Assembly: GCA_963772765.1 (NCBI GenBank)
Contig: CAVYYP010000013.1
Location: forward strand, 637,243 to 701,242
Source: Candidatus Bathyarchaeota archaeon
GTDB taxonomy: Archaea; Thermoproteota; Bathyarchaeia; Bathyarchaeales; Bathyarchaeaceae
DNA length: 64,000 nt
Direction of reading: 5' to 3'
Shown here: positions 1 to 64,000 of the stretch, piece after piece
Position numbering within the stretch: the first letter of the stretch is position 1
How the letters are laid out: each line of letters opens with the position of its first letter
Translations under genes and position numbers: made by a program
The notes under the pieces: generated by a model
What the model saw: the letters and a program-made list of their open reading frames with translations, nothing else
Databases searched by the model: none
Told to the model about the DNA's origin: nothing

Positions 1-906
1 TACAGCTACGCTGAAGCTGTGGCGGGCTGTTGGCATCTGTTCGCCCGTAGTCCAGCTATCTGTTGATGGGTTATAGATTTGGTTCAAGGCTACCTCGTCA
101 TATGATTTGTATCCTCCGAGAACGTAGATTCGTTTTGGCGCAAATTCTCCGCTTGTTGATGCTGCGGCAGCCAAGCCAACAGGAGTAGGAATGTTTGCTC
201 CTTGACTCCAGCTATCAGATTCAGTATCGTATATTTGGGTCAAATTGCTCTGAAAACCGCTTATCACATAGATTTTGTTGTCCAAGCTTGCAGAAGTTGG
301 ATTGCTTGGCGTGTTTGGCATCGGAGTCTTTGTTGTCCATGTGTCAGTTTCGGGATTGTAGACCTCGTTTGTGTCAAGTTCTACTATGCCCTGAGGTGGA
401 GGCAAATCTGGGTATTGGAATCCGCCAATCAGATAGATTTCGCCGTTAACTGCAGCGGCTTTTGGTCTCTGTCTTACTGTGGGCATCGAGGTTCTGTTTT
501 CCCATGTATCAGTTGCGGGGTCGTAAACTTCGTTGACTGTGGAAAGTATTCCGTTTCCGTTTCCACTCATGTTGTATGCGATAATGCCGCCTATACAGTA
601 TATTTCGTTGTTGACTACGGCTATTCCGAAATCGCTTCGTGGAGTTGGCATAGATGCTTTTGTTGTCCACGTGTTTGTAACTGGATCATATTCTTCGTTG
701 GTTGAAAGATACCCGTTGTCATTTACGCCACCTATTGCATAGACCTTGTTATTTACCACCGCAACCCCAAGACCACTTCTTATAGTGGGCATCGGCTCAA
801 GGGCTGTCCAAGAATCATCTGCTGCACTAACTAATGGCATGTTAATAGTTAGTTGCGCTAGAACAAAAACTAGCAAAACAATTATTGTTACTTTGGTTGT
901 CTTCAT
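1..906 (-). CDS. Kelch-repeat secreted protein, C-terminus cut by window edge
   Basis: Absent from the ORF track because it is open at the window edge. Reverse translation from the ATG at 906-904 gives MKTTKVTIIVLLVFVLAQLTINMPLVSAADDSW (signal-like). Repeated units such as VVNNKVYAIGG...NEEYDPVTNTWTTKASMP follow, which is a Kelch pattern. The frame stays open for 302 codons to position 1. The + strand ORFs at 195-985 are its antisense shadows. Confidence 0.8.
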   Translation of the reverse strand, partial: MKTTKVTIIVLLVFVLAQLTINMPLVSAADDSWTALEPMPTIRSGLGVAVVNNKVYAIGGVNDNGYLSTNEEYDPVTNTWTTKASMPTPRSDFGIAVVNNEIYCIGGIIAYNMSGNGNGILSTVNEVYDPATDTWENRTSMPTVRQRPKAAAVNGEIYLIGGFQYPDLPPPQGIVELDTNEVYNPETDTWTTKTPMPNTPSNPTSASLDNKIYVISGFQSNLTQIYDTESDSWSQGANIPTPVGLAAAASTSGEFAPKRIYVLGGYKSYDEVALNQIYNPSTDSWTTGEQMPTARHSFSVAV

Positions 907-1066
907 TTTCCTAACAAGTAATGGCTTTTTGTTGGTTGAAAAGGATTTTTGTCAAGAAACATTGACAAACAACATTTCTAGGTAATGTCAACTTTGACGA
1001 CTAACATCGAAACAGGTAGAGCTTCATCCGGTTTTGATAACGATAGTAATTAGATAGTAATTACTT

Positions 1067-1279
1067 TTATCCCGTTATTGTTTTTTTGACCTGCAAATAA
1101 AGGAATACGTCGTCGAATAGTTGTTTTTGTGTTTTGATTTCGTTAAGAATTTTTTCTAGTTTTTTTTCGTCTACTTTAGAGCTTATGAGGTGTGATTCTA
1201 GGATTTGGCGTTCTTCGTCAGTAAAAATTTTGGTTATCATACTTCTTTTTCGGGAAGAGCGCAATAAAACCTTTTCCAA
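1067..1279 (-). CDS. hypothetical small protein
   Basis: 70-aa ORF co-directional with and just downstream of the wHTH gene at 1298-1534. No recognisable motif. Confidence 0.3.
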   Translation of the reverse strand: MEKVLLRSSRKRSMITKIFTDEERQILESHLISSKVDEKKLEKILNEIKTQKQLFDDVFLYLQVKKTITG

Positions 1280-1297
1280 AAAGAAAACTAACTGTTG

Positions 1298-1534
1298 TTA
1301 GTGTCTTGTCGTCATCAGCAGCTCAAGTTTTTGGTATTTGCGGAGAAATGCAATGCCCTTTTCTGTTGTTTTGTATGAGTTTCCCATTGCAAGAAGTCCC
1401 GTCTCTATTAGCAGGTCCAAGTATTTTTGAACAAACCTGAAACTAAGACCACAAGCGTACATTATTCGCGTCTTTTTTGCTCCATCCTTTGCGGTTTCTA
1501 AAATTTCTGCGATTATTTCAAAGGAACTTCTCAT
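1298..1534 (-). CDS. small archaeal winged-helix DNA-binding protein
   Basis: 78 aa. The pattern EIIAEILETAKDGAKKTRIMYACGLSFRFVQKYLDLLIETGLL...TEKG is typical of small archaeal wHTH proteins. A paralog lies at 7107-7379. Confidence 0.6.
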   Translation of the reverse strand: MRSSFEIIAEILETAKDGAKKTRIMYACGLSFRFVQKYLDLLIETGLLAMGNSYKTTEKGIAFLRKYQKLELLMTTRH

Positions 1535-1681
1535 TTTTCACCATTCCCTTACTAGAAACGGAGATACAATTTTTCTATAAATAGCGTCCTCTACAAATCG
1601 CCATATTTCCAAAACAGCAATATATCCATCCCAAAAACCTTGTAATGCAATGGAATTTTTTATTAACCGCAACCTAATTAC

Positions 1682-2791
1682 ATGAACTCTGTAAAGGTGG
1701 AGTCAACTATGGTAGAATTAGACTTCGGCGGAATAAAAGAAAATGTTCTAACTAGAGAAGAATTTCCAGTAGAAAAAGCAAAAGAAATTCTGAAAAACGA
1801 AACAATCGCCGTCCTAGGATATGGTATTCAAGGACGTGCCCAATCATTAAATATGCGAGATAACGGAATCAAAGTTATTGTAGGACAAAGCAAAGAGTTC
1901 CCAGTAAATTATCAACAAGCACTAGACGACGGATGGGTTCCCGGAGAAACACTCTTCCCCCTAGAAGAAGCAGCAAAAAAAGGAACAATCAAACTTTACC
2001 TATTGACTGATGCAGCACAAAAAGCATTATGGCCAAAATTAAAGCTCACATTCAAAGAAGGCGACGCACTCTACTTCTCACACGGCTTCTCCATAGTATA
2101 CAGAGACCAAACAGGCGTGGTTCCTCCAGAAAACATTGACGTTATACTGGTTGCACCAAAAGGCTCAGGAACCTCGGTCAGACGTAACTTTGTAGCAGGA
2201 AGCGGAATAAACAGCAGCTATGCAGTCCACCAAAACTTCACAGGAAGAGCAGAAGACAGAGTAAAAGCCATCGGAATCGCAATCGGCTCAGGATACCTGT
2301 TCCCAACAACCTTCGAAAAAGAGGTATACAGCGACCTGACAGGAGAACGAGGAGTCCTAATGGGTGCAATCGAAGGAATAATGGAAGCACAATACAACTG
2401 CCTAAGAGAAAACGGACACAGCCCAAGCGAAGCCTTCAACGAAACAGTAGAAGAATTCACACAAAGTCTAATCAGACTCGTAGACCAGAACGGCATGGAC
2501 TGGATGTACAACAACTGCAGCGAAACCGCAAGAATCGGAGCCCTAAGATGGAAAGAAAGATTCAGAGACTGCTCAAAACCCCTATTCGACTCACTGTATG
2601 AACTCGTAGCAAACGGAGAAGAAGTAAAAATTGTCCTAGAAAAAAGCAAACAACTCGACTTTGCAAAGAAACTGGCAGAAGAACTGCAAGAAATGGGCAA
2701 CTCTGAAATGTGGAGAGCAGGCAAAACAGTCAGGTCACTACGACCAAAGACAGAAAAACAAGGCCACACTGGCTGCTGCCACAACCACTAA
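1682..2791 (+). CDS. ilvC: ketol-acid reductoisomerase
   Basis: Rossmann motif VLGYGIQGRAQSLNMRDNG, plus the KARI-like stretches FSHGF, APKGSG and SETARIG. The true start may be the internal Met at 1709. Confidence 0.9.
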   Translation: MNSVKVESTMVELDFGGIKENVLTREEFPVEKAKEILKNETIAVLGYGIQGRAQSLNMRDNGIKVIVGQSKEFPVNYQQALDDGWVPGETLFPLEEAAKKGTIKLYLLTDAAQKALWPKLKLTFKEGDALYFSHGFSIVYRDQTGVVPPENIDVILVAPKGSGTSVRRNFVAGSGINSSYAVHQNFTGRAEDRVKAIGIAIGSGYLFPTTFEKEVYSDLTGERGVLMGAIEGIMEAQYNCLRENGHSPSEAFNETVEEFTQSLIRLVDQNGMDWMYNNCSETARIGALRWKERFRDCSKPLFDSLYELVANGEEVKIVLEKSKQLDFAKKLAEELQEMGNSEMWRAGKTVRSLRPKTEKQGHTGCCHNH

Positions 2792-2945
2792 ACCAATAAT
2801 ATGCACTGAGAAACAGTGCACAATCTTCTTTTCTTCTAAATTTTTTATTTTCATAAAATTAGTTTAGGCTAGCCTAGACAAGAAAAAAGATAAAAAACTG
2901 GGTCTCAAAAAAGGGAGACCAAACAATTGGTAACTGATAGCTAAC

Positions 2946-3458
2946 TTATTCTTCGATTCTAACTGATTTTGCTCCTCTAGACAGGGAAGTGATGCCTGTT
3001 CGGGCAACTTCTCGGACGCCAAATGGTCTCATCAAACTGATGAACGCATCAATCTTGTTTGATGTTCCAGTTATTTCCATCATCAGGGATTCGGTGGAAA
3101 CGTCCACGACTCGTGCACGGAAAATGTCAGCATAGTTGATGATGTCTGATCTTGCTTTGGTGCTTGGAGCATTCACTTTAATCAGTGCGAGTTCTCGTGT
3201 TACGATGTTTTCTGGTTCTAGCCGTGTGACTTTGATGACGTCGATTAGCTTGTTTAGCTGTTTAATTACCTGCTCGATTGTTCTGTCGTCGCCTCTGACC
3301 ATTATTGTCATCCTTGCCAAGCCAAGCTCTTCTGCTGGTCCAACCGAAATGCTGTCTATGTTAAAGCCTCTGCACCTGAAAAGATTCGAAACACTATACA
3401 ATACACCAGGCTTGTGCTCGACTATTGTAGAAATTATGTGATTGTGTTCTTTTGTCAT
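2946..3458 (-). CDS. ilvN: acetolactate synthase small (regulatory) subunit
   Basis: 170 aa with an ACT-domain N-terminus (HIISTIVEHKPGVLYSVSNLFRCRGFNIDSISVG). Lies directly downstream of ilvB. Confidence 0.9.
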   Translation of the reverse strand: MTKEHNHIISTIVEHKPGVLYSVSNLFRCRGFNIDSISVGPAEELGLARMTIMVRGDDRTIEQVIKQLNKLIDVIKVTRLEPENIVTRELALIKVNAPSTKARSDIINYADIFRARVVDVSTESLMMEITGTSNKIDAFISLMRPFGVREVARTGITSLSRGAKSVRIEE

Positions 3459-3461
3459 GGT

Positions 3462-5174
3462 TTACAGCCCCACAACCGTGTCTTTAAGACCCTTACCAGG
3501 AGGAACCATCGGAAACACATCATCCTCTGGATTAATTGGGATATCAATGACAGTGGTCACTTCGCACTTTAAAGCATTGTCAACAGCACAAGACAGCTCA
3601 TCTAAGGAGCCAACACGAGTTCCCTCTGCACCATATGCCTGCGCAAGCTTCACAAAGTCTGGAACACTTCCCAGCTTCACAGCCGCATAACGTCCCTTAT
3701 AGAAAAGCCGTTGCCACTGAGCGACCATGCCCAGCACCGAATTGTTAAGTACAACAACAATTACTGGAATATCCTCTGTAACCGAAGTGCCAAGCTCCTG
3801 CTCTGTCATTCTGAAACTTCCGTCGCCTGCAATATCTACGACAGGACACTGCGGACAAGCCACTTTTGCTCCTATAGATGCAGGAAAACCAAAGCCCATT
3901 GTTCCCAGCCCACCTGAGCTGATGAATGTTCGGGGCTTGTATGTCTGGAAATGAAGTGCAGCCCACATCTGATTCTGACCCACCTCTGTCGCAATGATTG
4001 CATCTTTTGGAAGAAGCTTTCTTAGCCGTCTTAGAATCTTAGGAGATGTCATCTCGGTACTGCCAAGGTCCATTTCGCTAAGATACTTTTCTTTAACTTC
4101 CTGAACTCTGGTGACCCATGCATCATCGTCCTGCTTCTTTTTCAGCTTATTTACTAGCTGCTGCTGAATCATCCTTAAAGTTGGCTTGGCATCAGCAACA
4201 ATCGGCACCTCAACGTCGATGTTCTTTCCTATTTCTGCCGCATCAATATCGATGTGAATAATCTTTGCGTCAGGACAGAACGTGTCTAGTGTTCCTGTGC
4301 TTCTGTCTTGGAATCGTGTTCCGACAGCCAGCAAAACGTCAGCCTCCAAAATCATCTTGTTAGCCAACATTGTGCCGTGCATTCCAATGTTTCCAATAGA
4401 CAGTGGATGGTTTTCGGGGAAACAGCTTTTGCCCATAAATGTTGTAGCAACTGGAGCCATCAACAGTTCAGCAATCTGCAACAGCTCAGGAGAAGCATTG
4501 GAAAGGTTCACTCCTCCTCCAGCCAGTATCATGGGACGCTCTGCGCTTAGAAGTAGCTTAACTGCTCTTTTTACCTGAACTGGATGTGGTTCAGTGTTTG
4601 GTTTGTAGCCTCGTATTTGTAGATTTTCTGAGAAATCCATTTCTGCTTTTCCTGTTTGTGTGTCTTTTGGAAGGTCAATCAGGGTTGGTCCGGGTCTGCC
4701 TGTTGTGGCAATATAGAATGACGTTTTCACTGCTCGGGGGATTTCTGCTGGGCTTTTCACTTGAACGTTGTATTTGGTGATTGGTGTGGTTATGCCGATG
4801 ATGTCTGCTTCCTGAAATGCGTCTCGTCCAATCATGTATGAGGTATTAGCTGAATAGGCGTTAACCTGTCCTGTAAGCGCAATAACTGGAGAAGAATCTA
4901 GGTACGCGTTGGCTAGTCCTGTTACGATGTTTGTTGCTCCAGGACCTGATGTAGCCATGCAAACGCCTGGTCTGCCGCTTGCCCTAGCAAAGCCGTCTGC
5001 CATGTGTGCTGCACCCTGCTCGTGGCGAGCAAGAATGTGGCGTATTCCCGAGTCGTATAGGACGTCGTGGATTGGCAGCAGGGCTCCTCCAGATATTCCG
5101 AACATTACTTCTACTTTTTCTTGTTTTAGAGATTCTATGAGAGCTTGCGCTCCAGTCATTTTTGCCATTTTCAA
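3462..5174 (-). CDS. ilvB: acetolactate synthase large subunit (ThDP-dependent)
   Basis: 570 aa. N-terminus GAQALIESLKQEKVEVMFGISGGALLP and the ThDP motif GDGSF...NN are both present. Confidence 0.92.
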   Translation of the reverse strand: MKMAKMTGAQALIESLKQEKVEVMFGISGGALLPIHDVLYDSGIRHILARHEQGAAHMADGFARASGRPGVCMATSGPGATNIVTGLANAYLDSSPVIALTGQVNAYSANTSYMIGRDAFQEADIIGITTPITKYNVQVKSPAEIPRAVKTSFYIATTGRPGPTLIDLPKDTQTGKAEMDFSENLQIRGYKPNTEPHPVQVKRAVKLLLSAERPMILAGGGVNLSNASPELLQIAELLMAPVATTFMGKSCFPENHPLSIGNIGMHGTMLANKMILEADVLLAVGTRFQDRSTGTLDTFCPDAKIIHIDIDAAEIGKNIDVEVPIVADAKPTLRMIQQQLVNKLKKKQDDDAWVTRVQEVKEKYLSEMDLGSTEMTSPKILRRLRKLLPKDAIIATEVGQNQMWAALHFQTYKPRTFISSGGLGTMGFGFPASIGAKVACPQCPVVDIAGDGSFRMTEQELGTSVTEDIPVIVVVLNNSVLGMVAQWQRLFYKGRYAAVKLGSVPDFVKLAQAYGAEGTRVGSLDELSCAVDNALKCEVTTVIDIPINPEDDVFPMVPPGKGLKDTVVGL

Positions 5175-6707
5175 CTTTTCTCCTTAACTTTATTGTTGTT
5201 GTAATTTGTCATCAGAACATTCATTCCGCTGAGCATCGCCTCAACGCTTGCTATGACTATGTCCTCGTTTACGCCCATTGCAGTGGACTTTCTGTCCCCC
5301 TTGCTGAGGCTCACCGCTACCTCTGTTACGGCATTTGTGCCTCCAGTGATAGCCTTGACAGAATAGTTCTCCAGCTGTATTGGCTCAACGATTCCAACAG
5401 CCTTCTTTATTGCACTAATCGCAGCATCCACTGGACCAACCCCTATGGCTGCCTCAGTAAGCATTTTACCATTAAGATTTAGCCTCACAGAAGCCGTTGA
5501 GGTAACCCTGTTTCCTGTAACAACCGTTATCTCTTCAAGCTTAATTGGACGAACCACAGGCAAGCCCATAACTGCCTCAGCTATTGCCTGCAAATCAGCA
5601 TCAGAAACACGTTTACCTTTATCTCCGAGACTCTTCACACGCAGAAAAATCTCCTTAAGCTGCTCATCGCTAGGCTCAAGCCCCATCTCATTCAATGAAG
5701 CCTTGATTCCAGCTGAACCAGAATGCTTTCCAGCTGCAATTCTTCTTGTGCGCCCAATCATTTCAGGCTTGAAAGGCTCATATGTTGCTGGATTTGCCAG
5801 TATTCCGTGAGTATGCATCCCTGACTCGTGCACAAAAGCGTTCTCGCCCACGATCGACTTGTTAGGCTGCAACGGAAAATCGGTTATTCTCGAAACCAGA
5901 CGTGACGTCTCGTAGATCATTTTGGTTTTTATTGCCAAATTCACGCCATACTGTGCCTTGAGAACAACAGCTAGCTCCTCAAGTGAAGCGTTTCCTGCTC
6001 GTTCTCCTAGCCCATTCATTGTTACATGCGCTTGGTCTGCACCCCACTGCAGAGCAATTATTGAGTTTGCCAGTGCTAAGCCGAAGTCGTCATGGCAGTG
6101 AACACTCAGAGGAACGTCTTTGAAGCTTTTTTTCAGTTCGATGTAAAGTTCTTTTGTTTTTTCGGGTATCAGAACTCCAACAGTGTCACAGGGACACAGT
6201 CTGTCTGCGCCTGCGTCTACGCCTGCTTTGAACATTTTTGTAAGAAAATCCAGGTCGCTTCTTGTTGCGTCTTCGGCTGACAGTTCAACGATGAGTCCGT
6301 GATCTTTGGCATACTGGGTAGTATCCGAGGTGATTTGTAATACTTCTTCTCTGCTCTTTTTCAGTTTGTATTGGAGATGCAAATCAGAGGAAGGAATAAC
6401 CAGATGCACTCCCACAGCGCCGGTTTTTATTACGGCGTCTATGTCTTTTGTTACGCCCCTGGCCATGCTGAAGACTTGTGCTTTAAGTCCTGCATCGGCA
6501 ATGAGTTTTATTGCTTCCATTTCCCCTTCAGAAGCTGCGGCGAAGCCTGCCTCCATGGCATCTACCCCGATGCGGTCTAAGCTCTCAGCGATTCTTAGCT
6601 TTTTTTCTGGAGTTAAAGAAACTCCCGGGGTCTGTTCACCGTCTCTGAGGGTTGTGTCAAAAACTCTTATCTTTTCGGGGAAACTAGCGGATAAAGCGAT
6701 CCCCCAT
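5171..6707 (-). CDS. 2-isopropylmalate synthase / (R)-citramalate synthase family, with an apparent 1-nt frameshift near the 5' end
   Basis: The catalytic motif [15 protein letters not shown] is encoded at about 6617-6661. That is upstream of the first in-frame ATG (6556) used by the ORF track. An ATG at 6707 becomes in-frame if the C5 run at 6701-6705 is one base shorter. A C-terminal LeuA-dimer-like domain is present. Confidence 0.85.
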
Positions 6708-6900
6708 TTTCTGTCCCTCGAGAACCCAATGATCCCTCACGATTCATTCCTCGTTCCTTCCAAACAACTCAAGAATTCATATAAAAGTTTTTCTGAACCG
6801 TAACAAGTTTGCTAGGTTGTTGTTCTGTTTAATGGCTAAACGATGCTGAACAGCATTTAAGTTAGATTGCTTTCAATGATTCAACAATCTTGGTGTTTCA

Positions 6901-7123
6901 TTGATGTCAGAAAAACTGCCAGAAGTTTTCTGGGAATTCCATAGTAACATTCCACGGCAAGGACCCGGAGACAATGAGTCAACAAAAAGTATACATGGTG
7001 CTCAAAGATTTGCCAAAAAATCCCAGCATACTAGACATCTGATGCGGACCAGAAATGTAAACAATAGAGCTGGCAAAACGGTTTGATGGGAATATTGTAG
7101 GTGACTATGTTGCTCAAACCTGA
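6901..7123 (+). pseudogene. SAM-dependent methyltransferase fragment (frameshifted and truncated)
   Basis: Begins ...FWEFHSNIPRQGPGDNESTK. A second frame then reads LKDLPKNPSILDI*CGPEM*TIELAKRFDGNIV. That is motif I of class I methyltransferases, interrupted by stops, and the rest of the fold is missing. Confidence 0.6.
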
Positions 7124-7379
7124 CCTTTACGTTGTTGCCCGTTTTCTTGATGTGCTCTGATGGGACACTGTTGGAATGAAAAAGACTCCTTTACAGATGT
7201 CAGTTGGACTTAACTACCAAACTTTTCTCAAATACCTGGACTGGCTCAAGAAACATGACTTGATAAAAATCACGGTAGACGATGGAATTGAGAGGATTAA
7301 GCTTTCAGAAAAAGGAATTGATGCCCATAAACGGCTTGTTGAATGGATTAAAGACACAATGAAAGGATTGAAGCTATAA
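7107..7379 (+). CDS. small archaeal winged-helix protein, paralog of 1298-1534, with an in-frame TGA at 7158-7160
   Basis: The ORF track starts at 7176. The upstream in-frame sequence from the ATG at 7107 (MLLKPDLYVVARFLDVL*WDTVG MKKTPLQMSVGLNYQTFLKYLDWL) aligns with the N-terminus of the 1298-1534 protein. Confidence 0.5.
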
Positions 7380-7489
7380 CAACAACTGTTTGTAATTGAG
7401 TTGCAGATTAGTCGCACTATTTTTTGTTGGTCAAAACATTTAACAGAATCAGCTATTCTTTATTTTATCCATTCAGAGGGTGTTAGAAT

Positions 7490-9148
7490 TTGAGAAGTGA
7501 TGCAGTTAAAGTTGGTTTTCAAAGAGCTCCTCACCGTGCCCTACTAAAGGCACTAGGACTTTCAGACGAGGACATCAAGAAACCGTTCATTGGTGTAGTA
7601 AACAGTTACACAAACGTGGTTCCTGGACACGTTCACCTACAGCAGGTAGCAGAAGCGGTAAAAGCAGGCATACGTAGCGCAGGTGGTGTTCCTTTCGAAT
7701 TCAACACAATAGGCATCTGTGACGGAATAGCTATGGGACACAACGGAATGCGCTATTCATTGCCTTCCCGAGAACTAATCGCAGACTCCGTAGAATCCAT
7801 GGTTCTAGCCCACAGATTCGACGGCATAGTCTTGATCACAACATGTGACAAAATAACGCCTGGAATGCTGATGGCAGCTGCCCGACTAAATATTCCCGCA
7901 ATAATGGTTACTGGAGGTCCAATGCTTTCAGGCAACTACAAGGGAAAGAAAGTGGGAACCGATTCTATGTTTGAGGCTATAGGCAAAGTTGCAGCAGGCA
8001 AAATGAGCGAAGAAGAACTGAAATGCCTTGAAGATGTTGCCTGTCCAACATGCGGCTCATGCAACGGGCTGTTCACAGCAAATACGATGGCGTGTGTAAC
8101 TGAAGCTCTTGGAATGTCCCTGCCCGGATGTGCCACTCCTGCCGCAATTAGTGCAGAGAGGATGAGAATGGCTCAGGCAACAGGAGAACGAATCGTTGGA
8201 TTAGTAAATGAGGACCTGAAGCCCCGAGACATAATGGTTTCTAACTCTTTTGAGAATGCAATAATGGTCGACATGGCTCTTGGAGGCTCAACCAACACTG
8301 TACTCCATGTTACGGCAATTGCGAACGAAGCAGGAGTAGACCTGCCACTATCAATATTTGACCAGTTGAGCAAACGTGTTTCACACCTTACCAACATGAT
8401 CCCTGCTGGACCATACGACATGCAAGACCTACATCAGGCAGGCGGAATTCCAGCAGTAATGAAAACATTAGAGGATTCGCTTCATCTTGACTCTGTTACC
8501 GTAACGGGAAAAACAGTCAAAGAAAACATTGCCCCTGCAAAAGTAACCAATCCTGAAGTGATTCACCCATTAGATAATCCTGTCCACAAGGAAGGCGGAA
8601 TCGCTGTTTTGTATGGAAACTTGGCAAAAGACGGCTCAGTAGTAAAGGCAGCAGGAATATCAGCCAACATGATGGTTCACAGTGGACCAGCCAAAGTTTT
8701 CGACTCTGAAGAAGACTCAATGAATGCAATCCTAAACAAGGAAATCAAGGAAGGCGACGTAGTTGTTATCCGATATGAAGGACCAAAAGGCGGACCAGGA
8801 ATGCGCGAGATGCTGTCACCTACGGCTTCTATAGCAGGAATGGGACTAAGCGAATCAGTTGCATTGATAACTGACGGACGCTTTTCTGGAGCAACAAGAG
8901 GACCATGCATCGGACACGTTTCCCCAGAAGCCGCCACTGGCGGAGCCATAGGCTTAGTAAAAGATGGCGATATCATAGAAATTGATGTTCCAAACAGAAA
9001 ACTAAGCGTAAAACTTAGCGATGAAGAACTGGCTAAACGTGCAAAATCTTGGAAACCAAAGGAACCTGCTGTCAAAACGGGTTATCTGTCTAGATATGCG
9101 CAGCTTGTTCAGCCTGCAAGCAAGGGAGCTGTCCTAAAACAGCTCTAA
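7490..9148 (+). CDS. ilvD: dihydroxy-acid dehydratase
   Basis: 552 aa with a TTG start. Contains [28 protein letters not shown] and PTCGSC (Fe-S ligands). Confidence 0.93.
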
Positions 9149-9168
9149 TCCACACCTTTTCTAGGTTT

Positions 9169-10356
9169 TCACTCGATTATGTTATGATACCATGTCAGAA
9201 TGTATTCTGGCAGGATGAGTCCTTTTTCGCTTAGTCTTGCTGTTAACAGTATTGGCAGACAGCTGAGCACATATGCTGCTCTCATGTAGAATCGTCTTGG
9301 TTTGCCCTTTTCCACTTTTTCTTCGAGCAGTATCTTTAGGTCAGAGTATATGTCAAGATTTGTTCCCTTGCGTCCGACAATGGAGAAGACTGTTCCGCCT
9401 ATTCCTTTGAATCTGTTGCACCAGCCAACAACAGGCTTTGTTCTTCCAGAGTAAGAAATCAAAATTTCTAGGTCACCCGCACGGGGATGTGGTGTGTTGA
9501 CTCCTCTGGCAATGTAAACGTTGTCTCCAAGAAACTTTTTGATGTGAAACAGCCTAACCGCAGTCATTTTTGCCACTTCTTCTGCTGTTCCTCTGCCGCC
9601 CAAGAAAATGTCGCTTCTTCTTTCAAGAAAATCCAAAACTTTCATCACTGCATGAGACTCGATTGCGTTTTCGGTAATTGACTTTAAATATGGAGCCTCT
9701 TCTGCAATGAGCTCAACTACGCGCTCTGCTGGGCTATCGTCAGCTATTGCTTCTGTTATCATCTGCAACAAAAACAGGCTGCCCAACTCAAAGATATCAC
9801 CCATTATTCCTGTCTCGCTGTAGGTGTCGGCTGCGGGCAACTGCTTTTTTTCTCTGCCCTCTACAACAACCACATGCCCATGCTGCTCAACAATCCTGGC
9901 AAGAGAAGAATTTTTGTTAGAGGTAAGCAGTCCCATAGAAAACTTTGTGCTGCCCGTCTCTTTCAGATACTTTTCAAGTTCCTCTGCTAGATGTTTAGGG
10001 TCATCAGATTCTCCGCTTCCAGAGCTGATAAGCAAAACTATCTTTTTGTGGCGTTTCTCAAGTTCTGAAGCCGCATCATACATTCCCCTTCCTGGAAAGC
10101 CAACATCTTCACGTGTGATAACAACTTTAGGCTCTTTCATCATCGCTATCTGGCTCATTGCAATGTTCAAGGAGTGGAGTGACCTTCCTGAGCCGCCGCA
10201 TACTATACAGTCTGCAGCTTTCAAATCATCGTATAGAGGTTGCAGTTTATTTTTTGTTATTTTTAGAAGATTTTTGTTAATTCGTTCGACGTACTCTACG
10301 GCAGAAATTTCTTGGCTAACTTTCGTCACCATCCATCTAAAACACAATGATTCCAT
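9169..10356 (-). CDS. tandem SIS-domain sugar-phosphate isomerase-like protein
   Basis: Two SIS-like halves are present. The first reads CGGSGRSLH...LLISSGSGESDD. The second reads GGRGTAEEVAKMTAVRLFH...ILISYSGRTKP. Confidence 0.55.
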   Translation of the reverse strand: MESLCFRWMVTKVSQEISAVEYVERINKNLLKITKNKLQPLYDDLKAADCIVCGGSGRSLHSLNIAMSQIAMMKEPKVVITREDVGFPGRGMYDAASELEKRHKKIVLLISSGSGESDDPKHLAEELEKYLKETGSTKFSMGLLTSNKNSSLARIVEQHGHVVVVEGREKKQLPAADTYSETGIMGDIFELGSLFLLQMITEAIADDSPAERVVELIAEEAPYLKSITENAIESHAVMKVLDFLERRSDIFLGGRGTAEEVAKMTAVRLFHIKKFLGDNVYIARGVNTPHPRAGDLEILISYSGRTKPVVGWCNRFKGIGGTVFSIVGRKGTNLDIYSDLKILLEEKVEKGKPRRFYMRAAYVLSCLPILLTARLSEKGLILPEYILTWYHNIIE

Positions 10357-10558
10357 TTTTTGGGCGCGTCAAAGAATTCTACCGATAATCATCTAATAAC
10401 CTTTATCCATGCCCTATCTGCTTGGTTCTGGACACAGAACATCTGCTTTGTTTACTAAATAAACTGACAAATTTTTATTGTTAGTCAAAAAATGCCCCTC
10501 AGAAGACTGATTTACATAACATTCTAATACCCCAAGGTATCTCCAATACACGGTCACA

Positions 10559-11629
10559 ATGTGTTGTGCAGCTTCAGACGATTACTTCACTGAACCCGCT
10601 GAGCCCCCCTCTTTTGAAAGCGTTCAAAACTTGGTTCAATCAGAATTTGAGGTGACCGAAAGCTACCTTGAACACAACATACCCACCTTTATAGTAAATC
10701 ATAACGAAAACTCAAAAGAAGCCTTCCTAACTCTCATGGACAGTCTTGACCGGCTGCAACTTCTTCCTCTTCTTAGACAAAAAAACGAAAAAAATATTCT
10801 GAGAATCGTTTCAAAGCCTCCAACACAGCCCAACCGCAACATAATCAACATTGCACTGCTAGGCATAACACTGGTAACCCTTTTCATTTCAGGATATTTT
10901 ATGTCACAAGAAATTCTGGGCGGGCTGATGTTCACTGGCGCAATAATGCTGATACTGGGAACCCACGAGATGGGACACAAACTATTAGCAAACAAACACG
11001 CCGTTGAAGCAACATACCCCTACTTTATTCCAGGACTTCCCTACCCCTACGGCATCGGAACATTTGGCGCGCTCATTCGCCAGAAAGCACTTCCCCCAAA
11101 CAAGGACGCCCTCTTTGACATAGGCTTCACCGGACCCCTAACAGGATTCATAATCGCTGTGATAGTAACAATAATCGGACTGCAAATCTCTGCTATTGCT
11201 CCACTAGACCCAACAGCTGACACCGCATCATATCTTCCTATTCCTCTAATGTTTCAAATAATCTTACTATTTGTTCACCCAAGCGGAACCGGAAACATAA
11301 TCATGCTGCATCCCGTCGCATTCGCTGGCTGGGTCGGGATGGTCGTCACTATGCTTAACCTTGTTCCTTCAGGAATGTTTGACGGCGGTCACGTAGCCCG
11401 AAGCCTATTGGGTAGCAGAGCACACAAATTTGTCTCCTATCTAGGAGTTGCATTACTAGCGATTGCAGGCTGGTGGCCAATGGCAGTATTGGCTCTATTC
11501 TTTTCTTCAGCAAATCATCCAGGTCCTCTGGACGATGTGTCAAAACTTACAACAAGCAGAAAAATTGGCGCCATCATACTCGCTGCAATATTTGTTCTCT
11601 CAATTGTACCTATTGGATTATCCTTCTAG
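10559..11629 (+). CDS. site-2 protease family (M50) membrane metalloprotease
   Basis: Contains the HEMGH zinc motif and NLVPSGMFDGGH (the NxxPxxxxDG motif), with multiple hydrophobic segments. Confidence 0.8.
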   Translation: MCCAASDDYFTEPAEPPSFESVQNLVQSEFEVTESYLEHNIPTFIVNHNENSKEAFLTLMDSLDRLQLLPLLRQKNEKNILRIVSKPPTQPNRNIINIALLGITLVTLFISGYFMSQEILGGLMFTGAIMLILGTHEMGHKLLANKHAVEATYPYFIPGLPYPYGIGTFGALIRQKALPPNKDALFDIGFTGPLTGFIIAVIVTIIGLQISAIAPLDPTADTASYLPIPLMFQIILLFVHPSGTGNIIMLHPVAFAGWVGMVVTMLNLVPSGMFDGGHVARSLLGSRAHKFVSYLGVALLAIAGWWPMAVLALFFSSANHPGPLDDVSKLTTSRKIGAIILAAIFVLSIVPIGLSF

Positions 11630-12598
11630 GCGCTGTATCTCGGGAATAACTTTCCTTGCAAAAAGCCGAAGTCCATCCAAGTCTGGAAAATCGCCAAAAT
11701 ACAACATAAAATAGGTCACACCAACATCCACATACTGGCGCAGCAGTTTGACACATTCTTTGGGATTGCCTACAAAACTGGTTTGAATAAAATCTTCCCA
11801 ACTGACGCCCTCATGAACACATCTAAGAGCTTTCTCTTTGAGTTCCTTTTTGTCTTCTCCAATGAAAATCTGTCCCGTAGGCCAGCATGATTTCTCAATA
11901 TCATCAAAACTCCTGCCCACGGACTTGCAATGATTCTCTAGTACCCTCAATTTGCGGTTATATTCTTCCAGTGATGGTACGTAGCCCCAGTCGAGTCTGT
12001 TTGCATGCTTGGCAGTTACTTTTAGTGTGAGTTGTTCTCCTCCGCCCCCAATAACGATGGGTGGATGCGGCTTCTGGACAGGTTTTGGTTCACATACAGC
12101 GTCACGTATCTGGTAGTGTTTTCCGCTGTAGCTTGCTTTTTGTTCTGTCCACATCTTTTTTATGATTTCAACTGCCTCATTTAGCCGTTCTACTCTGCCC
12201 TTTGGCGAAAGAAAAGGATATCCATAGGCGGTGTGCTCGTTTTCTTGGACTCCTGCTCCGATTCCTAGTTCCAGTCTTCCATCTGAAATGTTGTCTAGGC
12301 TTGTAGCCATTTTAGCAAGCAGTGAAGGGTTTCGGAAGGAGTTGCAGGTTACCATTGTGCCTAATCTTATGGTCTTGGTCTGCTTTGACAGCGCAGAAAG
12401 AGTAGTCCAGGATTCTAGAATAGGCATGTCTTGTAGCATTAGATGGTCGTCTAGCCAAACTGATGTGTAGTCATGTTTTTCGCATTCTTGGACGGATTCT
12501 TGGAGGCGATTAAATATTTGTGTGCCGTTTTTTTCGTTTCTGAATGTGTAGCAAGGAAAAAACACTCCAAATCCTATTCTGTTTGGCATCCACAACAA
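11618..12598 (-). CDS. LLM-class (luciferase-like) flavin/F420-dependent oxidoreductase
   Basis: 326 aa. The pattern SVWLDDHLM...LGTMVTCNSFRNPSLLAKMATSLDNISDGRLELGIGAG is typical of the luciferase-like monooxygenase fold. Confidence 0.7.
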   Translation of the reverse strand: MLWMPNRIGFGVFFPCYTFRNEKNGTQIFNRLQESVQECEKHDYTSVWLDDHLMLQDMPILESWTTLSALSKQTKTIRLGTMVTCNSFRNPSLLAKMATSLDNISDGRLELGIGAGVQENEHTAYGYPFLSPKGRVERLNEAVEIIKKMWTEQKASYSGKHYQIRDAVCEPKPVQKPHPPIVIGGGGEQLTLKVTAKHANRLDWGYVPSLEEYNRKLRVLENHCKSVGRSFDDIEKSCWPTGQIFIGEDKKELKEKALRCVHEGVSWEDFIQTSFVGNPKECVKLLRQYVDVGVTYFMLYFGDFPDLDGLRLFARKVIPEIQRLEG

Positions 12599-12646
12599 AC
12601 CCTTTGATTTTTAGTTGTCGTTAAAAGCTAATATAGATAATCATTC

Positions 12647-13252
12647 ATGCTAGAGTTGGGGAATGTTTTCATGAAGTTTTGGCCACAAACGAAATGGAAA
12701 AAAATCTTGCTAATTGCAATACTAATTTTTATCATAGCAATAGTAGGTGTTGTGGGCGCTATTCTTTTTAAGATTCATAATGATTTCACAAGCGAAATTG
12801 ATGTTTTGAACCCTGAAGGCACAAAAACCGCTCTGGTCATCTATCATCCAGGTTTGGCATCATTCCAGCACGATACAACATATGCCTTTGCGGATGGGCT
12901 AGTAGAGAATGGCTGGAAAGTGGAAATCACAACTCCCAGTTCAGAGGCTCCAACCGACCTATCAGGTTACTCGCTTCTTGTTTTGGGTTCACCTGTTTAT
13001 GCAGGTTCTCCAGCTCCGACTCTGCAGAGGCACCTTGAACGAATAGGCGACCTAAATGGACTTGACACTGTTTTAATTGTTACTTCAGGAGGCAGTGATG
13101 GTGAAGCCGAAGCAACACTGCAGCAGGCTGTCGAAGACCATGATGGCAATGTTGTGCTTGTTTTGTCTCTGTATACGAGCACTCCAAATGACGGCGACCC
13201 ATTGACTATTGCTGAGCAAGCTGGAAGAGACCTAATAATTGCAAAAAAGTAG
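12647..13252 (+). CDS. membrane-anchored flavodoxin-like protein
   Basis: Has an N-terminal TM helix followed by the flavodoxin-like stretch LVLGSPVYAGSPAPTLQRHLERI. Confidence 0.5.
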   Translation: MLELGNVFMKFWPQTKWKKILLIAILIFIIAIVGVVGAILFKIHNDFTSEIDVLNPEGTKTALVIYHPGLASFQHDTTYAFADGLVENGWKVEITTPSSEAPTDLSGYSLLVLGSPVYAGSPAPTLQRHLERIGDLNGLDTVLIVTSGGSDGEAEATLQQAVEDHDGNVVLVLSLYTSTPNDGDPLTIAEQAGRDLIIAKK

Positions 13253-13757
13253 CATCCCCTGGGTAATCACAGCTCTTAGAGTAGTTGTCCTACCCTTTCT
13301 CATTTTCTCATTTGTTCTCGGATTCACTCTGGTATCGTATGCTTTGTTTCTCTTTGCCATTCTCACAGACTTTCTGGACGGCTACTATGCCAAAAAGTTT
13401 CATTTGGCTTCCAAGCTTGGAGCATATTTTGATGTAACTGCTGATTTTCTTTTTGTTTCTGTAATGTTGTCTGTCTTTGTCTTTGAAGGCTTTTATCCGC
13501 TGTGGCTTCTCGTGCTTGTAGCGTTTGTTTTTGTGCAGTTTATTTTGACAAATATTGTTTCTCGTCAGGCAGTTTATGATCCTGTTGGAAAATATTATGG
13601 CAGCTTAATGTATGGTGCAGTAGGATTGACGCTGCTTTTTCAGGAACAGCTACTCTACAACATAGTTATTGTGGGAATAGTTGTTTCTTCTGCTGCCTGC
13701 CTTGTTAGTCGTGCATACTTTTTGTTTCTCGCAAAACGTTACAGGACTGCGATGTAG
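13239..13757 (+). CDS. CDP-alcohol phosphatidyltransferase family protein
   Basis: DFLDGYYAKKFHLASKLGAYFDVTADFL matches the DG(x2)A(R/K)(x8)G(x3)D(x3)D signature. The protein is polytopic. Confidence 0.75.
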   Translation: MQKSSIPWVITALRVVVLPFLIFSFVLGFTLVSYALFLFAILTDFLDGYYAKKFHLASKLGAYFDVTADFLFVSVMLSVFVFEGFYPLWLLVLVAFVFVQFILTNIVSRQAVYDPVGKYYGSLMYGAVGLTLLFQEQLLYNIVIVGIVVSSAACLVSRAYFLFLAKRYRTAM

Positions 13758-16700
13758 ATTTTCTTTTTGTCCAGCTTGTCTTGGTGCCATTCAGTGCCTA
13801 CTTTAGTTTGGCTGTCGTGGACATGGATTTTTTTGGTGCGTACGAGTGCTTCCATTTCGTTGATGTATGGTTTTAGCAGTTTGATGTTTTCTGGTTCCAG
13901 TTCTGCGATGTGAACTGCGTCAACGATGTCGGTTGGCGAGAAGCCGAGGTCTTTTCGTAGGGCTTGGACGCGTCTTGCTAGGTCACGCATTAGGCCTTCG
14001 CCTTCAAGTTTGTCGGTTCGTATCTTGTCAACTAAAACCTGTGTTGTGTCTTCAGAAGCAATTGCCCATTTTTTGTCGTCTATTTTTGGGGCTTTTTCTG
14101 TGTATTCTGCTGTTTTGATGTTTGCGAGCTCAAGGAATAGTGGTTCCAGCTTCTTGATTGCATCTTGAACATTTTTTGGTGCAAAGACAATGACTTTGGC
14201 TAGTGGCCATCTTCGTTTTAGCTGTGCGTCCTGTCTTGCAGAATAGACTATTGGGAGTGTTTTTAGTAGTATTTCGAACTCTTCTTCTAGTGCTTTGTCT
14301 TCGAGGTTTTTGTCTGGTGTTGGCCAGCTGTGCAGGTTTACTGTTTCTGGTAATGAGTTGTCGAGTTCTTTGAAGACTGTCTGGTATAGTGCTTCGCTGA
14401 TGAATGGTGTTGCGGGGTTAGAGAGTAGAACCAGCGTTTTTAGCGTGTACCATAGGGTGGAGTAGACTGCGAGTCTTCGGTTTAGTGTTTCTGGGTCGTC
14501 GCTCCACAGGTCTTTTCTGATCATGGGAACGTATTCACGGCTTAGGATGTTGACGATAAAGTCTTCTAGTTTGGATAATGCAAAATTGAATTCGCACTCT
14601 TCCGCTTTCTTTGTGAAGTCTCTTATTAGACCCTGCAGCCTTGACAGCAGCCACTTGTCTGGGTCGCTTAGCAATTTTTGTTTTGTTGCCCAGTCCAGTG
14701 TGTGTGTTTTTGGGTCGAAGTTGTCGTATTTTGCGTTTTGCATGAAGAAGTTGTGAAGGTGATAAAGGGTGCTGAGTACCTGGTATGGTCTGCCTTTGAG
14801 TTCGTTTGGGTCAAAGTTCATGGAGTCGATTGGTGAGCATTTCCACAGGAAGTAGAATCTGGAGATGTCTGCTGAACGCTCTTGAAGCAGCTTGTTTATT
14901 TCGAGCACGTTTCCTAGGCTTTTGCTCATTTTTCTGCCTTTTGCGTCTAATACGAAGCCTTGGAATAGGAATTCTTCGTATGGTGCTTGGGCTTTTCCTG
15001 TAAGTATTACATTTTCGAGGAGGAGCGAGTTTGCCCAGCCTCTGGTCTGGTCTACTGCTTCGGTTAGGAAGTTGGTTGGTACAAATTTTTTGAATTGTTC
15101 GTCTGTGAACCGTGCGTATGGTGAGGCTCCGCTGTTGTGCCAGACGTCTAAAACAAATGATTCTCGTGTCATTTTGCCTCCGCATTCTTCGCATTTGAGT
15201 ATGACGCGGTCTATCCATGGTTTGTGGAGTTCAAAGTCTTTTCCGGGCAGTTCTATGGCTTTTTCTATCAGCTCTTTTTTGGTTGCTACCAGTGTTTTGG
15301 CTCCGCATGTTTCGCAGACCCATATGGGCAGGGGTGAGCCCCAGATTCTGTCTCTTGAGATGCACCATGGTTTTCCTTCTTTTAGGAAGGCAAAGAACCT
15401 GTTTTTGGGGCTGTCATAGAAGTATTTGACTTTGTTTGCGGCTTCCATGACTTTCTTGTTGATTTTGTTTGACCAGATGAAATATTCTCGGCGTGCCATC
15501 CAAACCAGTTTGTGATGAGAGCGCCAGCATGTAGGATATTCGTGTTTGACTTTGCCTATTTTAAGCAAAAGCCCCCTGTTTTCCAGCTCCTCTACGACCA
15601 TGCTGTCTGTTTTTCTTACAAAATATCCCGCAAACTTGCCTGCCTCTTCAGTAAACATTGCCTGCTCATCAAAGGGAGCAAACATGGGCAAGTCCCGTTT
15701 TTGTGCGGCCGCATAGTCGTCTTCGCCGTTTGCTGGGGCAAGATGAACGATTCCAGTGGCGGTTGTCATGTCAACAAAATCTTCAGCCACCACCGTGTGA
15801 ATCAGGGGATGCTGGTCTAGTTCTGCCTGTTTGGGAATCAAATCCTTCAGGGGATAGTCGTATTTTAGTCCGACCAGCTCTTTGCCCTTCATGACTTTGA
15901 CGATTTCGTAGTCGTCTATTTCCAGTTCCTGCATGATTGGCTCGATTCGAGCTTTGGCTAGTATCCATGTTTCGTTTCCTACTTTGACTTTGGCGTAGTC
16001 TTCTTTGGGATTGACGCCAAGGATAAGGTCTGTTATTATTGTGAATGGCATGGTTGTCCAGACGATGAAGTATTCGTTTTCTTTTCCTTGCACTTGGAAT
16101 TTGAAGTGCATGGATGGGTCTTCTACTTCTTTGTATCCGAGCCCGACTTCGGCGTTGCTAAGTGAGGTTTGGCAGTGGGGGCAGTATGCGACGACGTAGT
16201 GTCCTTCGCCTAGGAGGTTTTGTTCCCATGCGCGTTTAAGGTACTGCCACTCCCGTTCGATGTATTTGTCTTCGTGGGTGTAGTATGCTTTTTCGTGGTT
16301 GATGAACATGCCAAGCATTTTGTCGCCCTTTACCCACTCGCTGTGGTATTTCATGATGCTCTTTTTGCATTCTTCAACAAACACTTCTTCGCCTACTCTG
16401 GCGATCAGTTCTTTCTTGTTTTTTGCTCCCAGAGTCTTTTCGACTTCCAGCTCTACAGGTAAGCCTTGAGTGTCCCAGCCTGCCCAGAAAGAAACATAAT
16501 AGTTCTGCATGGTTTTGAGGCGATAATGAAAATCTTTGATGACTCTGCCTCTTGCATGCCCAACATGCGGAATGCCGTTCATGGTTGGGGGTCCTTCCAC
16601 GTAGCCTAGCATGCCTATGTTGTTTTTTTCTCTATTTTCTTCAAGTTTTTTAGGGGTTTGGTTTTTTTCCCAAAATGCACGAACTTCAGATTCAAGCTCG

Positions 16701-16759
16701 AGCGGGCTATACCTTTGGGTCAACGAAAGTTTAGAATTAGCCTTGAATTTCGCGGTCAC
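13739..16759 (-). CDS. ileS: isoleucine--tRNA ligase
   Basis: 1006 aa. Contains the HIGH-type motif PHVGHARG, KMSKS, and editing-domain and zinc-knuckle Cys pairs (CPHC, CETCG, CEECG). Confidence 0.95.
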   Translation of the reverse strand: MTAKFKANSKLSLTQRYSPLELESEVRAFWEKNQTPKKLEENREKNNIGMLGYVEGPPTMNGIPHVGHARGRVIKDFHYRLKTMQNYYVSFWAGWDTQGLPVELEVEKTLGAKNKKELIARVGEEVFVEECKKSIMKYHSEWVKGDKMLGMFINHEKAYYTHEDKYIEREWQYLKRAWEQNLLGEGHYVVAYCPHCQTSLSNAEVGLGYKEVEDPSMHFKFQVQGKENEYFIVWTTMPFTIITDLILGVNPKEDYAKVKVGNETWILAKARIEPIMQELEIDDYEIVKVMKGKELVGLKYDYPLKDLIPKQAELDQHPLIHTVVAEDFVDMTTATGIVHLAPANGEDDYAAAQKRDLPMFAPFDEQAMFTEEAGKFAGYFVRKTDSMVVEELENRGLLLKIGKVKHEYPTCWRSHHKLVWMARREYFIWSNKINKKVMEAANKVKYFYDSPKNRFFAFLKEGKPWCISRDRIWGSPLPIWVCETCGAKTLVATKKELIEKAIELPGKDFELHKPWIDRVILKCEECGGKMTRESFVLDVWHNSGASPYARFTDEQFKKFVPTNFLTEAVDQTRGWANSLLLENVILTGKAQAPYEEFLFQGFVLDAKGRKMSKSLGNVLEINKLLQERSADISRFYFLWKCSPIDSMNFDPNELKGRPYQVLSTLYHLHNFFMQNAKYDNFDPKTHTLDWATKQKLLSDPDKWLLSRLQGLIRDFTKKAEECEFNFALSKLEDFIVNILSREYVPMIRKDLWSDDPETLNRRLAVYSTLWYTLKTLVLLSNPATPFISEALYQTVFKELDNSLPETVNLHSWPTPDKNLEDKALEEEFEILLKTLPIVYSARQDAQLKRRWPLAKVIVFAPKNVQDAIKKLEPLFLELANIKTAEYTEKAPKIDDKKWAIASEDTTQVLVDKIRTDKLEGEGLMRDLARRVQALRKDLGFSPTDIVDAVHIAELEPENIKLLKPYINEMEALVRTKKIHVHDSQTKVGTEWHQDKLDKKKIYIAVL

Positions 16760-16871
16760 CGCTCATCCACGACACCAGATTAAAACCTCCAATAACAGAC
16801 CATAAATATAAATCTTAAGCACTCAAGCTCTATCTACATTCATGTGAACATTTTTTCCTGAAAGTGTGCTA

Positions 16872-16960
16872 CGCTGCAGTTTTCTGAAAAAAGCTGTTTT
16901 TCAACAATGAAACTACTATTTGTATCCTAATAGGCTCCAAATAGGTAGCACGGAATTGTG
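16872..16960 (+). repeat. copy A of a ~90-bp non-coding element; the inverted copy is at 62821-62909
   Basis: By-eye alignment with the reverse complement of 62821-62909 shows blocks CGC(T/A)GC..TGAAAAA..CTGTTTT(T)CAACA and an identical 20-mer CCTAATAGGCTCCAAATAGG. Confidence 0.6.
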
Positions 16961-17133
16961 AACTTTTAGGGGGTATGAGGCTTAACTTCGATGTCGTAGG
17001 AGAAGACAGATGAAAATAATGGACAGTTATTAGCTGTTGATTATTTTCATATCGATGTTATGTCTCATTTTTCCCCTTGATGATGCTAATCGGAATCTAA
17101 TTCCAATTAACGAAAATAAATAAAGGGTTAAAG

Positions 17134-17212
17134 CAGTTAAAGATTGGTTAGGTACCTTTGTAGGTACCTTACAGTTAAAGATTGGATTGGTTAGGTACAT
17201 TTGTAGGTACCT
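17134..17212 (+). promoter_or_regulatory. tandem 36/41-bp direct repeat (operator/promoter-like) upstream of the TrmB-like gene
   Basis: The two copies are CAGTTAAAGATTGG(ATTGG)TTAGGTAC(C/A)TTTGTAGGTACCT at 17134-17169 and 17172-17212. The second ends 18 nt before the ATG at 17230. Each copy contains AGGTAC(C/A)-N5-AGGTACC. Confidence 0.55.
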
Positions 17213-17229
17213 GCTTTAGGGGTTAATGT

Positions 17230-19272
17230 ATGGCGCGAATGACACTAGAAGATACTCTGAAAACTTTTGGGTTAACTGATAAGGAAACTGAAGTCTACAT
17301 TTATCTCGCTAAGCAAGGGGTTCAGAAGACAAGTCAAATTGCCAAAGCTTTGAAAGCAAATAAGGGATTAGTCTATCGAATCTTAAAGAGTCTAGAACAA
17401 AAAGAGCTTGTTGAAATCACTCTCGAATCTCCTAGTCGCTATATTGCGGTTCCATTTGAAAGAATAATTGACAACTATATCCAATCAAAGCGAGAAGAAG
17501 CAACTCGTATTGAAGATACAAAACAGGATTTGCTTTCTGATTGGAAACAGATTGGTCAATCAGAGTTTGAGCCTCCGCTGGAAAGATTTTCTGTGATTGA
17601 AGGGGAAAGAAAGGTTTTTCATAAAATATCTCTGATGGTCCAGGAAACGAGAGAAGAATTTGTTTCAATTGCGACAACTAATGGATTGCTTTTAGCTGAA
17701 AAATATGGTGTTTTAGATAATATACTAAATCTTCCGTCTAATTCGGGGATAAAATTTAGGTATGTAACTAATGTGAATGAGGATAATCTGGATTCAGTCA
17801 AATTTGTGTTGGGGAAACTTAATTCAGTTTTTTCTTTGAAGGGAAAAAAACCAGATTTGCAGAACAATATTTTTCCTAGATTTGTAATTAGAGACAATGA
17901 AGAAATTTTGCTTTTTATCAGTAGTCAACACCAGATGAATTCTACGCCTTCTGTAGATACTGCTTTATGCACTAACTGCAAATCAATTATTCAATCATTT
18001 TATGGCTTTTTCGAAGATGTTTGGAGCAAGTCCTCAGATATAGAGGATGCTATTCAAGAAATCGAAAATGGGATACAACCAGCAATTATGGATTTGATAA
18101 AAGATTCCAGTGCTGCCAAAACGATGTATTATGATGCCTTAAATGGTGCAAAACGTGACATTTTGATTGTTTCTTCATCTAACGGGCTTTTTGAAATTGA
18201 AAAAGACATCGATTTATTGAAGAATTGGTGCAAAAAGGGGATTTCAGTAAAAATAATGGCGCCAATTATAAACGAGAATCTAAATGTTACGCACAGATTG
18301 TTGGAATTTTGTGAAGTAAGACACATACCAGTAGATTATAGAGAAATTACAATTATTGACAGTCAACAGCTCTTCCAATTCAATGATCCCGCCTTAATTA
18401 ATGCTGGTGACGAAACCCAAAAATTTCAGAATGTATTTTTCACTACGAACTCCGAGTATATTGAAGATTCAAAAAGAATATTGTTTGATGTTTGGAGACT
18501 AACACACACTCCTTCATTTGAAACTCTTCGACAGATTTCAGACCCCTTTGTCACACCACCTAAAAGAGAAAAATCTATAGAACATGCTACTGCTTTCATG
18601 AAAAACCTAACCTGTAACATGCAGTCCAAAATTTCTGAACAAATTGTCCATAATAAAATCAGTGAAGAAAAGAAAAATTTCTCAAAAGATTACAAAGACT
18701 GGAATAGTACAATAAAGTATTTTGGCAGTAGAGCTTTCGCACGAATACACGCTTCTAAAACTCTTGGGCTGCCCGATATGATACTCCTATTTTTCAAAAT
18801 AGATGACATTTCGAGTTTTGGAGCGGAAAAATGGGTAGCTGTAAATGTGTTAGATAAAGAAACAAAGGGCGCAAATTATGTTCCAGTTGCTTTTGTTCAA
18901 GATAACCCGGGCATGATAGATTTAAGAAAGGAGATTTTTAGAGGCTTCCCCGCTGAAAATAATGTTATTGTCTTTAACAAGGACCAAATTCAACTTCAAA
19001 TGAAAGGCAACACATTCTATGCTGGTTGGACTAAACCGATTTCGCTTGGAGATTTGTATGAGCCATTGCCGCCTTCATATCTTCTTTTTGAGGGCTATGG
19101 AGAAATAAAGCCAGGTGTATTCACTAACTGTGTTCCTTCTGGCAGAAAACAAGAACTTTGGTACAATTCACTGGATTCTTTTGTAACAATATATAACCCT
19201 CAATTGAATTATGTAGGTTCTGGAACCGAGTCATTTATAGAAAGAGAGACCCTGATGATTTCGCGCGCATAG
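17230..19272 (+). CDS. TrmB-family transcriptional regulator with a long uncharacterised C-terminal extension
   Basis: The N-terminus LKTFGLTDKETEVYIYLAKQGVQKTSQIAKALKANKGLVYRILKSLEQKELVE...SRYIAVP is a TrmB HTH. Total length is 680 aa. The last ~240 aa have no motif I recognise. Confidence 0.7.
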   Translation: MARMTLEDTLKTFGLTDKETEVYIYLAKQGVQKTSQIAKALKANKGLVYRILKSLEQKELVEITLESPSRYIAVPFERIIDNYIQSKREEATRIEDTKQDLLSDWKQIGQSEFEPPLERFSVIEGERKVFHKISLMVQETREEFVSIATTNGLLLAEKYGVLDNILNLPSNSGIKFRYVTNVNEDNLDSVKFVLGKLNSVFSLKGKKPDLQNNIFPRFVIRDNEEILLFISSQHQMNSTPSVDTALCTNCKSIIQSFYGFFEDVWSKSSDIEDAIQEIENGIQPAIMDLIKDSSAAKTMYYDALNGAKRDILIVSSSNGLFEIEKDIDLLKNWCKKGISVKIMAPIINENLNVTHRLLEFCEVRHIPVDYREITIIDSQQLFQFNDPALINAGDETQKFQNVFFTTNSEYIEDSKRILFDVWRLTHTPSFETLRQISDPFVTPPKREKSIEHATAFMKNLTCNMQSKISEQIVHNKISEEKKNFSKDYKDWNSTIKYFGSRAFARIHASKTLGLPDMILLFFKIDDISSFGAEKWVAVNVLDKETKGANYVPVAFVQDNPGMIDLRKEIFRGFPAENNVIVFNKDQIQLQMKGNTFYAGWTKPISLGDLYEPLPPSYLLFEGYGEIKPGVFTNCVPSGRKQELWYNSLDSFVTIYNPQLNYVGSGTESFIERETLMISRA

Positions 19273-19296
19273 ACAAAAATTTCTCGAAGGTTTTAG

Positions 19297-19857
19297 TTAA
19301 TCAGCTCTTCGATTTGATATTATATCATAGATTTTAAATCCCAAGTATCCACCTGCAGCCGATTCAATTATGATGACTGGTAACATCATCAAAAATATTC
19401 CAACAAATGTTGATGCATATTCTGGAGAGTAAAACACCGGATATGTTGCGAGCCTAAGTATTCCGTCAATAATGAAATTTTCTAGTGAAAAAACAATTGC
19501 AGCCCACATCAACTTGTTTTTTCTTTTAAAAAAAGGATAAACCGTGTTCATGATAATGTCAAGCTGTAAGGCATTTAGGATAAGCGGTATTCTAGGCAAT
19601 ATGTTGAATGGTGTTCCCATTGCGGATGTGGGCATTGTCAGAAGACCAAACAAAGTTATGGTGAATAAAAGTCTCCATCTTTTTCCTTCAAAAAGCAGGA
19701 ACGCTATGCTGTTCCAAATGGCTTGTCCAATAACAAATAGATAATTGGAACCAGGTATTCCTGAAAATAAGAAGCCTATTTGAAAAACCAAAGCGGTATA
19801 CACAAAACCTGTTACAGCCAGTGTGATTATTAGAGCAATATCTCTGCTATTCCACAA
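19297..19857 (-). CDS. polytopic membrane protein (function unknown)
   Basis: 186 aa with about 5-6 hydrophobic segments. No catalytic motif seen. Confidence 0.45.
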   Translation of the reverse strand: MWNSRDIALIITLAVTGFVYTALVFQIGFLFSGIPGSNYLFVIGQAIWNSIAFLLFEGKRWRLLFTITLFGLLTMPTSAMGTPFNILPRIPLILNALQLDIIMNTVYPFFKRKNKLMWAAIVFSLENFIIDGILRLATYPVFYSPEYASTFVGIFLMMLPVIIIESAAGGYLGFKIYDIISNRRAD

Positions 19858-20039
19858 CTTAGCAATGCCCCAGTGGGTTTTCCAATGGTTAATGTATGAA
19901 AATTTAATTTTTCCGATTCACACACACCAGAAAATATTGTTAAAAATTCTGGATTGTGCTCCAGCATACTTTTACTTCCAGCTCAATTGGTGTGAATGTA
20001 TAGAAACAACTGGTAATCTGAGTTTATTATTCTCTGGCC

Positions 20040-20086
20040 AAAAAATTAAGAAAAAATAGAGAGGCGCTAACACAAATTGTGTTAGC
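20040..20086 (-). terminator. hairpin plus T-tract downstream of the repeat-protein gene
   Basis: A perfect 10-bp inverted repeat GCTAACACAA-A-TTGTGTTAGC lies at 20066-20086. On the minus strand it is followed by CTCTCTATTTTTTCTTAATTTTTT. Confidence 0.45.
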
Positions 20087-20101
20087 AACAATTAGTTATT
20101 G

Positions 20102-20880
20102 TTATTGGTCGTTTGGGTCTTGTGGGTTTGTTCCTTTTGTGATTTCTTCGCTGTCTGTTAGTCCGTCTCCGTCTGTGTCTGGATTTTGTGGGTCTGTTCC
20201 ATAGTATATGTATTCCATTGCGTCCTCTAGTCCGTCTCTGTCAGTGTCGCTGTTGGGTTGTTCTTCTTCAAAATAGGGAGTTGGGAGGCAGGTGGTGCAT
20301 GGGTCGTTTGGGTCTTGTGGGTTTGTTCCTTTTGTGATTTCTTCGCTGTCTGTTAGTCCGTCTCCATCAGTGTCTGGATTTAGCGGATCAGTTCCATAGT
20401 ATATGTATTCCATGGCATCTTCCAATGTATCTCCATCAGAATCACCATTGGATGCTGTCTGCTCTTCCTCAACATAAGCTGTTGGGATGCAATGTGGTAC
20501 ATGGGTCGTTTGGATCTTGCGGATCTGATCCTTGTGTGATTTCTTCACAGTCTGTTAATCCATCTTCATCAGTATCTGGATCTTGTGGGTCTGTTCCATA
20601 GTATATGTATTCCATGGCATCTTCCAATGTATCTCCGTCAGAATCGCCGTTGGATTGTTCTTCTTCAAAATAGGGAGTTGGGAGGCAGGTGGTGCATGGG
20701 TCGTTTGGGTTTTGTGGGTTTGTTCCTTTTGTGATTTCTTCGCTGTCTGTTAGTCCGTCTCCGTCTGTGTCTGGGTTTTGTGGGTCTGTTCCATAGTATG
20801 TGTATTCCATTGCGTCCTCTAGTCCGTCTCCGTCAGAGTCACCATTGGCGACTGGTTGCTCTTTTTCAATGAGCATCCCA
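20102..20880. repeat. about 195-202-bp tandem DNA repeat, four copies
   Basis: The unit start GGGTCGTTTGG(G/A)TCTTG(T/C)GG recurs at about 20106, 20301, 20503 and 20698. Confidence 0.75.
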
Positions 20881-20969
20881 TTTTGATCAGAAAAAACCGT
20901 AGTTCCAAACATAAGCAAAATAACAAAAATAACTGCCAATGAAGTAACAATTATCTTGCTTTTTCTCAC
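20102..20969 (-). pseudogene. secreted Ca-binding (thrombospondin type-3-like) tandem-repeat protein, split by one frameshift
   Basis: A signal-like N-terminus (MRKSKIIVTSLAVIFVILLMFGTTVFS) is followed by four ~65-aa repeats: D(S/T)DGD(G/T)LEDAMEYIYYGTDPQNPDTDGDGLTDSEEITKGTNPQDPNDPCTTCLPTPYFEEEQ. ORFs 20469-20969 and 20102-20548 are the same gene in two frames, with an extra base near 20488-20495. Confidence 0.7.
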
Positions 20970-21227
20970 TCTTCTGTCACCTCCACATGATGCTCTTGGG
21001 CGATAAAATCTTGACTCTTATCACCAAAAACTTGGGTTTCATAGAATATTAGAAAAGGCTGGGTACAAGTACACCCACCCAATTAGTTCAAGAGGTATCT
21101 TGTTTTTTTTAAAACAATTACAGAGAACATTACTTACTGTTGGGTTTTGGGCTAAATTTTTGCCTCAAGACCTGTTGACGATTTTTTAGCCGCGCAAGAA
21201 GTTTCGGTTTATTTAGTTGTTTATGAT

Positions 21228-21521
21228 TTAGGTTATTGCAAATTTAGCCATTTTTAGGTTGTAGGTTTTTGATACAAAGTATTTAACGTCTGATTTTTCT
21301 TCAAAGTATGCTTCAATTGTTGAATCATGGTCTATGTTTAATATTCTGGATGCAAATTCTTTTGGACCAAGCAGGAATTTTTTGTTTGTTGAACCGACAT
21401 TTCTGACTCCAACATTACGAGATTTATCGATGTTTATGTTGTAAATGATAACTTCACATACTGCATTAGACGGCGCATTTAAGTGCAGCCTTCTCCAAAC
21501 TCCATTTTTTCTAGAATTCAT
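21228..21521 (-). CDS. hypothetical protein
   Basis: 97-aa ORF with no recognisable motif. It is flanked by imperfect inverted repeats at 21061-21080 and 21568-21591. Confidence 0.35.
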   Translation of the reverse strand: MNSRKNGVWRRLHLNAPSNAVCEVIIYNINIDKSRNVGVRNVGSTNKKFLLGPKEFASRILNIDHDSTIEAYFEEKSDVKYFVSKTYNLKMAKFAIT

Positions 21522-21972
21522 GTCTTTCTCCTTAGATTGTTAGTGAGAAAATAAATTGTTAAAAATTGGGTGGGTACAAATGTAGGTACCCATCTTGACA
21601 CTGTTTTTCCGAAAATAGTACGTCAAGCACGAAAACATAATTTCACTGTTTCTTCTATGTGATTTCATAGGCTCTTTCATTCTTGGTAATTTATTTTTCA
21701 ATCTATTTTTAGGCATTCTATTGACATAAATCGGTTTAATGAAATTCATTTTGTTGGAGGCTTCAACTACATTCTTAGACTTCATTTTAGACAATCCGAT
21801 GAGAATGGTTACTTCAGTGGTTCCATCAGTCGAAACTCTCCCATTTTTGACTTTGTATACCTACTGTTGTATATTTGGCATCTCGATTCTTGAAGTATTG
21901 TTTTTTTGTTTGATATTTCGCAGTCATATGCTAAAACAAACGATATAATGCGCGAGTGACCCGACCAAAATT

Positions 21973-22581
21973 TTAAACTTTCAAATTACGAAGTTCTTCA
22001 ATAACGTTATCCCAAGAATCTAAGGTAAATTTCTTACCCTTTGCAAGATAGTTAGATTCAAAAAGAATACATGTTGTTACTGGGAGTTTCTTTGTTTCTG
22101 CGTAATAATTGATGGGCTTGTTTTTTCTTTTTTTCTCAGAAACAGGTTTTCTTTCTTGCAAGGATATGTAGAAGCAACAAATATTCTTATTTAATTTCTT
22201 TGCATTTTCGAAATTGTCACTAATACCCTTAACCACCTCTTGAACAGTTTTCTTGCCTTTTTGTGGATATTTTCCTCCATATATGCCATGAACTTTGAAT
22301 TCAAAAAGACCTGCGATGTCGTTTGAATTGTAGTATTGTGGCAAGATTTCTTTAGCTCCCTTTTTGATAACCGCCCCATCCCATTCAATCCACTCTAAAT
22401 CTTTAATCCAAACGGGACCAAGAACAGGTGAGAATTTATCTGTGTATTTGGCGATATGCTTCATTAGAATTGAAGCAAAAATGTGTCCACGAAAGCGACT
22501 GTTATTTTTTCTATTCGGTGCTTCCTTAAAAGAAAAATTTTCGAATTCTAATAAAATTTCTTGAGACTCTAATTCTAACAT
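21973..22581 (-). CDS. hypothetical protein
   Basis: 202-aa ORF, lysine-rich, with no confident motif. Confidence 0.4.
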   Translation of the reverse strand: MLELESQEILLEFENFSFKEAPNRKNNSRFRGHIFASILMKHIAKYTDKFSPVLGPVWIKDLEWIEWDGAVIKKGAKEILPQYYNSNDIAGLFEFKVHGIYGGKYPQKGKKTVQEVVKGISDNFENAKKLNKNICCFYISLQERKPVSEKKRKNKPINYYAETKKLPVTTCILFESNYLAKGKKFTLDSWDNVIEELRNLKV

Positions 22582-22741
22582 GATGATAGGTTGTGTTTAA
22601 TGGTTAAGTAATTTTTCCGCTATACGTGGGCGAAGAATTTGTGGAAGATCTACAAATCCGATTTCAAAATGCGCGCCCCTAGTTTCTAAAAGAGTGAGAC
22701 TTTATTTGATGAAGCAAAAAACACAATGTTGTGTATGGGTT

Positions 22742-23083
22742 TCACGCTTGAGGGGGAGTAAAAGTGATTTCATGAAATTCTTCTGTTAATTGCATAGCTT
22801 TTTTCCACAATGGTTTCATATTAGGATGCTTTACTTTCCAATCTCCATTCATTTGATTAACAAGAAGATTACTGTCAGAATAACATTCAACATCATTTAC
22901 CAAATTCCAACGCAGAAGTTAATGCTGAACTTAGTGCCTTGTATTCAACTTGATTGTTAGTTCCTATCCCCGCATATTTCGAGCGTCTTTTTTTGACCTA
23001 TTTCTATCGTTTAAAATAATAAAAGCTATAGCAGATGGTCCTGGATTTCCTCTGCAAGCTCCATCAGTATATATTCTTAGCAT
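22742..23083 (-). pseudogene. RNase HI (type 1 ribonuclease H) pseudogene
   Basis: The reverse strand reads MLRIYTDGACRGNPGPSAIAFIILNDRN.., then in shifted frames GIGTNNQVEYKALSSALTSALEFG and VECYSDSNLLVNQMNGDWKVKHPNMKPLWKKAMQLTEEFHEITF. There are at least two frameshifts or stops, and the C-terminus is missing. Confidence 0.7.
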
Positions 23084-23281
23084 CTATAGCACTCACATCA
23101 ATTTTGTAGATAAACATGCCTTCAAAACTATTTCGCGTTTTCCTTTGAGGGGTAATTTTTTTGAGTTTTTACCCCTCACACTGTTAATCATTCTATGGTA
23201 CCTCCATGTACCATTCCTATTCCATATTGTACCATTCCGTTATTAGGAGTAAAAGTGGTATGTCCTCCAATTGACCGCAAA

Positions 23282-23392
23282 CCGTCGTTTCGCCCGTCGT
23301 CCGTCGTTGGTTGGTTGGTTTGGTTGGGTTAAAATTTAACCCCTAAACCCAAACAACTACTTCAATGATACGGTTACTGACTGACTGACTGA
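23282..23392. repeat. cluster of short tandem repeats
   Basis: Contains CCGTCGT-type repeats (23282-23307), (GGTT)n (23309-23329), the near-palindrome GGGTTAAAATTTAACCCC (23326-23343), and (CTGA)4 (23376-23392). Confidence 0.8.
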
Positions 23393-23469
23393 CACAACCA
23401 CAATATTGGTGCGCGCGCAAAGATCACCAAGAACCTCAAGAACTAGAAAATAATGATTAACTATTCATT

Positions 23470-24270
23470 TCAATTGCGTGTGCGTGCCACTTTAGATAAA
23501 TTAGGTGTTTCATCCCATATTTTATCAAAATAATCAATCAGTATTGATACTAAACTAGGATTATTTGTTAATAAAGAAGATTTTTCGGCCAATTCCGTAT
23601 CGACTGAGTTATCTATAATTACTTTCATCTTATCAAAAACATTTATTATTGCCGAAGGTTCATGTTGAATAAATTTGAGTTCATAATTAGGATAATTTGT
23701 TAATTGATTTACGATTTTAGATATGTTATGTTATCTTCAGGTTTTTCAAGAAGAACTCTCATTTTTACTCCTTTTTCTAATGCAATCTTAGCTACTTCTG
23801 CAAAGGTTATGACTGTTTGTGGGAATCGTTTCCATGAAACTAAGAAATCAATTTGTGATTTTGCTAAGGTAATTTCTTCTGTTCTTCTTAATATTGTAGC
23901 GTGATTTTTAGGTATCAAAACAAAATCTGGTTCAATATCATTTAAGAATTAATTTATAATTATCTACATTTTTTAGATATGAGTTCAGCTTTTTCGTTCA
24001 ATATGTTTATGTTTCTTCATTTTTCTTTTTTAGTAAAAATGAAATACCTTCTTTCACAGATATTGATTTGTATTTTCTTGGTCGTTCTAATGAAGATTCA
24101 ACGAGTCCCGATATTGCTAAGTTTTTCTAAAATTCTATAAATTTCCTGTCGAGGAACACGAGACTATTTTTGAATTTCACAAACACTAGAAAATGTTTAT
24201 GATCCATAGATTTAGAAAAACTTTGGCTTGATTAATCGAAAGACCAAAGTGAACTAATGTTTCAATAATA
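23470..24270 (-). pseudogene. TrmB-family regulator pseudogene
   Basis: The reverse strand, spread over several frames, reads ETLVHFGLSINQAKVFLNL.., SRVPRQEIYRILEKLSNIG / GLVESSLERPRKYKSISVKEGISFLLKKK, and a C-terminal domain ...AKSQIDFLVSW..GVKMRVLLEKPED*..YELKFIQHEPSAIINVFD..LIDYFDKIWDE. Multiple stops and frameshifts, and no start codon. Confidence 0.6.
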
Positions 24271-24468
24271 TCATATCAAGAATACAATGTAATTTCTCCC
24301 CAAAACATAGTCTTTAAGACTATTTTATCAATATAAATTTTGTCACCCATAGGGTGAGAATCATAGTATTAAATATTGTATATTCTGAAAGATGTGGCTT
24401 TGTTGAGGGAGTAATGCGTTCGTTTTTTGAAGTGCTAATCTTCAACACAATAAAAATAGGTAAAAAAG

Positions 24469-27070
24469 ATGCAAAAGCTAAATAAAATAAAAAAAATATC
24501 TATTATTGAGTTTGTTATTTTTTTCTTTATATTAGTCACATTGATCCCTATTGGCAGTGCTCAAGTAGATGGAGCTCATGGACTACACACTACTGCTGAA
24601 GATACAGGTTCAGTACCACTTCCAGCTGGAGTCACTCCTGACATTACAATTAAGACTGATATCTATCTAAGTTTCAGACCAAATCCTGTAGGAATAAATC
24701 AAATATTTCTAGTCAATCTTTGGAATGACCCAGGTCCCTCATATGCTCGATTTTTTAGAGATTATAAAGTGTCACTTATGAGACCTGATGGATCAGTAGA
24801 AGAAATATTCATTGATTCTTATCCAGCTGACGGGACTGCATGGTTTGAATACATAGCTGATCAAATAGGCGAATGGCAAATAAAATTCGAATTCCCCGGA
24901 GGTTACTTCCCCGCTGGAGACTATAAAGTAACATCTGGGTCACAGTCAGGCTATGTCGAATCCTACACCAAATCAGTCTACTATTTACCTGATTCAACAG
25001 AATGGCAACCACTGACGGTCCAAGAGGATATTGTATACTCATGGCCTGAACCAGGTCTTCCAACTGACTACTGGACTAGACCCGTGTCTCCAGAGAACAG
25101 GCATTGGTATCCAATTCTAGGAAATTATCCATGGCACGGACCAGGAGTAGCAGCAGACTGGCCAGCAGACACTAACAGAATTTGGAACAGCCGTCAAATG
25201 TTTACTCCATATGTACAAGCTCCAAACTCAGCTCACATAGTGTGGGACAGAGCTGAAGGTATATCTGGTGTCATGGGTGGAGATTATGGCTCTAAATCGC
25301 AGACTCAAGGAGGAAACACACCTAGCATAATTTATGTTGGAAGATGCTATGACTCAAAAACAAGAGTATATAATGGTGAAACCCAAAGTGTTTGGACATG
25401 CACAGATCTCAGGACAGGTGAAGTGTACTGGGAACGAACAGATGTATCTGCACCATCGTATATCGAATATTCTGAAGGTTCCGAATCTGTTCCTGGTGCC
25501 GAAGCTTCGGTGGGTGTCTCAGTAAGTCTGTTACGGATAGCGGGAAATCGGCTACAAAAATTCAATCCTGCAACAGGGGATATGACTTTAGATCGTGAAA
25601 TTCCTGCTTTTAGGTCTACAGAATACTATCGAAATGGTTACGTGCTAAGTACCTCAAGTGATTAGTGATGAGAATAAGGTATTTCGTCTGATCAATTGGA
25701 CAACGTTAGGCTCTACGAGCAACTTTGCCAGCAGAGTTGTAAGTAATATCAGTTTTCCGATGGACACTTTAGGACAGTCTCGAGATTACAATGCAATGGT
25801 AGCATTTGTATTTAGAGAAACAAATGCATGGGATGCCAATGGACTAAAACCAATTAGCGGATTCCCATACGTTAATATCACTATCGATGGTGGAACTGGA
25901 ATTAGACATGGTTTCAGAGTAATTGCTGCAGATCTACTTAACAGGACAATGGTTATACAACAATACTTATGATGATGAACCATACAGTGCAGCACAAATG
26001 CCATACAGCCAATCTTGTCACATCGCTGAAAATGGAAAAGTAGCAATACTAATGCGCAAAGGTTACTTCAATTTCTACGATTCAAGGACAGGACAATTCC
26101 TATACCAATCAGAAACAATGGATTATCCATGGGATGAACCAGGATTTGGTGCATACAACATAGCTTCCGCTTATGGAATGATTTTCAGAGGCGGTTATGG
26201 TGGTGTTTACGCATTTGACTGGGACACAGGAAAAATTGTTTGGAAATATGAACAAGTAGCACTTAGCCAATATGAGACACCATATATCAATGAAGAGGGA
26301 GTCACCGTTTACTCTTGGAACGGAGGAGTCCAAGTAGCTGATGGTAAGGTATTCTGGCAAAACAACGAACACACACCAACCCAACCTATAACTAGAGGAT
26401 GGGGACTACACGCAATAGATGCTTACACTGGAGAAGGCGTTTGGAACATCACTTCAATGATGTCACCAGGAGCTGTAGCAGACGGATACTTAACCGCATC
26501 ATGTAACTATGACGGTTCAACATATGTCTTTGGAAAAGGCAAAAGCGCAACTACAGTAACAACTCCTGACGTCGCAGTTCCAAAAGGAACAGCATCACAA
26601 TCAAAGGAACAGTTCTTGATCAATCGCCAGCGCAATCAGATACTCCATGTGTATCCAAAGATTCGATGACAACTCAAATGGAGTACATTGCATCTTCCAG
26701 CAACCAATCGATGGACTTATGGGGCAATGAAATAATTACAGGTGTTCCTGTAACATTAACTGCAATTGGCGAAGATGGAACATACGTAGATATTGGAACA
26801 ACTACACAGAAGGATATTCTGGAACATTCGGAAAATCTTGGATTCCAACAGCAGAAGGCACATACAAAATTATTGCTTCATTTGCAGGAGACGATTCTTA
26901 CGGTAGTTCTTCAGCAACAACTTGGGTTACAGTTGGTCCAGCGACGCAGCAGGCGGAGCAATAGAACCAGAACACCCACTAATCAGCACGACATGGCAAT
27001 CATAATTGCTGTAATCGCAGTTGCAATAATAGCAGCAGTCGCATATCTAGCGCTACGGAGACGAAAATAA
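24469..27070 (+). pseudogene. large beta-propeller-type surface protein, paralog 1 (at least 4 frame breaks)
   Basis: ORFs 24469-25665, 25658-25972, 25923-26669 and 26666-27070 are colinear with the paralog at 41150-43765. Shared stretches include LPAGVTPD..LSFRPNPVG, LTVQEDIVYSWPE..LPTDYWTRP, RLINWTT.GS.SNFASRVVSN and ETMDYPW. It has a signal-like N-terminus and a C-terminal TM helix ending LRRRK. Confidence 0.7.
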
Positions 27071-27516
27071 ACCAAAATTTTCCCTCCCTCTTTTTTGGGA
27101 GTAAAATAAAGTTTAGAAGAATAATGGAGAGCTGAAAGGATTCAATCGCAAAGATTAAGCATCTTTCTCATCCTTTAAGATTGCTTTTTTGTGATTGCTC
27201 ACTCATCAACAACTGTGATTGAGTCTCAGCAAATCTCCATCATTCTAATTATTTTAATCAAGCTATGCGCGGCGCGCATGATTTGTTTGATTAACAACTA
27301 TGTAAAGAGTTCCTTTACATCATCGAGTTGATTTCGAATATTGCGATAAACGCTAGAAAAGATGTAGAAAGATCCTAATGGTTTTAGTTGGTATTCAATC
27401 CAAAGAAAGAATGGATTTCACTCTCCAACTGAATATATAAGAGGTAATGGAACTTGGAAAGGCGTTTCAATCCTTGTTTAATGGATTTCTTCCGCCGACT
27501 GTGCTCGCATGGAGTT

Positions 27517-27559
27517 GGATAATAATAAACAGACAAAAAATGAGTGTTCATTATTATCC
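27517..27559. other. perfect stem-loop inside the 77-nt 'spacer'
   Basis: GGATAATAAT (27517-27526) pairs with ATTATTATCC (27550-27559), with a 23-nt loop. Confidence 0.8.
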
Positions 27560-27628
27560 GATGATCTGGTTTTGCCGTTTCAATCCTTGTTTTAATAAAT
27601 TTCTTCTGCCGACAATATCAATTTTCAC

Positions 27629-27680
27629 GGATGAGGAGGAGGACGCAGAAAATTTTTTTCCTTCCCCCTCCTCCTCATCC
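27629..27680. other. perfect stem-loop inside the 98-nt 'spacer'
   Basis: GGATGAGGAGGAGG (27629-27642) pairs with CCTCCTCCTCATCC (27667-27680), with a 24-nt loop. Confidence 0.8.
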
Positions 27681-28243
27681 ACAAAGAATTTCACACCTAA
27701 ACGACTACCCCGTTTCAATCCTTGTTTTAATGGATTTCTTCCGCCGACCTGACGTCTATGCTGACCTTGTTGACATGAAAAGCAGCATCTTCCCTGATTC
27801 TGCGATTGTAACAATTCGAGACTCTGGATTAGGATACTGGGTAGAATTCGTGGAAGATTCAGAGGTTCTGGATATTATGCAAATGTCAGGCGACGCATGC
27901 CAATCATATCCGGCTGTACATCACAGCACTCTTTATGTCGGCAATGTTTACGCTCTGATAGAGTTTATTCCGCCTCCAAATCGGTTTCCTGCGCCTCCGC
28001 TTTGATTGTTTTTGCGTAAAATCTATCAAGCCAGCCGCTCTACATTATACTGGTGGGTGTTCTTGACAAACTATTGTTGTCCAGAATGCGGTGGGACTAA
28101 AGTCACATGGAGCATGAGACTCAAAAAGGCTGTTTGTCCAAAAGATAACACGCCTGTAAGCGAATTCATTCTCCGCTAGCATCTCACATTCTGGCATGTA
28201 CTAAAACGCAGTTGGCAGCGTCAGTTGATTATGGGAAAATCTG

Positions 28244-28642
28244 CTATTTTATCAGCTCTTTTAGAGTTTCTGCCTCTTCTCTGAGTGCAGCCACTTCTTC
28301 CTCAAGAGTATCTAGTCTTTCGGTTGCTGCTGTTCGCAGGTTCTTTATTTCTTCTAGCAGTTTTCTTTTCTGTTTCTTCAATACTTCAAGCTTTTCCAGT
28401 CTGCCGGTCGGTAAATCCAGTTGTTCGTCAAGTTCGTTTTCTGGAGCCGTAGCGTCCGCATGAAGGTTGATTACTGGCGGGTATGATGGCTCTTCTTTTA
28501 CAACTTCAATTTTTGTTAAACAGTATGGGCAGGCGTAGTACGTGACTTTGTCTTCTCCAACAGAAAAGTTGGTTACCCAAATCGGATTATCGAACTCTTT
28601 TTGACAAGATATACAGGGACATTTATGCTTCATGCTTACCAA
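28244..28642 (-). CDS. zinc-ribbon plus coiled-coil protein
   Basis: The N-terminus has CPCISC...CPYC (four Cys). The C-terminus is heptad-like: LEKLEVLKKQKRKLLEEIKNLRTAATERLDTLEEEVAALREEAETLKELIK. Confidence 0.55.
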   Translation of the reverse strand: MVSMKHKCPCISCQKEFDNPIWVTNFSVGEDKVTYYACPYCLTKIEVVKEEPSYPPVINLHADATAPENELDEQLDLPTGRLEKLEVLKKQKRKLLEEIKNLRTAATERLDTLEEEVAALREEAETLKELIK

Positions 28643-28794
28643 GCTCTATTTTCGTGTATTTTGAATATTATCGTTGCTACTTATTGTGTAATAGTTTAGT
28701 ATTAACAATATATCATTTTTCGACAGGTGCAGCCAATTTTTTGATGTGTCAAATTCTGTAATAACCAATATATTCACTTTGAAGGTGCCGTTTT

Positions 28795-28986
28795 ATGATC
28801 AAGATGATGCCCCTAGACGAACTAAAGAAAAAGATCCAAAAACTTCAAACAGAACGAGCAAAACTCAACGACGAAATCGACAGACTGAAACTAGAAGCCG
28901 ACGATAAATCTATGCAGCTACAGCAAGAGATTGAATCTCTACAGGAAGAGGCAAATTCCCTAAAAGAAATCCTGGAAAACAACTAA
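28795..28986 (+). CDS. small coiled-coil protein, paralogous to the C-terminus of 28244-28642
   Basis: 63 aa. ELKKKIQKLQTERAKLNDEIDRLK...LQEEANSLKEILENN shares the ending L(R/Q)EEA(E/N)(T/S)LKE with the neighbouring protein. Confidence 0.45.
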   Translation: MIKMMPLDELKKKIQKLQTERAKLNDEIDRLKLEADDKSMQLQQEIESLQEEANSLKEILENN

Positions 28987-29046
28987 CCTAACTGTGTGGC
29001 TGAATAATGCCCGAGCTTCACTCATTTGGTTCTGGACTGCCCTAGG

Positions 29047-29259
29047 CTAGGCTGCAAACAGTCTTGGATACGCCAAGTTTTCTTGGATTCGTCGAATGTT
29101 CTGTTCGGTTACGCCCAAGTTTTTGAGGAGCTTTAGCAGATCCGAAATGTTGACGACTTTCTTGCAGTCCTGACAGACCCTTAGTTCAGCGTAATATCTG
29201 GAAATTTTTCCTTTACAGTCTGGACATTCAAATAACAACGTTCTCCCCCAACAAAACAT
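29047..29259 (-). CDS. small zinc-ribbon protein
   Basis: 70 aa with CPDC...CQDC. Confidence 0.45.
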   Translation of the reverse strand: MFCWGRTLLFECPDCKGKISRYYAELRVCQDCKKVVNISDLLKLLKNLGVTEQNIRRIQENLAYPRLFAA

Positions 29260-29302
29260 ATGTCACTACGGCTAGATATGCCTTTTCAAACAATCTAAAG
29301 GC

Positions 29303-29542
29303 TCATTTTTGTTTTTCAAGTTTGGCTACTTTCTTTTCCAAAGCCTCAATCTTTTTGGTCAAAGCGTTCATCTGCTTTTTCTGCTCCAACTGAAGGTTCT
29401 GTTTCTCTCGTTTCTGCTGTGCAATCTGCTCCTGAAAATAGCTGAACGTTTGCACCACCGAATTCATGCACGATTGGCATGCATGTTGCTGTTCTTCTTT
29501 TTGTCTATTCGAAACATCAACGCCAGACATTACAGACCACAC
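29303..29542 (-). CDS. small coiled-coil protein
   Basis: 79 aa with CQSC, then QQKREKQNLQLEQKKQMNALTKKIEALEKKVAKLEKQK. Confidence 0.4.
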   Translation of the reverse strand: MWSVMSGVDVSNRQKEEQQHACQSCMNSVVQTFSYFQEQIAQQKREKQNLQLEQKKQMNALTKKIEALEKKVAKLEKQK

Positions 29543-29613
29543 AGATACAATCTATCATGTAGAGTAAAATTGTTTTCCTATGACAGTTGGCAAAATACTC
29601 TCAAAACAGTCCG

Positions 29614-29629
29614 TACCTGACGTCAGGTA
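29614..29629. promoter_or_regulatory. perfect 16-bp palindrome upstream of the surface-protein gene
   Basis: TACCTGACGTCAGGTA lies about 90 bp upstream of the ATG at 29721. Confidence 0.4.
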
Positions 29630-29720
29630 ACCGTTTTTTGGCTGTTTTCCGTAAAGTTTATAGTAACACAAAGCTTATGCAACGATACAGGATTTATCAC
29701 AAAATTTTTGGGATTAAACA

Positions 29721-32327
29721 ATGAGAAAAACACGAACACTTCAACTCTGCCTAATTATTACAGCAACCATGATGCTACTTGTATCAAATTTTGTTCCAAG
29801 TGCACAACTAAAGGTTAATGCACAGAACGTCACTGGCACTTCGGCTGAAAGCAACCAGAGTCTGCTACAATATGAGTGGCCACAATTTGGAGGCAATGCG
29901 TCTACTTCACGGTTTTCGCAAGGTCCTGCGCCTTCAACTTCTAAAATTGTTTGGAAAGCCAACATAACAGACATTAGAAGCTTCATTGCAGCGTTTAATG
30001 GCATGGTTTTTGCGTGTTCGAACACTTCAGTTATTGCTCTTAACCCTGAAAATGGGGCAACCATTTGGGAAACTGAAGTTCCGATGAATGGAACATGGCC
30101 AATAGCATACAAAATCGACAGCACTCACATGCTTGTGGAAGGCACCTGCCTAGAAACACAGACTGGAGATATTTTATGGTCAAGTTCTTCGTTTTCTGCA
30201 GACACAGGAAACTTCAACCTTAACGTTTACAGTCCAGAAGAGAAAATGTTCTACGTCAAAAAACTCTCATATGTTGAAGCATGGGACTTTTCTGACCCCT
30301 CAACACCTCCAACACAGGTATGGAAAACGTATGTTCCCGGCGGCGGCAGGGTTGGCTCGGGAATAACTTATGGAGACGGCAAAGTGTTTCCCGGGTCTTT
30401 TGAAGACCTTCAGATGGCAATAGACGCCAAGACGGGCGACGTTCTTTGGACTACCCGCACAAAAACACCGATGATTTTCTCTGGCGCATACTCTGACGGA
30501 AAGTTTGTTCGCGGAGGCACAGACGACAACACAATGTACTGTTTCAACGCCACAAACGGTGACATCCTTTGGACTTACAACCCAGGAACAGACGGCTACT
30601 TCACTATCGGATGTGCAATCGCATATGGCATGGTCTATGAGCCAAACAAGGACGGAAAAATTTACGCCATAGACATAGACACGGGAGAGCTGGTTTGGTC
30701 ATATCAGGGACCAGGAACGATGCTATTTCCTGGAATGCCTACCGTTGCAGAAGGAAAGGTTTACGTCACGAGTGGTCAGGATGCGACTTTTGGTGCTCAT
30801 CCTACTGCTTCAGAGTTTGTGTGCTTGGATGCCTACACTGGCGATGTCATCTGGAAGCTTGCTGTTGAAGCGTTTGCGCCCAGAGAATCTATAGCCATTG
30901 CCTATGGAATGATGTTTATGATTCCAGGTGATGTAACCACAGCTGTTGATTCGTATTCTGGGAGCGAGTATACTACTAAGGGTCAGGTTTGGGCTTTCAG
31001 TGATGATTTGTCTCAGATTAATGGTTCTTGGTCAATGTTCAGAAGTGATGCAGAACGTTCCTCTATTGGCAACTTAGGTCCAGCAAACCTGACGATGGAA
31101 TGGAAATATACCACTGAGGGGGCTGTGATGTCTTCGCCTAGTGTTGTGGATGGCGTTTTGTATGCTGCTTCACAGGACAAGAACGTTTACGCAGTTAATG
31201 CGTGGAGCGGCAGTTTAATTTGGAAATTTGAGACAGAGGGCACTATCGAGTCTTCGCCAGCGGTTGTGGATGGAAAGGTTTTCATTGGAAGCGACGACGG
31301 CTACGTTTATTGTTTAGACTCTCTTAGTGGTGGTCTTGTTTGGAGACGATTTGTCCATGGCGACTTGCCGATTACTTCGGGAGCCGCTGTTATGCTTCGT
31401 TCTTCGCCTGCGGTTGTTGATAATATAGTGTATGTTGGGTCTGTTGACGGAAACCTGTACGCTCTTGACGCGGATGACGGCGACGTGTTGTGGACGTTTG
31501 ATACGACAGGAATAATTACGTCGTCTCCGGCAGTGGCGGATGGTGCCGTTTATGTTACTTCCGAAGAACCAAACGAAGGCGCCCTGTACAAGTTAGATGC
31601 ATATGATGGAAATTTGGTATGGAAGTTGCCTCTTGCGTATGAGCATCAGTTTACTGGCGGAACAGACATGCAGGGTACTCCCACGGTGGCGGATGGTATG
31701 GTGTTTGTTTCCACTAACATGCGGACATATTACGGTGTTAATACGGTTTCTGGAGATGTTGTTTGGACGTTTACGAACCCTCAGGCAACAGAATTCATTG
31801 TCTCTGCTCCGATTTATGTTGAGGGCAAGCTGTATGTTATTGACAAGTTTGACATAGCATGCCTGAATGCTTCTACAGGAAAGAAAATTTGGGGTTCATA
31901 TTCCGGAGATGAGCTTTATGTTTCGCCATCTTATGCTGACAACAGAATATACGTGGTCACCAGCCAACGTCACATCTTCATCATAGACGCTACGACGGGA
32001 GACAACTTTTTGGCATACACAACACCGTCTGCAAGCTGGTCCTCCCCAACCCCAATCAACGGAAGACTATACATAGGAAACAACGACTGGAACATTTACT
32101 GCCTAACAACAGCAGTCAGCTCCAATCCATCCGCCAGCACCGACGAGCCATCACCAAACGACGATGAACCCACACAAACCCCTGATGAGCCTTCAGCACC
32201 AACTGACGGAGAACCAGACGCTGAGCCCACAGAAGACAACTATCTTGTGCTAATTGGAGTCCTTGTAGTGATAGCTGTGGTTGTAGTTGCAGCTTATGCT
32301 TACTTTAGGCTGCGTAAACACAAATAA
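29721..32327 (+). CDS. PQQ-like beta-propeller repeat surface protein (signal peptide, C-terminal TM anchor)
   Basis: 868 aa and intact. Many repeats of the pattern G.(V/I)Y..S.DG.(V/L)YA(L/V)(D/N)...G..(L/I)W. A P/E/D-rich linker is followed by LVLIGVLVVIAVVVVAAYAYFRLRKHK. Confidence 0.85.
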   Translation: MRKTRTLQLCLIITATMMLLVSNFVPSAQLKVNAQNVTGTSAESNQSLLQYEWPQFGGNASTSRFSQGPAPSTSKIVWKANITDIRSFIAAFNGMVFACSNTSVIALNPENGATIWETEVPMNGTWPIAYKIDSTHMLVEGTCLETQTGDILWSSSSFSADTGNFNLNVYSPEEKMFYVKKLSYVEAWDFSDPSTPPTQVWKTYVPGGGRVGSGITYGDGKVFPGSFEDLQMAIDAKTGDVLWTTRTKTPMIFSGAYSDGKFVRGGTDDNTMYCFNATNGDILWTYNPGTDGYFTIGCAIAYGMVYEPNKDGKIYAIDIDTGELVWSYQGPGTMLFPGMPTVAEGKVYVTSGQDATFGAHPTASEFVCLDAYTGDVIWKLAVEAFAPRESIAIAYGMMFMIPGDVTTAVDSYSGSEYTTKGQVWAFSDDLSQINGSWSMFRSDAERSSIGNLGPANLTMEWKYTTEGAVMSSPSVVDGVLYAASQDKNVYAVNAWSGSLIWKFETEGTIESSPAVVDGKVFIGSDDGYVYCLDSLSGGLVWRRFVHGDLPITSGAAVMLRSSPAVVDNIVYVGSVDGNLYALDADDGDVLWTFDTTGIITSSPAVADGAVYVTSEEPNEGALYKLDAYDGNLVWKLPLAYEHQFTGGTDMQGTPTVADGMVFVSTNMRTYYGVNTVSGDVVWTFTNPQATEFIVSAPIYVEGKLYVIDKFDIACLNASTGKKIWGSYSGDELYVSPSYADNRIYVVTSQRHIFIIDATTGDNFLAYTTPSASWSSPTPINGRLYIGNNDWNIYCLTTAVSSNPSASTDEPSPNDDEPTQTPDEPSAPTDGEPDAEPTEDNYLVLIGVLVVIAVVVVAAYAYFRLRKHK

Positions 32328-32430
32328 TCTTCATGTTGGATTCAAAACTGACTGAAAAATCAAAAGTTGCTGTGCAGTATTTATCTTCCCTTCATATGTA
32401 TTATAACAAACTGTCTACTATTCTACGGTA

Positions 32431-33066
32431 GTGCTAGACTCGATGATGAATGCAAATAACAGTTGCAAGAATTCAAAAACGGGGCATAGTTGCGATTTAG
32501 CAAACTTTATCTCAATATTTGTTGCGCCCCCAACAGTGGCAGTAATAGCAACTATTTGCTTTTCTCTCTGGTCACCCATCGGCTTGGGTATACTTTCCGC
32601 GCCTTATAGTATTCTTCTGTGTTTTCTTTGCTTTGCCTTTTTCCCATTTCTAGGGATACTCTATTTTCACAGAAAAAAAGTTGTTGACCTGTACGTTTCA
32701 CAAAGAAAAGCCCGAACACCATTCTTCATAATAGCAATCGCCAGCTACGCCACTGCAGCCATAATCTTCTCTGCAACAAGCACAAAAATCATGTTCCTAT
32801 TAGCGCTGGGCTCGCTGTTCGTTTCAGTTATCTGTATGGGAATCAACGTGTTCTGGAAAGTCAGCATCCACTGTGCAGGCGTAACTGGACCAATATTTGC
32901 CCTAATCTTCGTATACGGTATAACCGCACTGCCCCTAGCGCCAATCGTGGGACTAGTAGGCTGGTCCAGAATCAAACTAAACAACCACACATTCGCCCAA
33001 ACACTCGGCGGAACACTACTCTCACTAACAGTCGGACTAGTAATCTACACAACACTATACTACTAA
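32431..33066 (+). CDS. PAP2-like membrane phosphatase family protein (tentative)
   Basis: Polytopic. Carries degenerate PAP2 motifs: RKARTP, VSIHCAG and SRIKLNNH. Confidence 0.45.
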   Translation: MLDSMMNANNSCKNSKTGHSCDLANFISIFVAPPTVAVIATICFSLWSPIGLGILSAPYSILLCFLCFAFFPFLGILYFHRKKVVDLYVSQRKARTPFFIIAIASYATAAIIFSATSTKIMFLLALGSLFVSVICMGINVFWKVSIHCAGVTGPIFALIFVYGITALPLAPIVGLVGWSRIKLNNHTFAQTLGGTLLSLTVGLVIYTTLYY

Positions 33067-33176
33067 CAAAATATTTCTTAGTCGCATAAGTGCATGAGGC
33101 TATAGTGAATTAGTGCAAAACAATAAAAATAATATAGAAAGGATCGTTTTTTATTAGTGTCTAGTAATTTGGGGTT

Positions 33177-33524
33177 GTGTCCATTTTGGAGATTACAAAA
33201 GTTAGTGAAACAGAAAGTAAAGAAAATCCTCACAGGGTTGATGCAAGACCTGTTTATTCTCATGAAAATGCGCAGGTGGTAATTTTGACTTTGCAGCCTG
33301 GCGAATCATTACGTAGACATATTACGTCTGTAGATGTCTTTTTCTACGTTTTAGAAGGTAGAGGACTTGTTGAGATTGGGGATGAAAAAAAGGAAGTTGA
33401 GAAAGACTCAATTGTTCACAGCCCCGCAAGGATAGTTCATTGCTGGTACAACACATCAGACAAGCTTTTACGAATCTTGGTAGCAAAAACTCCAAAGCCA
33501 AAAGAATCAACAATCTTACTCTAA
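33177..33524 (+). CDS. cupin domain protein
   Basis: The pattern LQPGESLRRHITSVDVFFYVLEGRGLVEIGDE...VHSPARIVHCWYN is cupin-like. Confidence 0.7.
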   Translation: MSILEITKVSETESKENPHRVDARPVYSHENAQVVILTLQPGESLRRHITSVDVFFYVLEGRGLVEIGDEKKEVEKDSIVHSPARIVHCWYNTSDKLLRILVAKTPKPKESTILL

Positions 33525-33685
33525 TTTGTCTTACAAACAGCTCATTATGCATTTTTGTTCCAAAATGGTGCTGGCTTTGCTTACATAAAAAATTGAAAGC
33601 TTCAAATAAGTCTACTCTTGAAGTACCTTTTTTATCAGCAAAATTCTGAAGCATAAATTTTATGAGGGTGCTCATTTTTTGAGTT

Positions 33686-34090
33686 ATGTTAAAGCTAGCC
33701 GAGTGTTTTGGAGGTTCATGGTTGCCTATTTTGTTAAAGCGTGTTTATGAGGATCCAAAAGTAAGCGATGGAAAACGGGTTCTTGTTGACCGACTTTGGC
33801 CTCGGGGTGTACGGAAAGATAAAGCAATGATTGATGAGTGGCTGAAAGACCTTTCACCCAGTAATCAGCTACGTAAATGGTTTAATCATGATCCAGATAA
33901 GTGGGATGAATTTAAGAAACGTTACTGGAAAGAGTTAGAGTCCAATAAACAACTTGTTTTAAGATTGGCCAAAGAAGCAAAGAAAAGCAAAATTACTTTT
34001 GTTTTTGGATCCAAAGAGAAGGAATTCAATAATGCTGTTGCTCTAAAAAAATATGTTGAGAACTATATCGAACCTAAAACAAAATCCTAA
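33686..34090 (+). CDS. DUF488 family protein
   Basis: KRVYEDPKVSDGKRVLVDRLWPRGVRKDKAMIDEWLKDLSPSNQLRKWFNHDPDKWDEFKKRY is the characteristic DUF488 pattern. Confidence 0.7.
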   Translation: MLKLAECFGGSWLPILLKRVYEDPKVSDGKRVLVDRLWPRGVRKDKAMIDEWLKDLSPSNQLRKWFNHDPDKWDEFKKRYWKELESNKQLVLRLAKEAKKSKITFVFGSKEKEFNNAVALKKYVENYIEPKTKS

Positions 34091-34116
34091 GCGAATCGCC
34101 ACAAAGGGTCTAAAGA

Positions 34117-34839
34117 TTAGATTTTTTTAAAGGCTTGTTTTGGAGCAAAACAAACTGGACAAACCCAGTCTTCAGGTAAATCATCAAAACTTGTTCCGGC
34201 TGTGATGCCGTGTTCAGGATCGCCTTGTTCTGGATTGTAGACATAGCCGCAAACTGTGCATTCATATTTTTGTAGTTCTTTTGAGATTTTGCTTAGTTTA
34301 GGTTTTTTCTCCTCTTTCTCGGAGACTATTTTTTCATATTTTTCATGAATCATTTTTCTGTCAAATTCCCAAAAATCATCAAGCATAGAATCCAGTTCGG
34401 GTTTTGAAAAATAGTTCATGCAGGGATAAAAGAAGTGTTTATCTTCTTTTTGGATATGTTTTGGGTACAAAGTAGAGAGCTCTTTTAGCAAAGCATTAAT
34501 TTCCATTATTGCTTTTTTGCTGCCTTGCCTGTACTTGGTGTTTGTTTCTTTTAGTTTGTTTACAGTTTTTCTTGCGTAAGCATGCTCTTCTATCAGTTCA
34601 TTCATGATGGTCTGGTGTTCCTGCTTTAGATTTTTGGTTGAAAGTTTTTTAAACAAAATGTCTTCTTCTTTGCCGTGATGGCATTTGTCAGCGTATGTTT
34701 TAAAAAAGTCGACAACAACTTCAATATAATTTGAATCGGTAACTTTTTTCTCGTTGATCTCAAGTTGTAAATTATTTATTATTTTGACCATTCTTTCAAT
34801 TAATCTGTGCTCTCTCATCAATGGTCCTATAGGTAACAA
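34117..34839 (-). CDS. hemerythrin-like domain fused to a C-terminal rubredoxin
   Basis: The N-terminal region has His/Glu pairs ([35 protein letters not shown]). The C-terminus [34 protein letters not shown] is a canonical rubredoxin. Confidence 0.75.
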
Positions 34840-35009
34840 AAACGTGCACGCTCTAATTAAACAATCAATGTTACAGGCTATTAACCTTAACGTTCAAAAA
34901 TTATGAAAACACGTTCTTTGATAAGCACTGAACAATTTCAACATATGTCTATATGCTCATATCGCCGCAAATGATTTAGCGCCACACAGCTAGTTTATTC
35001 TTTGAAGAG

Positions 35010-35258
35010 GTGGATAATATGCCCATGGCTTTTGTTCTGATAAACGCCGATATTGGATCCGAAAACAAAATTTTAGACGAATTAAAGAAAATTAATGCCG
35101 TCAAGGAAGCCCACATGGTTTATGGCGTATATGATGTTGCAGCAAAAATTCATGCAGATACAATGGAACAACTTAAAGACATTGTCACATGGAAAGTGAG
35201 ACAATTAGATAGCGTCAGATCAACTCTAACACTTATTGTAATTGAAGAAAGGAAATAA
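35010..35258 (+). CDS. stand-alone Lrp/AsnC ligand-binding (RAM) domain protein
   Basis: 82 aa: AFVLINADIGSENKILDELKKINAVKEAHMVYGVYDVAAKIHADTMEQLKDIV. Confidence 0.65.
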   Translation: MDNMPMAFVLINADIGSENKILDELKKINAVKEAHMVYGVYDVAAKIHADTMEQLKDIVTWKVRQLDSVRSTLTLIVIEERK

Positions 35259-35425
35259 TGACACGCATATACTGCAATTGGACAACAGGGGCTACAATGA
35301 TTAGAATAGTACAATCTTTGATACTGTACACGTCATTAAGCAATCATTTTCACAGTCGCATCTTCATTAAATTTGAAGACCTAAAAAATCGACGTTTTGG
35401 TCAGCTTTTCCCATAAAAATGTCAG

Positions 35426-35472
35426 TGGTGGGCCGGACCGGATTTGAACCGGCGACCTTCTGCACGTCAAGC
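35426..35472. repeat. attL (partial tRNA-Val copy)
   Basis: TGGTGGGCCGGACCGGATTTGAACCGGCGACCTTCTGCACGTCAAGC is identical to 40491-40537. Confidence 0.85.
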
Positions 35473-36313
35473 TTCAGGTTCAAAGAGACAGTCTTTAGAT
35501 ATTAACAACGAAGAACTGTTGGAATTGTTCGATGAATTTCAAGTTGTGGATTTACAGAGAGCAGAAAAAACAGCTAAAGAGAAATTTACTACATTCGCAA
35601 ATTCCTGAATGAAGTCAAATTAAACTCAGTTGAGGTTAGGACTGAGGATGTCCGACATTACCTTAGAGATTTAGACGTTTCCAAACATGTTTACAAGAAC
35701 TATTTTTTTAGGAGCATTGAAAGTATTCTTCCGTGATTTCTTGCATCGTTCAGAGTTGGTTGATTCTTTCAAGTTTCCCCGACTCAAAGTTTAAGCCTAA
35801 AATTGTTCGAACAAAAAATGAGTTGAAAATTTTCTATGATTTAGTCAAATCCCAATGTTGGTAAGGCATTGTTCTTGGCATACGCTTTAAGTGGTTCAAG
35901 CAAAGAATGAAGTTTTTGGGCTTAACCAAAGGTAAGATAATACTTCCGAAAAACGGTTAATTGTTCCTACTGGTCACAATGGAATTACAAAAAATAGCTA
36001 TGTCAGTTTTTATAACAGTGAGACAGAACGAGGTATCCAATAAGATTGAGTTAGGGGGAGATAGATTATTCCAGCATCAGCGACAGACAATATAAGAAAA
36101 TTTGGAAGGTGGCTCAAAGAAGAAACGGGTGTTCATATAACTGCTCAGAAGCTTAGAGAGTGGTTCTGTTGTGAAATGGGAAACTTAGGAGTTAGTGACC
36201 GTTACATTGATGCTTTTTCGTGGAACAAAACACGAAAATCAGTTTTGGCGAGGCATTATACAAATTACAATCCTGAAAAACTAAAGAAAATTTATGAAAA
36301 AGCAAAATCTTGA
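35473..36313 (+). pseudogene. tyrosine recombinase Int(C) fragment, heavily degraded
   Basis: Reading on from the att repeat gives ..ASGSKRQSLDINNEELLELFDEFQVVDLQRAEKTAKEKFTTFAN. Shifted frames then give FLNEVKLNSVEVRTEDVRHYLRDL... and the C-terminal ITAQKLREWFCCEMGNLGVSDRYIDAF..RKSVLARHYTNYNPEKLKKIYEKA. Many stops. Confidence 0.65.
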
Positions 36314-36395
36314 GAAGTCCTGAAATAATTTTAATGAACCACAAGTCATAATCATACGCTAACCGGTCTCTATCTTTTTATTTTCAAGGTAATAT

Positions 36396-37348
36396 TCAAA
36401 AATATTCTCCTAATAGTTCATGTCTTTTTTCTATAGAACTTTTTGCAACTGCAGCTTGTGAAATGTAATACTGAAAATCCATTAGTTTTCGATATTTTCT
36501 GTCATAATCTAAGCCTTTTCCAGATTCAATTCGCAATTTATTAATAAATTTGATGTAAAACTCAGCAAAAATCTGTAATTTTTCTATTTCTTTCTTAATA
36601 ATTAACTCTTCAAAGAAAAGATAAGCTGAAACTATTGAAGCCCTATTTCGAAAATCCTCAGCATTTTCTCCAAAATATTTGTTCATATAATTTAGTGTCA
36701 CTTTAATTCTCTCAATCTCCACTCCAAATTTTTTCAAATTCGCATATTGTTCAAAGAAGCGTTTCAAGTCTCTAAATCTTGCAGAATAAAAACTATCTTG
36801 TAGCGAACGGTAAAAAGAATTTATGCATATTTGGGCGATAAACAGTTTCTTTTGCAAATCTCCTCTCAGGTATATTCACTTTAATGAAAAATGGGTGTTC
36901 TTTTCCAACTTTAAAAACAAAATCTCTAATATCTCCTTTCATTGCATGTAAGTTTAAAATTGCATTTAGGGGAGAACCTAATTGTAACCTTTGAAAAGAG
37001 AAGTCTCAAATCATCCTCTTCAGCTTTGGTTATAATAGCAACTGTGAATTTATACTCGAAAAGGTCATTTCGCTCATTTTCTGGCAATTGGTCGATGTTT
37101 CTTCCATCTAAAAGAGTTAATTCACCACTAAAAAATTCAATTATCGAAACAATACGTTGTTGTCCATCAACACAGTCATAGGTTTCAGAATCATCTGCTT
37201 TATACAAATACAGCTTAGGTATATCCAGTCCCCTTTGCATGGAATCTATTAGTTTTTTCTTCAAAGTTGATTCCAAACTGTTGGTTCTCTTTGATAATCT
37301 GGATATTGTATTAGGTTCCTCTTGGAATACAATTTTTTTGCGGACCAT
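36396..37348 (-). pseudogene. DUF262 (ParB-like nuclease superfamily) protein with two apparent frameshifts
   Basis: The DGQQR motif is present (YDCVDGQQRIVSIIEFF). After ...EDDLRLLF the conserved continuation QRLQLGSPLNA...GKEHPFF lies in another frame, with the shift at a T4 run on the minus strand. ORF 36396-36857 supplies the helical C-terminus. Confidence 0.65.
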
Positions 37349-37383
37349 TCTTTTATTGTTCTAATCATTTCTAATTGCCAAAT

Positions 37384-38412
37384 CTAATCGCCTAGGAACA
37401 TGTCAACATAGTTCAAATTCATTTTATCAATCGGAATGTGCTTATCTAGGAAAACTTGAATGTATCTTTTTAACCAATCTTCATAAACATTTTTGGATTT
37501 ATACTCTACTAAATCTTGACAGTTAGGTAATTCTCCTAGGACTTTCACTTCTTTAAGGAAACCATTATTTTTTCTAATTTCTTCTCCACCTTTGTGGCTT
37601 TTTATTAATTCAATTTGATAAGGTCTTTCAGCTCTTAATTGAGTCTTAAAAAGTAAGGACAATAACCCCCAATCATTTTGACTAAGAGAACAACCTACAA
37701 TTCTTAGTTTATCACAATCAAGTAGCTCGAATGCTTTGCCCCATAACATATTAAAAGGATATCTTTCTCGTTGTTTTTCCACACCCGGAGGAATCCACAA
37801 CATTTCACTTCTTTCCTTTGCTTGATTTTCATCTATTTTTGTTGACGGTATGCCACTCTTCCAATTGAAAGACCCATGCAATTTAATTAATGGCAAACAA
37901 TCATAAATCAGATTATATGTTCCCGATTCGCAATTACATTTAATACCATAATTTACCCCATTTAAAACGTTCTGACAAGCTTGGTCTAATAAACTATCAT
38001 AGTTGACAGTAATTAATCCTGTAAGTTGTTCTATTTTTTTAACTTCTTCAATTTCATGTATTTGTAGTAATGTCATTGTAAGTATGGGGTCAATAGTTTT
38101 ATCGTCCAGTAATAATTTATCTTCTATTATGTCACAGAATATACTTTTGAGCTTACTTGCTGCATCTGAATATCTTTGTATGCTCATAGATTCTAATAGA
38201 CTTATGTAAATTTCAATATCTGTTATATCATCTGTTGCAATGTTGCCTAAAACATCTGCCAAATCACGGTCCTCAATTGCCTTTTCTACAACTAACTCAG
38301 ACACAGCCCGCAAAGAAAGAGATTGTTCTATGCCCGAGTAAGAGGCTTCAGCCATAGTTGAACCAGCACCAAATAGGTAAACAATTCTTTCGGGGGAGGC
38401 ATAAATAGGCAC
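37384..38412 (-). CDS. SIR2-like (SIR2_2-type) protein, candidate NADase effector
   Basis: Sirtuin-fold motifs appear in order: LFGAGST (GAGxS), TVNYDSLLD (TxNxD), LIKLHGSFNW (catalytic HG), then RIVGCSLSQNDW. 342 aa and intact. Confidence 0.7.
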   Translation of the reverse strand: MPIYASPERIVYLFGAGSTMAEASYSGIEQSLSLRAVSELVVEKAIEDRDLADVLGNIATDDITDIEIYISLLESMSIQRYSDAASKLKSIFCDIIEDKLLLDDKTIDPILTMTLLQIHEIEEVKKIEQLTGLITVNYDSLLDQACQNVLNGVNYGIKCNCESGTYNLIYDCLPLIKLHGSFNWKSGIPSTKIDENQAKERSEMLWIPPGVEKQRERYPFNMLWGKAFELLDCDKLRIVGCSLSQNDWGLLSLLFKTQLRAERPYQIELIKSHKGGEEIRKNNGFLKEVKVLGELPNCQDLVEYKSKNVYEDWLKRYIQVFLDKHIPIDKMNLNYVDMFLGD

Positions 38413-38596
38413 TTATTGAAATAAAGTATTTCTTAAAATATAAAATAGTTCTCTTGAGAATGTTTTATCGCTTTTTCCTTTGTTCTTTATGCTTTTCAAT
38501 TTGGAAGTGATAGCTATTCGTGATTCAGAAGTTTTAATTACAATATAAGAAGAAATCACATAACAGTGAAAGAATAATTAGAAAAGGGGTTATCTG

Positions 38597-39352
38597 ATGG
38601 ATTATTCAGAGTTTGTAAAAAAGCTCAAGGATATTGAAAAAATGGGATTCATCAAATCCCATCGGAAAGGTTCAACAGGAATAGGAAAAACATTAGAAGA
38701 CCTTCTTGGAATAGCTGAAAATAATATTCCAGGTCCTGACTTTTCAAAACATGAACTAAAAAGTGCAAGAAAAAATTCTAGTTCTATGCTAACTCTATTC
38801 ACTAAAGCTCCTCTTCAAAAAGGAGCTAATAATCAATTACTTGAAAAATGTGGTTATCAACAGCGTAAAGTCCCCATAGATTATCAACAATTTGACTCTT
38901 TTCTAGGAACAAAAAAAGAAGGTGAAAATAATATTCCTTTGTATGAAAAAGAATTGCATTCAACAGTTGACGCTATTAAGCCCAACGCTCAAAATTTGAT
39001 ATTAAGAATAGTGGGTAACAAATTGATTATTGGAAACGATAAGGACGTGGATGCATATTATGAAAATAACATTTTGAAAGAAACCTTTGAAAAAAAATAT
39101 AATAAACTTGTGTATGTTTTGGCTGAAAATAAGAAAGAGAAGGGTGAGGAATTTTTTTGGTTTAATGAGGCATATCATCTTGATGGTTTTAGTTTCGAAA
39201 GATTTTCAACATTAGTTGATGAAGGTTTATTGAAAGTTGACCTACGTATGGGACATTATTCGAATGGTCGACCTCATGACCATGGAACAGGTTTCAGAAT
39301 AATGCCTAGATATTTACCTAGATGTTTTGAAAAAATTGAGACCATATTATGA
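38597..39352 (+). CDS. MvaI/BcnI-like type II restriction endonuclease
   Basis: GFIKSHRKGSTGIGKTLEDLLGIAENNIPGPDFSKHELKSARKNSSSMLTLFTKAP matches my recollection of the MvaI_BcnI family N-terminus. It is convergent with a methyltransferase. Confidence 0.6.
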   Translation: MDYSEFVKKLKDIEKMGFIKSHRKGSTGIGKTLEDLLGIAENNIPGPDFSKHELKSARKNSSSMLTLFTKAPLQKGANNQLLEKCGYQQRKVPIDYQQFDSFLGTKKEGENNIPLYEKELHSTVDAIKPNAQNLILRIVGNKLIIGNDKDVDAYYENNILKETFEKKYNKLVYVLAENKKEKGEEFFWFNEAYHLDGFSFERFSTLVDEGLLKVDLRMGHYSNGRPHDHGTGFRIMPRYLPRCFEKIETIL

Positions 39353-39417
39353 TTATTTTGGCGGTCTCCAGAAATCGAGAAATATATTCCATTGTTGCTC
39401 CTAAAGAGATGAAATTA

Positions 39418-40269
39418 TTAGGCCAACCAAATATTCCAACTCGATTTACAAGATTCCTTTTTATCCCAAATGAAAGTATTTCTGAATTCAAATCCCGCTT
39501 TCTCTAACGCATCTATTACATAAGCATGTGTCACATACCTTTTATTTTTCCACCAAACATCATTTATATTAACTATACAATGTGCTTTTTCTTTCATTAG
39601 AGGCAAGATTCCTGCGTAAATTTCTTCTAAGGTTTCTGCATATTGTTGGTAATTCATTATACCTAAATCTCTAGGGTCTTTGGAATACTGCTGAACTTTC
39701 AAATATTGACCGTTCTTACGTTCATCTCCTCTGATGCTTTTATTCAATCTTTTTCGATTTAGCATATTAGCATAAGGTGGAGAAGTTATACACAACGAAA
39801 CGGTGTTCTCTTCTAGATATTCAGGAATGTTTTTTGCATCATCAACAATGCCTAATTGTTGAGTTTCAATTCCAAATCTAGTTTGGCTAAGTCTTTCTTT
39901 TGCGACCTCTATGTAACCTTCATGCAAATCAAAACCTAAAGCATTTCTTTTCAAATCTTGAGCAGCAATTAATGTAGTTCCAATTCCAACAAATGGGTCC
40001 AAAACAAGTTCTCCCTCATGGGTAAGAACTTCAATAAAATGAGCAGGAAGAGAAATAGGGTAAACAGCGGGATGAACATTCTTATCTCGAACATCTCTCC
40101 CAGTGTAATAAAATTCTTTGATTGTAACCATTCCTTTAACCCATTCTTTTGCAGTAATACAACTAATATGATTAGTTTGACAATCACAAGTTTTTTTATG
40201 GGCAATTGCTAGCTTCTTGTTTTCCACTTTTAGAGCCTTCTTAAACAGTCTTTCCAAATTAACTATCAC
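39418..40269 (-). CDS. DNA methyltransferase (SPPY-type, probably N4-cytosine)
   Basis: Motif I is LDPFVGIGTTLIAAQ and motif IV is ITSPPYANM. 283 aa. Confidence 0.8.
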   Translation of the reverse strand: MIVNLERLFKKALKVENKKLAIAHKKTCDCQTNHISCITAKEWVKGMVTIKEFYYTGRDVRDKNVHPAVYPISLPAHFIEVLTHEGELVLDPFVGIGTTLIAAQDLKRNALGFDLHEGYIEVAKERLSQTRFGIETQQLGIVDDAKNIPEYLEENTVSLCITSPPYANMLNRKRLNKSIRGDERKNGQYLKVQQYSKDPRDLGIMNYQQYAETLEEIYAGILPLMKEKAHCIVNINDVWWKNKRYVTHAYVIDALEKAGFEFRNTFIWDKKESCKSSWNIWLA

Positions 40270-40352
40270 TATTCATATACTTTTGGAAATATGAGTTCTG
40301 TGTTTATCTTCTTGGACTCCGAAAACTAAAACCTAAAGGTTCTAAGAGTTTA

Positions 40353-40490
40353 ATGATTTTTCAAATTTTTCCTCTGAAAGAAAGCTTAGTTTGGGCGCTT
40401 AAACGGGAAATAAAGGCTTTAGAACAAATGAATCATGAATCAGAGGATAAATCTGAGGTTCTTAGTGAAGCTTCTTCTAAAGAAGGTTCA
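40353..40490 (+). pseudogene. Int(N) fragment of the split integrase
   Basis: The ORF MIFQIFPLKESLVWALKREIKALEQMNHESEDKSEVLSEASSKEGS runs in frame into the att repeat (WWAGPDLNRRPSARQ). The same att translation precedes Int(C) at 35426. Confidence 0.6.
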
Positions 40491-40568
40491 TGGTGGGCCG
40501 GACCGGATTTGAACCGGCGACCTTCTGCACGTCAAGCAGATGTCCTAACCGAACTAGACGACCGGCCC
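40491..40568 (-). tRNA. tRNA-Val (anticodon GAC), with encoded CCA
   Basis: Sequence: GGGCCGGTCGTCTAGTTCGGTTAGGACATCTGCTTGACGTGCAGAAGGTCGCCGGTTCAAATCCGGTCCGGCCCACCA. A cloverleaf folds by hand. The anticodon loop is TTGACGT. Confidence 0.9.
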
Positions 40569-40712
40569 TACAGCCATTTTAGGATGCTTTTCTCGTATTT
40601 AAGTTTCAGTTTCTTTCAGGCACCCAAACATAAGCATTAATATGCCAAACTGAGGAAATGATTTTCCCATAATGCTTAATAGCGTTCCTGTCAGGTTTAA
40701 AATATCAAAAAT

Positions 40713-40789
40713 GGGCGGATAGATCAGCCTGGAAGATCGCAACGTTGGCATCGTTGAGGCCGCGGGTTCAAATCCCGCTCCGTCCACCA
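40713..40789 (+). tRNA. tRNA-Ala (anticodon GGC), with encoded CCA
   Basis: Sequence: GGGCGGATAGATCAGCCTGGAAGATCGCAACGTTGGCATCGTTGAGGCCGCGGGTTCAAATCCCGCTCCGTCCACCA. The G3:U70 pair is present. The anticodon loop is TTGGCAT. Confidence 0.9.
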
Positions 40790-40821
40790 CAACCGAACCC
40801 TGTCACAAATGACAGAATTTT

Positions 40822-41081
40822 TAACGTAATATGGAATCTAAAGAAGAAACGGCTACGCAGAAAAAACCATAACAGGATACTCCAAAAAACTACACCACCT
40901 AAACAGAAACACAAACATAGACAAACCCGAAACAGTAAAAATCTATCTAGCAAATCTTGACGTAAGCAACACATACAAAGAAGCCCTAGTAAACTCATAC
41001 CAACACTACGTTGATTATCACAACCTTTGTTGGCAAAAACCAATATACAAAAGAGCCGAAAGTTCATGCAGAAGTCTGTAA
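40822..41081 (+). pseudogene. remnant of a second integrase (N-terminal domain only, frameshifted)
   Basis: Two frames give NVIWNLKKK / RNGYAEKTITGYSKKLHHLNRNTNIDKPETVKIYLANLDVSNTYKEALVNSYQHYVDYHNLCWQKPIYKRAE. This resembles the N-terminal domains of archaeal integrases. No catalytic domain follows. Confidence 0.45.
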
Positions 41082-41149
41082 AGTTTTTCCCTTGCGCAAA
41101 TTATATATAGAATTTATGCCAATTATGATTCTACTAGGGGGTAAAAAAA

Positions 41150-43765
41150 TTGAATTTTTGTAAAAAAAATAAAATAATATCCATCATCTTTGTTATTCTA
41201 CTACTTACTTCTGCTTCACTTCTAATCACTACTGCTTCAGCACAAAGTACTGATATACCTGTAAGTGGACCTCTACCCGCTGGTGTTACACCAGACGTAA
41301 TTGAATCCACACGAGCCTTTCTCAGTTTCCGACCAAATCCTGTAGGCGTTGGCCAAGTAATATTAGTTAACTTGTGGCTAAACCCTGCAACACACGCAAG
41401 CAGATACCACCCAGACTACGAAGTCATAATCACCCACCCAGATGGAACCGAAGAATCAATATTTCTTGACTCTTACCAAGCAGACACAACTGCATGGTTT
41501 GAATACCAAGTAAACGAAGTTGGAACCTGGACACTTCAATTCGTATTCCATGGAACATACTTCCCAGGAGGAGACGTTCCCGGAGGCTTTGGAGAAGCAG
41601 CAACAGTTACGCTTGGTTCTGTGTTCCTATGAACCTAGTTCTACTGAAAAACAAGAACTAACAGTGCAAGAAGACATAGTGTATTCATGGCCAGAAGCAG
41701 AACTTCCAACAGACTACTGGACACGACCCATATCTCTTGAGAAAAGAGAATGGTGGTCAATAGCAGGAGCATACCCCGGCACAGGCTACTACGGAGGAGG
41801 CCCAATCTGGGACGAATTCTATCCTAACACAAATCCACGATGGAGCTTCGATACAACTTCCACCCATGGGTGGAAGGACCAGAAACATCACACATCGTAT
41901 GGAAACGACAAGACGGATTAGCAGGGCTAATCGGCGGATACGCATACTACTACGGCACAACCACTAACGTAGGAACTCCGTCCATAATATATGCTGGAAG
42001 ATGCTACCAAACAGTTACCACGATCGTAGACGGAGAATCGACAGATGTATTCCAATGTTATGACCTCCGTACTGGAGAAGTCTATTGGGAAATCTATCCA
42101 CTACCAACAGTCACTACGACTTCAATGTTTGGACCAATGACCTCAAGTGTAATACCCGACATCGTCGCATATGTACCACCAGGACCAGGATCAGTTCCTG
42201 GAGCAGTTGCACAAAACACGTATCTGTTGAACTGCTGGCAATAGCAGGCGGCAGACTGATGAAATTCGATCCAGCAACAGGCGCAATAACATGCAACGTT
42301 TCCATTTCACCATTGACCGGAAGCGGAGGCTACTACTACACCAACCAGTACGTAATTGACATACAGGATCTTGGAGCAAGCGCTGGTGAAGAACGCTATC
42401 GTTTGATCAACTGGACAACTGCAGGATCAAGCAGCAATTTCGCTAGCAGGGTAGTTAGCAACACCACTTATGGCAGAGCTAGCTGGACTGAAACCATATA
42501 CGATGATTCAGATGAACAGGGTTATAGTTTCCACACATATCCTCATATTGACTTCAATACTGGAATAGGCGTTACTGTAGCTGCATATGGATGGAATGGT
42601 CCAACAGCCGTTTATGAACGGTTCAAACTGCAAGCGTACGATCTATACACTGGAGAAACACTCTGGGATTTGCAGTTGATGAACCAATATACAGCAGATC
42701 ATGTTACGTTGCTGACCATGGAAAAATCGCGATACTGACACAGAATGGCTACTTCTACGCATACAACCTTGAAGACGGAAGCTTGGCTTGGAAGAGCGAA
42801 ACCATGGACTATCCTTGGGCATCAGCTGGTTTTGGAGCTTACGCTATAGAATCGGCCTATGGCATGCTTTTCAGGCAATCCTACAATGGGGTTTATGCAT
42901 TTGACTGGGACGATGGAAGTATAGTCTGGCAATACGAAGCACCCGCACTTGCAGTTTATGAGTCTCCATACGTTGATGCTGACGGTAAAGGCGTTTATCC
43001 GTTCAATGGCGGTGCAATGGTTGCTCACCGGAAAGATGTACAGTATACAATACTGAGCACACCGCAAGCTGGCCAATGACCCGCGGTTGGGGTCTTCACT
43101 GCATCGACATTTTCACTGGTGAACTCATATGGAAGATAGGAAACCCAATGACATACGGCGCTGTTGCAGACGGTTACTTGACTGCAGGTAACCCTTGGGA
43201 CGGATACATGTATGTTTTCGGCAAAGGACAAACTGAAACAACTGTGACTGCACCAGACCTAGCAGTGCCAAAAGGCACAGACATGATGATAAAAGGTACA
43301 GGTACTTAATGCATCTCCTGCCCAAAAGGGTACACCTTGTGTTTCAGCAGATTCAATGTCCCTACAGATGGAGTATTTACATCTTCAAAGACCAATAGAC
43401 GGAATATGGGGCAACGAAACAATAGAAGGCGTTCAAGTAAAATTAACTGCAATGAGTGATTCTGGCCAGTATGTCGATATCGGAACCACAACTACCAGTG
43501 GCTATTATGGAACTTTTGGTATGACATGGACTCCTGCAGAAGAGGTACTTATGAAATCGTTGCATCTTTCGAGGGTTCTGAAGCATATGGTAGTTCATCT
43601 GCATCGACATTCGTTAAAGTCGGTCCAGCATCTTCAGCGTCAGTAATAATAGAACCAGAGACAGAAACACCACTTATCAGCATAGACCTTGCAATCGTCA
43701 TCGCTGTCCTAGCAGCATGCATCATCGGCGCAGTAGCATACATAGGACTAAGACGACGAAAATAA
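41150..43765 (+). pseudogene. large beta-propeller-type surface protein, paralog 2 (at least 7 frame breaks)
   Basis: Eight overlapping or adjacent ORFs (41150-41632 through 43526-43765) are colinear with 24469-27070. It has a signal-like N-terminus and the C-terminal anchor LAIVIAVLAACIIGAVAYIGLRRRK. Confidence 0.7.
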
Positions 43766-44214
43766 GCACCAATAGAGGAACTTATCTTCCTCCCATTTTT
43801 TTGGGAACAAATATTGGATGAAGGAGCCGAAAAAACATGAATGCTGAAAAAATGCATGTTATCCCCTTATTTGATAACCTGTAATCATCAACAACTTCCG
43901 CTTTCATGGTTCAGCAAAGCCTTCACCCAAAAAACTATGGTTGGAATTGGCTGAAAAAACTCAACAACACTAAAACCACAATGCTTTAGGGTTTTTCATT
44001 TTTTCCCTCTCCATGATTTCTTTTTGTTGAGTTTCAGAAAAGCATTCTTTTCCAATTTTTATATTTTGCTAATATTCAATAAAATCAACTTAGGGTTTTC
44101 ATTAGTTACAAAAGTTTTAAACGAAATATTTCTTCTATATCCGTCCACCATTTTGATGTTTTCTGAAGATGTAGAAAAGAAGGATGTTTTGGTTCACTCT
44201 AAATAGGTTAGTGG

Positions 44215-44388
44215 CTATTTTTTTGGTTTTATTTCTTCGGTTTCTACTATTGATACTACTGGCACGTTGATTTTGTAGAATGCTTCTAGTGCTACGTTTC
44301 TGTTTTCTGCTTCTACTACAAATGCGACTCTTCCTTCGTGTCCACAGCAGTAGCATGTTATTATTTTGACGTTCGTTATTCCTGCCAT
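44215..44388 (-). CDS. hypothetical small protein
   Basis: MAGITNVKIITCYCCGHEG... An AAGGAGG sequence lies 9 nt upstream of this ATG, so the shorter start is preferred over the ORF-track start at 44415. Confidence 0.35.
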   Translation of the reverse strand: MAGITNVKIITCYCCGHEGRVAFVVEAENRNVALEAFYKINVPVVSIVETEEIKPKK

Positions 44389-44602
44389 TTTCTTGCTCCT
44401 CCTTAAGGGTTTCACGCCTGCTTTGAGCCCCTAGGCAGGTCCCTAACTCTTTTATCAGCTTGCTCAGTCAACTTGGTCAAAACAACATTGGGCACTCTTA
44501 CCATCTACCCTATTCAAAAGCTGCGACATAAAATGAGTTCAGAGAATTTGGTATAAAAAAAGGGCGTATGCAACGTAAGACGTTGTATTCAAAACCAAAA
44601 AT

Positions 44603-45745
44603 TTAGATGAACCATCCATAGAGTAGCCTGTAGAGTCTGTGTTCCAGAATTGTTAAGGATTTGTTGCGCCCGAATATTCGGAAATAGTTTTTTCCCATTG
44701 CCTCTACCATGTCGCCTATGTCGTACCTGGGGAACAGGCATGAAGAGATTATGATTTTGCCCCATTCTCCCCGTTTTAGTTCATGAAGCATCTTTGTTCC
44801 CTTGCCTGTTTCAACCTCAAAATAGTAAACGTCATAGTTTGGCGAAAGGTAGGGCAGACCATTAAGCTGCTGCATAAACGCTCCCTCAGTGGCGCTGTAC
44901 ATCTCAACGATAGGGACATCGCCAAAATATTTGCGAAGAACAGGACCATACTTGAAATGAATCTTACGCACACTGGTGCACACAATCACCTTAAGATTCC
45001 ACAGCTCTTTTGGCAGCTTTCCATGCTTATGCTTAACATATTTTGCAAATGAAAGAATCACAGGCGTGACGCCCATGGCTGCAACCACAGGCTGATTCAA
45101 GGCAGAACGGTACACGAGTTCGAATCGTTTTTCCCAGTCAGTTCTGGTTATTCCTGCTCCCAGTGCATCAATTTCTTCTTGTTTAGGCAAAAGACTGACC
45201 TGATTCAGCATGGGGTTGAGCTTGGCGTATGTTCCTGAACTGTAACCGTAAGTGATTTTGTTTCCGCTATCATCCATGATGTTTACGTTTGAGGGAAAGT
45301 TCAGATTCAGTATCTTTCCGTTCAATACGTCCATGTTGTTTGTTCGTAATGCATAATTTGTGATTGCCCTTGCTCCGCAACTAAAAATCTGTTCAATATG
45401 CGTATTGGTGACTGGAAGAATCTTGGACTGTCCTGTGGAGCCTCGGGTCATCACCCAGCAAATTGGCGGCTCAGGAAGTATAGCTGAGTAATTTCCTGCT
45501 TTTACTTCTTCAAGACGTAGCTTAAGACCTTGATAGTTTAGTGTTGGAAAATTTGAACGAAAAGCGGAGCCATCTTTGATTGTGTCTGCTGAGTGTTTTT
45601 TTCCGTAGTCTGTTTTGGCGTAGCCTGAAAGCAGTGTTTGCAACGTTTTTTGTTGTGCTTCGGCGGGGTTCTTTAGGGATTCATGCCAAGGAGTGACGAT
45701 GAATTTTAGGATGTCTACTCCGCTCATTGGTTTCCCATCAGTCAA
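44603..45745 (-). CDS. GH3-family adenylate-forming enzyme-like protein (possibly C-terminally short)
   Basis: The N-terminal pattern ...TLQTLLSGYAKTDYGKKH...FRSNFPTLNYQGL and the nucleotide motif TRGSTGQSKILPVT are GH3-like. At 380 aa it is shorter than I recall for the family. Confidence 0.5.
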   Translation of the reverse strand: MTDGKPMSGVDILKFIVTPWHESLKNPAEAQQKTLQTLLSGYAKTDYGKKHSADTIKDGSAFRSNFPTLNYQGLKLRLEEVKAGNYSAILPEPPICWVMTRGSTGQSKILPVTNTHIEQIFSCGARAITNYALRTNNMDVLNGKILNLNFPSNVNIMDDSGNKITYGYSSGTYAKLNPMLNQVSLLPKQEEIDALGAGITRTDWEKRFELVYRSALNQPVVAAMGVTPVILSFAKYVKHKHGKLPKELWNLKVIVCTSVRKIHFKYGPVLRKYFGDVPIVEMYSATEGAFMQQLNGLPYLSPNYDVYYFEVETGKGTKMLHELKRGEWGKIIISSCLFPRYDIGDMVEAMGKNYFRIFGRNKSLTILEHRLYRLLYGWFI

Positions 45746-45772
45746 CAGACGACAATATTCTGTAACAGATTG

Positions 45773-46183
45773 TTATGGTGTCGGATTCCTTTTGTTCGCC
45801 ATTATCGCGCCTATAACCACACTCAAGATAACGATAACGCCGATGATGATCAGGAATATTGGGAAGAATGAACTAAAACTGATTGCTCCTGTCACTGCAA
45901 GATAGAACGCAAAACCAATAATAATCAGGATGATTCCGCCGAATAGAGAACCAAAAACGCTGTATCCTTGTTTTTCATATTTTTCGTGCTGCCCGCCTTT
46001 TTCCTTCTTTTCTTGTTTTTCGTTCTTCTCGTTCTTTTCCTGCTTTTCTCCCTTCTCAGTTCTGTAGGGTGCTGCTGGTTGAGGCGGAGGAGGAGGCACT
46101 TCAGCTTTTAAGTTGGTGCCGCACTGTGGACAAAAAGTATCTTCTTCTTTGACTTCTGAACCACACTTATGACAATATGGCAT
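45773..46183 (-). CDS. zinc-ribbon membrane protein
   Basis: CHKCGSEV...FCPQCG, then a P-rich and KEK-rich linker, then two TM helices. Confidence 0.5.
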   Translation of the reverse strand: MPYCHKCGSEVKEEDTFCPQCGTNLKAEVPPPPPQPAAPYRTEKGEKQEKNEKNEKQEKKEKGGQHEKYEKQGYSVFGSLFGGIILIIIGFAFYLAVTGAISFSSFFPIFLIIIGVIVILSVVIGAIMANKRNPTP

Positions 46184-46308
46184 GTTTTCACCTTCACAAT
46201 TCTAATCTTCTATATTTCATGGATGAGTATTTAAAATGTAACCTCGGGTCAGCCCATAGAGAAATATTATAAGCACTTTCACACGAAAACAATACTGGGG
46301 CGAATTAT

Positions 46309-46785
46309 TTGAGCAACAAATCCCGCAAACACCATGAAGGAATTTTTGGAGCAATCTCAGCAGGATTTTTCCTATTGCTTGTGGGAATACTCTTTGTTAC
46401 TACACCAAACCTGTTTGGAGCCATAGTCGACTTCTTCCAAGACTTTTCAATAGTTCATGTGCCAAACACCGACTTGATGTTCATTGGACCAGACTATCCT
46501 CGATTGCATGTGACGGTTTATGAGGCTTCGTTACAATTCAGCATCGCCATGACTGCATTTCAGATAGTAATGTTGGCTCTTCGGTTTTTCATTCCCTCAA
46601 CATGGAGCAAAAGGTCAGAAACATTTGGAAACCTAGTTTACTGGGGAATAGCAGCATTTCTAATCCAAACATATCTTGTAGAAAGCACGCAATGGTTTGT
46701 CTTCTGGTCAGCCATACTAATCGCAATCGGAGTCTCTTTGATAGCAAGAGCAATATTCTCTGGAGTTTCGCAAATCGGGAGTTAA
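46309..46785 (+). CDS. membrane protein (unknown function)
   Basis: 158 aa with four hydrophobic segments. Confidence 0.4.
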   Translation: MSNKSRKHHEGIFGAISAGFFLLLVGILFVTTPNLFGAIVDFFQDFSIVHVPNTDLMFIGPDYPRLHVTVYEASLQFSIAMTAFQIVMLALRFFIPSTWSKRSETFGNLVYWGIAAFLIQTYLVESTQWFVFWSAILIAIGVSLIARAIFSGVSQIGS

Positions 46786-47363
46786 AGCTTCCAACTGCTA
46801 GAAGTTTTGTCAACAACAACTGTAGTGTCAGCTATTCGGTCACTGTATTTCTGGTGAAGGTCAGTAGAAGTTATCAAGCCGCCAACAATATCCAGAAGCA
46901 GCAGAACAGGATGGATTTTGCTGATATTTCGCATAAACGCCTTCTCTAGACTCAGATGTCCGCCGGACTGGACAACAACTTTGAGTCCAAGAAAATTTTT
47001 GCCAAAAGTGCCTCCAAACAGTGCCTCTGCAAGTGGGAAATAAAAAAGGAAAACTATGCCCATGGCAAATGGAAAGCTGAGCAGATTAAATACTCTGCTA
47101 GGGTCGGCAATAAACGCTGGAAACATTGCGATGGCAAGCACTAAGAATGTTCCGATGCCGACTATTATTGAGTCGATAACGTATGCTATGAGCCGTCTTA
47201 TCCAGAGCTCCTGCAGCAGCGTATCGTGTTCGAATCTTTCAATAACAGTTTCTGATTTTGTTTGAGCAGCTTCTGGAGTTACCTTGGCTCCACAGTTTGT
47301 GCAAAACTTGGCATCGTCAGGCAGCTTTTCTCCACACTTTGAACAATGAACCGCAAACACCAC
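46782..47363 (-). CDS. zinc-ribbon plus RDD-family membrane protein
   Basis: CSKCGEKLPDDAKFCTNCG is followed by an RDD-like region (RRLIAYVIDSIIVG...) with TM helices. Confidence 0.6.
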   Translation of the reverse strand: MVFAVHCSKCGEKLPDDAKFCTNCGAKVTPEAAQTKSETVIERFEHDTLLQELWIRRLIAYVIDSIIVGIGTFLVLAIAMFPAFIADPSRVFNLLSFPFAMGIVFLFYFPLAEALFGGTFGKNFLGLKVVVQSGGHLSLEKAFMRNISKIHPVLLLLDIVGGLITSTDLHQKYSDRIADTTVVVDKTSSSWKL

Positions 47364-47417
47364 CTTTTAGCATATGCTCGCACTTTGGCTTTATATATTA
47401 TTTGCCAGCACAGAAAG

Positions 47418-49514
47418 TTAATTGCAGCGGGAACAGCCGCCCGTAAACTCGGAATCAACAGTCACAGCATTCTCATTAACACGCTCATTCGCAGACACTG
47501 GACCAATAGTCAAAACCTGCTCACTCTTGCTACCATAACGGTACACTGTTATTCCCTTGCACTTCAAAGTGTAAGCAAGAAGATAAACGCGCCTAACATC
47601 CTCAACGGTAGCGTCAGAAGGAAGATTCACAGTCTTAGACACTGCGTTGCCAACATATTTCTGGAAAGCCGCCTGCATCCGCACATGCCACTCTGGGTCG
47701 ATGTCTAGTGCAGTAACAAAAACACGACGAACACCCCCCGGAACATTTTCCATGTCTTGAATTGAACCCCATTTTGCAACCTCAAGCATCAAATCCTTAC
47801 TGTAAAAGCCCTGCTCCTTTGCCACTTCTTCAAAAGTGGGTTGAACTTCAAGCAGTCGTGTGCCTTCCATCACATTTCGAACAAAAGCTACAGCAAAAAT
47901 CGGCTCAATACCACTAGAACAACCAGCAATAATGCTAATCGTTCCTGTCGGCGCAACAGTTGTTACAGTGGAGTTACGGATTGTCGTGAAGCCCTTCTTT
48001 TCCCATATGCTGCCCTTAAAGTTTGGAAAAGCACCCCGTCGCTTGCCAATTTCGACAGACATTTTTGTAGCCTCATCATCAATGAATTTCATGACCTTTT
48101 CTGCCAAACCCAAAGCTTCCTCTGAATCATACGGAACGCCCAACAGTATAAGCAGATCAGCAAAACCCATGACACCCAAACCAATCTTCCTGTTAGCCCG
48201 AGTCAACTCCCCAATCTCAGCAACAGGATACCTGTTAACATCAATCACATTATCCAAAAAATGAACCGCAACCCTAACAGTCTCTCTCAGTTTATTCCAA
48301 TCAATGTTTTTGTCAACAACCATCTTAGACAAGTTTATCGAGCCCAGATTGCATGACTCAAAAGGCAAAAGAGGCTGCTCTCCACACGGATTAGTGCTCC
48401 TTATATCATCCACTTGCGGCGTTGGGTTATGCCTGTTAATTTCATCAATAAACACCAGACCTGGGTCACCTGTTCTCCAAGCATTAGAGGCAATCAAATC
48501 AAAAACGTGACGAGCCCGCAACTTCATTTCCGCCTTCTTGGTTCTGGGATTTATCAGTTCATATTCTTCGTCATTTTGCGCGGCTTCCATGAACTTGTCG
48601 GTGACTGCTACTGAGATGTTAAAGTTGGTTAAGATGCCTTCTCGCGATTTTGCTTCGATAAATCTTAGAATGTCTGGGTGGGTTACGTCTAGGATTGCCA
48701 TGTTGGCGCCTCTTCGTCGTCCTCCCTGCTTTATCACATTGGTTGCGGCATCATAGATTGTCATAAAAGATACAGGCCCAGACGCGACGCCCTTTGTTGA
48801 GCCCACTATGTCTCCTGCAGGTCTTAACTTGGAGAAAGAGAAGCCTGTTCCGCCTCCTGACTGATGAATAATTGCCATGTACTTCAGAGTAGTGAATATG
48901 CCGTCTATCGAATCTTCAACTGGCAAAACAAAACAGGCAGAAAGCTGCCCCAACCTTGTGCCCGCATTCATCAAAGTAGGAGAATTAGGCAAAAACTCCC
49001 TGTCAGCCATAACACGATAAAATAGCTCCTCAGTCTGGGACACGTCCACATTCTTGCCATAAACAAGGTCAGCTTTGGCCACGGCTTTGGCGACTCTGCG
49101 AAACATCTGACTCGGAGTTTCTATAACGTTGCCTTCTTCATTTTTCATGAGATACCTGTTTTTCAGCACTTTGATGGCGTTGACTCCAAGCTTCAGGTCA
49201 TCAACTACACCAAAAAGCTTTTTCAGCTCCCGAATTTCAGCGTGCTTCTGACGATACAAAATGTAACCTTTAGCCACATCAGAGTAGCCATTCTTGATAA
49301 GAATCTCCTCAACAATATCCTGAATATTCTCCACACCAGGAATCGTACCCTCAAAACGCTCATTCAAAGCACGCACAACTTCAGCTGAAAGCCTCTTCGC
49401 TAAACCTTCATCTCCCTTTTTGGCAGCCTTTAACGCCTTGAAAATTGCTGTCGTAATCTTGCTTTCATCAAAAGTTACCGTGCGTTCATCTCTTTTAGTG
49501 ACCTTAGAAACCAA
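47418..49514 (-). CDS. nrdJ: ribonucleotide reductase, probably class II (B12-dependent), with an N-terminal ATP-cone
   Basis: ATP-cone VTKRDERTVTFDESKITTAIFKA, active site NPCGEQPL...ESCNLGSINL, and a C-terminal Cys pair GGCSRCN. No small-subunit gene is nearby. The start is TTG. Confidence 0.8.
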   Translation of the reverse strand: MVSKVTKRDERTVTFDESKITTAIFKALKAAKKGDEGLAKRLSAEVVRALNERFEGTIPGVENIQDIVEEILIKNGYSDVAKGYILYRQKHAEIRELKKLFGVVDDLKLGVNAIKVLKNRYLMKNEEGNVIETPSQMFRRVAKAVAKADLVYGKNVDVSQTEELFYRVMADREFLPNSPTLMNAGTRLGQLSACFVLPVEDSIDGIFTTLKYMAIIHQSGGGTGFSFSKLRPAGDIVGSTKGVASGPVSFMTIYDAATNVIKQGGRRRGANMAILDVTHPDILRFIEAKSREGILTNFNISVAVTDKFMEAAQNDEEYELINPRTKKAEMKLRARHVFDLIASNAWRTGDPGLVFIDEINRHNPTPQVDDIRSTNPCGEQPLLPFESCNLGSINLSKMVVDKNIDWNKLRETVRVAVHFLDNVIDVNRYPVAEIGELTRANRKIGLGVMGFADLLILLGVPYDSEEALGLAEKVMKFIDDEATKMSVEIGKRRGAFPNFKGSIWEKKGFTTIRNSTVTTVAPTGTISIIAGCSSGIEPIFAVAFVRNVMEGTRLLEVQPTFEEVAKEQGFYSKDLMLEVAKWGSIQDMENVPGGVRRVFVTALDIDPEWHVRMQAAFQKYVGNAVSKTVNLPSDATVEDVRRVYLLAYTLKCKGITVYRYGSKSEQVLTIGPVSANERVNENAVTVDSEFTGGCSRCN

Positions 49515-49650
49515 CTCTTGCTCCCCAACATTACTGGGGTTGAGCTTTTACTTTAACTTAATGAAAAACAGCACACAAACTAACAGCTAGACGGACTGAA
49601 AAACAAAAAAGATGAAAAAAGGGGATAAAAAGCCCTTTTTTGGTTCTGGT

Positions 49651-51039
49651 TTAAATGTTGCAGAGTTCGTTGTTGAGCCACGGGTAGAGATCTCGTAGCT
49701 TCTTCATTGCTTCGTCGACTTTTTCTTTTGGATACTCGTATGGGAGTATCTTGCCGTTGTTGTAGTCGTCGTAGGCTTGCATGTCAAAGTGGCCGTGACC
49801 GCACAAAAGGAACAGTATTGTCTTTTCCTCGCCTGTCTCTTTGCATTTCATTGCTTCATCAATTGCAGCCTTGATTGCATGTGAGGGTTCAGGAGCTGGA
49901 ATTATTCCTTCAGTTTGTGCGAACAGTTTTGCTGCTTCAAATGCGTCAAGCTGGTTGTATGCTCTAGACTGAATCACACCTTCCTCTTTTAGCAGGCTGA
50001 CAGTTGGAGCCATTCCGTGATAACGTAGTCCGCCAGCGTGGATTGGCGCAGGTATGAAAGTGTGACCGACTGTGTGCATTTTGACCAAAGGTATGATTTT
50101 TGCTGTGTCTCCATGGTCATATGTGTAGTAGCCTTTGGTGACCTTAGGACATGCCGAAGACTCAACTGCAATAAATTCTGTTTCCTTTGGAGCCTTTTTC
50201 ATTACTTTGTCATGGTAGTATGGCCAGAAAAGTCCAGAGAAGCTGCTTCCTCCGCCTATGCAGCCGATGATTTGGTCAGGATACTCTTCTGCTATTGCCA
50301 TCTGCTTCTGGGTTTCAAGACCAATAACAGTCTGATGCAACAGAACGTGGTTAACGACGCTGCCGATTGTGTATTTCACGTTCTCGATGGTGAGTGCTTC
50401 TTCAACAGCTTCGCTGATAGCAATTCCAAGACTGCCCGTGCTTTCGGGGTCAGCCTCTAGAACTGCTCTGCCACTTTTTGTTCTGTTAGTTGGGCTTGGG
50501 AAGACTTCTGCGCCCCATGTTTCCATCATTACTTTTCGGTATGGTTTTTGATGGTAGCTTGCGCTTACCATATAAACTGTAGCGTCAATTCCAAACAGTT
50601 GTGCGCTGTATGATAGAGCGGAGCCCCATTGTCCTGCACCTGTTTCGGTTGTTACTCGTTCCAGTCCTTCTTTTGCGGCGTAGTATGCTTGGGCTACTGC
50701 AGTGTTTGTTTTGTGGCTGCCTGAGGGACTTACTCCCTCGTATTTGTAGTAGATTTTGGCAGGGGTCTTTAGTGCTTTTTCGAGACCTGTTGCCCTGTAG
50801 AGTGGGCTTGGTCTCCAGACTCTGTATGCTTCTCGGACTGGTTCAGGTATGTCTATCCACCGTTCCATGCTGTATTCCTGTTTGAGGCATTCAAGCGGAA
50901 ACAGGGGTGGTGGAAGTTTTACGGGTTCTTTTGTTCCTGGATGAATCATTGGTGGCAATTCTTTGGGGAGATCGGGTAGAATGTTGTACCACTGTTTTGG
51001 AATTTCTTCCTCGTCTAACAAGATCTTTTTAGATGCCAT
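49651..51039 (-). CDS. trpB: TrpB2-type tryptophan synthase beta-like PLP enzyme
   Basis: 462 aa. The N-terminus [13 protein letters not shown]... and the stretches [15 protein letters not shown] and GGGS are typical of TrpB2. Confidence 0.85.
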
Positions 51040-51125
51040 GAATAATCACTTTCTTTTTTGTATTTGAGAATTAACTTTTTTTACCCTGAAGCATTTATAT
51101 AAGCTTTGCCGAACAACAGTGTACC

Positions 51126-51644
51126 TTGAGGCAGGCACGCATGTGGAGTCAAATTAAGCAATTTTTCAAGGATTTTCCTGCACAAGAACGTGTTGCACAG
51201 CTAATGTTCGAAAGAGGATTCCAAGTCAGCGACGAAGGCAAAGTTGTAAGCGGCAAAATAGAGATACCCCACACCCAAATCGGAAACGAAGTAGGTGTCG
51301 AGCGCCGAGCCGTCGACAGCACAGTTCAGACAATACTCTCAAAAGACGAACTAAAACGAATCTACAAAAACCTAAGACAGGTCTGCTCGCTTCAAGAAGT
51401 AGCCCGCGAATTTAACCTGAGCGTGATTGTTTTTGTTCCTGAAAACGCTGCCCAAACAGGCATCATAGCCGACGTCACAAGAATAGTTTCAGAAAATGGA
51501 CTCAGCATAAGGCAGGCTCTTGCAGAAGACCCCAGCATAAGTGCACACCCAAAATTGACGCTCATCCTCGAAGGCGACATTCCCTCAGAGCTTATCAGCA
51601 AAATAAGAAAACTGCCAGGAACAAGAAGCATCACAGTATACTAA
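51126..51644 (+). CDS. ACT-domain putative regulator of amino-acid metabolism
   Basis: 172 aa. An N-terminal wHTH-like region is followed by a C-terminal ACT-like region (SVIVFVPENAAQTGIIADVTRIVSENGLSIRQ). Confidence 0.55.
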   Translation: MRQARMWSQIKQFFKDFPAQERVAQLMFERGFQVSDEGKVVSGKIEIPHTQIGNEVGVERRAVDSTVQTILSKDELKRIYKNLRQVCSLQEVAREFNLSVIVFVPENAAQTGIIADVTRIVSENGLSIRQALAEDPSISAHPKLTLILEGDIPSELISKIRKLPGTRSITVY

Positions 51645-52189
51645 AACGAATCCTTTTTTGAGAATATTTGCAGGGCAGAGTACATTATCCACAATAACAC
51701 AAATTTTGAAACCGTTTCTGGAACCGCAATACCAATTCCGAAAATGTTTAGGGCATAGAGTAGCCAACAAAACATTACAGCAAGAAACGTTCCTGCAGCA
51801 AGAACTGACCGCTTCTCTACACTGTAAACGATAGAGGTAGCGCTCAGCATCAGAAAGTGTGGTACTGCCACGGCATAGTGAAGTGAACCGTATGTTTCGT
51901 TGAATACGGCTATTAGTTGGACAAAAAAGGTTGAGACAAGCAAAAAGTAGTTGCTGTATTTGGCGTATTTTTTGAAAACAGTCATCGAATATATCATCAA
52001 AAGAAAGCCAGCGATCAGCAGCCCAAAATTGAAGATTGGAGCAGCACTGCTGTTAACTGAGTGTCCAAGGTCGCTTAGGGCGTTGGTTTGCCAGCTGAAC
52101 CATGGTGAAACTGTGAGGCTAATTGCAATGGTTATGTAGACTAGTAATGGTCCAAAGATTCCAAATAGTGCGTAGACTCGTTGGTTCAT
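51641..52189 (-). CDS. DUF998-like membrane protein
   Basis: The start is reassigned to the Met at 52189 (MNQRVYALFGIFGPLLVYITIAISL..SDLG). The upstream part of the 369-aa ORF is an R/K-rich shadow overlapping gene 52222-52629. Confidence 0.6.
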   Translation of the reverse strand: MNQRVYALFGIFGPLLVYITIAISLTVSPWFSWQTNALSDLGHSVNSSAAPIFNFGLLIAGFLLMIYSMTVFKKYAKYSNYFLLVSTFFVQLIAVFNETYGSLHYAVAVPHFLMLSATSIVYSVEKRSVLAAGTFLAVMFCWLLYALNIFGIGIAVPETVSKFVLLWIMYSALQIFSKKDSF

Positions 52190-52221
52190 TTCCTTGATGC
52201 TCCAGGTTCTAGATAGGGTTG

Positions 52222-52629
52222 TTAGGTGTAGCTTCGGAATTTTACTTCTTCTGCTGTGCCTTCGGTGACTATTTTTTGTTCCAGTTCTGTGAGTGTGCAT
52301 TTGCATCTTGATATGTCTGCGATGACTACCCATTCTGCTGATTTTCCTCTGCGTAGTGTTCTGGATTCGCTTGATAGCAGGTCTACTCCTTGGTCTGCGA
52401 GGATGCTTGCTGATTTTGCGAGTGCGCCTGGGCTGTCTGAGAATGTGATGCTTAGCTCTACGAGTTTTGCTTCTGGGTCTGCGAAAGGTGCGATTCTGAT
52501 TTCTTTTTTGTCTAGGTCTGCTATTAGCATGACGTACATTCCTTCTGCGAGTTTTACGGCGTCTCGTATGGAGGATGGCATTGTGATTCTTCCTCTTGAG
52601 TCTACTCTGACTATTTCTGTCATTCGCAT
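52222..52629 (-). CDS. AbrB/SpoVT-type DNA-binding domain fused to an ACT domain
   Basis: VRVDSRGRITMPSSIRDAVKL is a SpoVT/AbrB swapped-hairpin pattern. The C-terminal stretch LSITFSDSPGALAKSASILADQGVDLL is ACT-like. Confidence 0.65.
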   Translation of the reverse strand: MRMTEIVRVDSRGRITMPSSIRDAVKLAEGMYVMLIADLDKKEIRIAPFADPEAKLVELSITFSDSPGALAKSASILADQGVDLLSSESRTLRRGKSAEWVVIADISRCKCTLTELEQKIVTEGTAEEVKFRSYT

Positions 52630-52730
52630 TTTGTGGTCTCCTTGGTTTGTTTATTCTGTTCTGGAAACCTTTATATAAGATGTGTGGAATATGGGTTTCA
52701 ACCCACAAATTACCCACGGAGGATATAGTA

Positions 52731-54021
52731 ATGCAAAGGAGGAATAACATTCACACGACTACACACCCCAAAGGGAACAAGAGACCTACTACCAGATGAA
52801 GTCCCACAATACCGCTACATAGAAAACAAACTGGAAAAAAATTTTGAACTCTGGGGATACAAAGAAGTCCGCTCCCCAACAATAGAATTCGTCGAAACAC
52901 TATCCACAGGTGTAGGATCAGAACTAGTCGACGCAATGTTCAAGTTCCAAGACTTTGACGGCAAACTACTGGCACTACGAGCAGAAGTAACAGCGCCCGT
53001 CGCAAGAATTGTAACAACCAGGATGCAGTCAGCGCCAGAACCAATCCGGTTATTCTACATAAACAACGTTTTCAGATACAGCCAATCATACCTCAAAACA
53101 GAACGAGAATTTTGCCAAGCAGGAGCCGAACTTGTAGGCTGCAACACATCAGAAGCAGACGGCGAAATACTTGCACTTCTAACATCAGCACTAAAACAAG
53201 TAGGACTGAATGATGCAAGAATCGATTTGGGTCACGCCAGCCTCCTAAAAGACCTGCTAAACGCCGCACAATTAGATAAACAGCAAAAGGCTGCCATTCA
53301 AGGCATATTGGCGTGCAGGGATTCTGTGGGATTGAAAAAATTCATGGAACAGAACAGTTTTTCATCTAACCTGCGGGACACGTTTCTTGAGCTTTCAGAA
53401 TGCAGAAGATTAAGTGAAGTTTCTTCTGTTTCATTAAATGGCGAAAAGTATGAGAAGGCAAACAAGCAGTTGGAGAGCCTAGCCGAACTGCAGGAAACAT
53501 TGAAGGACTACAAGATAGATGACATGGTCTTCTTTGATTTTTCCTTGACAAAAAAGATAGAATACTATACAGGAATTGTGTTTGAGGCATCAGTTCCAAA
53601 CCTTGGTCTTCCACTTGGCAGCGGAGGCAGATACGACAATTTCATCGAAAAATTTGGAAACCTAAAGATGCCCGCCACAGGCTTTGCCTTGGAAATCGGA
53701 AAACTAATACAGGCACTCACTGCTCAGGGTTTCGAAATCCCAAAGGATACACGACCAAGAGCTATCGTATCATCCAAGTTTAGAAAAGCTTCAATAGACG
53801 CAATAGAAGAACTTCGAGAAGCGGGTGTTGTTGCCTCTTTGGAGATAACAAAGAGAAGCAAAGAAAAAATTGTGGAATACGGAAAACTCACACAATCAGA
53901 CTACGTTGTCTCGGTTGATTCATCACTAGATGCTCCTGTAACTGTTTTTGACCTTAAGTCGGGCAAGTCAAGAAGCATAGCCTTTGAAACGTTTCTGAAA
54001 GAACTCGGAGCCAAGCAATAG
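52731..54021 (+). CDS. hisZ: ATP phosphoribosyltransferase regulatory subunit (HisS paralog), with an apparent 1-nt frameshift at the 5' end
   Basis: The conserved N-terminus PKGTRDLLPDEV..IENKLEKNFELWGYKEVRSPTIEF is encoded upstream of the ORF-track start (52936). The ATG at 52731 becomes in-frame if the C4 run at 52766-52769 is one base shorter. A degenerate HisRS motif 2 (FRYSQSYLKTEREFCQAG) and the adjacent short hisG support hisZ. Confidence 0.8.
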
Positions 54022-54654
54022 ATGAAAAAGAAAATTCGAATTGCAATACCGAACAAGGGAAGAATAAAACAGCCGACACTGGATGCGCTTGCGGGTGCAG
54101 GAATTACAGTGCTGGAAGAAGAAAGAACCTACGTTTCCAAGACCTCTGACCCCAGATTTGAGGCAATATTTGCCAGAGCAAACGACATACCCGTCTACGT
54201 GCACTACGGAGCCGTCGACCTAGGCATCACTGGACACGACCTTATTCTTGAAAGAGAAGCCGACGTCCTAGAATTAATGGACCTAGAATTCGGAAACGCA
54301 ACAGTCGTCGTTGCAGTGCCCGAAAAATCTCAAATAAAAACAGTAGCTGATGTTCCAGCATTAACCCGCGTCGCAACCGAATTCCCGACAATTACCAGAA
54401 AATATTTCGAAAGACTCGGAAAACAAGTGGAGGTTCTAGAAGTCAGCGGAACTGCAGAGCTTGCACCAAAACTTGGGTTGGCACAAATGATTGTTGACAT
54501 AACTTCGACAGGCGAGACTTTGCGGAAAAATAAGTTGCGAATAATTGGGGAACTCTTTGACTCAACATGCCGACTCGCATGTAACAAAATTGCATACAGA
54601 ACATACGAGAAAGAAATCAGCGAACTTCAATCCAAGCTTCAAGGAGGCAAATAA
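54022..54654 (+). CDS. hisG: ATP phosphoribosyltransferase, short form
   Basis: 210 aa. Contains IRIAIPNKGRI, DLGITGHD and VDITSTGETLRKN. Confidence 0.9.
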   Translation: MKKKIRIAIPNKGRIKQPTLDALAGAGITVLEEERTYVSKTSDPRFEAIFARANDIPVYVHYGAVDLGITGHDLILEREADVLELMDLEFGNATVVVAVPEKSQIKTVADVPALTRVATEFPTITRKYFERLGKQVEVLEVSGTAELAPKLGLAQMIVDITSTGETLRKNKLRIIGELFDSTCRLACNKIAYRTYEKEISELQSKLQGGK

Positions 54655-54655
54655 A

Positions 54656-55948
54656 ATGAGAGCTATATCGGGCAAGGAATTCAAAGCACAAAGTGAAATG
54701 TTTCTGGGCAGAAGCAAGACTGACATATCATCCATTGTTTCAACTGTAAAAGCAGTTATAGAGGATGTTAAAGAAAACGGCGACGAAGCACTGCTAAAGT
54801 ATACTGAAAAATTTGATAAGGTACGTTTGGCTCCAGAAGCATTGAAAGTTTCTAGAAATGAAATAGAGCAGGCGTACAAGAAGCTGGATGATAAACAGGT
54901 CAAGGCGCTACGTGATGCTGCAGATAATATTGCAGGTTTTCACAAGATGCAGCTTCGAGACAAGTGGACAATGCAAACAGCGGATGGTGTTACGTTGGGG
55001 CAAGTTATTCGTCCTTTGGCGTGTGTTGGTGTTTATGCTCCGGGCGGAAAGGCTGCTTATCCTTCTTCGGTGCTTATGTGTGCTGTTCCCGCAAAGGTTG
55101 CAGGCGTAGAAAAGGTGGTTGTTTGTTCACCTCCTGGAAAAGATGGGGATGTTAGTCCTGCGTTGCTTGTTGCTTCGGATATTGCGGGTGTAGATGAGGT
55201 TTACAGGGTTGGGGGTTCTCAGGCTATCGCGGCAATGTCGTACGGTACAGGTACGGTACAATCTGTGGATAAGATTGTAGGACCCGGAAACGTCTACGTA
55301 ACTGCCGCAAAACTGGAAGTAAACAGAGACGTAGCCATAGACATCCCAGCAGGACCAAGCGAAGTCCTAATCATAGCAGATGAAACAGCCAACCCAGCAT
55401 ACATAGCATCTGACCTTCTTGCACAAGCAGAACACGACCCACAAGCACGGGCAATCCTCGTAACTACATCCCAAAAGCTGGTACAGGAAGTCCAAGAACA
55501 GGTAGCCAAGCAAATGGAGACACTCTCAAGAATAGACATCATCAAATCGTCTCTAAAAACAGGCGGACTCATAATAACCGCAAAAGACATCGATGAGGCA
55601 ACTGAAATATCGAACATGATAGCTCCTGAGCACTTGCAAATCCAAACCAAAGCCCCAAACCAAGTCTTTAGCAAGATAAGAAATGCTGGCGCAGTCTTCC
55701 TAGGAAACTACTCTCCAGTATCGTTTGGCGACTATTCGTCTGGACTTAATCATGTTCTTCCTACAGCAGGCTACGCAAGAATATACTCTGGACTCTCGAG
55801 CCTAGACTTTGTCAAGACAATGAATTTTCTAGAATGCACCAAAAAGGGCTTTAGCAGCCTAAAAGAAACCGCAAAAACAATAGCCGAAATGGAAGGATTT
55901 GACGCCCACGCAAAAGAAGTGTCGATAAGGGAGGGCAAAAAAGAATGA
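54656..55948 (+). CDS. hisD: histidinol dehydrogenase
   Basis: Start taken at the ATG at 54656, preceded by AAGGAGG. Contains GGKAAYPSSVLM, QAEHDP, IAPEHL and LPT.G.AR. Confidence 0.92.
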   Translation: MRAISGKEFKAQSEMFLGRSKTDISSIVSTVKAVIEDVKENGDEALLKYTEKFDKVRLAPEALKVSRNEIEQAYKKLDDKQVKALRDAADNIAGFHKMQLRDKWTMQTADGVTLGQVIRPLACVGVYAPGGKAAYPSSVLMCAVPAKVAGVEKVVVCSPPGKDGDVSPALLVASDIAGVDEVYRVGGSQAIAAMSYGTGTVQSVDKIVGPGNVYVTAAKLEVNRDVAIDIPAGPSEVLIIADETANPAYIASDLLAQAEHDPQARAILVTTSQKLVQEVQEQVAKQMETLSRIDIIKSSLKTGGLIITAKDIDEATEISNMIAPEHLQIQTKAPNQVFSKIRNAGAVFLGNYSPVSFGDYSSGLNHVLPTAGYARIYSGLSSLDFVKTMNFLECTKKGFSSLKETAKTIAEMEGFDAHAKEVSIREGKKE

Positions 55949-57036
55949 AAATCAAAAATCTGGTCCAAAAAGAAGTTCGAGACCTTTCAAGCTACGAAGT
56001 GAAAACAATAGTTGAACAAAAGTCTGACAAGCAGCCAATCAAAATGAATCTCAACGAAAACTTTGCTATGCCCCGCGAAACAGTCCAAAAACTGTTGCTC
56101 GAGGCCAGCAAAAAAATTGATGTTCGTGCGTATCCTCCGCCCCGGGGAAGTCAGGCGATTAGTGCTATCTCTGAGTTTTCGGGTCTAAGCAGTTCTGAAG
56201 TGTCTGTAGCGAATGGTGCAGATGAAATCATGGACTTGCTCATGAAGGTGTTTGTTCGAAGGGGCACTAAGGTTATTGTTGCTGAGCCGTCATTTCCGAT
56301 GTATACTTTTTTTGCGGAACTATATGGAGGTGAAAAGGTCACTGTTATGCTAAAAAAGGACTTCAGCCTAGACGTGGATGCTATACTGAAGAAGGCGGAC
56401 AATAAAACGCGTCTGCTTTTTGTTTGTAGTCCAAATAATCCTACGGGCAATCAGTTTAGAGACTCACAGATTAAGCAGTTGTTAGATGAATTCAAGGGCA
56501 TCGTCGTTGTAGACGAAGCATACGTGGATTTTTCGGAAAAATCTGTCATAAGCTGGGTGCGCGATTATGACAATCTTGCTGTGTTGCGTAGTTTTTCGAA
56601 GTCTTTTGGTTTAGCTGGGCTTCGTATTGGCTATCTTGCTTCAAGCGAGCATGTGATAAAGTATGTTCAGCGTGTAGTGGGTCCGTTTAATGTTAATTCG
56701 GTTACTCAGCAGACTGTTGTTTTGGCTTTGCAGAACTGGAGCTACTTCAAGGAACAAATAGAAAAGGTGGTCACTGAAAGAAACTGGCTGATGAAGAATC
56801 TCAAACAAATTGACGGAATTAAGCCGTACCGTTCTGATGCTAACTTTATTCTCTTCAAAGTGGTCAAGGACAGGCTCAGCTCCGCTACTGTAACAGAAAG
56901 AATGGAACAACGAAATGTGTTGGTGAAGGATAGGGGTCATTTGCCGCTTCTGGACAACTGTATACGTGTAACTGTTGGAACCCGTGACATGAATGAGAGC
57001 TTTGTTTCAGCCCTGAAGCTGTCAATGGAGGAATAA
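55945..57036 (+). CDS. hisC: histidinol-phosphate aminotransferase
   Basis: 363 aa. Contains CSPNNPTGN, VVVDEAYVDF and the PLP-lysine context RSFSKSFGLAGLRIGY. Confidence 0.9.
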   Translation: MKIKNLVQKEVRDLSSYEVKTIVEQKSDKQPIKMNLNENFAMPRETVQKLLLEASKKIDVRAYPPPRGSQAISAISEFSGLSSSEVSVANGADEIMDLLMKVFVRRGTKVIVAEPSFPMYTFFAELYGGEKVTVMLKKDFSLDVDAILKKADNKTRLLFVCSPNNPTGNQFRDSQIKQLLDEFKGIVVVDEAYVDFSEKSVISWVRDYDNLAVLRSFSKSFGLAGLRIGYLASSEHVIKYVQRVVGPFNVNSVTQQTVVLALQNWSYFKEQIEKVVTERNWLMKNLKQIDGIKPYRSDANFILFKVVKDRLSSATVTERMEQRNVLVKDRGHLPLLDNCIRVTVGTRDMNESFVSALKLSMEE

Positions 57037-57042
57037 TTTGGC

Positions 57043-58239
57043 ATGTCGTATCGTTTGCTTGACAAGGAACGGCAAATATATGTAAAGGAAGGCTCTGAAA
57101 AACCGCTCAAGGCTGTGGAGAAGATAATCTTTGATTTTGACGGCGTGCTTGCTCAGACCAGCCAATCATACCGCCAGACCATAAGACAGGTCGTTGATTA
57201 CTACTTCCTAGAAATACTGGGACTAAAAGGACAAAAAGGACAGTTGGCGACGTTGCTTGATATTCAAAAGTTCAAGGACACAGGAAACTACAACAACGAC
57301 TGGAAACTATCCTACGCACTAATCAGTTACTACATGAACATCATAATAAGAAAACTTGAACAAAAAAATGGACTCCAAAAATTTAGGGAACAATTCTCGG
57401 ACATACAGTTCTCAGATATTCAGAATTTTGTTCAGAGCCTGAAAAAAGTTGGCAAGTTTCTTAGTAGCTACGGAATCGAAGGAGCATATCTGGTCAAATT
57501 GAAGGATAATAGCATCTTGGGTTTGGACCTGTTTTTGGCGCAGTCCAGTCTTGAGAAGCAGAAACCTATTGAGGCTTCTCTTCTAGGGGCTGATCCTGAG
57601 CTTGTTGAAGAGAAAGAGAATCTGGTTAAGAGTTTGGTTCCGTTTGACCTTGAAAAGCCTGACCTTTTGAAGCGTTTGTTTGAGGAAATCTATCTGGGAA
57701 AAGAGTTGTTCACTAAAATCTATGGTGTGCCATCGTTTTTTAGGTTTGATTCGAGTCTTATGGACCTAGAGGAGTTTATTCCGAGTAAGGATACTCTTGA
57801 GAAGCTTAGAAGTATGTTTGGCGTGTTTGGGATTTATTCGGGTAGACCAAGACCTCAGGGGTTTTATGTTCTGGAAAAATATGGTTATACAGGATATTTT
57901 GATGAATCGGAGTCTGTGTTTCTTGGTAATCTTCTCAAGTCTGAGGAGGAGATGCGGAGGTTGGGGAAGCCGAATCCTGCGCTTTTTGTTGAGTTGATAG
58001 AGAAGACTGTGGACAAAAAGGCGGGGATAGTCTATGTGGGTGATGGGATTGCTGATGCCGTGCTTGTTGAGAATGCAAAGGCTAAGGGATTTGAGAACTT
58101 GTTCTTTTTGGGTGTTGTTTCGTCGTCAGAGGATTCAAATAAGCTTTTTACTGAATACAGTAAGCATGGAGCTGACGCCGTGGTGTCAGACGTGAATGAT
58201 GTTCCATTCCTGTTCAAAAGCCTGAGAGGAAGTGTGTAG
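57043..58239 (+). CDS. HAD-superfamily hydrolase with a very large cap insertion; candidate histidinol-phosphatase by context
   Basis: Four HAD motifs are present: I FDFDGVL, II IYSGRP, III GKPNP and IV VGDGIADA. About 240 aa separate motifs I and II. The gene sits between hisC and hisB. Confidence 0.55.
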   Translation: MSYRLLDKERQIYVKEGSEKPLKAVEKIIFDFDGVLAQTSQSYRQTIRQVVDYYFLEILGLKGQKGQLATLLDIQKFKDTGNYNNDWKLSYALISYYMNIIIRKLEQKNGLQKFREQFSDIQFSDIQNFVQSLKKVGKFLSSYGIEGAYLVKLKDNSILGLDLFLAQSSLEKQKPIEASLLGADPELVEEKENLVKSLVPFDLEKPDLLKRLFEEIYLGKELFTKIYGVPSFFRFDSSLMDLEEFIPSKDTLEKLRSMFGVFGIYSGRPRPQGFYVLEKYGYTGYFDESESVFLGNLLKSEEEMRRLGKPNPALFVELIEKTVDKKAGIVYVGDGIADAVLVENAKAKGFENLFFLGVVSSSEDSNKLFTEYSKHGADAVVSDVNDVPFLFKSLRGSV

Positions 58240-58818
58240 ATGAGAAAAGTTGAAGCAAAAAGGAAAACCAAAGAAGTAGACATAACCCTAGAGCTAAATG
58301 TTGACGGAAAAGGAAACTCAGATGTTGAAACGGGCATCAAGTTTCTTGACCACATGCTAGTCACCCTAGCCCGTCATGGATTGTTCGATTTGAATGTCAA
58401 AGCCAAAGGAGACCTAAAGCATCACACAAGCGAAGATGTAGCCTTGGTGCTGGGCGAGGCACTAAACAAGGCAGTAAACACGGGCAAGGGCATCAAACGT
58501 TTCGGATCAGCATATGTTCCCATGGACGAAGCACTGGCAAGAGCCACAGTTGACCTTGGCGGAAGAGCATACTGCATACGAAACTTGAGAAACATGCAAG
58601 ACCAGATAGAAGACCTGAAGACCGAGGACATTGAGCACTTCTTTGAGTCGTTGGCTCAGGCTGCAAAGGCAAATATTCACATTACTGTTCTTTACGGCAC
58701 CAATGAGCACCACAAAATAGAGGCAGCAGTAAAGGCGCTAGCCCTAGCCCTACGCGAAGCACTTACACTGGAGCCGAGGGTCGGAGATCAGGTTCCGAGC
58801 GCAAAGGGGGTTCTATAG
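58240..58818 (+). CDS. hisB: imidazoleglycerol-phosphate dehydratase
   Basis: 192 aa. Contains RKTKEVDITLELN, GDLKHHTSEDV and NEHHKIEA. Confidence 0.92.
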   Translation: MRKVEAKRKTKEVDITLELNVDGKGNSDVETGIKFLDHMLVTLARHGLFDLNVKAKGDLKHHTSEDVALVLGEALNKAVNTGKGIKRFGSAYVPMDEALARATVDLGGRAYCIRNLRNMQDQIEDLKTEDIEHFFESLAQAAKANIHITVLYGTNEHHKIEAAVKALALALREALTLEPRVGDQVPSAKGVL

Positions 58819-58838
58819 CAATACCACAGGTAGCAGTT

Positions 58839-59429
58839 GTGAACTATGGCGTAGGAAACCTGAGAAGCATCCGAAAAGGACTCGAAAAGTCGGGAGCCCA
58901 CGTCAAAATCACACACACCCCAACAGACCTGCGCGCCTCTGATGCTATAGTTCTTCCTGGAGTTGGCGCATTTGCTCCTGCAGTAAAAAACATGGCACCA
59001 ATAGCCGATGTCGTAGCAGAAGCAATGAACAACGGAAAACCAATCTTCGGAGTATGCCTAGGACTACAGCTTCTGTTTACACAGAGCAGCGAAGGCGGAA
59101 CAGTCAAGGGATTGGACTTTATTTCGGGAAATGTTGTCAAGCTGCCTGACACGGTGAAGACGCCTCAGATGGGCTGGAACACAATCGACTTCGCCAAATC
59201 GCACCCCCTTCTTGATGGAGTTAACGACCATTCTTACGTCTATTTTGTTCACTCATTCTATCCGCAGCCCACAGACCCGGACACGGTAGTGACGACTACG
59301 CAGTATGGTATCAAGTTTGCTTCAATGGTTGCCAAAAAGAACCTGTTTGCGACGCAGTTTCACCCTGAAAAGAGCAGCAAGACAGGGTTGACCATGCTGA
59401 AGAACTTTGTGAAAATAGTGAAGAGGTAA
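58839..59429 (+). CDS. hisH: imidazole glycerol phosphate synthase, glutaminase subunit
   Basis: Contains YGVGNLRSI, GVCLGLQLL (catalytic Cys) and QFHPEKS. The GTG start at 58839 leaves an unusually short N-terminus, so the true start may lie upstream (see findings). Confidence 0.88.
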   Translation: MNYGVGNLRSIRKGLEKSGAHVKITHTPTDLRASDAIVLPGVGAFAPAVKNMAPIADVVAEAMNNGKPIFGVCLGLQLLFTQSSEGGTVKGLDFISGNVVKLPDTVKTPQMGWNTIDFAKSHPLLDGVNDHSYVYFVHSFYPQPTDPDTVVTTTQYGIKFASMVAKKNLFATQFHPEKSSKTGLTMLKNFVKIVKR

Positions 59430-59436
59430 AACGTTA

Positions 59437-60156
59437 ATGATTGTGATTCCTGCTGTTGACATCCTTGACGGAAAGTGCGTTCGATTGTTTCGGGGCGACC
59501 CAGAAAAAAGCAAGGTCTACTACGAAGACCCACTCGAAGCAGCAAAACTGCTAGAGGATGAGGGAGCAGAGCTTATTCACATAATTGACCTGGACGCGGC
59601 GCTTGGCTCTGGAGATAACACTGCTGCAATTAAACGGATCCTAGAAAACACTAACGTGAAGGCAGAGATTGGTGGAGGCATCAGGAGTTTAGAGAAGGCT
59701 GAGAGTTTGCTGAAACTTGGTGCTTATAGGGTGATTTTCGGGACTGCGGCAGTTACGAGTCCAGATTTGATTAGGCAGGCGGTCAAGCGTTTTGGTTCAC
59801 GGAGTGTTGCTGTGGCGATAGATGAGAATGAGGGCAAGGTTGCTGTTCATGGCTGGAAGAACAAGTCGGAAGTGGATTATGTTGACCTTGCCAAATCTTT
59901 TGAGGCTATGGATGTTGGAGCACTGATTTTTACTCCAATTAGTGTTGATGGAACGTTGAAGGGTCCAATGGTTGAGAAGACGAGGAGGCTGGTGGAGATT
60001 ATTGGTGTTCCTATTGTGGCTTCTGGCGGCGTTGCCGAGCTGGGGGATTTGGTTGAGTTGGCGAAGACGGGTGTTGAGGGTGTTGTGATTGGTCGTGCGA
60101 TTTATGAGAAAAAGTTTACTGTTAGAGAAGCGTTGGAGGTTGTGAAAAAGTGTTAG
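59437..60156 (+). CDS. hisA: ProFAR isomerase
   Basis: Contains MIVIPAVDILDGKCVRL and GGGIRS. Confidence 0.92.
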   Translation: MIVIPAVDILDGKCVRLFRGDPEKSKVYYEDPLEAAKLLEDEGAELIHIIDLDAALGSGDNTAAIKRILENTNVKAEIGGGIRSLEKAESLLKLGAYRVIFGTAAVTSPDLIRQAVKRFGSRSVAVAIDENEGKVAVHGWKNKSEVDYVDLAKSFEAMDVGALIFTPISVDGTLKGPMVEKTRRLVEIIGVPIVASGGVAELGDLVELAKTGVEGVVIGRAIYEKKFTVREALEVVKKC

Positions 60157-60959
60157 CTAAAAGAATTGTTCCCTGCCTTGATGTCATGGACGGCAAAGTG
60201 GTTAAGGGTGTAAAGTTTGTGAACCTGAAAGTGGAGGGTGACCCTGCGGAGCTTGCGGCAGATTATGAGGAGCAGGGCGCCGATGAGGTAGTGTTTCTTG
60301 ACATTACGGCGTCTCATGAGAAACGTGACACAACATTGGAGGTTGTGAAAAGGACTGCAGACATGATTTCCATTCCCTTCACTGTAGGCGGCGGTATCAG
60401 GAACATTACTGATATTCAGAATGCGCTGTCTAGTGGTGCGGACAAGGTGTCCGTGAATACGGCGGCTGTGAATAATCCGAAGCTTGTTTCTGAGTCGGCT
60501 GCGGTTTTTGGTAGTCAATGTATTGTTGTTGCCATCGACGCGAAACGGGTCTACGTTGAAGATGACCTGCCAGACAAGACGGTTATTGAGACTAAGGAGG
60601 GCAAGTGCTGGTGGGACGTTTACCTTGAAGGTGGAAGAAAGCCCACGGGAATTGATGCGATTTCTTGGGCTAAAACTGTCAAAGAGTTGGGTGCGGGTGA
60701 GCTTTTGCCTACTAGCATGGATTGTGATGGCGTTCAGCAGGGCTATGATTTGGAGTTGACACGGGCGATGAGTGAGGCTACGAATTTGCCGATTATTGCG
60801 AGTGGTGGTGCGGGCAGTCTTGAGCACATCTATGACGTTTTGACAGTTGGGGAGGCTGATGCTGCTTTGGCGGCTTCGATTTTTCATAGGTCTCAGTATT
60901 CTGTGGGAGAAGTTAAGAGGTACCTTGCAGAGAAAGGAGTGCCGATGCGTCTAGTATAA
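60150..60959 (+). CDS. hisF: imidazole glycerol phosphate synthase, cyclase subunit
   Basis: Contains KRIVPCLDV, DEVVFLDITAS and TVGGGIR. Confidence 0.95.
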   Translation: MLAKRIVPCLDVMDGKVVKGVKFVNLKVEGDPAELAADYEEQGADEVVFLDITASHEKRDTTLEVVKRTADMISIPFTVGGGIRNITDIQNALSSGADKVSVNTAAVNNPKLVSESAAVFGSQCIVVAIDAKRVYVEDDLPDKTVIETKEGKCWWDVYLEGGRKPTGIDAISWAKTVKELGAGELLPTSMDCDGVQQGYDLELTRAMSEATNLPIIASGGAGSLEHIYDVLTVGEADAALAASIFHRSQYSVGEVKRYLAEKGVPMRLV

Positions 60960-60974
60960 AGGAGATGAAAAAAG

Positions 60975-61643
60975 GTGTTGAAGCTTAACAAAAAAGAGAT
61001 TGACGAGTTCATAACGAAAGTTGATTTCAAGAAGGGTGATGGTCTTGTTCCTGCAGTTGTTCAGGAGGCATCAAACGGCACTGTGCTGATGCAGGCATAC
61101 ATGAACGAAGAAGCGCTTAGGTTGACGTTGTCTAGCGGCAAGATGCACTACTGGAGCAGAACAAAAGGCAGAATCTGGATGAAAGGTGAAGAATCCAAGC
61201 ACTACTCTATTGTAGAGAATGCTGCTTTGGATTGTGATGATGATGCGATTTTGTTTAAGGTTCAGCAGGTAGGCGTAGTCTGCCACACAGGAGAAGAAAC
61301 ATGCTTCTACAAGCCAATAAAAGCTGACACAGAGGCGTCTGTTGATTCTAGGATGCTTGAAAGACTCTTTGAGGTCATTAAAGAGCGGATACGGAATCCG
61401 AATGAGGCGTCTTATGTGTCTCGTTTGACTTCTAAGGGCGAGGATGCTGTTCTTCAGAAGGTCGGCGAAGAGGCTGTCGAGTTTATTCTTGCAATGAAAT
61501 CGGACAATCCAAAAGAGGCAACCCTAGAAGCCGCGGACGTTGTCTTTCATATGCTGGTGTCTTTTGCACAGAAAGGCTATGACCTAAACAGCATATTCGA
61601 AGAACTGGACCAGAGGCACAAAAAGAAAACAGGCGCCCAGTAG
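60975..61643 (+). CDS. hisI: bifunctional phosphoribosyl-AMP cyclohydrolase / phosphoribosyl-ATP pyrophosphatase
   Basis: The N-terminal half has LVPAVVQ...MQAYMNEEAL..T...HYWSRT (HisI). The C-terminal half has KVGEEAVEF...EAADVVFHMLV (HisE). Confidence 0.9.
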   Translation: MLKLNKKEIDEFITKVDFKKGDGLVPAVVQEASNGTVLMQAYMNEEALRLTLSSGKMHYWSRTKGRIWMKGEESKHYSIVENAALDCDDDAILFKVQQVGVVCHTGEETCFYKPIKADTEASVDSRMLERLFEVIKERIRNPNEASYVSRLTSKGEDAVLQKVGEEAVEFILAMKSDNPKEATLEAADVVFHMLVSFAQKGYDLNSIFEELDQRHKKKTGAQ

Positions 61644-61692
61644 TTCTGCTCTAGACCATGGTTTTGGGAAAAGCTTTTAGAAAACCCAGAAT

Positions 61693-62784
61693 ATGCCTGT
61701 ATGTAACAGGGTTTTGGCTGGGCAGGCAATGAGTTGGGAAGAAACATTAGACAAGTATAGTGCAGTAATCGAAGAGCACCTCAAAGAGTTTCTTTTGGAA
61801 GCAACCAAAGAGGCAGAAGAATATCATCCGTTTATTGGGAATGTTTATGGTGATATTTCGGAGTTTGTGCTTCGTAAAGGCAAACGTTTGGCATCGTGCA
61901 GCACGTTACTGACCTACAAGGGCTACACAGGAAAAGTTGACGAAAAAATTCTCAAAGTCTGCGTTGGAGTTGAACTCTACCGCCACGCCATACTGATTCA
62001 TGACGACCTAGTGGACATGGACGAACACCGAAGAGGCAAAGAAACAATGCACATCGGCTTCACTAACCGCTACAGCCCCTACGATGTACGGTTCGGAGAA
62101 GGCACAGCCGTCTTTGCTGGAAACATCGCCTATGCCCTAGCTGTTAGGGCAATTATGGAATCAGGTTTCTCCGAAGAGTCCGTTACCAGGATTTTGTGCC
62201 TGACTTCCGAGGGTTACCGTGCAGTGAATGAGAGCCAGATTCTTGATTTGATGTTTGAACAAAAAGACGTAACCGAAAAAGAATGGACAATTATGGCAAG
62301 CAAACGGGCAGCTTCCCTCTTCAAAGTAACGTTAGTCACAGGAGCCATACTTGCAGACGCCCCAGAAACTGACTTAACAACCCTAGCAGAGGCAGCAGAA
62401 CATATGGGATTCTCATTTGACATCCAAGACGACATCATCGACACCTTCGCCGAAAAAGAAGAATACGGCAAATCATCATGCTTGGACATCTCCAAAAACA
62501 AAAAGCCCCTGCACATTGTGCTTGCCTTGAACTCAAAAGACGTTAAACATTCTGAAGCCTTGAAGTGCCTCATGGGTAAACAGTTTCTAAGTTTTGGAGA
62601 AAAAGACCTAGCACGACAAATCATCCGAGAAAGCGGCGCCCTAGACGAAGCAAAACAGTCATCAAGAAATCACGCACAACAAGCAAAAACACAACTCAAC
62701 AAAACAACCCTGACAGACGACATCAAACAATTCTTCAACAGCTTCATAACATACATAGAACAAAGCCTAGACTGGTACAAATAA
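61693..62784 (+). CDS. polyprenyl (e.g. geranylgeranyl) diphosphate synthase family
   Basis: The first Asp-rich motif is LIHDDLVDMD and the second is FDIQDDIID. Confidence 0.8.
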   Translation: MPVCNRVLAGQAMSWEETLDKYSAVIEEHLKEFLLEATKEAEEYHPFIGNVYGDISEFVLRKGKRLASCSTLLTYKGYTGKVDEKILKVCVGVELYRHAILIHDDLVDMDEHRRGKETMHIGFTNRYSPYDVRFGEGTAVFAGNIAYALAVRAIMESGFSEESVTRILCLTSEGYRAVNESQILDLMFEQKDVTEKEWTIMASKRAASLFKVTLVTGAILADAPETDLTTLAEAAEHMGFSFDIQDDIIDTFAEKEEYGKSSCLDISKNKKPLHIVLALNSKDVKHSEALKCLMGKQFLSFGEKDLARQIIRESGALDEAKQSSRNHAQQAKTQLNKTTLTDDIKQFFNSFITYIEQSLDWYK

Positions 62785-62820
62785 CCGAAAAACAAAAAAT
62801 TGAACACTGATTATGCTGTA

Positions 62821-62909
62821 TTTCGCACGTTCATGCTCCTATTTGGAGCCTATTAGGAACCTAATAATAGCGCTATGTTGAAAACAGTCTTTTTCATAAA
62901 ATCGCTGCG
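62821..62909 (-). repeat. copy B of the ~90-bp non-coding element (inverted relative to 16872-16960)
   Basis: See copy A. The shared 20-mer appears here as CCTATTTGGAGCCTATTAGG on the + strand. Confidence 0.6.
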
Positions 62910-63036
62910 ATGATAGGGTCCGTTGCTGGTCTAGATTTTTTCCGTCCAAAGACGTCACCCAATTGATGTAATATGATGGTCCAAAATCGACATGAGTCGT
63001 GTTACAATAACTCCAGAATGGACAAACACGCCATAA

Positions 63037-63228
63037 CTACTTGTCACAGCTTTTGGTTGCAAAAATAAGCACAATTCCTGCAGTCAGAAGTATGGCTTCA
63101 AAGAATTCGTGGTGAAGCATGTCTCCTACGTCAAAGAGTCTGCCCGTTATCCAGACGTGGTGAATGACGCCCAGAATTGCTAGCAAAACAAGTATGCCTC
63201 CTATGATTAAGCCGTCAGTTTTCTTCAT
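63037..63228 (-). CDS. small two-TM membrane protein
   Basis: 63 aa with two hydrophobic helices. Confidence 0.4.
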   Translation of the reverse strand: MKKTDGLIIGGILVLLAILGVIHHVWITGRLFDVGDMLHHEFFEAILLTAGIVLIFATKSCDK

Positions 63229-63374
63229 TGTTCATCGAAAACAACATGGCAACTTTTGCTTATAACAACGATGTTTCCGAAAAACCAAACACAGCAGCAA
63301 AATCAAATATACTAATTGTTTCATGAAAAGGTTTATTTTTTCATACCAAAATCATAAACCACAGGTGCACCAAC

Positions 63375-63977
63375 TTGAAGGAACCCTTCGACGAATTCGT
63401 AAAAAAAGAACTAGCCCCAAACATCCTATTAATCACTTGCGGACTTCCAGGAACATACAAAACAGAAACCTCACAAGAAATCCAAAAAATCAAAGGCTAC
63501 CCCATCCTAAGAACAGACATAATCAGACTAGAAGTCCTAAAGAACGAGGACATTTTTGACGTAAAAGTTGCAGGAAACATCAACAAGAGGATGCTAGTCT
63601 ACGACGAAATGTTCAGGCAAGCAGAAGACTTAGCCAAAAAAGGAAACGGCGTAATCCTAGATGCCACCTTTGTGACTCAAGATCTAAGACGACGGGCAGC
63701 AGAAATCGCAGCAAAAACAAACATACCTTTTGTCATACTGCAGACTAGCTGCTCCGAGGATGCGTCAATTAACAGGATTTTGAAGAGAACAAAAGAAAAC
63801 TACGAATCAAATGCCCTGACAAAAGAAGCCTACGTTGCCAACCAAAAAAAGTTCCAGTCCGTAGACATAGACCACCTGAAAGGGCTGTATCCAAGTCTGA
63901 ATGTTACTCTTTTGACTGTAGACACGGAATATGACGAGCCAGAAAAATGGTACATCATAGGAAAAGAAGTCAAATAA
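63375..63977 (+). CDS. P-loop kinase/AAA-like ATP-binding protein
   Basis: The Walker-A-like stretch ILLITCGLPGTYKTE is followed by VILDATF. 200 aa with a TTG start. Confidence 0.5.
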   Translation: MKEPFDEFVKKELAPNILLITCGLPGTYKTETSQEIQKIKGYPILRTDIIRLEVLKNEDIFDVKVAGNINKRMLVYDEMFRQAEDLAKKGNGVILDATFVTQDLRRRAAEIAAKTNIPFVILQTSCSEDASINRILKRTKENYESNALTKEAYVANQKKFQSVDIDHLKGLYPSLNVTLLTVDTEYDEPEKWYIIGKEVK

Positions 63978-64000
63978 CAACTGGACAACTGCCATGATAA

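Follow-up and report, generated by a model that had tools for sequence, protein, structure and literature searches.

The locus studied here raises the question of what a CRISPR-like mini-array represents when it stands apart from any cas gene and when two of its three inter-repeat segments are 77 and 98 nt long. It lies in a stretch of 64 kb, analysed as a whole and referred to below as the window, from an uncultured sediment archaeon of the Bathyarchaeia, which is not a methanogen; the window is itself bathyarchaeial, and the surroundings of the array are chromosomal housekeeping genes. The mini-array has three near-identical repeats of 36-37 nt and one degenerate terminal copy, all on the minus strand (Table 1), and the coordinates and sequences listed for it in the first-pass annotation all hold on recheck.

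Table 1. Features of the mini-array and its neighbourhood (positions in the window)
Feature	Positions	Strand	Description
Upstream (leader-side) flank	27749-28243	-	GC 0.45; probably non-coding; not a canonical leader
R3, leader-proximal repeat	27712-27748	-	37 nt, GTCGGCGGAAGAAATCCATTAAAACAAGGATTGAAAC; CRISPR-DR7 44.9 bits
S98, inter-repeat segment	27614-27711	-	98 nt
R2, middle repeat	27577-27613	-	37 nt, 3 substitutions relative to R3; CRISPR-DR7 29.2 bits
S77, inter-repeat segment	27500-27576	-	77 nt
R1, third repeat	27464-27499	-	36 nt, loop short of one A; CRISPR-DR7 35.1 bits
S34, spacer	27430-27463	-	34 nt; the sole spacer of ordinary length
R0, degenerate terminal repeat	27391-27429	-	39 nt, GTTGGAGAGTGAAATCCATTCTTTCTTTGGATTGAATAC; CRISPR-DR7 19.7 bits
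Strain-variable segment	21636-27755	.	Array at its right edge
Frameshifted PQQ-propeller pseudogene	24469-27070		Within the strain-variable segment
AT-rich trailer	27071-27390		Within the strain-variable segment

We examined whether the units are CRISPR repeats and found that the Rfam model RF01320 (CRISPR-DR7), which is independent of the initial reading, matches all four of them on the minus strand, R3 scoring above the gathering score of 37 and R1, R2 and R0 below it. The first three repeats are 92-100% identical to each other, with R0 as a degenerate fourth, and the window contains two occurrences of the 37-mer at up to three mismatches, where 100 shuffles predict 0.00. R3 contains an AAUCC/GGAUU stem and an 8-nt AUUGAAAC tag, and its 3′ 25 nt, which form the core of the repeat family, are still perfect. 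Over its whole length it differs at two positions from the bathyarchaeial type I-B repeat GTCGGAGGATGAAATCCATTAAAACAAGGATTGAAAC (35/37 identical), and repeats with this 35/37 identity directly follow cas4-cas8b-cas7-cas5-cas3 operons in three contigs (L056, L041 and L104). The assignment of the units to CRISPR, made at the outset from their appearance, is thus borne out by both the model matches and the cas-adjacent bathyarchaeial repeats. The CRISPR-DR7 matches and the orientation of the cas-linked relatives agree in predicting that the minus strand is the transcribed sense, and the orientation of the matches also places the degenerate copy R0 at the trailer end, as had been proposed. The suggestion that the repeat is related to methanogen arrays is correct for the 3′ 25-nt core, which is cosmopolitan, but not for the whole repeat, which is closest to the type I-B repeats of Bathyarchaeia. 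Scans for the exact repeat (30-33 nt) gave no matches in IMG/VR, GTDB genomes or JGI metagenomes, and therefore a cas-linked array with exactly this variant could not be found.

These matches to a curated CRISPR repeat family, together with the identity to cas-adjacent repeats, make it extremely unlikely that the locus is something other than CRISPR, either a dispersed MITE-like repeat or a plus-strand coding tandem repeat (ORF 27447-27752). A plus-strand ORF of 101 codons does span all the repeats, but such an ORF is the expected by-product of repeats that are in frame. The first-pass annotation had considered the contrary case of a dispersed, MITE-like unit that never stands beside cas genes; we found instead that the family adjoins cas operons in relatives and that no dispersed copies occur here, as neither mismatch scans nor nhmmer detected any further repeat copy in the 64-kb window. 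A degenerate repeat suspected by eye at about 27139-27176 was unsupported by nhmmer.

The lack of cas genes in the window was confirmed by two approaches that agree: Pfam, NCBIfam or PADLOC scans of about 65 large ORFs (chiefly of at least 100 aa) detected none, and tblastn with the Cas4, Cas8b, Cas7, Cas5 and Cas3 proteins of the closest type I-B operon gave no match in the window. The cas-free stretch extends for 27.4 kb on one side of the array and for 36.3 kb on the other. The canonical leaders of type I-B arrays are 81-89% identical to each other and have a GC content of 0.32-0.33; the upstream flank of the mini-array shows no similarity to such a leader and contains no cas remnant. No gene is called in this flank in the source annotations, and one strain contig (L109) has a 44-nt deletion within the putative ORF 27775-28005. 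The upstream sequence belonging to the array itself amounts to at most about 21 nt, and no archaeal promoter is evident by eye at the array.

The three segments between the repeats are unique in sequence and lack a uniform spacer length, two of the three exceeding the normal length two- to threefold. Among 730 spacers from cas-adjacent arrays of the same repeat family, the median length is 36 nt, 99% measure 32-45 nt and none falls at 59-123 nt. Both long segments are built around a strong hairpin (27517-27559 in S77 and 27629-27680 in S98), and these two are the best short-range inverted repeats in the whole 64-kb window, that of S98 ranking first. S77 consists of 17 nt, a 43-nt hairpin with a 15-bp stem and a 13-nt loop containing U6, and again 17 nt, and S98 consists of 31 nt, a 52-nt palindrome (62 nt with wobble pairs) and 15 nt; S34 is unstructured (MFE 0). 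When the palindrome is subtracted, S77 is left with 34 nt (77 - 43), equal to the neighbouring S34, and S98 with 36-46 nt, which is approximately the size of a normal spacer.

A decaying array in which repeats had been lost was one of the readings offered in the first-pass annotation. Its first half stands, since the sequence of R0 has degenerated, a deletion has shortened R1 and R2 carries three substitutions, but repeat loss is rejected as the cause of the long segments: no repeat remnant was detected inside S77 or S98 with CRISPR-DR7 at E-values up to 5, and lengths of 77 and 98 nt do not fit two spacers plus a repeat (about 107-110 nt). A 101-nt "spacer" in contig L105, considered as an analogue, turned out to be a scaffold gap. 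Candidate C/D-box sRNAs and miRNAs in the hairpins were also rejected, all scores lying far under the thresholds. One arm of the S98 hairpin contains the motif ATG AGG AGG AGG, which follows from the palindrome itself; a CreTA-like reading of it was discarded, as there is neither a Shine-Dalgarno sequence nor a nearby target, and AGG is presumably not a rare codon in this host.

Folding differs between the two strands. S98 reaches -38.9 kcal/mol on the sense strand (z -5.5) against -29.8 kcal/mol on the antisense strand, and the isolated S77 hairpin reaches -19.1 against -15.2 kcal/mol. For the whole S77 segment the MFE is about equal (-20.5 sense and -21.6 antisense kcal/mol), with a z-score of -4.65 in the sense and -3.05 in the antisense orientation. 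All three isolated hairpins, namely those of S98, S77 and the sister allele B described below, fold better as crRNA sense by 2-8 kcal/mol, and the locus as a whole folds at -110 kcal/mol sense against -89 kcal/mol antisense. The S77 stem is unbroken on the sense strand only, by way of one G.U pair, and the stem imperfections that arise from transitions are G.U pairs on that same strand. Such a bias would be expected from selection on an RNA, and strand-biased C>T mutation would give it equally.

The folding data bear on a reading in which the locus produces functional repeat-derived RNAs, the repeats being Cas6 sites that would release 5′-tagged hairpin RNAs to act as decoys encoded by the host (Racr-like, titrating Cas6, Cas5 and Cas7), as cr-like regulators or as sRNAs. 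We regard this as doubtful, though credible. Apart from the preference for the sense strand and the G.U pairs, it is favoured by the stem and 8-nt tag, the part relevant to Cas6, which are intact in R3, R1 and the allele-B repeat, by hairpins that are non-random and occur in two different alleles, and by the fact that at least four samples retain the first repeat together with its flank. Moreover, members of the family occur as single units in viruses: IMG/VR contig L001, from a head-tail virus, carries the exact bathyarchaeial repeat, and in viral contig L010 a family unit is followed by a 16-bp hairpin. Racrs themselves provide a precedent (PMC10651486). Of the roughly 110 family units that are terminal or solitary, only three have a stem of at least 12 bp within 100 nt downstream. 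However, the R2 stem is weakened, as two of its three substitutions turn C into U in the 5′ arm of the stem, where only G.U pairs are left, and the stem alone does not fold (MFE 0). The lack of an archaeal promoter evident by eye also speaks against functional RNAs, as do the distance of the locus from cas genes, unlike the known cr-like RNAs, and the lack of a partial target in the window, where no match of the segments rises above chance. Repeat-like sequences have furthermore been reported to be depleted elsewhere in genomes (10.1101/2023.03.03.530964).

Comparison between strains adds a second layer of evidence. In contigs L006 and L107 an unrelated sequence replaces the 21636-27755 segment, and contig L110, which bridges the junction, has one repeat followed by a different hairpin (allele B); in L110 and L111 this third hairpin comes after a solitary repeat. 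The alleles diverge immediately after the first repeat, with flanks that are 97.6-99% identical between strains, and what is kept at the same site across samples is the first repeat with its flank, not the content downstream of it. A relative whose flank is 83% identical lacks the repeat at the same breakpoint, and synteny with this relative stops at about 27770. An apparent absence of the array from the sister MAG L006 is an artefact, since 170 nt, the solitary repeat among them, are concealed by a 100-N gap, as L110 shows. Allele A, the array of the window, is known from one assembly only, and a look for it in other assemblies through its neighbouring pseudogene products found none of these on record. 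Both alleles have a pseudogene on the variable side: the frameshifted PQQ gene in the window and, from a by-eye reading, a broken membrane-protein ORF at 3700-3970 of L006 in allele B.

A hairpin sequence and content that differ at 99% flank identity, and an element that is missing at 83%, argue against a conserved function. This counts against the functional RNAs considered above. It also bears on the idea of a host cassette, in which type I-B repeats would serve as Cas6 maturation sites and the hairpin RNAs, each an 8-nt crRNA tag with a looped-out palindrome behind it, would titrate or tune the cell's own Cascade or Cas6 as the host's equivalent of viral RNA anti-CRISPRs, or in which the hairpin would be looped out of a normal guide of 34-36 nt; we consider such a cassette unlikely.

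The position of the array could also suggest that it is the remnant of a mini-array or Racr cluster from a virus or mobile element, left at an insertion hot spot after decay. The array lies exactly at the strain-variable edge and at a synteny breakpoint, with almost no upstream sequence of its own and without a canonical leader, and a defence or R-M island and tRNA genes are nearby. In addition, viruses of Bathyarchaeia have been reported with mini-arrays of four repeats and three spacers (PMC10541130), and units of the bathyarchaeial type I-B repeat family are found on many IMG/VR contigs. Against this, searches of the 17-42 kb part of the window and of the tRNA genes turned up no gene for an integrase, a capsid, a terminase or any other viral hallmark, and the left boundary (21636) showed neither another repeat nor an att-like copy. 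The 129-aa protein of the flanking small ORF has no viral relatives, and a comparison of the window with five viral contigs revealed no protein-level similarity. We rate an origin from a mobile element as quite unlikely.

An origin of the segments in viral or plasmid sequences, a point that the first-pass annotation had put forward for checking, found no support: phage and plasmid collections and exact IMG/VR scans yielded no protospacer for the array segments, bathyarchaeial viruses being poorly sampled in these resources, and S77 without its hairpin, the S77 hairpin itself, S34 and the 5′ part of S98 gave none either. A 19/20 match between S34 and viral contig L005 is probably due to chance. 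S77 matches the cas3 gene of another genome at 18/19 positions (E 0.04), inside the coding sequence; this is the sole candidate for a partial target of the kind that cr-like RNAs have in promoters of cas or toxin genes.

These results weigh on the possibility that the array is still active, with cas genes at another genomic site serving it and an adaptation machinery that accepts palindromic prespacers of excessive length, for instance after a loss of Cas4 trimming. Clean 37-nt repeat copies stand around each long insert, the abnormal units are the youngest ones, and the difference between strains begins right after the first repeat, as at a live growing end. Yet besides the missing protospacers and canonical leader, comparable long spacers number 0 of 730 in the cas-adjacent arrays of the family, R2 and R1 are already mutated, and the sister alleles have fewer units, not more. 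On balance, continued activity appears very unlikely.

The repeats also carry a record of their relationships. C6 and A10 are common to R1-R3, the allele-B repeat and the L109 repeat and are derived states, and R0 retains the ancestral A6 and T10; the 5′ 20 nt of R0 have 1-3 mismatches to canonical bathyarchaeial variants and five to R3. The first repeat of L109 has the same one-A deletion as R1, and no change has affected the 8-nt tag of R1-R3 or of the allele-B repeat. The explanation that we prefer, and that may well be correct, is that the locus is a type I-B mini-array, genuine but orphaned and decaying, with palindromic inserts in its two youngest units. Under this explanation the array would have grown in the normal polar mode by duplication of its first repeat, which would have gained its private C6 and A10 before two further units were added, presumably by a Cas1-Cas2 encoded elsewhere in the genome. 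Each young unit would then be approximately the unique sequence of a normal spacer plus a palindrome able to loop out. We infer that the palindrome may have entered with the prespacer as an extruded cruciform, with the ruler of the integrase still measuring about 35 bp, or that it may have arisen later. Current decay and rearrangement would account for the degenerate R0, the indel in R1, the weakened R2 stem and the sister strains collapsed to one repeat. If a type I-B Cas6 is still made, the minus-strand transcript would be cut 8 nt before the end of each repeat, and the products would be AUUGAAAC-tagged RNAs with a stable hairpin, which could occupy Cas6 and Cas5 and are unlikely to serve as a normal guide for Cascade.

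In summary, the locus is probably not a working immune array, a conclusion that follows from the signs of decay in R0, R1 and R2 and from the collapsed sister alleles, and it is most likely a relic rather than a new system. Several considerations count against the decay reading: the perfect 3′ 25 nt of R3, the unchanged tag and the sense-strand bias of the hairpins, the need for a mechanism, one that we cannot name from known biology, to place palindromes next to repeats three independent times, and the restriction of allele A to a single assembly.

Orphan and degenerate CRISPR arrays are common, and the bare existence of one is ordinary. What is unusual here is that palindromes are recurrently tied to the repeats of one locus, with three different hairpins in two alleles, that taking them out brings the segments back to the length of a normal spacer (exact for S77, approximate for S98), and that the locus shows fast turnover among strains that are otherwise nearly identical. 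Entry of the palindromes together with prespacers, if that is what occurred, would be new information on what the type I-B integrase accepts, a cruciform having been sized by the same ruler; should hairpin RNAs be transcribed from the locus and processed by Cas6, these would be a host-side example of repeat-mimic RNAs, hitherto known in viruses. To our knowledge, the CRISPR biology of Bathyarchaeia is almost unstudied, and the locus offers a testable case in this group under either reading.

Known systems with few repeats resemble the locus in part. Mini-arrays and standalone repeats that encode cr-like RNAs, a class taken here to include the CreA of CreTA, CreR and the crlRNAs (Shmakov et al., 10.1101/2023.03.03.530964), are known from within or next to cas loci, with spacers of 15-60 bp and a partial match to a nearby promoter (10.1101/2023.03.03.530964; PMC8501985; PMC9458426). 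Like them, our mini-array has few repeats with a degenerate downstream copy, is without a leader and is probably non-immune, and its R1-S34-R0 portion corresponds to two repeats around one short spacer, the distal repeat being degraded. In contrast, the R3-S98-R2-S77 portion does not fit this layout with its segments of 98 and 77 nt, there is no cas locus within 27-36 kb, and no partial target was found in the window. The resemblance to Racrs (PMC10651486) lies in the sister allele of L110 and L111, which is a solitary repeat, and in a predicted product that would bind Cas6 but not become a normal guide; unlike Racrs, the locus is chromosomal, has no viral genes around it and, in the window, forms a cluster of 3+1 units. 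Virus-borne mini-arrays (Medvedeva et al. 2019, as cited in PMC10651486; Chiyouvirus of Bathyarchaeia, PMC10541130), as far as these accounts describe them, consist of ordinary repeat-spacer units, some with exact targets. Our array shares with them about four repeats, three spacers, the lack of cas genes and the repeat type of the host, but it is chromosomal, has over-long palindromic inserts and has no detectable targets.

The nearest known system is formed by the type I-B arrays of Bathyarchaeia (e.g., JANKMU010000028, CAVTBV010000001 and CAZRCD010000001; RF01320). The mini-array differs from these in having neither the cas operon nor the conserved 300-nt leader, in its 3+1 repeats, in its site at a strain-variable breakpoint and in its palindromic spacers of 77 and 98 nt, compared to the 32-45 nt of the family. 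It has in common with them the stem, the loop, the 8-nt AUUGAAAC tag and the orientation, as well as a degenerate terminal repeat and one spacer of normal length.

Re-reading the minus strand at 27391-27748 confirmed to the base the layout described in the first-pass annotation, four repeats R3 to R0 (leader to trailer side) separated by the segments S98, S77 and S34. At up to three mismatches, the 37-mer occurs twice in the window versus 0.00 times in shuffles, and no further copy was found elsewhere in the 64 kb. The Rfam model CRISPR-DR7 (RF01320), which is independent of the window, matched all four units on the minus strand, with R3 scoring 44.9 bits, above the curated threshold of 37, and the other three 35.1, 29.2 and 19.7 bits. 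As the structural core of this model is an AAUCC/GGAUU stem with an 8-nt AUUGAAAC tail, these matches identify the units as CRISPR repeats with the minus strand as sense, which upholds their description as CRISPR-like and, for practical purposes, excludes a non-CRISPR reading. A 101-codon plus-strand ORF through all three non-degenerate repeats (27447-27752) was rejected as a gene, being a by-product of the in-frame repeats.

Repeats, segments and hairpins of the array, with predicted folding energies (kcal/mol)
Feature	Position	Strand	Description	Sense fold	Antisense fold
R3	27748-27712	minus	GTCGGCGGAAGAAATCCATTAAAACAAGGATTGAAAC		
S98	between R3 and R2	minus	98 nt		
S98 hairpin	27629-27680		24-nt arms	-38.0	-29.8
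R2	27613-27577	minus	three substitutions		
S77	between R2 and R1	minus	77 nt		
S77 hairpin	27517-27559		15-nt arms	-19.1	-15.2
R1	27499-27464	minus	loop short of one A		
S34	between R1 and R0	minus	34 nt		
R0	27429-27391	minus	39 nt, degenerate copy		
Allele-B hairpin			sister-strain version	-18.8	-16.5
Whole locus				-110.1 (z -4.4)	-89.4 (z -2.7)

The 3′ 25 nt of the repeat, the family core, are cosmopolitan and occur in arrays of Clostridia, Desulfobacterales, Methanosarcina, Bathyarchaeia and others, and the kinship with methanogen repeats suggested in the first-pass annotation holds for this core only. The nearest full-length repeat is bathyarchaeial: GTCGGAGGATGAAATCCATTAAAACAAGGATTGAAAC, at two mismatches, is present 47 times in contig L041 and three times in L104, with one-off variants in L056, L101, L100, L040 and L089, nearly all labelled Bathyarchaeota or Bathyarchaeia. 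The arrays of L056, L041 and L104 directly follow a cas4-cas8b-cas7-cas5-cas3, that is, type I-B, operon. The window, too, is bathyarchaeial judged by its sequence: its ribonucleotide reductase shares 80-83% identity with proteins named Candidatus Bathyarchaeota or Bathyarchaeum, and its PQQ-propeller proteins are members of a large bathyarchaeial family.

Elsewhere, the window has the content of an ordinary chromosome (ilv and leu genes, IleRS, ribonucleotide reductase, his operon), with a small defence and restriction-modification cluster adjoining two tRNA genes. No cas gene was found among about 65 window ORFs scanned (chiefly of at least 100 aa) or by tblastn of the window with type I-B Cas proteins, in agreement with the earlier statement that the 64 kb contain none. 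Canonical bathyarchaeial type I-B arrays have a common leader, 81-89% identical across 300 nt, to which the sequence upstream of R3 shows no similarity, and this flank is less AT-rich (GC 0.45 versus 0.32-0.33). In comparison contig L109, a 44-nt deletion at window 27827-27870 lies within a putative plus-strand ORF (27775-28005), which argues against a gene there and for a non-coding 500-nt flank. An active array with aberrant uptake is very improbable, as it would lack a leader and no targets were found for its segments. We give about an even chance to the reading that the locus is a true type I-B mini-array, orphaned and now in decay and rearrangement. It would then no longer serve immunity, and the odd units would be a record of aberrant events.

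The 730 spacers measured, from arrays retrieved by the family core, had a median of 36 nt, with 99% at 32-45 nt and none of 59-123 nt; S77 and S98 are not ordinary spacers. A DR7 search found no repeat remnant inside either, and neither resembles the other, the remainder of the window or any of the loci fetched. Their hairpins rank first and second among the short-range inverted repeats of the 64 kb, and a stem of at least 12 bp within 100 nt downstream was found for only 3 of about 110 terminal or solitary family units, the sister allele in L110 included; hence, the link between hairpins and repeats at this locus is real. Both hairpins start with GGAT and end with ATCC, with purine-rich arms of three-base periodicity and loops of A6-7 or U6, and that of allele B, the sister-strain version, is of similar design. 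Without its palindrome, S77 comes to 17 + 17 = 34 nt, precisely as long as the normal spacer next to it. The fit is less exact for S98, which comes to 36 nt without the wobble-extended palindrome (62 nt), or to 46 nt without the perfect core only (52 nt). These lengths suggest that an abnormal unit resembles a spacer of roughly normal length with a looped-out palindrome.

Two short matches were seen among the segments. Nucleotides 16-34 of S77 (27517-27535, hairpin arm) match at 18 of 19 nt inside cas3 of L056 (5745-5763), and also L041:1968-1982 (E ~0.04), genes of the type I-B operons with the closest repeat; this sole cas-related similarity among all segments is probably chance in AT-rich sequence. 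Nucleotides 5-24 of S34 (27440-27459), part of the spacer and not its whole length, match at 19 of 20 nt a viral contig (L005:357-376, E 0.004) that itself has a two-unit mini-array of the same repeat core.

The sense strand of each hairpin folds more stably because transition-type stem imperfections appear there as G.U pairs but as A.C mismatches on the antisense strand. The advantage of the isolated S77 hairpin does not extend to the free energy of the full 77-nt segment, in which the strands are about equal (-20.5 sense versus -21.6 antisense), and sense is favoured by z-score only (-4.65 versus -3.05). In this small sample, the predicted asymmetry fits selection on RNA and, equally, strand-biased C>T mutation of a transcribed locus.

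C6 and A10 are common to R1, R2, R3 and the allele-B and L109 repeats, whereas R0 keeps the A6 and T10 of canonical bathyarchaeial repeats, from which its 5′ 20 nt differ by 1-3 mismatches, versus five from R3. This implies that the first repeat had already mutated when the two long units joined the array, and that these units are the youngest. Clean 37-nt copies stand on both sides of each insert, which would be the signature of integrase-mediated growth of the array. The palindrome may have come with the prespacer, a cruciform leaving the ruler ~35 bp to measure, or a later template switch or insertion may have produced it. We know of no described precedent for spacer units with a looped-out palindrome, and a literature search found none.

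Six contigs from other samples have the flanking 129-aa gene and are 97.6-99.8% identical to the window as far as the first repeat. L110 (JGI 3300031371) and L111 (SRR8556600) share this flank, which in both leads to a single repeat, GTCGGCGGAAGAAATCCATTAAACGAGGATTGAAAC, and immediately to a different 12-bp hairpin; the sequence beyond the hairpin runs on into the left portion of L006 (GCA_964474255.1, CAYYRR010000046.1), a contig of the sister MAG. There, a 100-N run (L006:3971-4070), whose hidden content was established from L110, replaces 170 nt with the solitary repeat and hairpin. L109 ends within the first repeat, of R1 type, and L114, a relative (flank 83.5% identical), is syntenic down to ~27770 only and has no repeat in the diverged sequence past this breakpoint. 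From these comparisons, the segment 21636-27755, whose right edge is formed by the array, is strain-specific, and the aligned contigs place the locus in at least three states, allele A (the window's array) being known from the window alone. The variable side has pseudogenes in both alleles, the frameshifted PQQ gene in A and, by a by-eye reading only of L006 3700-3970, another in B. The breakpoint position fits a mobile-element remnant, an unlikely origin for which no hallmark gene was found. Assemblers break at the array locus, where L109 and L111 likewise stop within the repeat or shortly past it.

The array neighbourhood as a whole is unusually palindrome-rich, and its trailer side (27071-27390) is AT-rich (GC 0.35), with a perfect palindrome, ATGCGCGGCGCGCAT, at 27265-27279 and an 8-bp hairpin at 27300-27320. 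Directly beside the array (24469-27070), four ORFs in shifting frames jointly resemble one frameshift-broken PQQ beta-propeller surface protein with a C-terminal membrane anchor, of which an intact 868-aa paralogue lies at 29721-32327. Small zinc-ribbon and coiled-coil ORFs (57, 129, 63, 70 and 79 aa) cluster at 28006-29542. This cluster, without informative family match, is shared by several bathyarchaeial species (nucleotide identity of 66-74% in L117 and L120), and in one source the 129-aa protein is annotated as RPC12/RpoP-like. The defence cluster (36396-40789: GmrSD N-terminal fragment, SIR2-like protein at 37384-38412, MvaI/BcnI endonuclease, N4/N6 methyltransferase) adjoins tRNA-Val (40491-40568, minus) and tRNA-Ala (40713-40789, plus). 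In the more distant L117 and L120 this tRNA pair abuts the small-ORF cluster at 29.0-29.6 kb, which marks 29.6-40.5 kb as an island. At 20102-20969, two adjoining ORFs with bacterial TSP3 calcium-binding repeats contain 54-nt DNA repeats, in a unit number different from that of the sister MAG.

The repeat family also occurs on viruses. A head-tail virus contig with portal and large terminase matches (L001, IMGVR_UViG_3300031643_000032) has an exact solitary copy of the bathyarchaeial type I-B repeat at 9265-9301, in the orientation of the flanking genes and overlapping the stop codon of ORF 8971-9276. This copy may be an RNA anti-CRISPR (Racr-like unit) of a virus of Bathyarchaeia. The 21-nt 3′ core was found in 35 IMG/VR contigs (L001-L005, L010-L039), mostly as solitary units with an unrelated 5′ half, their conservation being confined to stem and tag; in L010, a 16-bp GC-rich hairpin lies 22 nt downstream of a unit.

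In a cell with a type I-B Cas6, the array would be expected to be cut into tagged, hairpin-bearing RNAs, as R3 and R1 have intact stems and tags. That these RNAs serve as decoys or regulators is doubtful, given the absence of conservation between the alleles and the distance from any cas gene (none in the 64-kb window), but such a role would parallel the viral RNA anti-CRISPRs (PMC10651486) and cr-like RNAs (10.1101/2023.03.03.530964).

Follow-up and report, generated by a model that had tools for sequence, protein, structure and literature searches.

Perfect stem-loops beside ectopic CRISPR repeats in close strains, tentatively read as non-guide crRNA-like RNAs

The known products of CRISPR repeats in ectopic positions include regulators (CreA and CreR), modules that guard the cas genes (CreTA) and decoys made by viruses (Racr). 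To our knowledge, the neighbor of the repeat in all of these is either a short guide or nothing. The creA/CreTA and CreR loci are degenerate "minimal CRISPRs" that give rise to regulatory crRNA-like RNAs (PMC8501985, PMC10120712). Degenerate creA repeats stay processable by Cas6, with the stem kept and the rest degenerate (PMC8501985), and in the CreT toxins a Shine-Dalgarno sequence and a start codon lead into rare codons for Arg or Ile, or into Pro codons in a row, with a stable hairpin downstream (PMC8501985, PMC10120712). The role of solitary repeats as RNA decoys is established (PMC10651486), and virus-borne mini-CRISPR arrays with two to four repeats and without cas genes are attributed to Medvedeva et al. 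2019, as cited in PMC10651486. In type I-B and type III systems, crRNAs typically begin with a 5′ handle of 8 nt and are trimmed at the 3′ end (PMC5965381). At the locus described here, a long perfect stem-loop of freely variable sequence takes this place next to the repeat, with three cases in close strains.

The locus lies within a 64-kb stretch of DNA (the window) and is well supported as an ectopic mini-CRISPR of four CRISPR-DR7-type repeats (GTCGGCGGAAGAAATCCATTAAAACAAGGATTGAAAC) that read as crRNA on the minus strand and have neither neighboring cas genes nor a leader (Table 1). The repeat family, the gene content and source annotations suggest an uncultured, archaeal, Methanosarcinales-like genome. 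All four copies were detected on the minus strand by the Rfam model, for which the gathering score is 37 and is exceeded by R3 alone; repeat quality falls from R3 toward the terminal copy, Rdeg. Local alignment of Rdeg to the repeat gave exact identity in TTCAATCC and AATGGATTTC (18/18) and in 6 of the 19 other positions, and the stem arms of Rdeg are still paired in the predicted fold. The lengths of the three spacers (34, 77 and 98 nt) are dissimilar, and the two longer ones are not typical of the family. Searches of the window and of viral contigs gave no match to S34, which contains a TATA-like ATATATAA/CTTATATA.

The neighborhood consists of chromosomal housekeeping genes (Pfam scan), with pseudogenes flanking the array on both sides, and the cluster is found at a strain-variable junction. 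No Cas domain was found by Pfam in 40 ORFs of the window, mainly the larger ones. There is no true leader because R3 abuts a truncated pseudogene, whose remnant carries stop codons in L004 and L039. In the crRNA sense, the region upstream of R3 held only TATA-like matches with two mismatches, none of them convincing as a promoter. The full repeat had no match in the collection of genome contigs, and its 20-nt 5′ half gave only chance matches, and no canonical array, in genome and metagenome contigs.

Table 1. Coordinates of the repeat cluster and adjoining features in the window
Feature	Coordinates	Strand	Remarks
Strain-variable segment ending at the array	21635..27711		2.5 kb of unrelated DNA instead in L001
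Two further palindromes just past Rdeg	27254..27320		Nested TTAATCAA/TTGATTAA around ATGCGCGgCGCGCAT, then ATGTAAAG/CTTTACAT
Rdeg, degenerate terminal repeat	27393..27429	-	CRISPR-DR7, 19.7 bits
S34, sole normal-length spacer, 34 nt	27430..27463	-	Unstructured in fold
R1, 36-nt repeat with 1-nt loop deletion	27464..27499	-	CRISPR-DR7, 35.1 bits
S77, long inter-repeat segment	27500..27576		17 + 43 + 17 nt
HP1, 10-bp perfect stem, 23-nt loop	27517..27559		Inside S77
R2, repeat with 3 substitutions	27577..27613	-	CRISPR-DR7, 29.2 bits
S98, long inter-repeat segment	27614..27711		15 + 52 + 31 nt
HP2, 14-bp perfect stem, 24-nt loop	27629..27680		Inside S98
R3, best-kept repeat	27712..27748	-	CRISPR-DR7, 44.9 bits; ends in AUUGAAAC
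Truncated pseudogene remnant at the expected leader site	27749..28005	+	Homologue of the 3′ portion of a longer ORF in L039, the 82%-identity relative

Two of the three inter-repeat segments are, with good support, modules around perfect palindromes and not captured spacers. The initial annotation had placed a hairpin in each of them, and both stems and their coordinates were recovered from the sequence and with a repeat finder: HP1 is formed by GGATAATAAT and ATTATTATCC and lies exactly 17 nt from either repeat, as originally described, and HP2 is formed by GGATGAGGAGGAGG and CCTCCTCCTCATCC, at a distance of 15 nt to R2 and of 31 nt to R3. The observation that stems start with GGAT and end with ATCC is true for HP1 and HP2 but not a general rule, since a third hairpin (HP3), found in sister strains, starts with GTAG. 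When both strands were folded, S77 and S98 were more stable than expected (z scores of -3.1 to -6.3), reaching -21.6 kcal/mol on the plus strand (z -3.1) and -20.5 kcal/mol on the minus strand (z -4.7) for S77, and -29.8 (z -6.3) and -38.9 kcal/mol (z -5.5), respectively, for S98. Perfect stems of at least 10 bp arose in 0.18% of composition-matched shuffles of S77, and stems of at least 14 bp in 0 of 20,000 shuffles of S98. Across the entire window, only five different hairpins combine a perfect stem of 10 bp or more with a loop no longer than 40 nt, and two of them fall within these 175 nt. HP1 and HP2 are far beyond chance.

The stem arms are also periodic, with (AAT)3 in HP1 and (GAG)3 in HP2. 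Triplet-periodic arms occur in all three stems (empirical chance of 0.006, 0.0014 and 0.006) and in none of the 41 other hairpin arms of the window. Homology among the three hairpins or their loops was not significant (p between 0.05 and 1), and an apparent CAGnnAAAAAA loop motif was dropped. An affiliation of the stems to a known RNA family, raised at the outset, received no backing from Rfam 15, where HP1 and HP2 gave sub-threshold matches to generic miRNA hairpins (the best at 32.1 bits, where the gathering score is 90) and no family reached its gathering score. The plus-strand ORF at 27447-27752 spans the array exactly, and a coding reading was considered and rejected: 7% of spacer shuffles leave the frame open, and the product has no homologue among 5.8 billion proteins.

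The length of the long segments (77 and 98 nt, against 34 nt), their hairpins beyond chance and the lack of a detectable protospacer bear out the earlier view that they are not ordinary protospacer-derived spacers. BLAST against phage and plasmid records gave no match, and neither did exact scans of viral contigs with the S98 flank, the joined S77 flanks and S34, in what was a weak test that needed exact or near-exact matches. No self-target was found either, with no 5+5 seed or 11-mer match of any spacer in the 64 kb. One could still think of a non-canonical acquisition, in which Cas1-Cas2 took prespacers with a central palindrome extruded as a cruciform; the ruler would therefore have measured the flanks only (17 + 17 = 34 nt), and the whole 77 nt would have been integrated. 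The exact 17 + 43 + 17 layout of S77, with flanks that total the 34 nt of the normal spacer, is what such an event would leave. Moreover, the long spacers are the two nearest to the would-be leader side, and the inter-repeat content differs between strains, as spacers do. However, the flanks of S98 total 46 nt and not 34, the hairpin of L004 comes without the second repeat that integration would create, the window lacks a leader as well as cas1 and cas2, and the protospacer searches were negative both for whole sequence and for flanks joined across the hairpin. We know of no precedent for the acquisition of cruciform prespacers, and we consider this origin improbable.

A mobile-element origin has to be weighed against the same anatomy. 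S77 resembles a 34-nt spacer split midway, as if MITEs or palindromic derivatives of the IS200/IS605 type had been inserted into ordinary spacers, and in L004 a TCAA follows the base of HP3 at 9 nt on the 3′ side, a position that resembles the right-end geometry of IS608. Nevertheless, none of the three hairpins has a second copy in the window or in the fetched loci, target-site duplications are lacking, the three hairpins are unrelated and no transposase is found nearby. When viral contigs were scanned for the patterns of HP1 and HP2, all matches were unrelated; these were AT-rich chance palindromes plus a high-GC viral palindrome (in L029) that has only its arms in common with HP2, and HP1 and HP2 were accordingly dropped as a repeated element. 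PHROGs gave no informative match at the locus, and tblastx against viral loci with the same repeat family detected no similarity. An insertion of this kind is close to refuted.

Comparison among close relatives revealed three structural haplotypes in strains that are 99% identical. In L001, the flanks of the variable segment are 99% identical to the window; the gene order of this contig is that of distant relatives and is therefore ancestral. Two contigs from independent samples (L004 and L005), again with a flank 99% identical to the window, carry a solitary repeat with no second one. Next to it, at a distance of 2 nt, is HP3, a perfect 10-bp hairpin that folds into 12 bp, has a sequence unrelated to HP1 and HP2, and lies after the repeat in the crRNA sense (in L004, it precedes the repeat in the plus sense). 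The statement in the initial annotation that shape is kept and sequence is not thus gains independent support from an unrelated perfect hairpin beside a sister-strain repeat. The ordinary 35-nt spacers that would have spoken for chance palindromes are absent from the relatives, the close ones having a solitary repeat and another hairpin. Distant relatives (flanking protein 82% or 45% identical) have neither repeat nor hairpin. The window-type array was found in one assembly only, and searches through the overlapping and flanking ORFs brought no further one on record, the flanking 134-aa product being present in a single contig. The turnover among 99%-identical strains and the absence in the relatives at 82% and 45% argue against an indispensable function.

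These observations give weight to the possibility that the array is dead, a decaying remnant at a recombination hot spot, and that its hairpins are neutral DNA palindromes with no function. Their origin would lie in DNA synthesis, through fold-back or template switching, or in the correction of quasi-palindromes, and the stems would be perfect because they are young. Besides the three haplotypes, the adjoining truncated pseudogene, the pseudogenes on both sides and the decay of the repeats fit this scenario, as do the additional palindromes just past Rdeg and the failure to find a homologue, target or RNA family for the hairpins. Yet such a process must place perfect hairpins beside the repeat three separate times, against a background of approximately five such hairpins with 10 bp or more in the 64 kb, and it leaves unexplained the triplet periodicity of all three stems, the G·U bias in the crRNA sense (see below) and the retention of the Rdeg stem arms. 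We regard it as a serious possibility, if a somewhat doubtful one.

The two strands are not equivalent with respect to pairing. R3, R1 and Rdeg all have an intact AAUCC/GGAUU repeat stem. In R2, comparison with the Rfam model structure showed that one arm has changed, in the crRNA sense, from AAUCC to AAUUU, which still pairs with GGAUU via two G·U pairs. Similarly, the 11th pair of HP1 is a G·U on the minus strand, where this one pair lengthens the stem to 15 bp, and HP2 has three outer G·U pairs on that strand, with a stem that lengthens to about 20 bp (-38.9 versus -29.8 kcal/mol). On the plus strand, all of these G·U pairs are A·C mismatches. Substitutions that preserve pairing through G·U occur in the crRNA sense only, a bias that amounts to about four to six partly adjacent changes (p of roughly 0.02 to 0.06). 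The fold of the whole array is also lower on the minus strand (-110.9 kcal/mol, z -4.5) than on the plus strand (-94.5 kcal/mol, z -2.9).

Our favored, though tentative, reading is that the hairpins are non-guide stem-loop RNAs with a repeat handle, i.e., decoy or regulatory crRNA-like RNAs. The palindromes would be RNA stem-loops transcribed together with the repeats in the crRNA sense, and a Cas6-type cut within each repeat would release RNAs that start with the 8-nt AUUGAAAC handle. Between the handle and the stem-loop there would be a stretch of 31 nt in S98, 17 nt in S77 and 2 nt in the sister strains. Such RNAs would possess a Cas-binding handle and little or no usable guide, and the hairpin might resist both 3′ trimming and backbone assembly; a handle without a usable guide and a trimming-resistant hairpin would therefore make them stabilized non-guide crRNA-like RNAs. 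They could act as decoys or regulators of the solitary-repeat kind, and not as immune memory. What the analysis shows directly is the anatomy, the non-random nature of the hairpins, their recurrence in other strains and the strand bias of the compensating changes; transcription, processing by Cas6 and any effect on Cas proteins are inferred. The following observations speak for this reading. All four copies are CRISPR-DR7 repeats on the minus strand, and the hairpins are not due to chance, share triplet-periodic stems and are paired with the repeat again in L004 and L005. The pairing-preserving changes and the lower array fold both point to the crRNA sense, and Rdeg has kept its stem arms and decayed elsewhere. 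Finally, the family is also represented by solitary repeats in viral contigs; one such copy, with 34/37 identity to R3, has the sense orientation within a viral operon. Adjacent hairpins are only slightly in excess at these viral repeats, with some of them inside coding sequence, and this line of evidence was dropped.

Several observations weigh against these non-guide RNAs. The 64 kb contain no cas gene, no canonical array with the 5′ half of the repeat was detected in the genome and metagenome collections, the crRNA sense has no convincing promoter and the window-type array is known from a single assembly. The turnover of the locus and its absence from relatives also speak against an indispensable function, the G·U bias derives from few changes, and RNAs acting as decoys leave the triplet periodicity of the stems unexplained. 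Our confidence in this reading is low to moderate, with the neutral palindromes close behind.

If the plus strand were the functional one, the product would be an anti-repeat followed by a hairpin, a tracrRNA-like or antisense RNA that pairs with pre-crRNA made elsewhere and blocks or redirects its processing. In the plus sense, R1 is indeed followed by HP1 after 17 nt, and R2 by HP2 after 15 nt; the TATA-like ATATATAA in S34 puts a start at about 27462, with R1 beginning at 27464, and the HP2 loop has on this strand a run of U7, which we take to be an archaeal termination signal. Against this arrangement, the TATA match of S34 is better on the minus strand (one mismatch versus two), the compensating G·U changes favor the minus strand, and in L004 the hairpin comes before and not after the repeat. 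We know of no tracrRNA-like RNA for systems with a repeat of the type I or III style. A functional plus strand seems quite unlikely to us.

Oligo-T is the archaeal termination signal, and the loops of all three hairpins carry A/T runs of 6 to 7 (T6 on the minus strand of HP1, T7 on the plus strand of HP2 and T6 in HP3), as if terminators or insulators had been caught between ectopic repeats and prevented transcription from running across the border of the variable island and the conserved flank. Two hairpins of the variable island, at 23146 and 24016, have T-run loops too. The layout, however, is not that of an intrinsic terminator, contrary to one of the roles first contemplated for the stems: a scan for bacterial-type terminators calls neither HP1 nor HP2, no T tract follows the stems and the loops are 23 to 24 nt long. 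A T run in the loop would end transcription before the 3′ arm, and the stem would therefore be pointless. The triplet periodicity is not accounted for either, and termination or insulation as the role of these hairpins is hard to sustain.

In a comparison with CreT, the hairpins would be RNA toxins, each a mini-ORF with consecutive identical codons plus a stabilizing stem-loop, controlled by a CRISPR effector via the adjoining degenerate repeats in an addiction module of the CreTA type. Degenerate repeats, strong hairpins and identical-triplet runs are all found within 300 nt. The minus strand of HP2 reads AUG AGG AGG AGG ... CCU CCU CCU CAU CCG UGA, a 17-codon ORF within the hairpin, and AGG is fairly rare (5.8 per 1,000 codons). 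ATA, by contrast, is common (21.5 per 1,000 codons), and therefore HP1 cannot work by sequestration of a rare tRNA. In addition, no Shine-Dalgarno sequence with a start codon precedes any of the hairpins, the triplet runs are within the stems and not ahead of them, and HP3 has no start codon. The guide of CreTA is complementary in part (seed positions 1-5 and 7-11) to the promoter of the toxin, which has a PAM, whereas the 64 kb contain no seed-type or 11-mer target of a spacer, and the locus is neither in nor beside a cas locus. The rare-codon model was rejected by codon usage and layout, so that the toxin-antitoxin family envisaged in the initial annotation is very unlikely to apply.

A bolder version of the favored reading, which we consider unlikely, would take the repeats as processing signals for undescribed non-guide cargo RNAs, i.e., periodic stem-loops that are swapped like spacers and either block the CRISPR effector or stall translation at identical-codon runs in the manner of CreT. 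Cas6 would free these stem-loops with a crRNA handle, their action would be that of a decoy or an assembly block, and what the array carries would be structured effector RNAs instead of immune memory. If they are real RNAs of either sort, arrays could deliver structured non-guide RNAs via Cas6 processing, which would be a new use of CRISPR repeats. If they are not, there is a mutational puzzle in the origin of triplet-periodic perfect palindromes beside CRISPR repeats. In either case, array callers and spacer-based host-virus matching should not count such segments as spacers.

Among the known systems, the locus can be compared with four. Like the Racr and solitary repeat units (PMC10651486), it consists of one or a few repeats at a distance from cas genes; the stem on which Cas6 depends is kept in the cluster, the form of the sister strains is a true solitary repeat, and viral contigs bear solitary repeats of its family, including the one 34/37 identical to R3. 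It differs in being chromosomal, with no recognizable mobile-element genes and no promoter identified, in its three or four repeats with long structured inserts, and in the adjacent long hairpin, the obligatory presence of which is not a described feature of Racr. The virus-borne mini-arrays are comparable in that the same repeat family is present as mini-arrays in five viral contigs (L022-L025 and L028), although the spacers of these are about 34 to 37 nt long and lack hairpins, and the locus has no viral context. What links the locus to ordinary orphan or degenerate arrays is a repeat of a known family (CRISPR-DR7), a degenerate terminal copy, one spacer of 34 nt and the lack of cas genes nearby; what sets it apart is that two spacers measure 77 and 98 nt around perfect hairpins of 10 and 14 bp, that a leader is missing and that sister strains have one repeat and another hairpin in place of the array. 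The mini-arrays of creA/CreTA and CreR (PMC8501985, PMC10120712) show the same divergent decay of the repeats, with the stem nucleotides kept and a degenerate distal repeat, and CreT shares the stable hairpins and the runs of identical triplets. Unlike CreTA, the locus is outside a cas locus, has no partially complementary target in the 64 kb and lacks the layout of Shine-Dalgarno sequence, start and rare codons, and its hairpins lie between the repeats and not beside them.

The Rfam CRISPR-DR7 model matched four copies of one repeat, all of them on the minus strand: R1, R2, R3 and a degenerate terminal copy, Rdeg. This strand, the crRNA sense, runs R3 - S98 - R2 - S77 - R1 - S34 - Rdeg (S98, S77 and S34 being the inter-repeat segments, named by their lengths in nucleotides), and the repeat terminates in AUUGAAAC, the 8-nt sequence that commonly serves as the 5' handle of type I and III crRNAs. 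S34 has a normal spacer length and is unstructured; the other two are oversized, and each contains a perfect hairpin (HP1 in S77 and HP2 in S98). S34 also includes a TATA-box-like sequence at 27430-27441 (ATATATAA / CTTATATA), which would direct transcription to start close to the first base of R1 on the plus strand and within Rdeg on the minus strand. We scanned 40 ORFs from across the window, for the most part larger ones, against Pfam and found no Cas proteins; the scans identified genes of branched-chain amino-acid and histidine biosynthesis, IleRS, ribonucleotide reductase, PQQ-propeller surface proteins and a restriction-modification pair.

Coordinates of the repeats, hairpins, ORFs and defense genes discussed in the text
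Feature	Position	Strand	Details
Rdeg	about 27393-27429	-	19.7 bits; degenerate
R1	27464-27499	-	35.1 bits; 1-nt deletion
R2	27577-27613	-	29.2 bits; 3 substitutions
R3	27712-27748	-	44.9 bits (gathering score, 37)
HP1	27517-27559		arms GGATAATAAT / ATTATTATCC, loop of 23 nt; from sequence and repeat finder
HP2	27629-27680		arms GGATGAGGAGGAGG / CCTCCTCCTCATCC, loop of 24 nt; from sequence and repeat finder
101-codon ORF	27447-27752	+	starts in S34, stops 2 nt past R3, spans the array exactly; regarded as spurious
76-aa ORF	27775-28005	+	directly by R3; pseudogene remnant
GmrSD N-terminal fragment	36926-37348		defense islet
MvaI/BcnI-family restriction endonuclease	38597-39352		defense islet
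N4/N6 DNA methyltransferase	39418-40269		defense islet
tRNA-Val and tRNA-Ala genes	40491-40789		divergent; defense islet directly adjoins

Both hairpins reported in the initial annotation were recovered where it had placed them. Exactly 17 nt separate HP1 from each neighboring repeat, and 15 and 31 nt separate HP2 from its two. Both strands fold stably, with -21.6 kcal/mol (z -3.1) on the plus strand and -20.5 (z -4.7) on the minus strand for S77, and -29.8 (z -6.3) and -38.9 (z -5.5), respectively, for S98. When the segments themselves were shuffled, perfect stems of 10 bp or more appeared in 0.18% of the S77 shuffles and stems of 14 bp or more in none of 20,000 S98 shuffles. Across all 64 kb of the window we counted just five distinct perfect hairpins with a stem of 10 bp or more and a loop of up to 40 nt, and two of them are within these 175 nt. 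The view that S77 and S98 are something other than ordinary spacers is thus well supported, both by their size (77 and 98 nt versus 34) and by hairpins beyond the shuffle expectation. Two further palindromes are found at 27254-27320, about 70 to 140 nt past Rdeg, one nested (TTAATCAA...TTGATTAA around ATGCGCGgCGCGCAT) and the other ATGTAAAG-5 nt-CTTTACAT, making four strong hairpins in about 430 nt.

For comparison with sister strains and relatives, we used as an anchor the 129-aa zinc-ribbon gene by the array (28244-28633, minus strand), which also occurs on six further contigs from NCBI, JGI, ENA and Logan assemblies. These contigs are 97.6 to 99.8% identical to the window on the right side of the array, and similarity stops at the repeat. 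Two of them, L004 and L005, from independent samples, carry a single repeat, GTTTCAATCCTCGTTTAATGGATTTCTTCCGCCGAC, at the break, followed 2 nt later by a third perfect hairpin, HP3 (GTAGTAGTGC - 17 nt - GCACTACTAC), so that the crRNA sense reads repeat, AA, 12-bp stem-loop; no second repeat was found in either, and the DNA after HP3 is unrelated. From the background hairpin rate of the window, we estimate a chance of roughly 1% that an unrelated sister-strain junction would have a perfect 10-bp hairpin only 2 nt away from the repeat, and some coupling of the repeat with perfect hairpins seems to be real. The GGAT and ATCC stem ends, which the initial annotation had pointed out in both stems, are indeed common to HP1 and HP2 but are absent from HP3. 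As for the other contigs, in L001 a scaffold gap falls at the array position and L003 ends inside an R1-type repeat, and the array as found in the window was seen in one assembly only. Neither L039, whose homologue of the 129-aa protein is 82% identical, nor relatives with homologues of about 45% identity have a repeat or a hairpin at this position, and the ordinary 35-nt spacers that would have pointed to chance palindromes or local rearrangement were seen in none of these genomes.

In place of a 6-kb low-GC segment of the window (21635-27711), which includes a frameshifted PQQ-propeller surface-protein gene (24469-27070), L001 has 2.5 kb of unrelated genes (7716-10220) between flanks that are 99% identical. 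One boundary of the segment coincides with a CRISPR repeat and the other, near 21635, has none. The L001 gene order is the older one, since it matches that of the ~45%-identity relatives. In L039, a longer ORF continues through the point where R3 starts in the window, so the array adjoins a pseudogene that has been truncated, and a true leader is absent. Sequence homologous to the 76-aa ORF is interrupted by stop codons in both L004 and L039; in L039 it forms the 3' portion of a longer ORF (102 aa) whose N-terminus has a membrane helix. We regard the cluster as recent and lineage-specific, a fast-rearranging ectopic array. Such turnover and the pseudogene context would fit neutral, DNA-level palindromes in a dead array at a recombination hot spot, a close rival to the RNA-based reading that we prefer and one to which we give somewhat long odds; it leaves the recurrence of the hairpins, their triplet periodicity and the strand bias unexplained.

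No sequence homology was detectable among HP1, HP2 and HP3, and in all three the arms are triplet-periodic: (AAT)3, (GAG)3 and (GTA)2-3. The same run lengths occur in random 10- or 14-mers of the window at frequencies of 0.006, 0.0014 and 0.006, and not one of the window's 41 other hairpin arms is periodic in this way; the joint improbability is extreme, for a feature noticed post hoc. Every loop has an A or T run of 6 to 7, to which we give little weight, as this intergenic DNA is AT-rich; two other variable-island hairpins (23146 and 24016) also have one. In the crRNA sense, AAUUU replaces AAUCC in the 5' stem arm of R2, and two G·U pairs with GGAUU keep the stem; the HP1 stem reaches 15 bp via one G·U pair, and HP2 gains five pairs, three of them G·U. 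All these G·U positions are A·C mismatches on the plus strand. Rdeg is exact at 18 of 18 positions in the stem arms and their immediate neighbors and at 6 of 19 elsewhere, and the whole array folds to -110.9 kcal/mol (z -4.5) on the minus strand versus -94.5 (z -2.9) on the plus strand. This strand evidence is modest (four to six partly adjacent changes, p of roughly 0.02 to 0.06) and suggests that constraint on a minus-strand RNA shaped the evolution of the cluster and its hairpins alike. Plus-sense anti-repeat RNAs, with each anti-repeat followed 15 to 17 nt later by a hairpin, are a minor alternative. So is the uptake of cruciform prespacers by a Cas1-Cas2 ruler, for which 17 + 17 = 34 suits S77 but S98 and L004 do not fit.

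Our best reading, a tentative one, is that the hairpins are Cas6-released minus-strand stem-loops. Cas6-type cleavage would free RNAs with a crRNA handle and little or no guide, hence their putative role as decoy or regulatory crRNA-like RNAs (8-nt crRNA handles and 3' trimming are reviewed in PMC5965381).

Known terminators, toxin-antitoxin modules and RNA families, all raised in the initial annotation, gave no match. A bacterial-type scan calls neither HP1 nor HP2 a terminator, and no Rfam family fits the hairpins. CreT-type (CRISPR-regulated) toxins require a start codon with a Shine-Dalgarno sequence, then a run of rare or proline codons and, further downstream, a hairpin that stabilizes the RNA; here, the identical-triplet runs are inside the stems, no Shine-Dalgarno sequence plus start codon is located ahead of them, and HP3 has no start codon at all. 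In 23 window genes, ATA is common (21.5 per 1,000 codons) and AGG fairly rare (5.8 per 1,000). The minus strand of HP2 reads AUG AGG AGG AGG ... CCU CCU CCU CAU CCG UGA, which keeps a small residual probability for a CreT-like toxin. Miniature transposons are, like toxins and terminators, a minor alternative: no extra copies, target-site duplications or transposase were found. A search of the entire window for spacer matches, as 11-mers or of seed type (5+5), gave none. Both unit lengths (114 and 135 nt) are divisible by 3; the 101-codon frame is open in 7% of shuffles and has no homologue, and we regard it as spurious.

Elsewhere in the window, a defense islet (36926-40789) has a local GC content of about 32%. 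Two overlapping minus-strand ORFs at 20102-20969 are rich in bacterial TSP3 (thrombospondin type 3) calcium-binding repeats; their DNA has a repeated unit of ~54 nt, and one L001 segment matches four places in this DNA.

The 24-nt core of the repeat was found in 16 viral contigs, mostly as a solitary copy or as a mini-array of two repeats whose spacers have a normal length of about 34 to 37 nt. In L016 (9240-9320), a solitary, sense-oriented repeat (coding strand), identical to R3 at 34 of 37 positions, encodes with its first bases the last residues and stop codon of a 101-aa viral ORF. In L017 and L020, a solitary repeat adjoins the ribosome-binding site of a viral gene on its upstream side. 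Read in the crRNA sense, this copy (L017, 6068-6104; identical in L020), which resembles the Methanosarcina mazei CRISPR repeat, is immediately upstream of GGAGA and the ATG of a 418-aa ORF, and therefore a Cas6 cut would trim the 5' UTR of the mRNA. Such occurrences imply that mobile elements actively use ectopic copies of this repeat family; solitary repeats can serve as RNA anti-CRISPRs (PMC10651486). The viral contig L026 (about 330-490) has three different CRISPR-repeat-like units in tandem, two with CCCCTTACGGGG / CTCCTTACGGAG stems and a third that is the DR7-type core, in what looks like a multifamily decoy cluster. The high-GC viral contig L029 contains, at 6802-6855, a palindrome whose 14-nt arms are identical to those of HP2, flanked by GAGTCTCAAA(C/A)TTGAGACTC iterons in what looks like an origin; because its loop and flanks are unrelated to S98, the identity is probably a convergence of low-complexity arms.

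None of the viral copies carries long perfect hairpins like those described here. The stem retention in Rdeg, together with the pairing-preserving changes, is the pattern of creA, the degenerate mini-CRISPR repeats of CreTA toxin-antitoxins that are still Cas6-processable (PMC8501985). The hairpin-bearing segments are a real and statistically solid oddity, of moderate interest, in an ectopic or degenerate mini-CRISPR, a known kind of object of which they are, on present evidence, a variant rather than a separate category.

Follow-up and report, generated by a model that had tools for sequence, protein, structure and literature searches.

The tRNA-Val locus and its 5.1-kb insertion

In a 64,000-nt stretch of DNA from a Bathyarchaeia archaeon (the window, referring throughout to the whole stretch analyzed), a mobile element of 5.1 kb is seated in the tRNA-Val gene (35426-40537; Table 1). 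It is bounded by the direct repeat TGGTGGGCCGGACCGGATTTGAACCGGCGACCTTCTGCACGTCAAGC, the two copies of which are identical at 47 of 47 positions while both of their flanks diverge. Only these two copies occur in the whole window when up to three mismatches are allowed, and 100 dinucleotide shuffles produced no repeat of this kind. Since the tRNA-Val(GAC) gene lies on the minus strand, the right copy runs from the anticodon loop (tRNA position 32) to the CCA end (position 78). The 47-bp duplication of the 3' part of tRNA-Val(GAC) described in the first-pass annotation is exact. The GC content of the element is 32.6%, compared with 40-44% in the host, and this compositional difference can be counted towards a foreign origin. 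The sequence directly to the left of attL resembles the trailer beside the unoccupied tRNA-Val of four related genomes, L024, L029, L039 and L042 (TTTTCCATAAGAA.. / AAAAGTCAG), and is probably the displaced 3' trailer of the tRNA gene, an assignment that is tentative because the similarity is short. Further to the left, an extra 2.3 kb of low-GC DNA is not explained by the 5.1-kb element; this block is absent in L014 and L018.

Table 1. Features at the tRNA-Val locus (positions within the window).
Feature	Position	Strand	Basis or remark
Low-GC block (35% GC): cupin, DUF488, hemerythrin-rubredoxin and AsnC-domain genes	33071..35397		GC profile; outside the 5.1-kb element
Sequence directly left of attL, CTTTTCCCATAAAAATGTCAG	35398..35425		Probable displaced 3' trailer of tRNA-Val
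attL	35426..35472	+	47-nt copy of tRNA-Val(GAC) positions 32-78
Int(C) pseudogene, SAM-like core-binding and catalytic domain of pT26-2/SSV-type tyrosine integrase	35473..36313	+	Frameshift-aware alignment to P0001
DUF262/GmrSD_N-family gene, disrupted	36396..37348	-	Pfam PF03235, 40.3 bits (cut-off 33.2); PADLOC NsnA and REase_II models
SIR2_2-family protein (predicted), 342 aa, intact	37384..38412	-	PADLOC SIR2 models, E = 1.2e-6
Type II restriction endonuclease, MvaI/BcnI family, 251 aa, intact	38597..39352	+	Pfam PF15515, 169.8 bits, E = 1.2e-49; PADLOC REase_II
N4/N6 DNA methyltransferase, 283 aa, SPPY motif, intact	39418..40269	-	Pfam PF01555, 97.5 bits; PADLOC MTase_II PDLC03363, E = 1.3e-99
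Int(N) pseudogene, N-terminal domain of RHH/CcdA-like type plus linker, reads on into attR	40291..40490	+	Int(N) profile
attR	40491..40537	+	47-nt core within the intact tRNA-Val gene
tRNA-Val(GAC), integration target	40491..40568	-	ARAGORN; Rfam 64.3 bits; intact, CCA encoded

All five cargo ORFs of the element could be accounted for, and Pfam or PADLOC matches throughout (restriction-modification, SIR2, DUF262) bear out the earlier statement that the cargo is entirely of defence type; no replication gene was found in the 5.1 kb. The endonuclease and methyltransferase genes are adjacent and convergent with 65 nt between them, both are intact and both score above their Pfam cut-offs, and as judged from these domains they are an MvaI/BcnI-type restriction-modification pair. 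The neighboring 342-aa protein has no Pfam match of its own at E <= 0.01. It has 411 homologues, most of which, among those listed (34-57% identity), carry PF13289, and 'SIR2 family protein' is the name given to the few that have one; we therefore predict it to be a SIR2_2-family protein with a role in defence. The DUF262 gene is now read in three frames, which implies two frameshifts, and no C-terminal nuclease domain was detected in it, so that the two domains in one intact ORF that define a GmrSD/DUF262 nuclease are not present. With an integrase and att sites, and without viral capsid, packaging or conjugation genes, the insertion has the make-up of a cryptic integrated element in the sense of Krupovic 2019; a search of viral contigs and IMG/VR returned no relatives of it. 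Taken together, the insertion is very probably the remnant of a small integrative element of this kind in a Bathyarchaeia archaeon.

An integrase gene split by its own attachment site

Joining 40291-40537 to 35473-36313 in silico yields a tyrosine integrase that is collinear with intact homologues. The ORF at 40353-40640 reads as ..SSKEGSWWAGPDLNRRPSARQ into the tRNA, at the left att copy that frame goes on as ASGSKRQSLDINNEELLELFDEF.., and the integrase C-terminus, ..ARHYTNYNPEKL, is present further on, in agreement with the proposal that one reading frame enters the right copy and resumes behind the left. The gene start was placed too far downstream in that proposal: the ORF at 40353 is real, but the original start is the ATG at 40291 (MSSVFIFLDSEN, then a stop). 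With a crude frameshift-corrected translation of the joined gene as the query, 402 homologous proteins were retrieved, down to E = 8.5e-96, with identities of up to ~82% after frameshift correction. PF00589 and PF16795 are present in all 120 of the homologues listed, and PF13495 in most of them, which identifies the joined product as a tyrosine recombinase, as had been claimed. The catalytic residues R208, K237, R296, R319 and Y329 are invariant in the family alignment, and the tRNA-derived peptide WWAGPDLNRRPSARQ lies in frame inside intact homologues of ~350 aa. Intact members reach 33.9-41.8 bits with PF16795 (Phage_integr_3; cut-off 27), the decayed copy in the window falls short of the Pfam cut-offs of 27 bits (with 24.7, and with 20.9 for PF16795), and for comparison the integrases of SSV1 and pT26-2 score 207 and 187 bits, respectively.

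The arrangement is that of a type I or 'suicidal' integrase in three respects: (i) the integrase ORF contains attP and is divided on integration into Int(N) and Int(C); (ii) Int(N) adjoins the restored tRNA (attR), behind the partial tRNA copy (attL) comes Int(C), and the att sites are direct repeats; and (iii) the family is homologous, by hhalign, to an experimentally characterized member, the pT26-2 integrase. The complete catalytic set (Arg, Lys, xxR, Arg, Tyr) is, on the other hand, missing from the copy in the window. Frameshift-aware alignment of Int(C) to the intact homologue P0001 gave 203 identical residues out of 248 and about 10 frameshifts; the motif SGLRK has become SGSSK, with loss of the first catalytic Arg, CGR has become SWNKTR, and ARHY is kept. 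The Int(N) piece, matched by a profile of 57 Int(N) sequences (E = 5e-12) and homologous to the N-terminal domain of the pT26-2 integrase, contains a stop and at least two frameshifts, MSSVFIFLDSEN and the stop being followed by two frame changes before ..SEASSKEGSWWAGPDLNRRPSARQ. The first-pass description of Int(C) as riddled with stops was right about the disruption but less so about its nature, since the frameshifts are the main lesions and the stops mostly their consequence, and the decay extends to Int(N). Judged by its sequence, the integrase is a pseudogene of the type I family rather than an active member: the enzyme is now dead, while the restriction-modification and SIR2 cargo survives.

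Related loci support a single int gene with attP inside it, as first suggested. The circular 12.2-kb contig L044, with a 141-nt terminal overlap, carries an intact int with the att site inside and without a tRNA gene, and its attP of 48-50 nt is identical to the tRNA-Val of six Bathyarchaeia genomes. At L004, an intact Int(N) reads into tRNA-Val in an Int(N)/Int(C) layout like that of the element in the window, and Int(N) remnants reading into tRNA-Val were found at ~15 of the 29 loci from 28 related Bathyarchaeia genomes. Arrays with several att copies and int fragments are present in L004, L018, L021/L037, L026/L022 and L003, and intact family members occur both on chromosomes and on a circle. 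The comparison with related genomes also provided tRNA-Val genes without this element, in L014, L009, L029 and L024. No empty tRNA-Val site was recovered from the same species, of which the best hint is L008, a 642-nt contig of a 94%-identical strain, where AsnC, the trailer and att are followed by a single 'A' that matches the tRNA continuation. An intact sibling of this particular element, circular or otherwise, was not found.

Proposed course of the insertion and alternative readings

These observations suggest the following course of events. The free circular form would have carried one integrase gene of ~345 codons. Its attP, within about codons 55-75, would have shared 47-50 identical nt with the 3' part of tRNA-Val(GAC) and separated a ribbon-helix-helix-like N-terminal domain from the core-binding and catalytic ones. 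By recombining at attP with the tRNA gene, the circle would have been inserted, the tRNA restored at attR and int split, leaving Int(N) next to the tRNA and Int(C) 5 kb away behind the duplicated 47 nt of attL. Because neither half can make an active enzyme, both were free to decay, and the element can no longer excise itself. The restriction-modification pair, and possibly the SIR2 gene too, may have been kept by selection or post-segregational killing, and the island would today serve as a fixed islet of defence genes at a tRNA-Val hot spot.

The extent of the insertion can be read differently: the 5.1-kb element may be just the most recent layer in an island of composite make-up, with a true insertion of 33071-40490 (7.4 kb) or more that arose by successive integrations whose older ends were lost. 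Relative to the nearest genomes the insertion is indeed 7.4 kb rather than 5.1 kb, low GC begins at ~33000 and not at attL, in L014 and L018 a distance of 11 nt separates the mem211 stop codon from tRNA-Val or a degenerate copy of att, and arrays are known from the loci named above. The block at 33071-35397 may be an older island at the same hot spot. However, there is no att remnant near 33071 or 29590, where the best ungapped match (19/47) equals background, no Int(N) or Int(C) remnant exists beyond the two known pieces, and the block's genes are not those by which mobile elements are typically recognized. We consider a composite origin possible but on balance doubtful; it is compatible with the split-integrase insertion described above and does not replace it.

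Continued movement or rearrangement of the element within the population, driven in trans by intact integrases that related elements encode, seems to us rather unlikely. Since both att cores are still perfect, excision by such an enzyme could occur in principle, and trans excision has been documented for SSV2 and pTN3 (PMC8371274). Several observations fit this idea: (i) attL and attR have stayed identical beside heavily decayed sequence; (ii) a second assembly, L048, matches the cargo at 99.8% identity but has another allele, ~20% divergent, over the 5' ~450 nt of Int(C), and there the 16 nt to the left of attR are swapped as well; (iii) three independent assemblies end at or beside attL; and (iv) intact family members exist on chromosomes and a circle. 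On the other hand, no excised circle of this element and no read of an empty site turned up, the same mosaic could arise when strains exchange DNA by ordinary homologous recombination, and contig ends are weak evidence. The earlier judgment that the element is probably immobilized is therefore sound as regards self-excision, both integrase halves having decayed, but too broad beyond that, as the perfect att sites and the mosaic Int(C) leave room for mobilization in trans.

Decay of the integrase itself would be illusory if the frameshifts were sequencing or assembly errors and the two halves were intact save for the split, an explanation we regard as highly improbable. Numerous frame changes likewise occur elsewhere in the window, in two further large paralogous genes, and several of the frameshifts fall in short homopolymers, but the adjacent 2.9 kb (SIR2, endonuclease and methyltransferase genes) has a similar homopolymer density and no frameshifts, long host ORFs of 698-1006 aa are intact, and the changes in Int(C) include +2, +3 and +4 indels as well as substitutions of catalytic residues. 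Moreover, six of the Int(C) frameshifts recur in L048, an independent assembly from another sample, and are therefore real.

Classical (pNOB8/lambda-type, or type II) integration, with attP outside int and an ORF entering the tRNA by coincidence, would accord with XerA being the closest solved structure by sequence (E = 1.3e-19) and with Sulfolobus conjugative-plasmid integrases being the best plasmid matches, but it is refuted to within a negligible chance by the att-encoded peptide in frame within intact homologues, by the att site inside the int of L044 and by Int(N) and Int(C) occupying the two ends of the element, in exact agreement with the partition model. The NCBIfam XerA equivalog model (NF040815) gave only 27.7 bits against a cut-off of 220, a score that likewise led us to reject a XerA chromosome-dimer resolvase.

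Comparison with known systems

Archaeal XerA (PDB 4a8e, 5hxy), the best match among solved structures, shares the two-domain tyrosine recombinase core, but has HxxR and GH where the present family has LRxW and GR, and is without the N-terminal RHH domain and the internal att. NitEve-E3, a cryptic element of Thaumarchaeota with a split SSV1-like integrase, is likewise small, comes from a mesophilic archaeon and has an integrase with att sites, and the cryptic integrated elements of Thaumarchaeota in general resemble ours in that restriction-modification genes are part of the cargo and hallmark genes of viruses or conjugation are missing. NitEve-E3 has an MCM replication helicase gene (Krupovic 2019, PMC6563490), whereas the present element, at 5.1 kb the smaller of the two, is without any replication gene and its integrase is dead; the host phylum and the integrase lineage also differ.

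With SSV1 (Fuselloviridae), the element has in common an attP inside int at a similar relative position (annotated at nt 191-234 of the SSV1 gene, here at about codons 53-75), the downstream half of a tRNA gene as the target, a PF16795 match and the motifs GxR..E, xxR.F/W, GR and HY, including the LRxW / GR / HY catalytic signature. The SSV1 integrase is the founding type I integrase. Homology to it is nevertheless marginal (hhalign 40%, E = 3e-4; E = 0.008 with the solved SSV1 catalytic domain), its D-335 N-terminal domain (PF07935) is missing in the present family, and the element has no viral genes.

Neither the SSV1 nor the pT26-2 integrase showed BLAST-level similarity to the family, but the family profile aligned with the pT26-2 integrase over 286 columns, including the N-terminal domain (hhalign probability 95.2%, E = 2.5e-8), and the domain order is the same: RHH-like N-terminus, tRNA-derived att segment, core-binding domain and PF16795 catalytic domain (LRxW, GR, HY). 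The pT26-2/TKV integrated elements of Thermococcales, with their 'suicidal' integrases, likewise carry Int(N) beside the intact tRNA gene and Int(C) at the other end of the element (Soler 2010, PMC2926602; Badel 2020, PMC7253208), and the att frame, which differs in P0002 and P0008 from that of the other homologues, has been reported to differ within the pT26-2 family too. On the other hand, the hosts here are Bathyarchaeia of sediments and soils and not a hyperthermophile, integration uses a 47-50-nt core of tRNA-Val(GAC) as its target and not a whole tRNA gene, and none of the pT26-2 core genes is in this element. Badel 2020 (PMC7253208) reports that tandem insertions were never seen, whereas arrays at one tRNA are common in the Bathyarchaeia loci. 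The PF16795 match and the full-length alignment with a 'suicidal' integrase support the SSV-type arrangement originally recognized, with the qualification that, of SSV1 and pT26-2, the latter is nearer to this integrase in sequence. Split-integrase insertion is a well-known mechanism, and what is new here is the host group, the Bathyarchaeia.

The att repeat, the cargo and the decayed integrase halves

The 3' part of tRNA-Val(GAC), positions 32 to 78 (anticodon loop through CCA end), occupies 47 nt at 40491-40537 and has an exact second copy in direct orientation at 35426-35472; these are the only two copies in the 64 kb with up to 3 mismatches allowed, and dinucleotide shuffles contained none. 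The ORF at 40353-40640 runs as ..SSKEGSWWAGPDLNRRPSARQ into tRNA-Val, and beyond the left att copy (attL) the same frame continues as ASGSKRQSLDINNEELLELFDEF.., the region ending in ..ARHYTNYNPEKL. The first-pass annotation had described this arrangement, namely, a 47-bp tRNA-Val direct repeat with an ORF entering the right copy (attR) and an int frame following the left one, and it is confirmed as described. An ungapped 47-mer scan detected no third att copy near 29590 or 33071, the best score (19/47 near 29604) being that of the window background. Joined in silico, the empty site would read ..CCCATAAAAATGTCAG followed by the whole tRNA-Val, and the circular junction would read Int(N)-att-Int(C), with one integrase half on either side of the att sequence.

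Between the int halves lie five ORFs representing four genes, and the claim that this cargo is entirely of the defence type holds (DUF262/GmrSD_N, SIR2_2, MvaI/BcnI endonuclease, and N4/N6 methyltransferase). No replication, capsid, or conjugation genes were found in the 5.1-kb element, and exact-sequence look-ups of the methyltransferase and endonuclease returned no record. In relatives, the defence-type genes beside int encode Mrr_cat (L044, a circular contig), TIR_2 (L045), and NERD (L004 and L049, the former a 458-kb contig from JGI 3300032070).

Coordinates of tRNA genes, cargo genes, and integrase genes in the window and in L004
Locus	Feature	Position	Remarks
Window	tRNA-Val(GAC)	40491-40568	minus strand
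Window	tRNA-Ala(GGC)	40713-40789	
Window	DUF262/GmrSD_N gene	36396-37348	read in three frames, therefore a pseudogene
Window	SIR2_2-family protein	37384-38412	intact; PADLOC SIR2 models, E = 1e-6; PF13289 in most homologues listed
Window	MvaI/BcnI-family endonuclease	38597-39352	intact; 169.8 bits
Window	N4/N6 methyltransferase	39418-40269	convergent with the endonuclease; PADLOC MTase_II, E = 1e-99
L004	full-length int	9281-10339	att inside
L004	further Int(C) fragment	11398-11688	
L004	separate Int(N)	19384-19620	reading into tRNA-Val

Both halves of the integrase have decayed. When the window's Int(C) is aligned, allowing for frameshifts, with its nearest intact counterpart, P0001, 203 of 248 residues are identical and 10 frameshifts are needed (at about 35585, 35701, 35783, 35847, 35905, 35915, 35946, 36029, 36072, and 36130). 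SGLRK, the box with the first catalytic Arg, now reads SGSSK and CGR reads SWNKTR, whereas the Tyr box ARHY is retained. In Int(N), the homologous start ATG lies at 40291 (MSSVFIFLDSEN, then a stop), and two more frame changes precede the ORF at 40353. Sequencing error was considered as the source of the frameshifts and rejected: they are real, because (i) the neighboring 2.9 kb, with similar homopolymer density, has none, (ii) long host genes are intact, and (iii) six of them recur in L048, in which the element was assembled independently from a different sample. No further Int remnants came to light: a six-frame search with a profile built from 57 Int(N) sequences gave hits to nothing but the two pieces already known and the antisense of tRNA-Ala, and tblastn with intact integrases detected no additional int fragments in the window. 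The ORF at 35258-35416 has a superficial RHH-strand look and gave no score.

The rebuilt integrase and its relatives

A crude frameshift-corrected translation of 40353-40537 joined to 35473-36313 scored below the Pfam cut-offs of 27 bits (Phage_int_SAM_4, 24.7 bits; Phage_integr_3, 20.9 bits) and retrieved 402 protein matches, down to E = 8.5e-96. PF00589 and PF16795 are present in 120 of the 120 matches listed (of 402), and PF13495 in most of those listed as well. The shorter matches (about 254 to 283 aa) begin just past the att position and are therefore Int(C) ORFs from integrated copies. The longer ones (about 345 to 360 aa) have a conserved N-terminal domain (MSNKHNLVLYVDQELVEKSRELGFNLSKTFENHLK.., with a weak CcdA/RHH match) followed in frame by WWAGPDLNRRPSARQAPG, which is the translated tRNA-derived sequence; since they encode this peptide in frame, attP inside int is a property of the whole family. 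The proposal that the joined ORF is a tyrosine integrase with attP inside is thus borne out by the 402 homologues and the in-frame att peptide, and the SSV-type split-integrase reading of the first-pass annotation is supported, with refinements. Of two candidates for short full-length integrases, P0008 and P0002, the former was rejected as such, its N-terminus consisting of a truncated att remnant plus flank in its source locus, L003; P0008 is a chimeric ORF call.

'Suicidal' integrases, in which integration cuts the gene at its own attP, are defined by PF16795 together with att inside the gene (PMC8371274, PMC7253208). Among solved structures, the family profile matched archaeal XerA best (4a8e, E = 1.3e-19), with no more than a marginal match to the catalytic domain of the SSV1 integrase (3vcf and 4dks, E = 0.008); tblastn against phage and plasmid records at E <= 1e-3 returned no SSV and no Thermococcus plasmid, SSV1 and pT26-2 both being in the collections. 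An independent origin from XerA, to which the structure ranking points, was nevertheless dropped in view of a full-length hhalign match to the pT26-2 integrase (95% probability, E = 2.5e-8, 286 columns) that includes the N-terminal RHH-like domain and the att-encoded linker. The XerA equivalog model scored 27.7 bits, far below its cut-off of 220, and hhalign against SSV1 Int (40%, E = 3e-4) paired GLRR with GVRL, LRQW with FRKF, CGR with QGR, and RHY with QHY. By profile comparison, the Bathyarchaeia integrase family is thus a distant branch of the pT26-2/SSV 'suicidal' integrases. A viral origin was rejected, since two IMG/VR scans (with a single protein and with a 34-sequence alignment) found no relatives.

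The tRNA-Val site, its flank, and variation in the population

When species-representative genomes were searched with a 43-nt att pattern, 33 stretches in 28 genomes matched; 27 of these genomes carry the label Bathyarchaeia or Bathyarchaeota (Ca. Bathyarchaeum tardum among them), the other being a single-cell genome labelled Thermoproteota only. In about 15 of the 29 loci with a genuine tRNA-Val, the tRNA is abutted by Int(N), either whole or as a tail; others appear unoccupied. Unoccupied tRNA-Val genes have two conserved neighbors, a coiled-coil gene (79 aa) and a Zn-ribbon gene (70 aa), located at 29047-29542 in the window. In two related genomes, L014 and L018, the end of mem211 (32431-33066 in the window) lies 11 nt from the tRNA or a degenerate att, and in a third, L009, the PQQ gene (29721-32327 in the window) precedes the tRNA. 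The 5.1-kb element is absent from all three; therefore, related genomes do offer tRNA-Val sites empty of it. At the species level no empty site was obtained, and in JGI metagenomes neither a SIR2 protein scan nor an exact left-flank plus att pattern detected siblings of the element or a site lacking it. A 642-nt contig from a 94% identical strain, L008, reads from AsnC through the trailer and att into a single base matching the tRNA continuation.

The element has a GC content of 32.6%, against 40 to 44% in the host, and low GC begins about 2.4 kb left of attL. The block at 33071-35425, between mem211 and attL, has 35% GC and carries cupin, DUF488, hemerythrin-rubredoxin, and AsnC-ligand-domain genes. 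It is missing from the corresponding position in L014, L018, and L009; no att or integrase remnant was detected in it, and this block may represent an earlier island in the hot spot. Gene order around tRNA-Val/tRNA-Ala (27998-29578 versus 44600-51275 of the window) also differs from that in L014, L026, and L029, where homologues of the window from 44600 onward come after the coiled-coil/Zn-ribbon block; the comparison would imply that the region was inverted or rearranged, one end of the change lying close to the tRNA locus.

The SIR2 protein search led to the second assembly of the element, L048 (ENA ERZ25039500 contig_28786), which covers window 35472-44378. Its cargo is 99.8% identical to the window's, while the 5' ~450 nt of its Int(C) is a different allele (about 20% divergent, P0002-like, with the Arg kept), and the 16 nt left of its attR are identical to those flanking attL on the left in the window. 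Such a mosaic Int(C) and swapped att flank require recombination with other att or int copies. L048 begins exactly at the attL/Int(C) boundary, and three independent assemblies of the same or a closely related strain (L007, L008, and L048) end at or beside attL (window ~35371-35473), which hints that the attL junction is heterogeneous in the population. Given the L048 mosaic, these assembly ends, and an attL that is still perfect although the adjoining DNA is heavily decayed, we suggest that the att junctions may still be recombinationally active in the population.

Two paralogous large genes are collinear at 24469-27070 and 41150-43630, each with many frame changes and strings of overlapping ORFs; the right paralogue is 8.8% divergent from L048, the adjacent tRNAs being identical. 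A 37-nt CRISPR-type repeat (Rfam CRISPR-DR7) occurs three times at 27463-27748, the spacings (114 and 135 nt) being unusually long, and L007, the species' other assembled genome, has a shorter 2.6-kb stretch in place of window 21635-27756.

A circular contig, arrays at tRNA-Val, and known suicidal integrases

L044 (ENA ERZ27247977 k141_1108553) is a 12,370-nt contig whose first and last 141 nt are identical and which we therefore read as a circle of about 12.2 kb assembled at k = 141. It has no tRNA gene and carries P0021, an intact 345-aa int with attP inside; this internal att (48 to 50 nt) is identical to the tRNA-Val 3' part in six Bathyarchaeia genomes. L044 thus represents the free form predicted by the split-integrase model, and is a candidate free Bathyarchaeia plasmid. 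Its other gene products include an Mrr-like endonuclease, a KaiC-like ATPase of 1330 aa, AGOG, DUF2400, and an M48 peptidase.

The anatomy, together with characterized relatives, suggests the following sequence of events: (i) the circle would express full-length Int; (ii) Int would recombine attP, inside about codons 55 to 75, with the identical 47 to 50 nt of tRNA-Val; (iii) tRNA-Val would be regenerated at attR and int split; and (iv) neither Int fragment would be active, and excision would need an intact integrase in trans (PMC8371274). In the window both int halves then decayed, the restriction-modification pair and SIR2 remaining intact. Their intactness would be consistent with selection acting on the cargo, or with addiction. 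The window copy is dead and of a known type, found here in a new host group; the mechanism has been known for decades.

In L004, an intact Int(N) ORF reads into tRNA-Val as in the window and shares 72% identity with the N-part of the contig's full-length int; the array as a whole spans 9281-19634. It is an accretion array, and its hybrid int is apparently intact. L004 is not alone: att copies that are degenerate, or int remnants, also occur in L003, L018, L021/L037, and L026/L022, and full-length int genes on 2-Mb and 220-kb contigs (L017 and L049) and in L028; L049 has no partner att within 10 kb of its full-length int. At 9990-10100 in L003, upstream of attL, a 14-nt truncated att remnant and about 30 nt resembling an Int(N) tail are the scar of an earlier, almost wholly deleted element; P0008 was called from inside this scar, with att read in an alternative frame (MVGRTGFEPATFCTSSF).

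Bathyarchaeia are among the most abundant archaeal groups in sediments, and the window locus with its more than 400 relatives shows the suicidal-integrase mechanism to be common in them, bringing defence genes (restriction-modification, SIR2, TIR, and Mrr) into one tRNA hot spot. The weight lies in this family-wide picture of hot spot, arrays, mosaic remnants, and defence cargo more than in the window's 5.1-kb remnant. An Int(N) abutting tRNA-Val is a marker delimiting mobile islands in metagenome-assembled Bathyarchaeia genomes, and the loci provide natural material for the question of split-integrase persistence as well as candidate mesophilic integrases for genetic tools. A joint reading, possible if rather unlikely, is that an undescribed, large pT26-2-like integrase lineage uses tRNA-Val(GAC) as an array hot spot in Bathyarchaeia, with resident Int(N) and incoming Int(C) forming, at internal junctions, an intact chromosomal hybrid int, as illustrated by L004 with its 72% identity between the two N-parts; if true, that hybrid could move dead elements such as the window's in trans and account for the exchanges of Int(C) segments and att flanks that distinguish L048 from the window.

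Suicidal integrases in the literature come mainly from hyperthermophiles (Sulfolobales, Thermococcales, and Archaeoglobales), the exceptions being Methanosarcinales (n = 5) and Thaumarchaeota (n = 1) (PMC8371274, PMC7253208, PMC6563490). Searches of the accessible literature turned up no account of split integrases from Bathyarchaeia, and a Bathyarchaeia virus survey mentions ordinary integrases only (PMC10541130). Tandem insertions rebuilding a suicidal integrase were modelled but never observed in the data of Badel et al. 2020 (PMC7253208), whereas such a configuration is present in L004; the Bathyarchaeia arrays, documented in detail in this one contig, may be the first of their kind.

What the first reader, a model, noticed from the sequence alone, without database searches (positions are those of the whole stretch)
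36396..38412. SIR2-like plus DUF262 two-gene module as candidate defence cargo
A co-directional, near-abutting pair lies on the minus strand.
- The 342-aa SIR2-like protein is intact and keeps the catalytic signatures (GAGS, TVNYD, LHGS).
- The DUF262 protein carries DGQQR, the ParB-like nuclease/NTPase fold used by GmrSD-type modification-dependent systems.

SIR2 domains act as NAD+-depleting effectors in several known systems (Thoeris, DSR, SIR2-Ago). I do not recognise a SIR2/DUF262 pair as a named system. Its position in a tRNA-integrated islet beside an R-M pair fits a defence role. The DUF262 gene shows two apparent frameshifts, one of them at a homopolymer, so the module may be inactive or mis-assembled.
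Basis: partly seen in the sequence, partly recalled or inferred. Interest (0 to 1): 0.65.

Follow-up and report, generated by a model that had tools for sequence, protein, structure and literature searches.

The report
SIR2–DUF262 module tied to m4C methylases
The SIR2-like and DUF262 genes form a tightly conserved, co-evolving pair that almost always sits next to an N4-cytosine-type DNA methylase in many bacterial and archaeal phyla, which suggests an unnamed restriction-modification-like immune system; the copy in this window is broken by frameshifts.

Summary
**Observation: confirmed.**
- An intact 342-aa SIR2-like gene (37384-38412, minus strand) lies 15 nt upstream of a DUF262 gene.
- Both sit in a 5.07-kb islet integrated at tRNA-Val, beside an MvaI/BcnI-type R-M pair.
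- The DUF262 gene has four frameshifts, not two. Its ancestral span is 36359-37368.
- The methylase gene is also frameshifted.

**The pairing is not chance.**
- In 84 non-redundant loci from more than 20 phyla, the DUF262 partner directly follows SIR2 in 80.
- The identity matrices of the two proteins correlate at r=0.95.
- The only conserved neighbour is a DNA methylase. It lies within 1.5 kb in 71 of 84 loci, and motif IV reads SPPY (N4-cytosine type) in 69 of 74.
- Some loci add an XhoI- or MvaI/BcnI-family nuclease.

**What the proteins resemble.**
- The SIR2 model is closest to defence NADases (SIR2-HerA), not housekeeping sirtuins.
- The partner has NsnA-like architecture: a ParB-type NTPase plus a helical domain, with no DUF1524 nuclease.

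**Status.** PADLOC, NCBIfam and the paper library name no such system.

**Best reading (inferred):** the methylase marks self DNA, DUF262 senses DNA status, and SIR2 depletes NAD+.

**Open question:** true decay and assembly error cannot be separated for the window copy.

The parts
37384..38412 (-). SIR2-like protein, 342 aa, intact; predicted NAD+-consuming effector
   Evidence: ORF. Weak Pfam SIR2_2 hit (E=0.011) and PADLOC SIR2 hit (1e-6). AF2 model has pLDDT 87. Closest solved folds are defence SIR2s. G15, G17 and N137 are invariant and H179 is near-invariant.
36359..37368 (-). DUF262 (ParB-type NTPase plus helical C-domain, NsnA-like) gene remnant, broken by four 1-nt frameshifts
   Evidence: Three-frame translation. 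tblastn of intact homologues gives four collinear segments in three frames. The C-terminal frame was restored by comparison with alignment A2.
37253..37266 (-). Frameshift (i), a 1-nt loss beside an A6 run; shared with sister contig L090
36994..36997 (-). Frameshift (ii), a T4 run that is T3 in sister contig L090, where the frame is intact here
36837..36841 (-). Frameshift (iii), one extra nucleotide between TAT and GCC; shared with L090, though the extra base differs (C here, G there)
36398..36402 (-). Frameshift (iv), a T5 run that creates the apparent stop at 36396; shared with L090
38597..39352 (+). MvaI/BcnI-family type II restriction endonuclease, 251 aa, intact
   Evidence: Pfam PF15515, E=1.2e-49
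39318..40269 (-). N6_N4-family DNA methylase with SPPY motif IV (N4-cytosine type). It is frameshifted at the A-run 39457-39461; the ancestral length is 316 aa, as in L090.
   Evidence: Pfam 1.4e-27 and PADLOC MTase_II 1e-99. tblastn of the L090 methylase splits into two frames on the window. SPPY motif.
40491..40568 (-). tRNA-Val(GAC), the integration target
   Evidence: ARAGORN
35426..35472 (.). Distal att repeat: an exact 47-nt copy of the tRNA-Val 3' half (its partner is at 40491-40537)
35426..36340 (+). Decayed C-terminal part of an SSV-type integrase that reads out of the att repeat
   Evidence: Three-frame translation. Weak hit to PF16795, archaeal phage integrase, E=1e-3.
40353..40537 (+). 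N-terminal part of the same integrase, reading into the tRNA/att sequence (the gene was split by integration)
   Evidence: The ORF shares the peptide WWAGPDLNRRPSARQA with the distal fragment.

Best explanation
**The family.** The two genes belong to a widespread, unnamed module whose full form is methylase + SIR2 + DUF262. It behaves like a restriction-modification system in which the nuclease is replaced by a sensor/effector pair.

**Proposed mechanism.**
- An N4-cytosine-type methylase marks the host DNA.
- The DUF262 protein is a ParB-type NTPase with a helical DNA-binding domain. It reads DNA status.
- On DNA that lacks the mark, DUF262 switches on the SIR2 protein.
- SIR2 destroys NAD+ and aborts the infection.

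**This window.** The module rides, together with an MvaI/BcnI-type R-M pair, on a 5-kb element integrated into tRNA-Val of an archaeon (probably Bathyarchaeia). As assembled it is non-functional: DUF262 carries four frameshifts, the methylase one, and the integrase is decayed.

**Shown:** conserved gene order, co-evolution of the pair, conserved catalytic motifs, fold similarity to defence NADases, and the methylase association with its SPPY bias.

**Inferred:** NADase activity, DUF262 as the sensor, m4C as the self mark, and the defence phenotype.
For: **Adjacency.**
- The DUF262 partner is directly downstream of SIR2 in 80 of 84 loci, with gaps mostly between -4 and +20 nt.
- Look-ups from the DUF262 side give the same order.
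- Identity matrices: SIR2 against DUF262 r=0.95; either against the methylase r=0.43.

**Methylase link.**
- A methylase lies within 1.5 kb in 71 of 84 loci: 50 upstream on the same strand and 16 downstream convergent.
- Pfam N6_N4_Mtase is the immediate neighbour in 42 of 82 upstream and 13 of 78 downstream positions. Apart from other DNA-methylase models and XhoI-family nucleases (10 loci), nothing recurs beyond two or three loci.
- Minimal three-gene loci are flanked by housekeeping genes: L008, L091 and L093.
- Motif IV is SPPY in 69 of 74 methylases, across several subfamilies.

**Effector and sensor.**
- SIR2: G-x-G, N137 and H179 are conserved. The fold is closest to SIR2-HerA, SPARSA and ThsA. 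The profile hits PsSIR2 and the KomC NADase.
- DUF262: QR..W and DGQQR are invariant. The model has pLDDT 92.6 and gives ParB/Noc/KorB, BrxU and SspE hits. The NsnA-like match covers the full length, at 1e-18 to 1e-25.
- Published work treats DUF262 as a DNA-modification sensor that activates an attached effector (PMC12065111, PMC10952713).

**Context.** Neighbouring genes are defence-related or mobile: SRA-HNH, STAND ATPase, integrases, type I HsdM.
Against: - No experiment exists for any member, and nearly all come from uncultured genomes.
- The methylase is much less tightly co-inherited than the pair (r=0.43).
- It is missing or of another class (C5, Dam-like) in a few loci.
- In some loci a classical nuclease is also present. 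SIR2-DUF262 could then be an add-on rather than the restriction arm.
- Characterised DUF262 proteins (GmrSD, BrxU, SspE, probably Dazbog) respond to modified DNA, not unmodified DNA.
- SPPY predicts m4C only by rule of thumb.
- SIR2 enzymes can also ADP-ribosylate.
- The window copy itself cannot work as assembled.
Confidence: 0.5

Rival explanations
1. SIR2-DUF262 is a modification-dependent (type IV-like) abortive module. DUF262 recognises foreign modified DNA, as in GmrSD, BrxU or Dazbog, and triggers SIR2. The neighbouring methylases belong to separate R-M systems and are adjacent only through defence-island clustering or shared mobility.
For: - All characterised DUF262 sensors respond to modified DNA (PMC12065111, PMC10952713).
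- The methylase co-evolves only weakly with the pair.
- Several loci carry a complete R-M system (methylase plus an XhoI- or MvaI/BcnI-family nuclease) beside the pair.
Against: - The methylase is the immediate neighbour in most loci, often with overlapping or near-abutting stop and start codons.
- Three-gene loci sit between housekeeping genes.
- A sensor of methylated DNA encoded in one operon with a methylase would risk self-attack.
- The SPPY bias across unrelated methylase subfamilies is hard to explain by mere clustering.
Confidence: 0.2
2. The pair acts directly on DNA or protein rather than by NAD+ depletion. Either DUF262 serves as a ParB-fold nuclease or nickase, or SIR2 serves as an ADP-ribosyltransferase. 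In both cases the pair is the true restriction arm of the methylase.
For: - The DUF262 N-terminal region weakly matches a PADLOC 'type II REase' model, PDLC03418, at 1e-5 to 1e-11.
- Older comparative work listed Sir2 and ParB domains in R-M loci as possible nucleases or ADP-ribosylating toxins (PMC3506569).
Against: - No DUF1524/HNH or other nuclease domain is present.
- All solved relatives of this SIR2 are NADases.
- The REase-model hit covers only the ParB-like N-terminal region.
Confidence: 0.15
3. For the window copy only: the frameshifts are sequencing or assembly errors and the module is actually intact in the organism.
For: - A sister assembly (L090) lacks frameshift (ii) and the methylase frameshift. 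Both are homopolymer-length differences.
- Frameshifts (i) and (iv) also sit at or beside A6 and T5 runs.
- The remnant has no extra in-frame stops and keeps 60-67% identity to homologues, much like SIR2.
- A neighbouring large gene (41150-43765) is also shattered in both assemblies.
Against: - Three frameshifts are shared by both assemblies.
- SIR2 and the nuclease (1.8 kb together) have none, while DUF262 (1 kb) has four.
- The integrase of the islet is clearly decayed.
- Broken copies occur in about 8% of other loci.
Confidence: 0.4

Closest known systems
SIR2-HerA (Nezha) and other SIR2 NADase defence systems (Thoeris ThsA, DSR1/2, SPARSA, Kongming KomC)
   Same: A standalone SIR2_2-type domain with a GAG Rossmann motif and catalytic Asn/His. 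The nearest solved folds are PsSIR2 and E. coli SIR2 of SIR2-HerA. The logic of a sensor-activated NAD+-depleting effector is the same.
   Different: There is no HerA, TIR, SLOG, pAgo or large sensor domain nearby. The partner is a DUF262 protein, and a methylase is linked. Sequence similarity is only remote (E about 1e-6).
Menshen (NsnABC)
   Same: The partner has the NsnA architecture, ParB-DUF262 plus a helical 'ParBDB' domain, and matches the NsnA model over its full length at 1e-18 to 1e-25 (PMC12065111).
   Different: There is no NsnB ABC-ATPase and no NsnC inPIN-nuclease. The effector is SIR2, and the locus has a methylase.
GmrSD / BrxU / SspE (DUF262-DUF1524)
   Same: A DGQQR ParB-type NTPase serves as a DNA-status sensor coupled to an effector. 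In SspABCD-SspE the host's own modification system is co-encoded.
   Different: The DUF1524 HNH nuclease is absent. The effector is a separate SIR2 protein, and the modification is methylation rather than phosphorothioation.
Classical type II R-M (MvaI/BcnI- or XhoI-family with an m4C methylase)
   Same: A methylase is tightly linked, in co-directional or convergent arrangements typical of R-M. In the window and about 13 other loci a real nuclease is also present.
   Different: In most loci no recognisable nuclease accompanies the methylase, and the SIR2-DUF262 pair occupies that position.
Dazbog and PD-T4-2 (DUF262 without DUF1524)
   Same: Small DUF262-containing systems in which the sensor is thought to read DNA methylation (PMC10952713).
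   Different: There are no DzbA or DzbB hits. Only a weak PD-T4-2_A hit was found and no hit to a B component.

Membership tests
SIR2_2 / defence SIR2 NADase superfamily | Rossmann G-x-G motif plus catalytic Asn (N-x-D) and His (LHG) | tested here: met
   GAGS at residues 15-18, N137 and H179. G15, G17 and N137 are invariant and H179 is at least 90% conserved in 38 homologues. The motifs align to PsSIR2.
SIR2_2 / defence SIR2 NADase superfamily | Pfam PF13289 score above the gathering threshold | tested here: not met
   The window protein scores 16.2 bits against a cut-off of 24.5. Many homologues do carry the precomputed PF13289 hit.
SIR2_2 / defence SIR2 NADase superfamily | Fold similarity to solved defence SIR2s rather than to deacetylase sirtuins | tested here: met
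   SIR2-HerA chains reach TM 0.50-0.57 at E down to 1e-9. SIRT3 and SIRT5 reach TM 0.32-0.37.
SIR2_2 / defence SIR2 NADase superfamily | NAD+ hydrolysis activity | not testable with these tools
   Needs an enzyme assay.
SIR2-HerA (Nezha) | Adjacent HerA/FtsK-type ATPase | tested here: not met
   No such gene appears in the window or among the neighbours in the 84 surveyed loci.
Thoeris | ThsA SIR2-SLOG plus a ThsB TIR protein | tested here: not met
   The protein is 342 aa with no SLOG domain. No TIR neighbour and no PADLOC Ths hit.
GmrSD / BrxU / SspE | N-terminal DUF262 with DGQQR | tested here: met
   Pfam GmrSD_N at 5e-10. D68, G69, Q71 and R72 are invariant.
GmrSD / BrxU / SspE | C-terminal DUF1524 (His-Me/HNH) nuclease | tested here: not met
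   Intact homologues are 330-390 aa with an all-helical C-domain and no DUF1524 hit.
Menshen (NsnABC) | NsnA: ParB-DUF262 plus ParBDB | tested here: met
   PADLOC NsnA at 1e-18 to 1e-25 over profile positions 57-379 of 385.
Menshen (NsnABC) | NsnB ABC-ATPase and NsnC effector immediately downstream | tested here: not met
   The downstream neighbours are methylases or unrelated singletons.
Dazbog / PD-T4-2 | DzbA+DzbB, or PD-T4-2_A plus PD-T4-2_B | tested here: not met
   No Dzb hits. PD-T4-2_A is only weak, at 1e-6 to 1e-11, and there is no B hit.
Type II R-M (MvaI/BcnI type), window neighbours | Nuclease of PF15515 plus an amino-methylase with an SPPY (m4C) motif | tested here: met
   PF15515 at 1.2e-49 and PF01555 at 1.4e-27. 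SPPY motif. The methylase is frameshifted near its 3' end. Methylation chemistry was not tested.

The most novel reading that the evidence does not exclude
Methylase + SIR2 + DUF262 is a distinct, previously unnamed class of immune system. It would be a restriction-modification analogue in which N4-methylcytosine is the self mark, read by a ParB-type NTPase. The response to unmarked DNA would be NAD+ depletion (cell suicide or dormancy) rather than DNA cleavage. It is spread by horizontal transfer across more than 20 bacterial and archaeal phyla.
Probability: 0.35. Interest if true: 0.8.

Novelty: new variant of a known kind. Interest (0 to 1): 0.7.

Why it matters
**If confirmed, this would add a new way of coupling epigenetic self-marking to abortive infection.**
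- A methylase-defined 'self' would be read by a ParB-like NTPase and enforced by a sirtuin NADase.
- It would link three well-studied parts (R-M methylases, DUF262 sensors, SIR2 effectors) in a combination not listed in PADLOC 2.0 and not found in the searchable literature.
- It would give a possible first example of a reader of N4-methylcytosine status.

**Why it may have been missed.** The family lives almost entirely in uncultured lineages such as Acidobacteriota, Chloroflexota, Nitrospirota, Bathyarchaeia and CPR/DPANN.

**For the window itself,** the value is mainly as the pointer to the family. The local copy is degraded or mis-assembled.

Tried and rejected
- **Housekeeping deacetylase.** Rejected on fold and profile evidence.
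- **Membership in Thoeris, DSR, SIR2-HerA, SPARSA, GmrSD/BrxU/SspE, Menshen, Dazbog or PD-T4-2.** Each fails a defining component.
- **Direct sequence match to solved structures.** None for the single SIR2 protein. Only the profile works.
- **Plasmid and phage collections and IMG/VR.** No relatives, so there is no evidence that the module is phage- or plasmid-borne.
- **Exact 31-nt probe of JGI metagenomes** for another copy of the window's islet. No match, so the pseudogene question could not be settled that way.
- **SIR2-DUF262 fusion proteins (Rosetta-stone evidence).** None were seen among hits, all of which are about 460 aa or shorter.
- **A sequencing signature in the window-versus-L090 differences.** Only 6 of 45 indels are in homopolymers and Ts/Tv is 0.88. 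This is inconclusive.
- **Literature searches for SIR2 with DUF262, GmrSD, ParB, DndB or m4C.** They returned only reviews that mention the domains separately.
- **Caveat on the survey.** It uses naive longest-ORF calling and home-made HMMs, so start sites and gaps are approximate.
Full report
**1. What is in the window**

On the minus strand, an intact 342-aa ORF (37384..38412) encodes a divergent SIR2-like protein.
- Pfam SIR2_2 scores only E=0.011, below the curated cut-off. PADLOC gives weak generic SIR2, Aga_SIR2 and Dsr2 hits.
- Across 38 homologues, G15, G17, N137, G180, F182, N183 and W184 are invariant, and H179 is at least 90% conserved.

Fifteen nucleotides downstream starts a DUF262 gene (ATG at 37368).
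- The longest fragment hits Pfam GmrSD_N at 5e-10 and carries CVDGQQRIV.
- tblastn with intact homologues shows four collinear segments in three frames.
- Comparison with the family alignment shows a further shift at the very end.
- The gene therefore needs four 1-nt corrections: 37253-37266, 36994-36997, 36837-36841 and 36398-36402.
- Its ancestral span is 36359..37368, not 36396..37348.

**2. The islet**

- tRNA-Val(GAC) lies at 40491-40568.
- An exact 47-nt copy of its 3' half lies at 35426-35472. This delimits a 5.07-kb insertion.
- An ORF reads into the tRNA at 40353-40537. Decayed fragments read out of the distal repeat (35426 to about 36340), with a weak hit to the archaeal SSV-type integrase family PF16795. 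This is the signature of an integrase gene split by integration.
- The cargo is the SIR2-DUF262 pair plus an MvaI/BcnI-family nuclease (38597-39352, E=1e-49) and an N6_N4 methylase with an SPPY motif.
- The methylase is also frameshifted, at an A-run (39457-39461). In a sister assembly it is an intact 316-aa protein.

**3. Pseudogene or artefact?**

A second assembly of the same element is available: L090, ENA ERZ25039500, 8.9 kb.
- It is 96.3% identical overall but very patchily so.
- It shares frameshifts (i), (iii) and (iv). It lacks (ii) and the methylase frameshift, both of which are homopolymer-length differences.
- The few differences inside the DUF262 remnant cluster in 4-9-nt patches at the frameshift sites. 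The L090 version is closer to the family consensus. I cannot explain these patches.
- A large neighbouring gene (41150-43765) is shattered in both assemblies.
- Against pure error, SIR2 and the nuclease carry no frameshift while DUF262 carries four, and the integrase is clearly decayed.
- I leave this open, at roughly 60:40 for real decay.

**4. Is the pairing real?**

Yes.
- The SIR2 protein has 411 relatives at E of 1e-3 or better in the word-indexed search. There are only 305 representatives among 1.84 billion proteins, so this is a small, discrete subfamily.
- Context look-ups for six homologues of 35-57% identity all showed a 335-383-aa GmrSD_N protein immediately downstream.
- A genome scan returned 80 loci from more than 20 phylum-level lineages, almost all MAGs.
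- With my own ORF calling and HMMs, the DUF262 partner follows SIR2 directly in 80 of 84 non-redundant loci. The remainder are contig ends, one apparent insertion and one loss.
- Starting from the DUF262 side gives the same arrangement.
- Pairwise identity matrices of the two proteins correlate at r=0.95.

**5. The third gene**

The only conserved neighbour is a DNA methylase.
- One lies within 1.5 kb in 71 of 84 loci: 50 upstream on the same strand, often overlapping the SIR2 start, and 16 downstream convergent.
- Pfam finds N6_N4_Mtase in 42 of 82 immediate upstream and 13 of 78 immediate downstream neighbours.
- XhoI-family nucleases are the immediate neighbour in 10 further loci, with the methylase beyond. 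Apart from other DNA-methylase models, nothing else recurs beyond two or three loci.
- Minimal methylase-SIR2-DUF262 loci sit between housekeeping genes.
- The methylases fall into several subfamilies and co-evolve only loosely with the pair (r=0.43).
- Even so, 69 of 74 have SPPY as motif IV. By established knowledge of amino-methylases, SPP[YF] marks N4-cytosine enzymes and (D/N)PP[YFW] marks N6-adenine enzymes.
- MvaI and BcnI systems are m4C systems too. That statement and the motif rule rest on my own knowledge.
- A few loci instead carry C5 or Dam-like methylases, or none detectable.

**6. What the proteins look like**

- The SIR2 model has pLDDT 87 and pTM 0.89. It is closest to the SIR2 subunits of SIR2-HerA/Nezha (TM about 0.55), then SPARSA and ThsA. 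Human sirtuins are far weaker.
- The family profile hits PsSIR2 at 4e-6, with NYD and LHGS aligned, and the KomC NADase weakly.
- The DUF262 homologue P0122 (67% identical to the repaired window protein) models at pLDDT 92.6. It has an N-terminal α/β ParB/Srx-like domain and an all-helical C-terminal domain.
- Its fold hits are ParB, Noc and KorB CTPases, BrxU, SspE and sulfiredoxin. The profile hits BrxU.
- PADLOC's best model is NsnA of Menshen, over its full length.
- There is no DUF1524 domain.

**7. Mechanism**

The best-supported reading is an R-M-like abortive system.
- The methylase marks self DNA, probably with m4C.
- DUF262 is a DNA-bound NTPase sensor.
- SIR2 is the NAD+-depleting effector, activated on unmarked DNA.

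This is inference from anatomy and from what is published for DUF262 sensors (PMC12065111, PMC10952713) and SIR2 effectors. The rivals are listed separately: a modification-dependent, type IV-like sensor with incidental methylase linkage, and direct action on DNA or protein. The simplest discriminating experiment is toxicity of SIR2+DUF262 without the methylase.

**8. Comparison with known systems and novelty**

- No PADLOC 2.0 or NCBIfam model names the pair.
- No paper in the searchable library pairs SIR2 with DUF262.
- Older comparative papers noted only in general terms that Sir2 and ParB domains occur in R-M loci (PMC3506569, PMC3632139).
- Each named family I considered fails a defining component (see the membership table).
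- I therefore file it as a new variant of a known kind, namely sensor plus SIR2 effector with a self-marking methylase.
- Literature outside the library and newer DefenseFinder models could not be checked.

**9. Verdict**

The local copy is degraded or mis-assembled. Interest 0.7.

Noticed in passing
window 40353-40537 (+) and 35426-36340 (+): This is an SSV-type integrase gene split by its own integration into tRNA-Val. The N-terminal part reads into the tRNA. The C-terminal part reads out of the distal att repeat and is decayed into several frames, with a weak PF16795 hit at E=1e-3.
   Followed up: partly
window 39457-39461 (within the methylase gene 39318-40269, -): The methylase of the MvaI/BcnI-type R-M pair is frameshifted at an A5 run. 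The sister contig L090 has A4 and an intact 316-aa protein, and the nuclease gene is intact in both. If the frameshift is real, an active nuclease would lack its methylase.
   Followed up: yes
window 41150-43765 (+): Eight overlapping ORF fragments in shifting frames look like one large surface protein broken by about 7 frameshifts. Evidence is weak PQQ_2 and Big_3_5 hits and a C-terminal TM segment, which resembles the intact 868-aa gene at 29721-32327. The region is also fragmented in L090 and is 10-19% divergent there.
   Followed up: partly
window 36837-37269 versus L090 7112-7543: Differences between the two assemblies inside the DUF262 remnant occur as 4-9-nt clusters exactly at or near the frameshift sites. 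Many are complement-type swaps (C to G, TTT to AAA). The L090 version is closer to the family consensus. The cause is unknown: strain-mixture consensus, basecalling artefact, or multi-nucleotide mutation.
   Followed up: partly
window 40491-40568 (-) and 40713-40789 (+): tRNA-Val(GAC) and tRNA-Ala(GGC) form a divergent pair 144 nt apart. Only the Val gene served as an integration site.
   Followed up: no
L035 5197-5931, L058 5210-5950, L092 6040-6630 and about 7 other loci: In Acidobacteriota- and Verrucomicrobiota-type loci, an XhoI-family nuclease (PF04555) sits between the SPPY methylase and the SIR2-DUF262 pair. This gives a four-gene arrangement analogous to the archaeal MvaI/BcnI one. 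One locus has a BsobI-family nuclease.
   Followed up: partly
L014 6007-7022; L031, L047, L082, L089 (DUF262 region); L036 8263-12480; L079: About 8% of other loci also have a disrupted module: SIR2 split once, DUF262 split four times, DUF262 separated by a roughly 3-kb insertion once, and DUF262 absent once. Either gene can be the one lost. I did not check whether these are assembly errors.
   Followed up: no
L001 4163-4933 (-); L003 1-2868 (+); L082 10411-10866 (+); L016 8034-10416: Neighbouring genes in related loci are typical defence-island content: an SRA-HNH type IV enzyme, an AAA_16-TPR STAND ATPase, a type I HsdM, and Vsr plus a C5 methylase.
   Followed up: no
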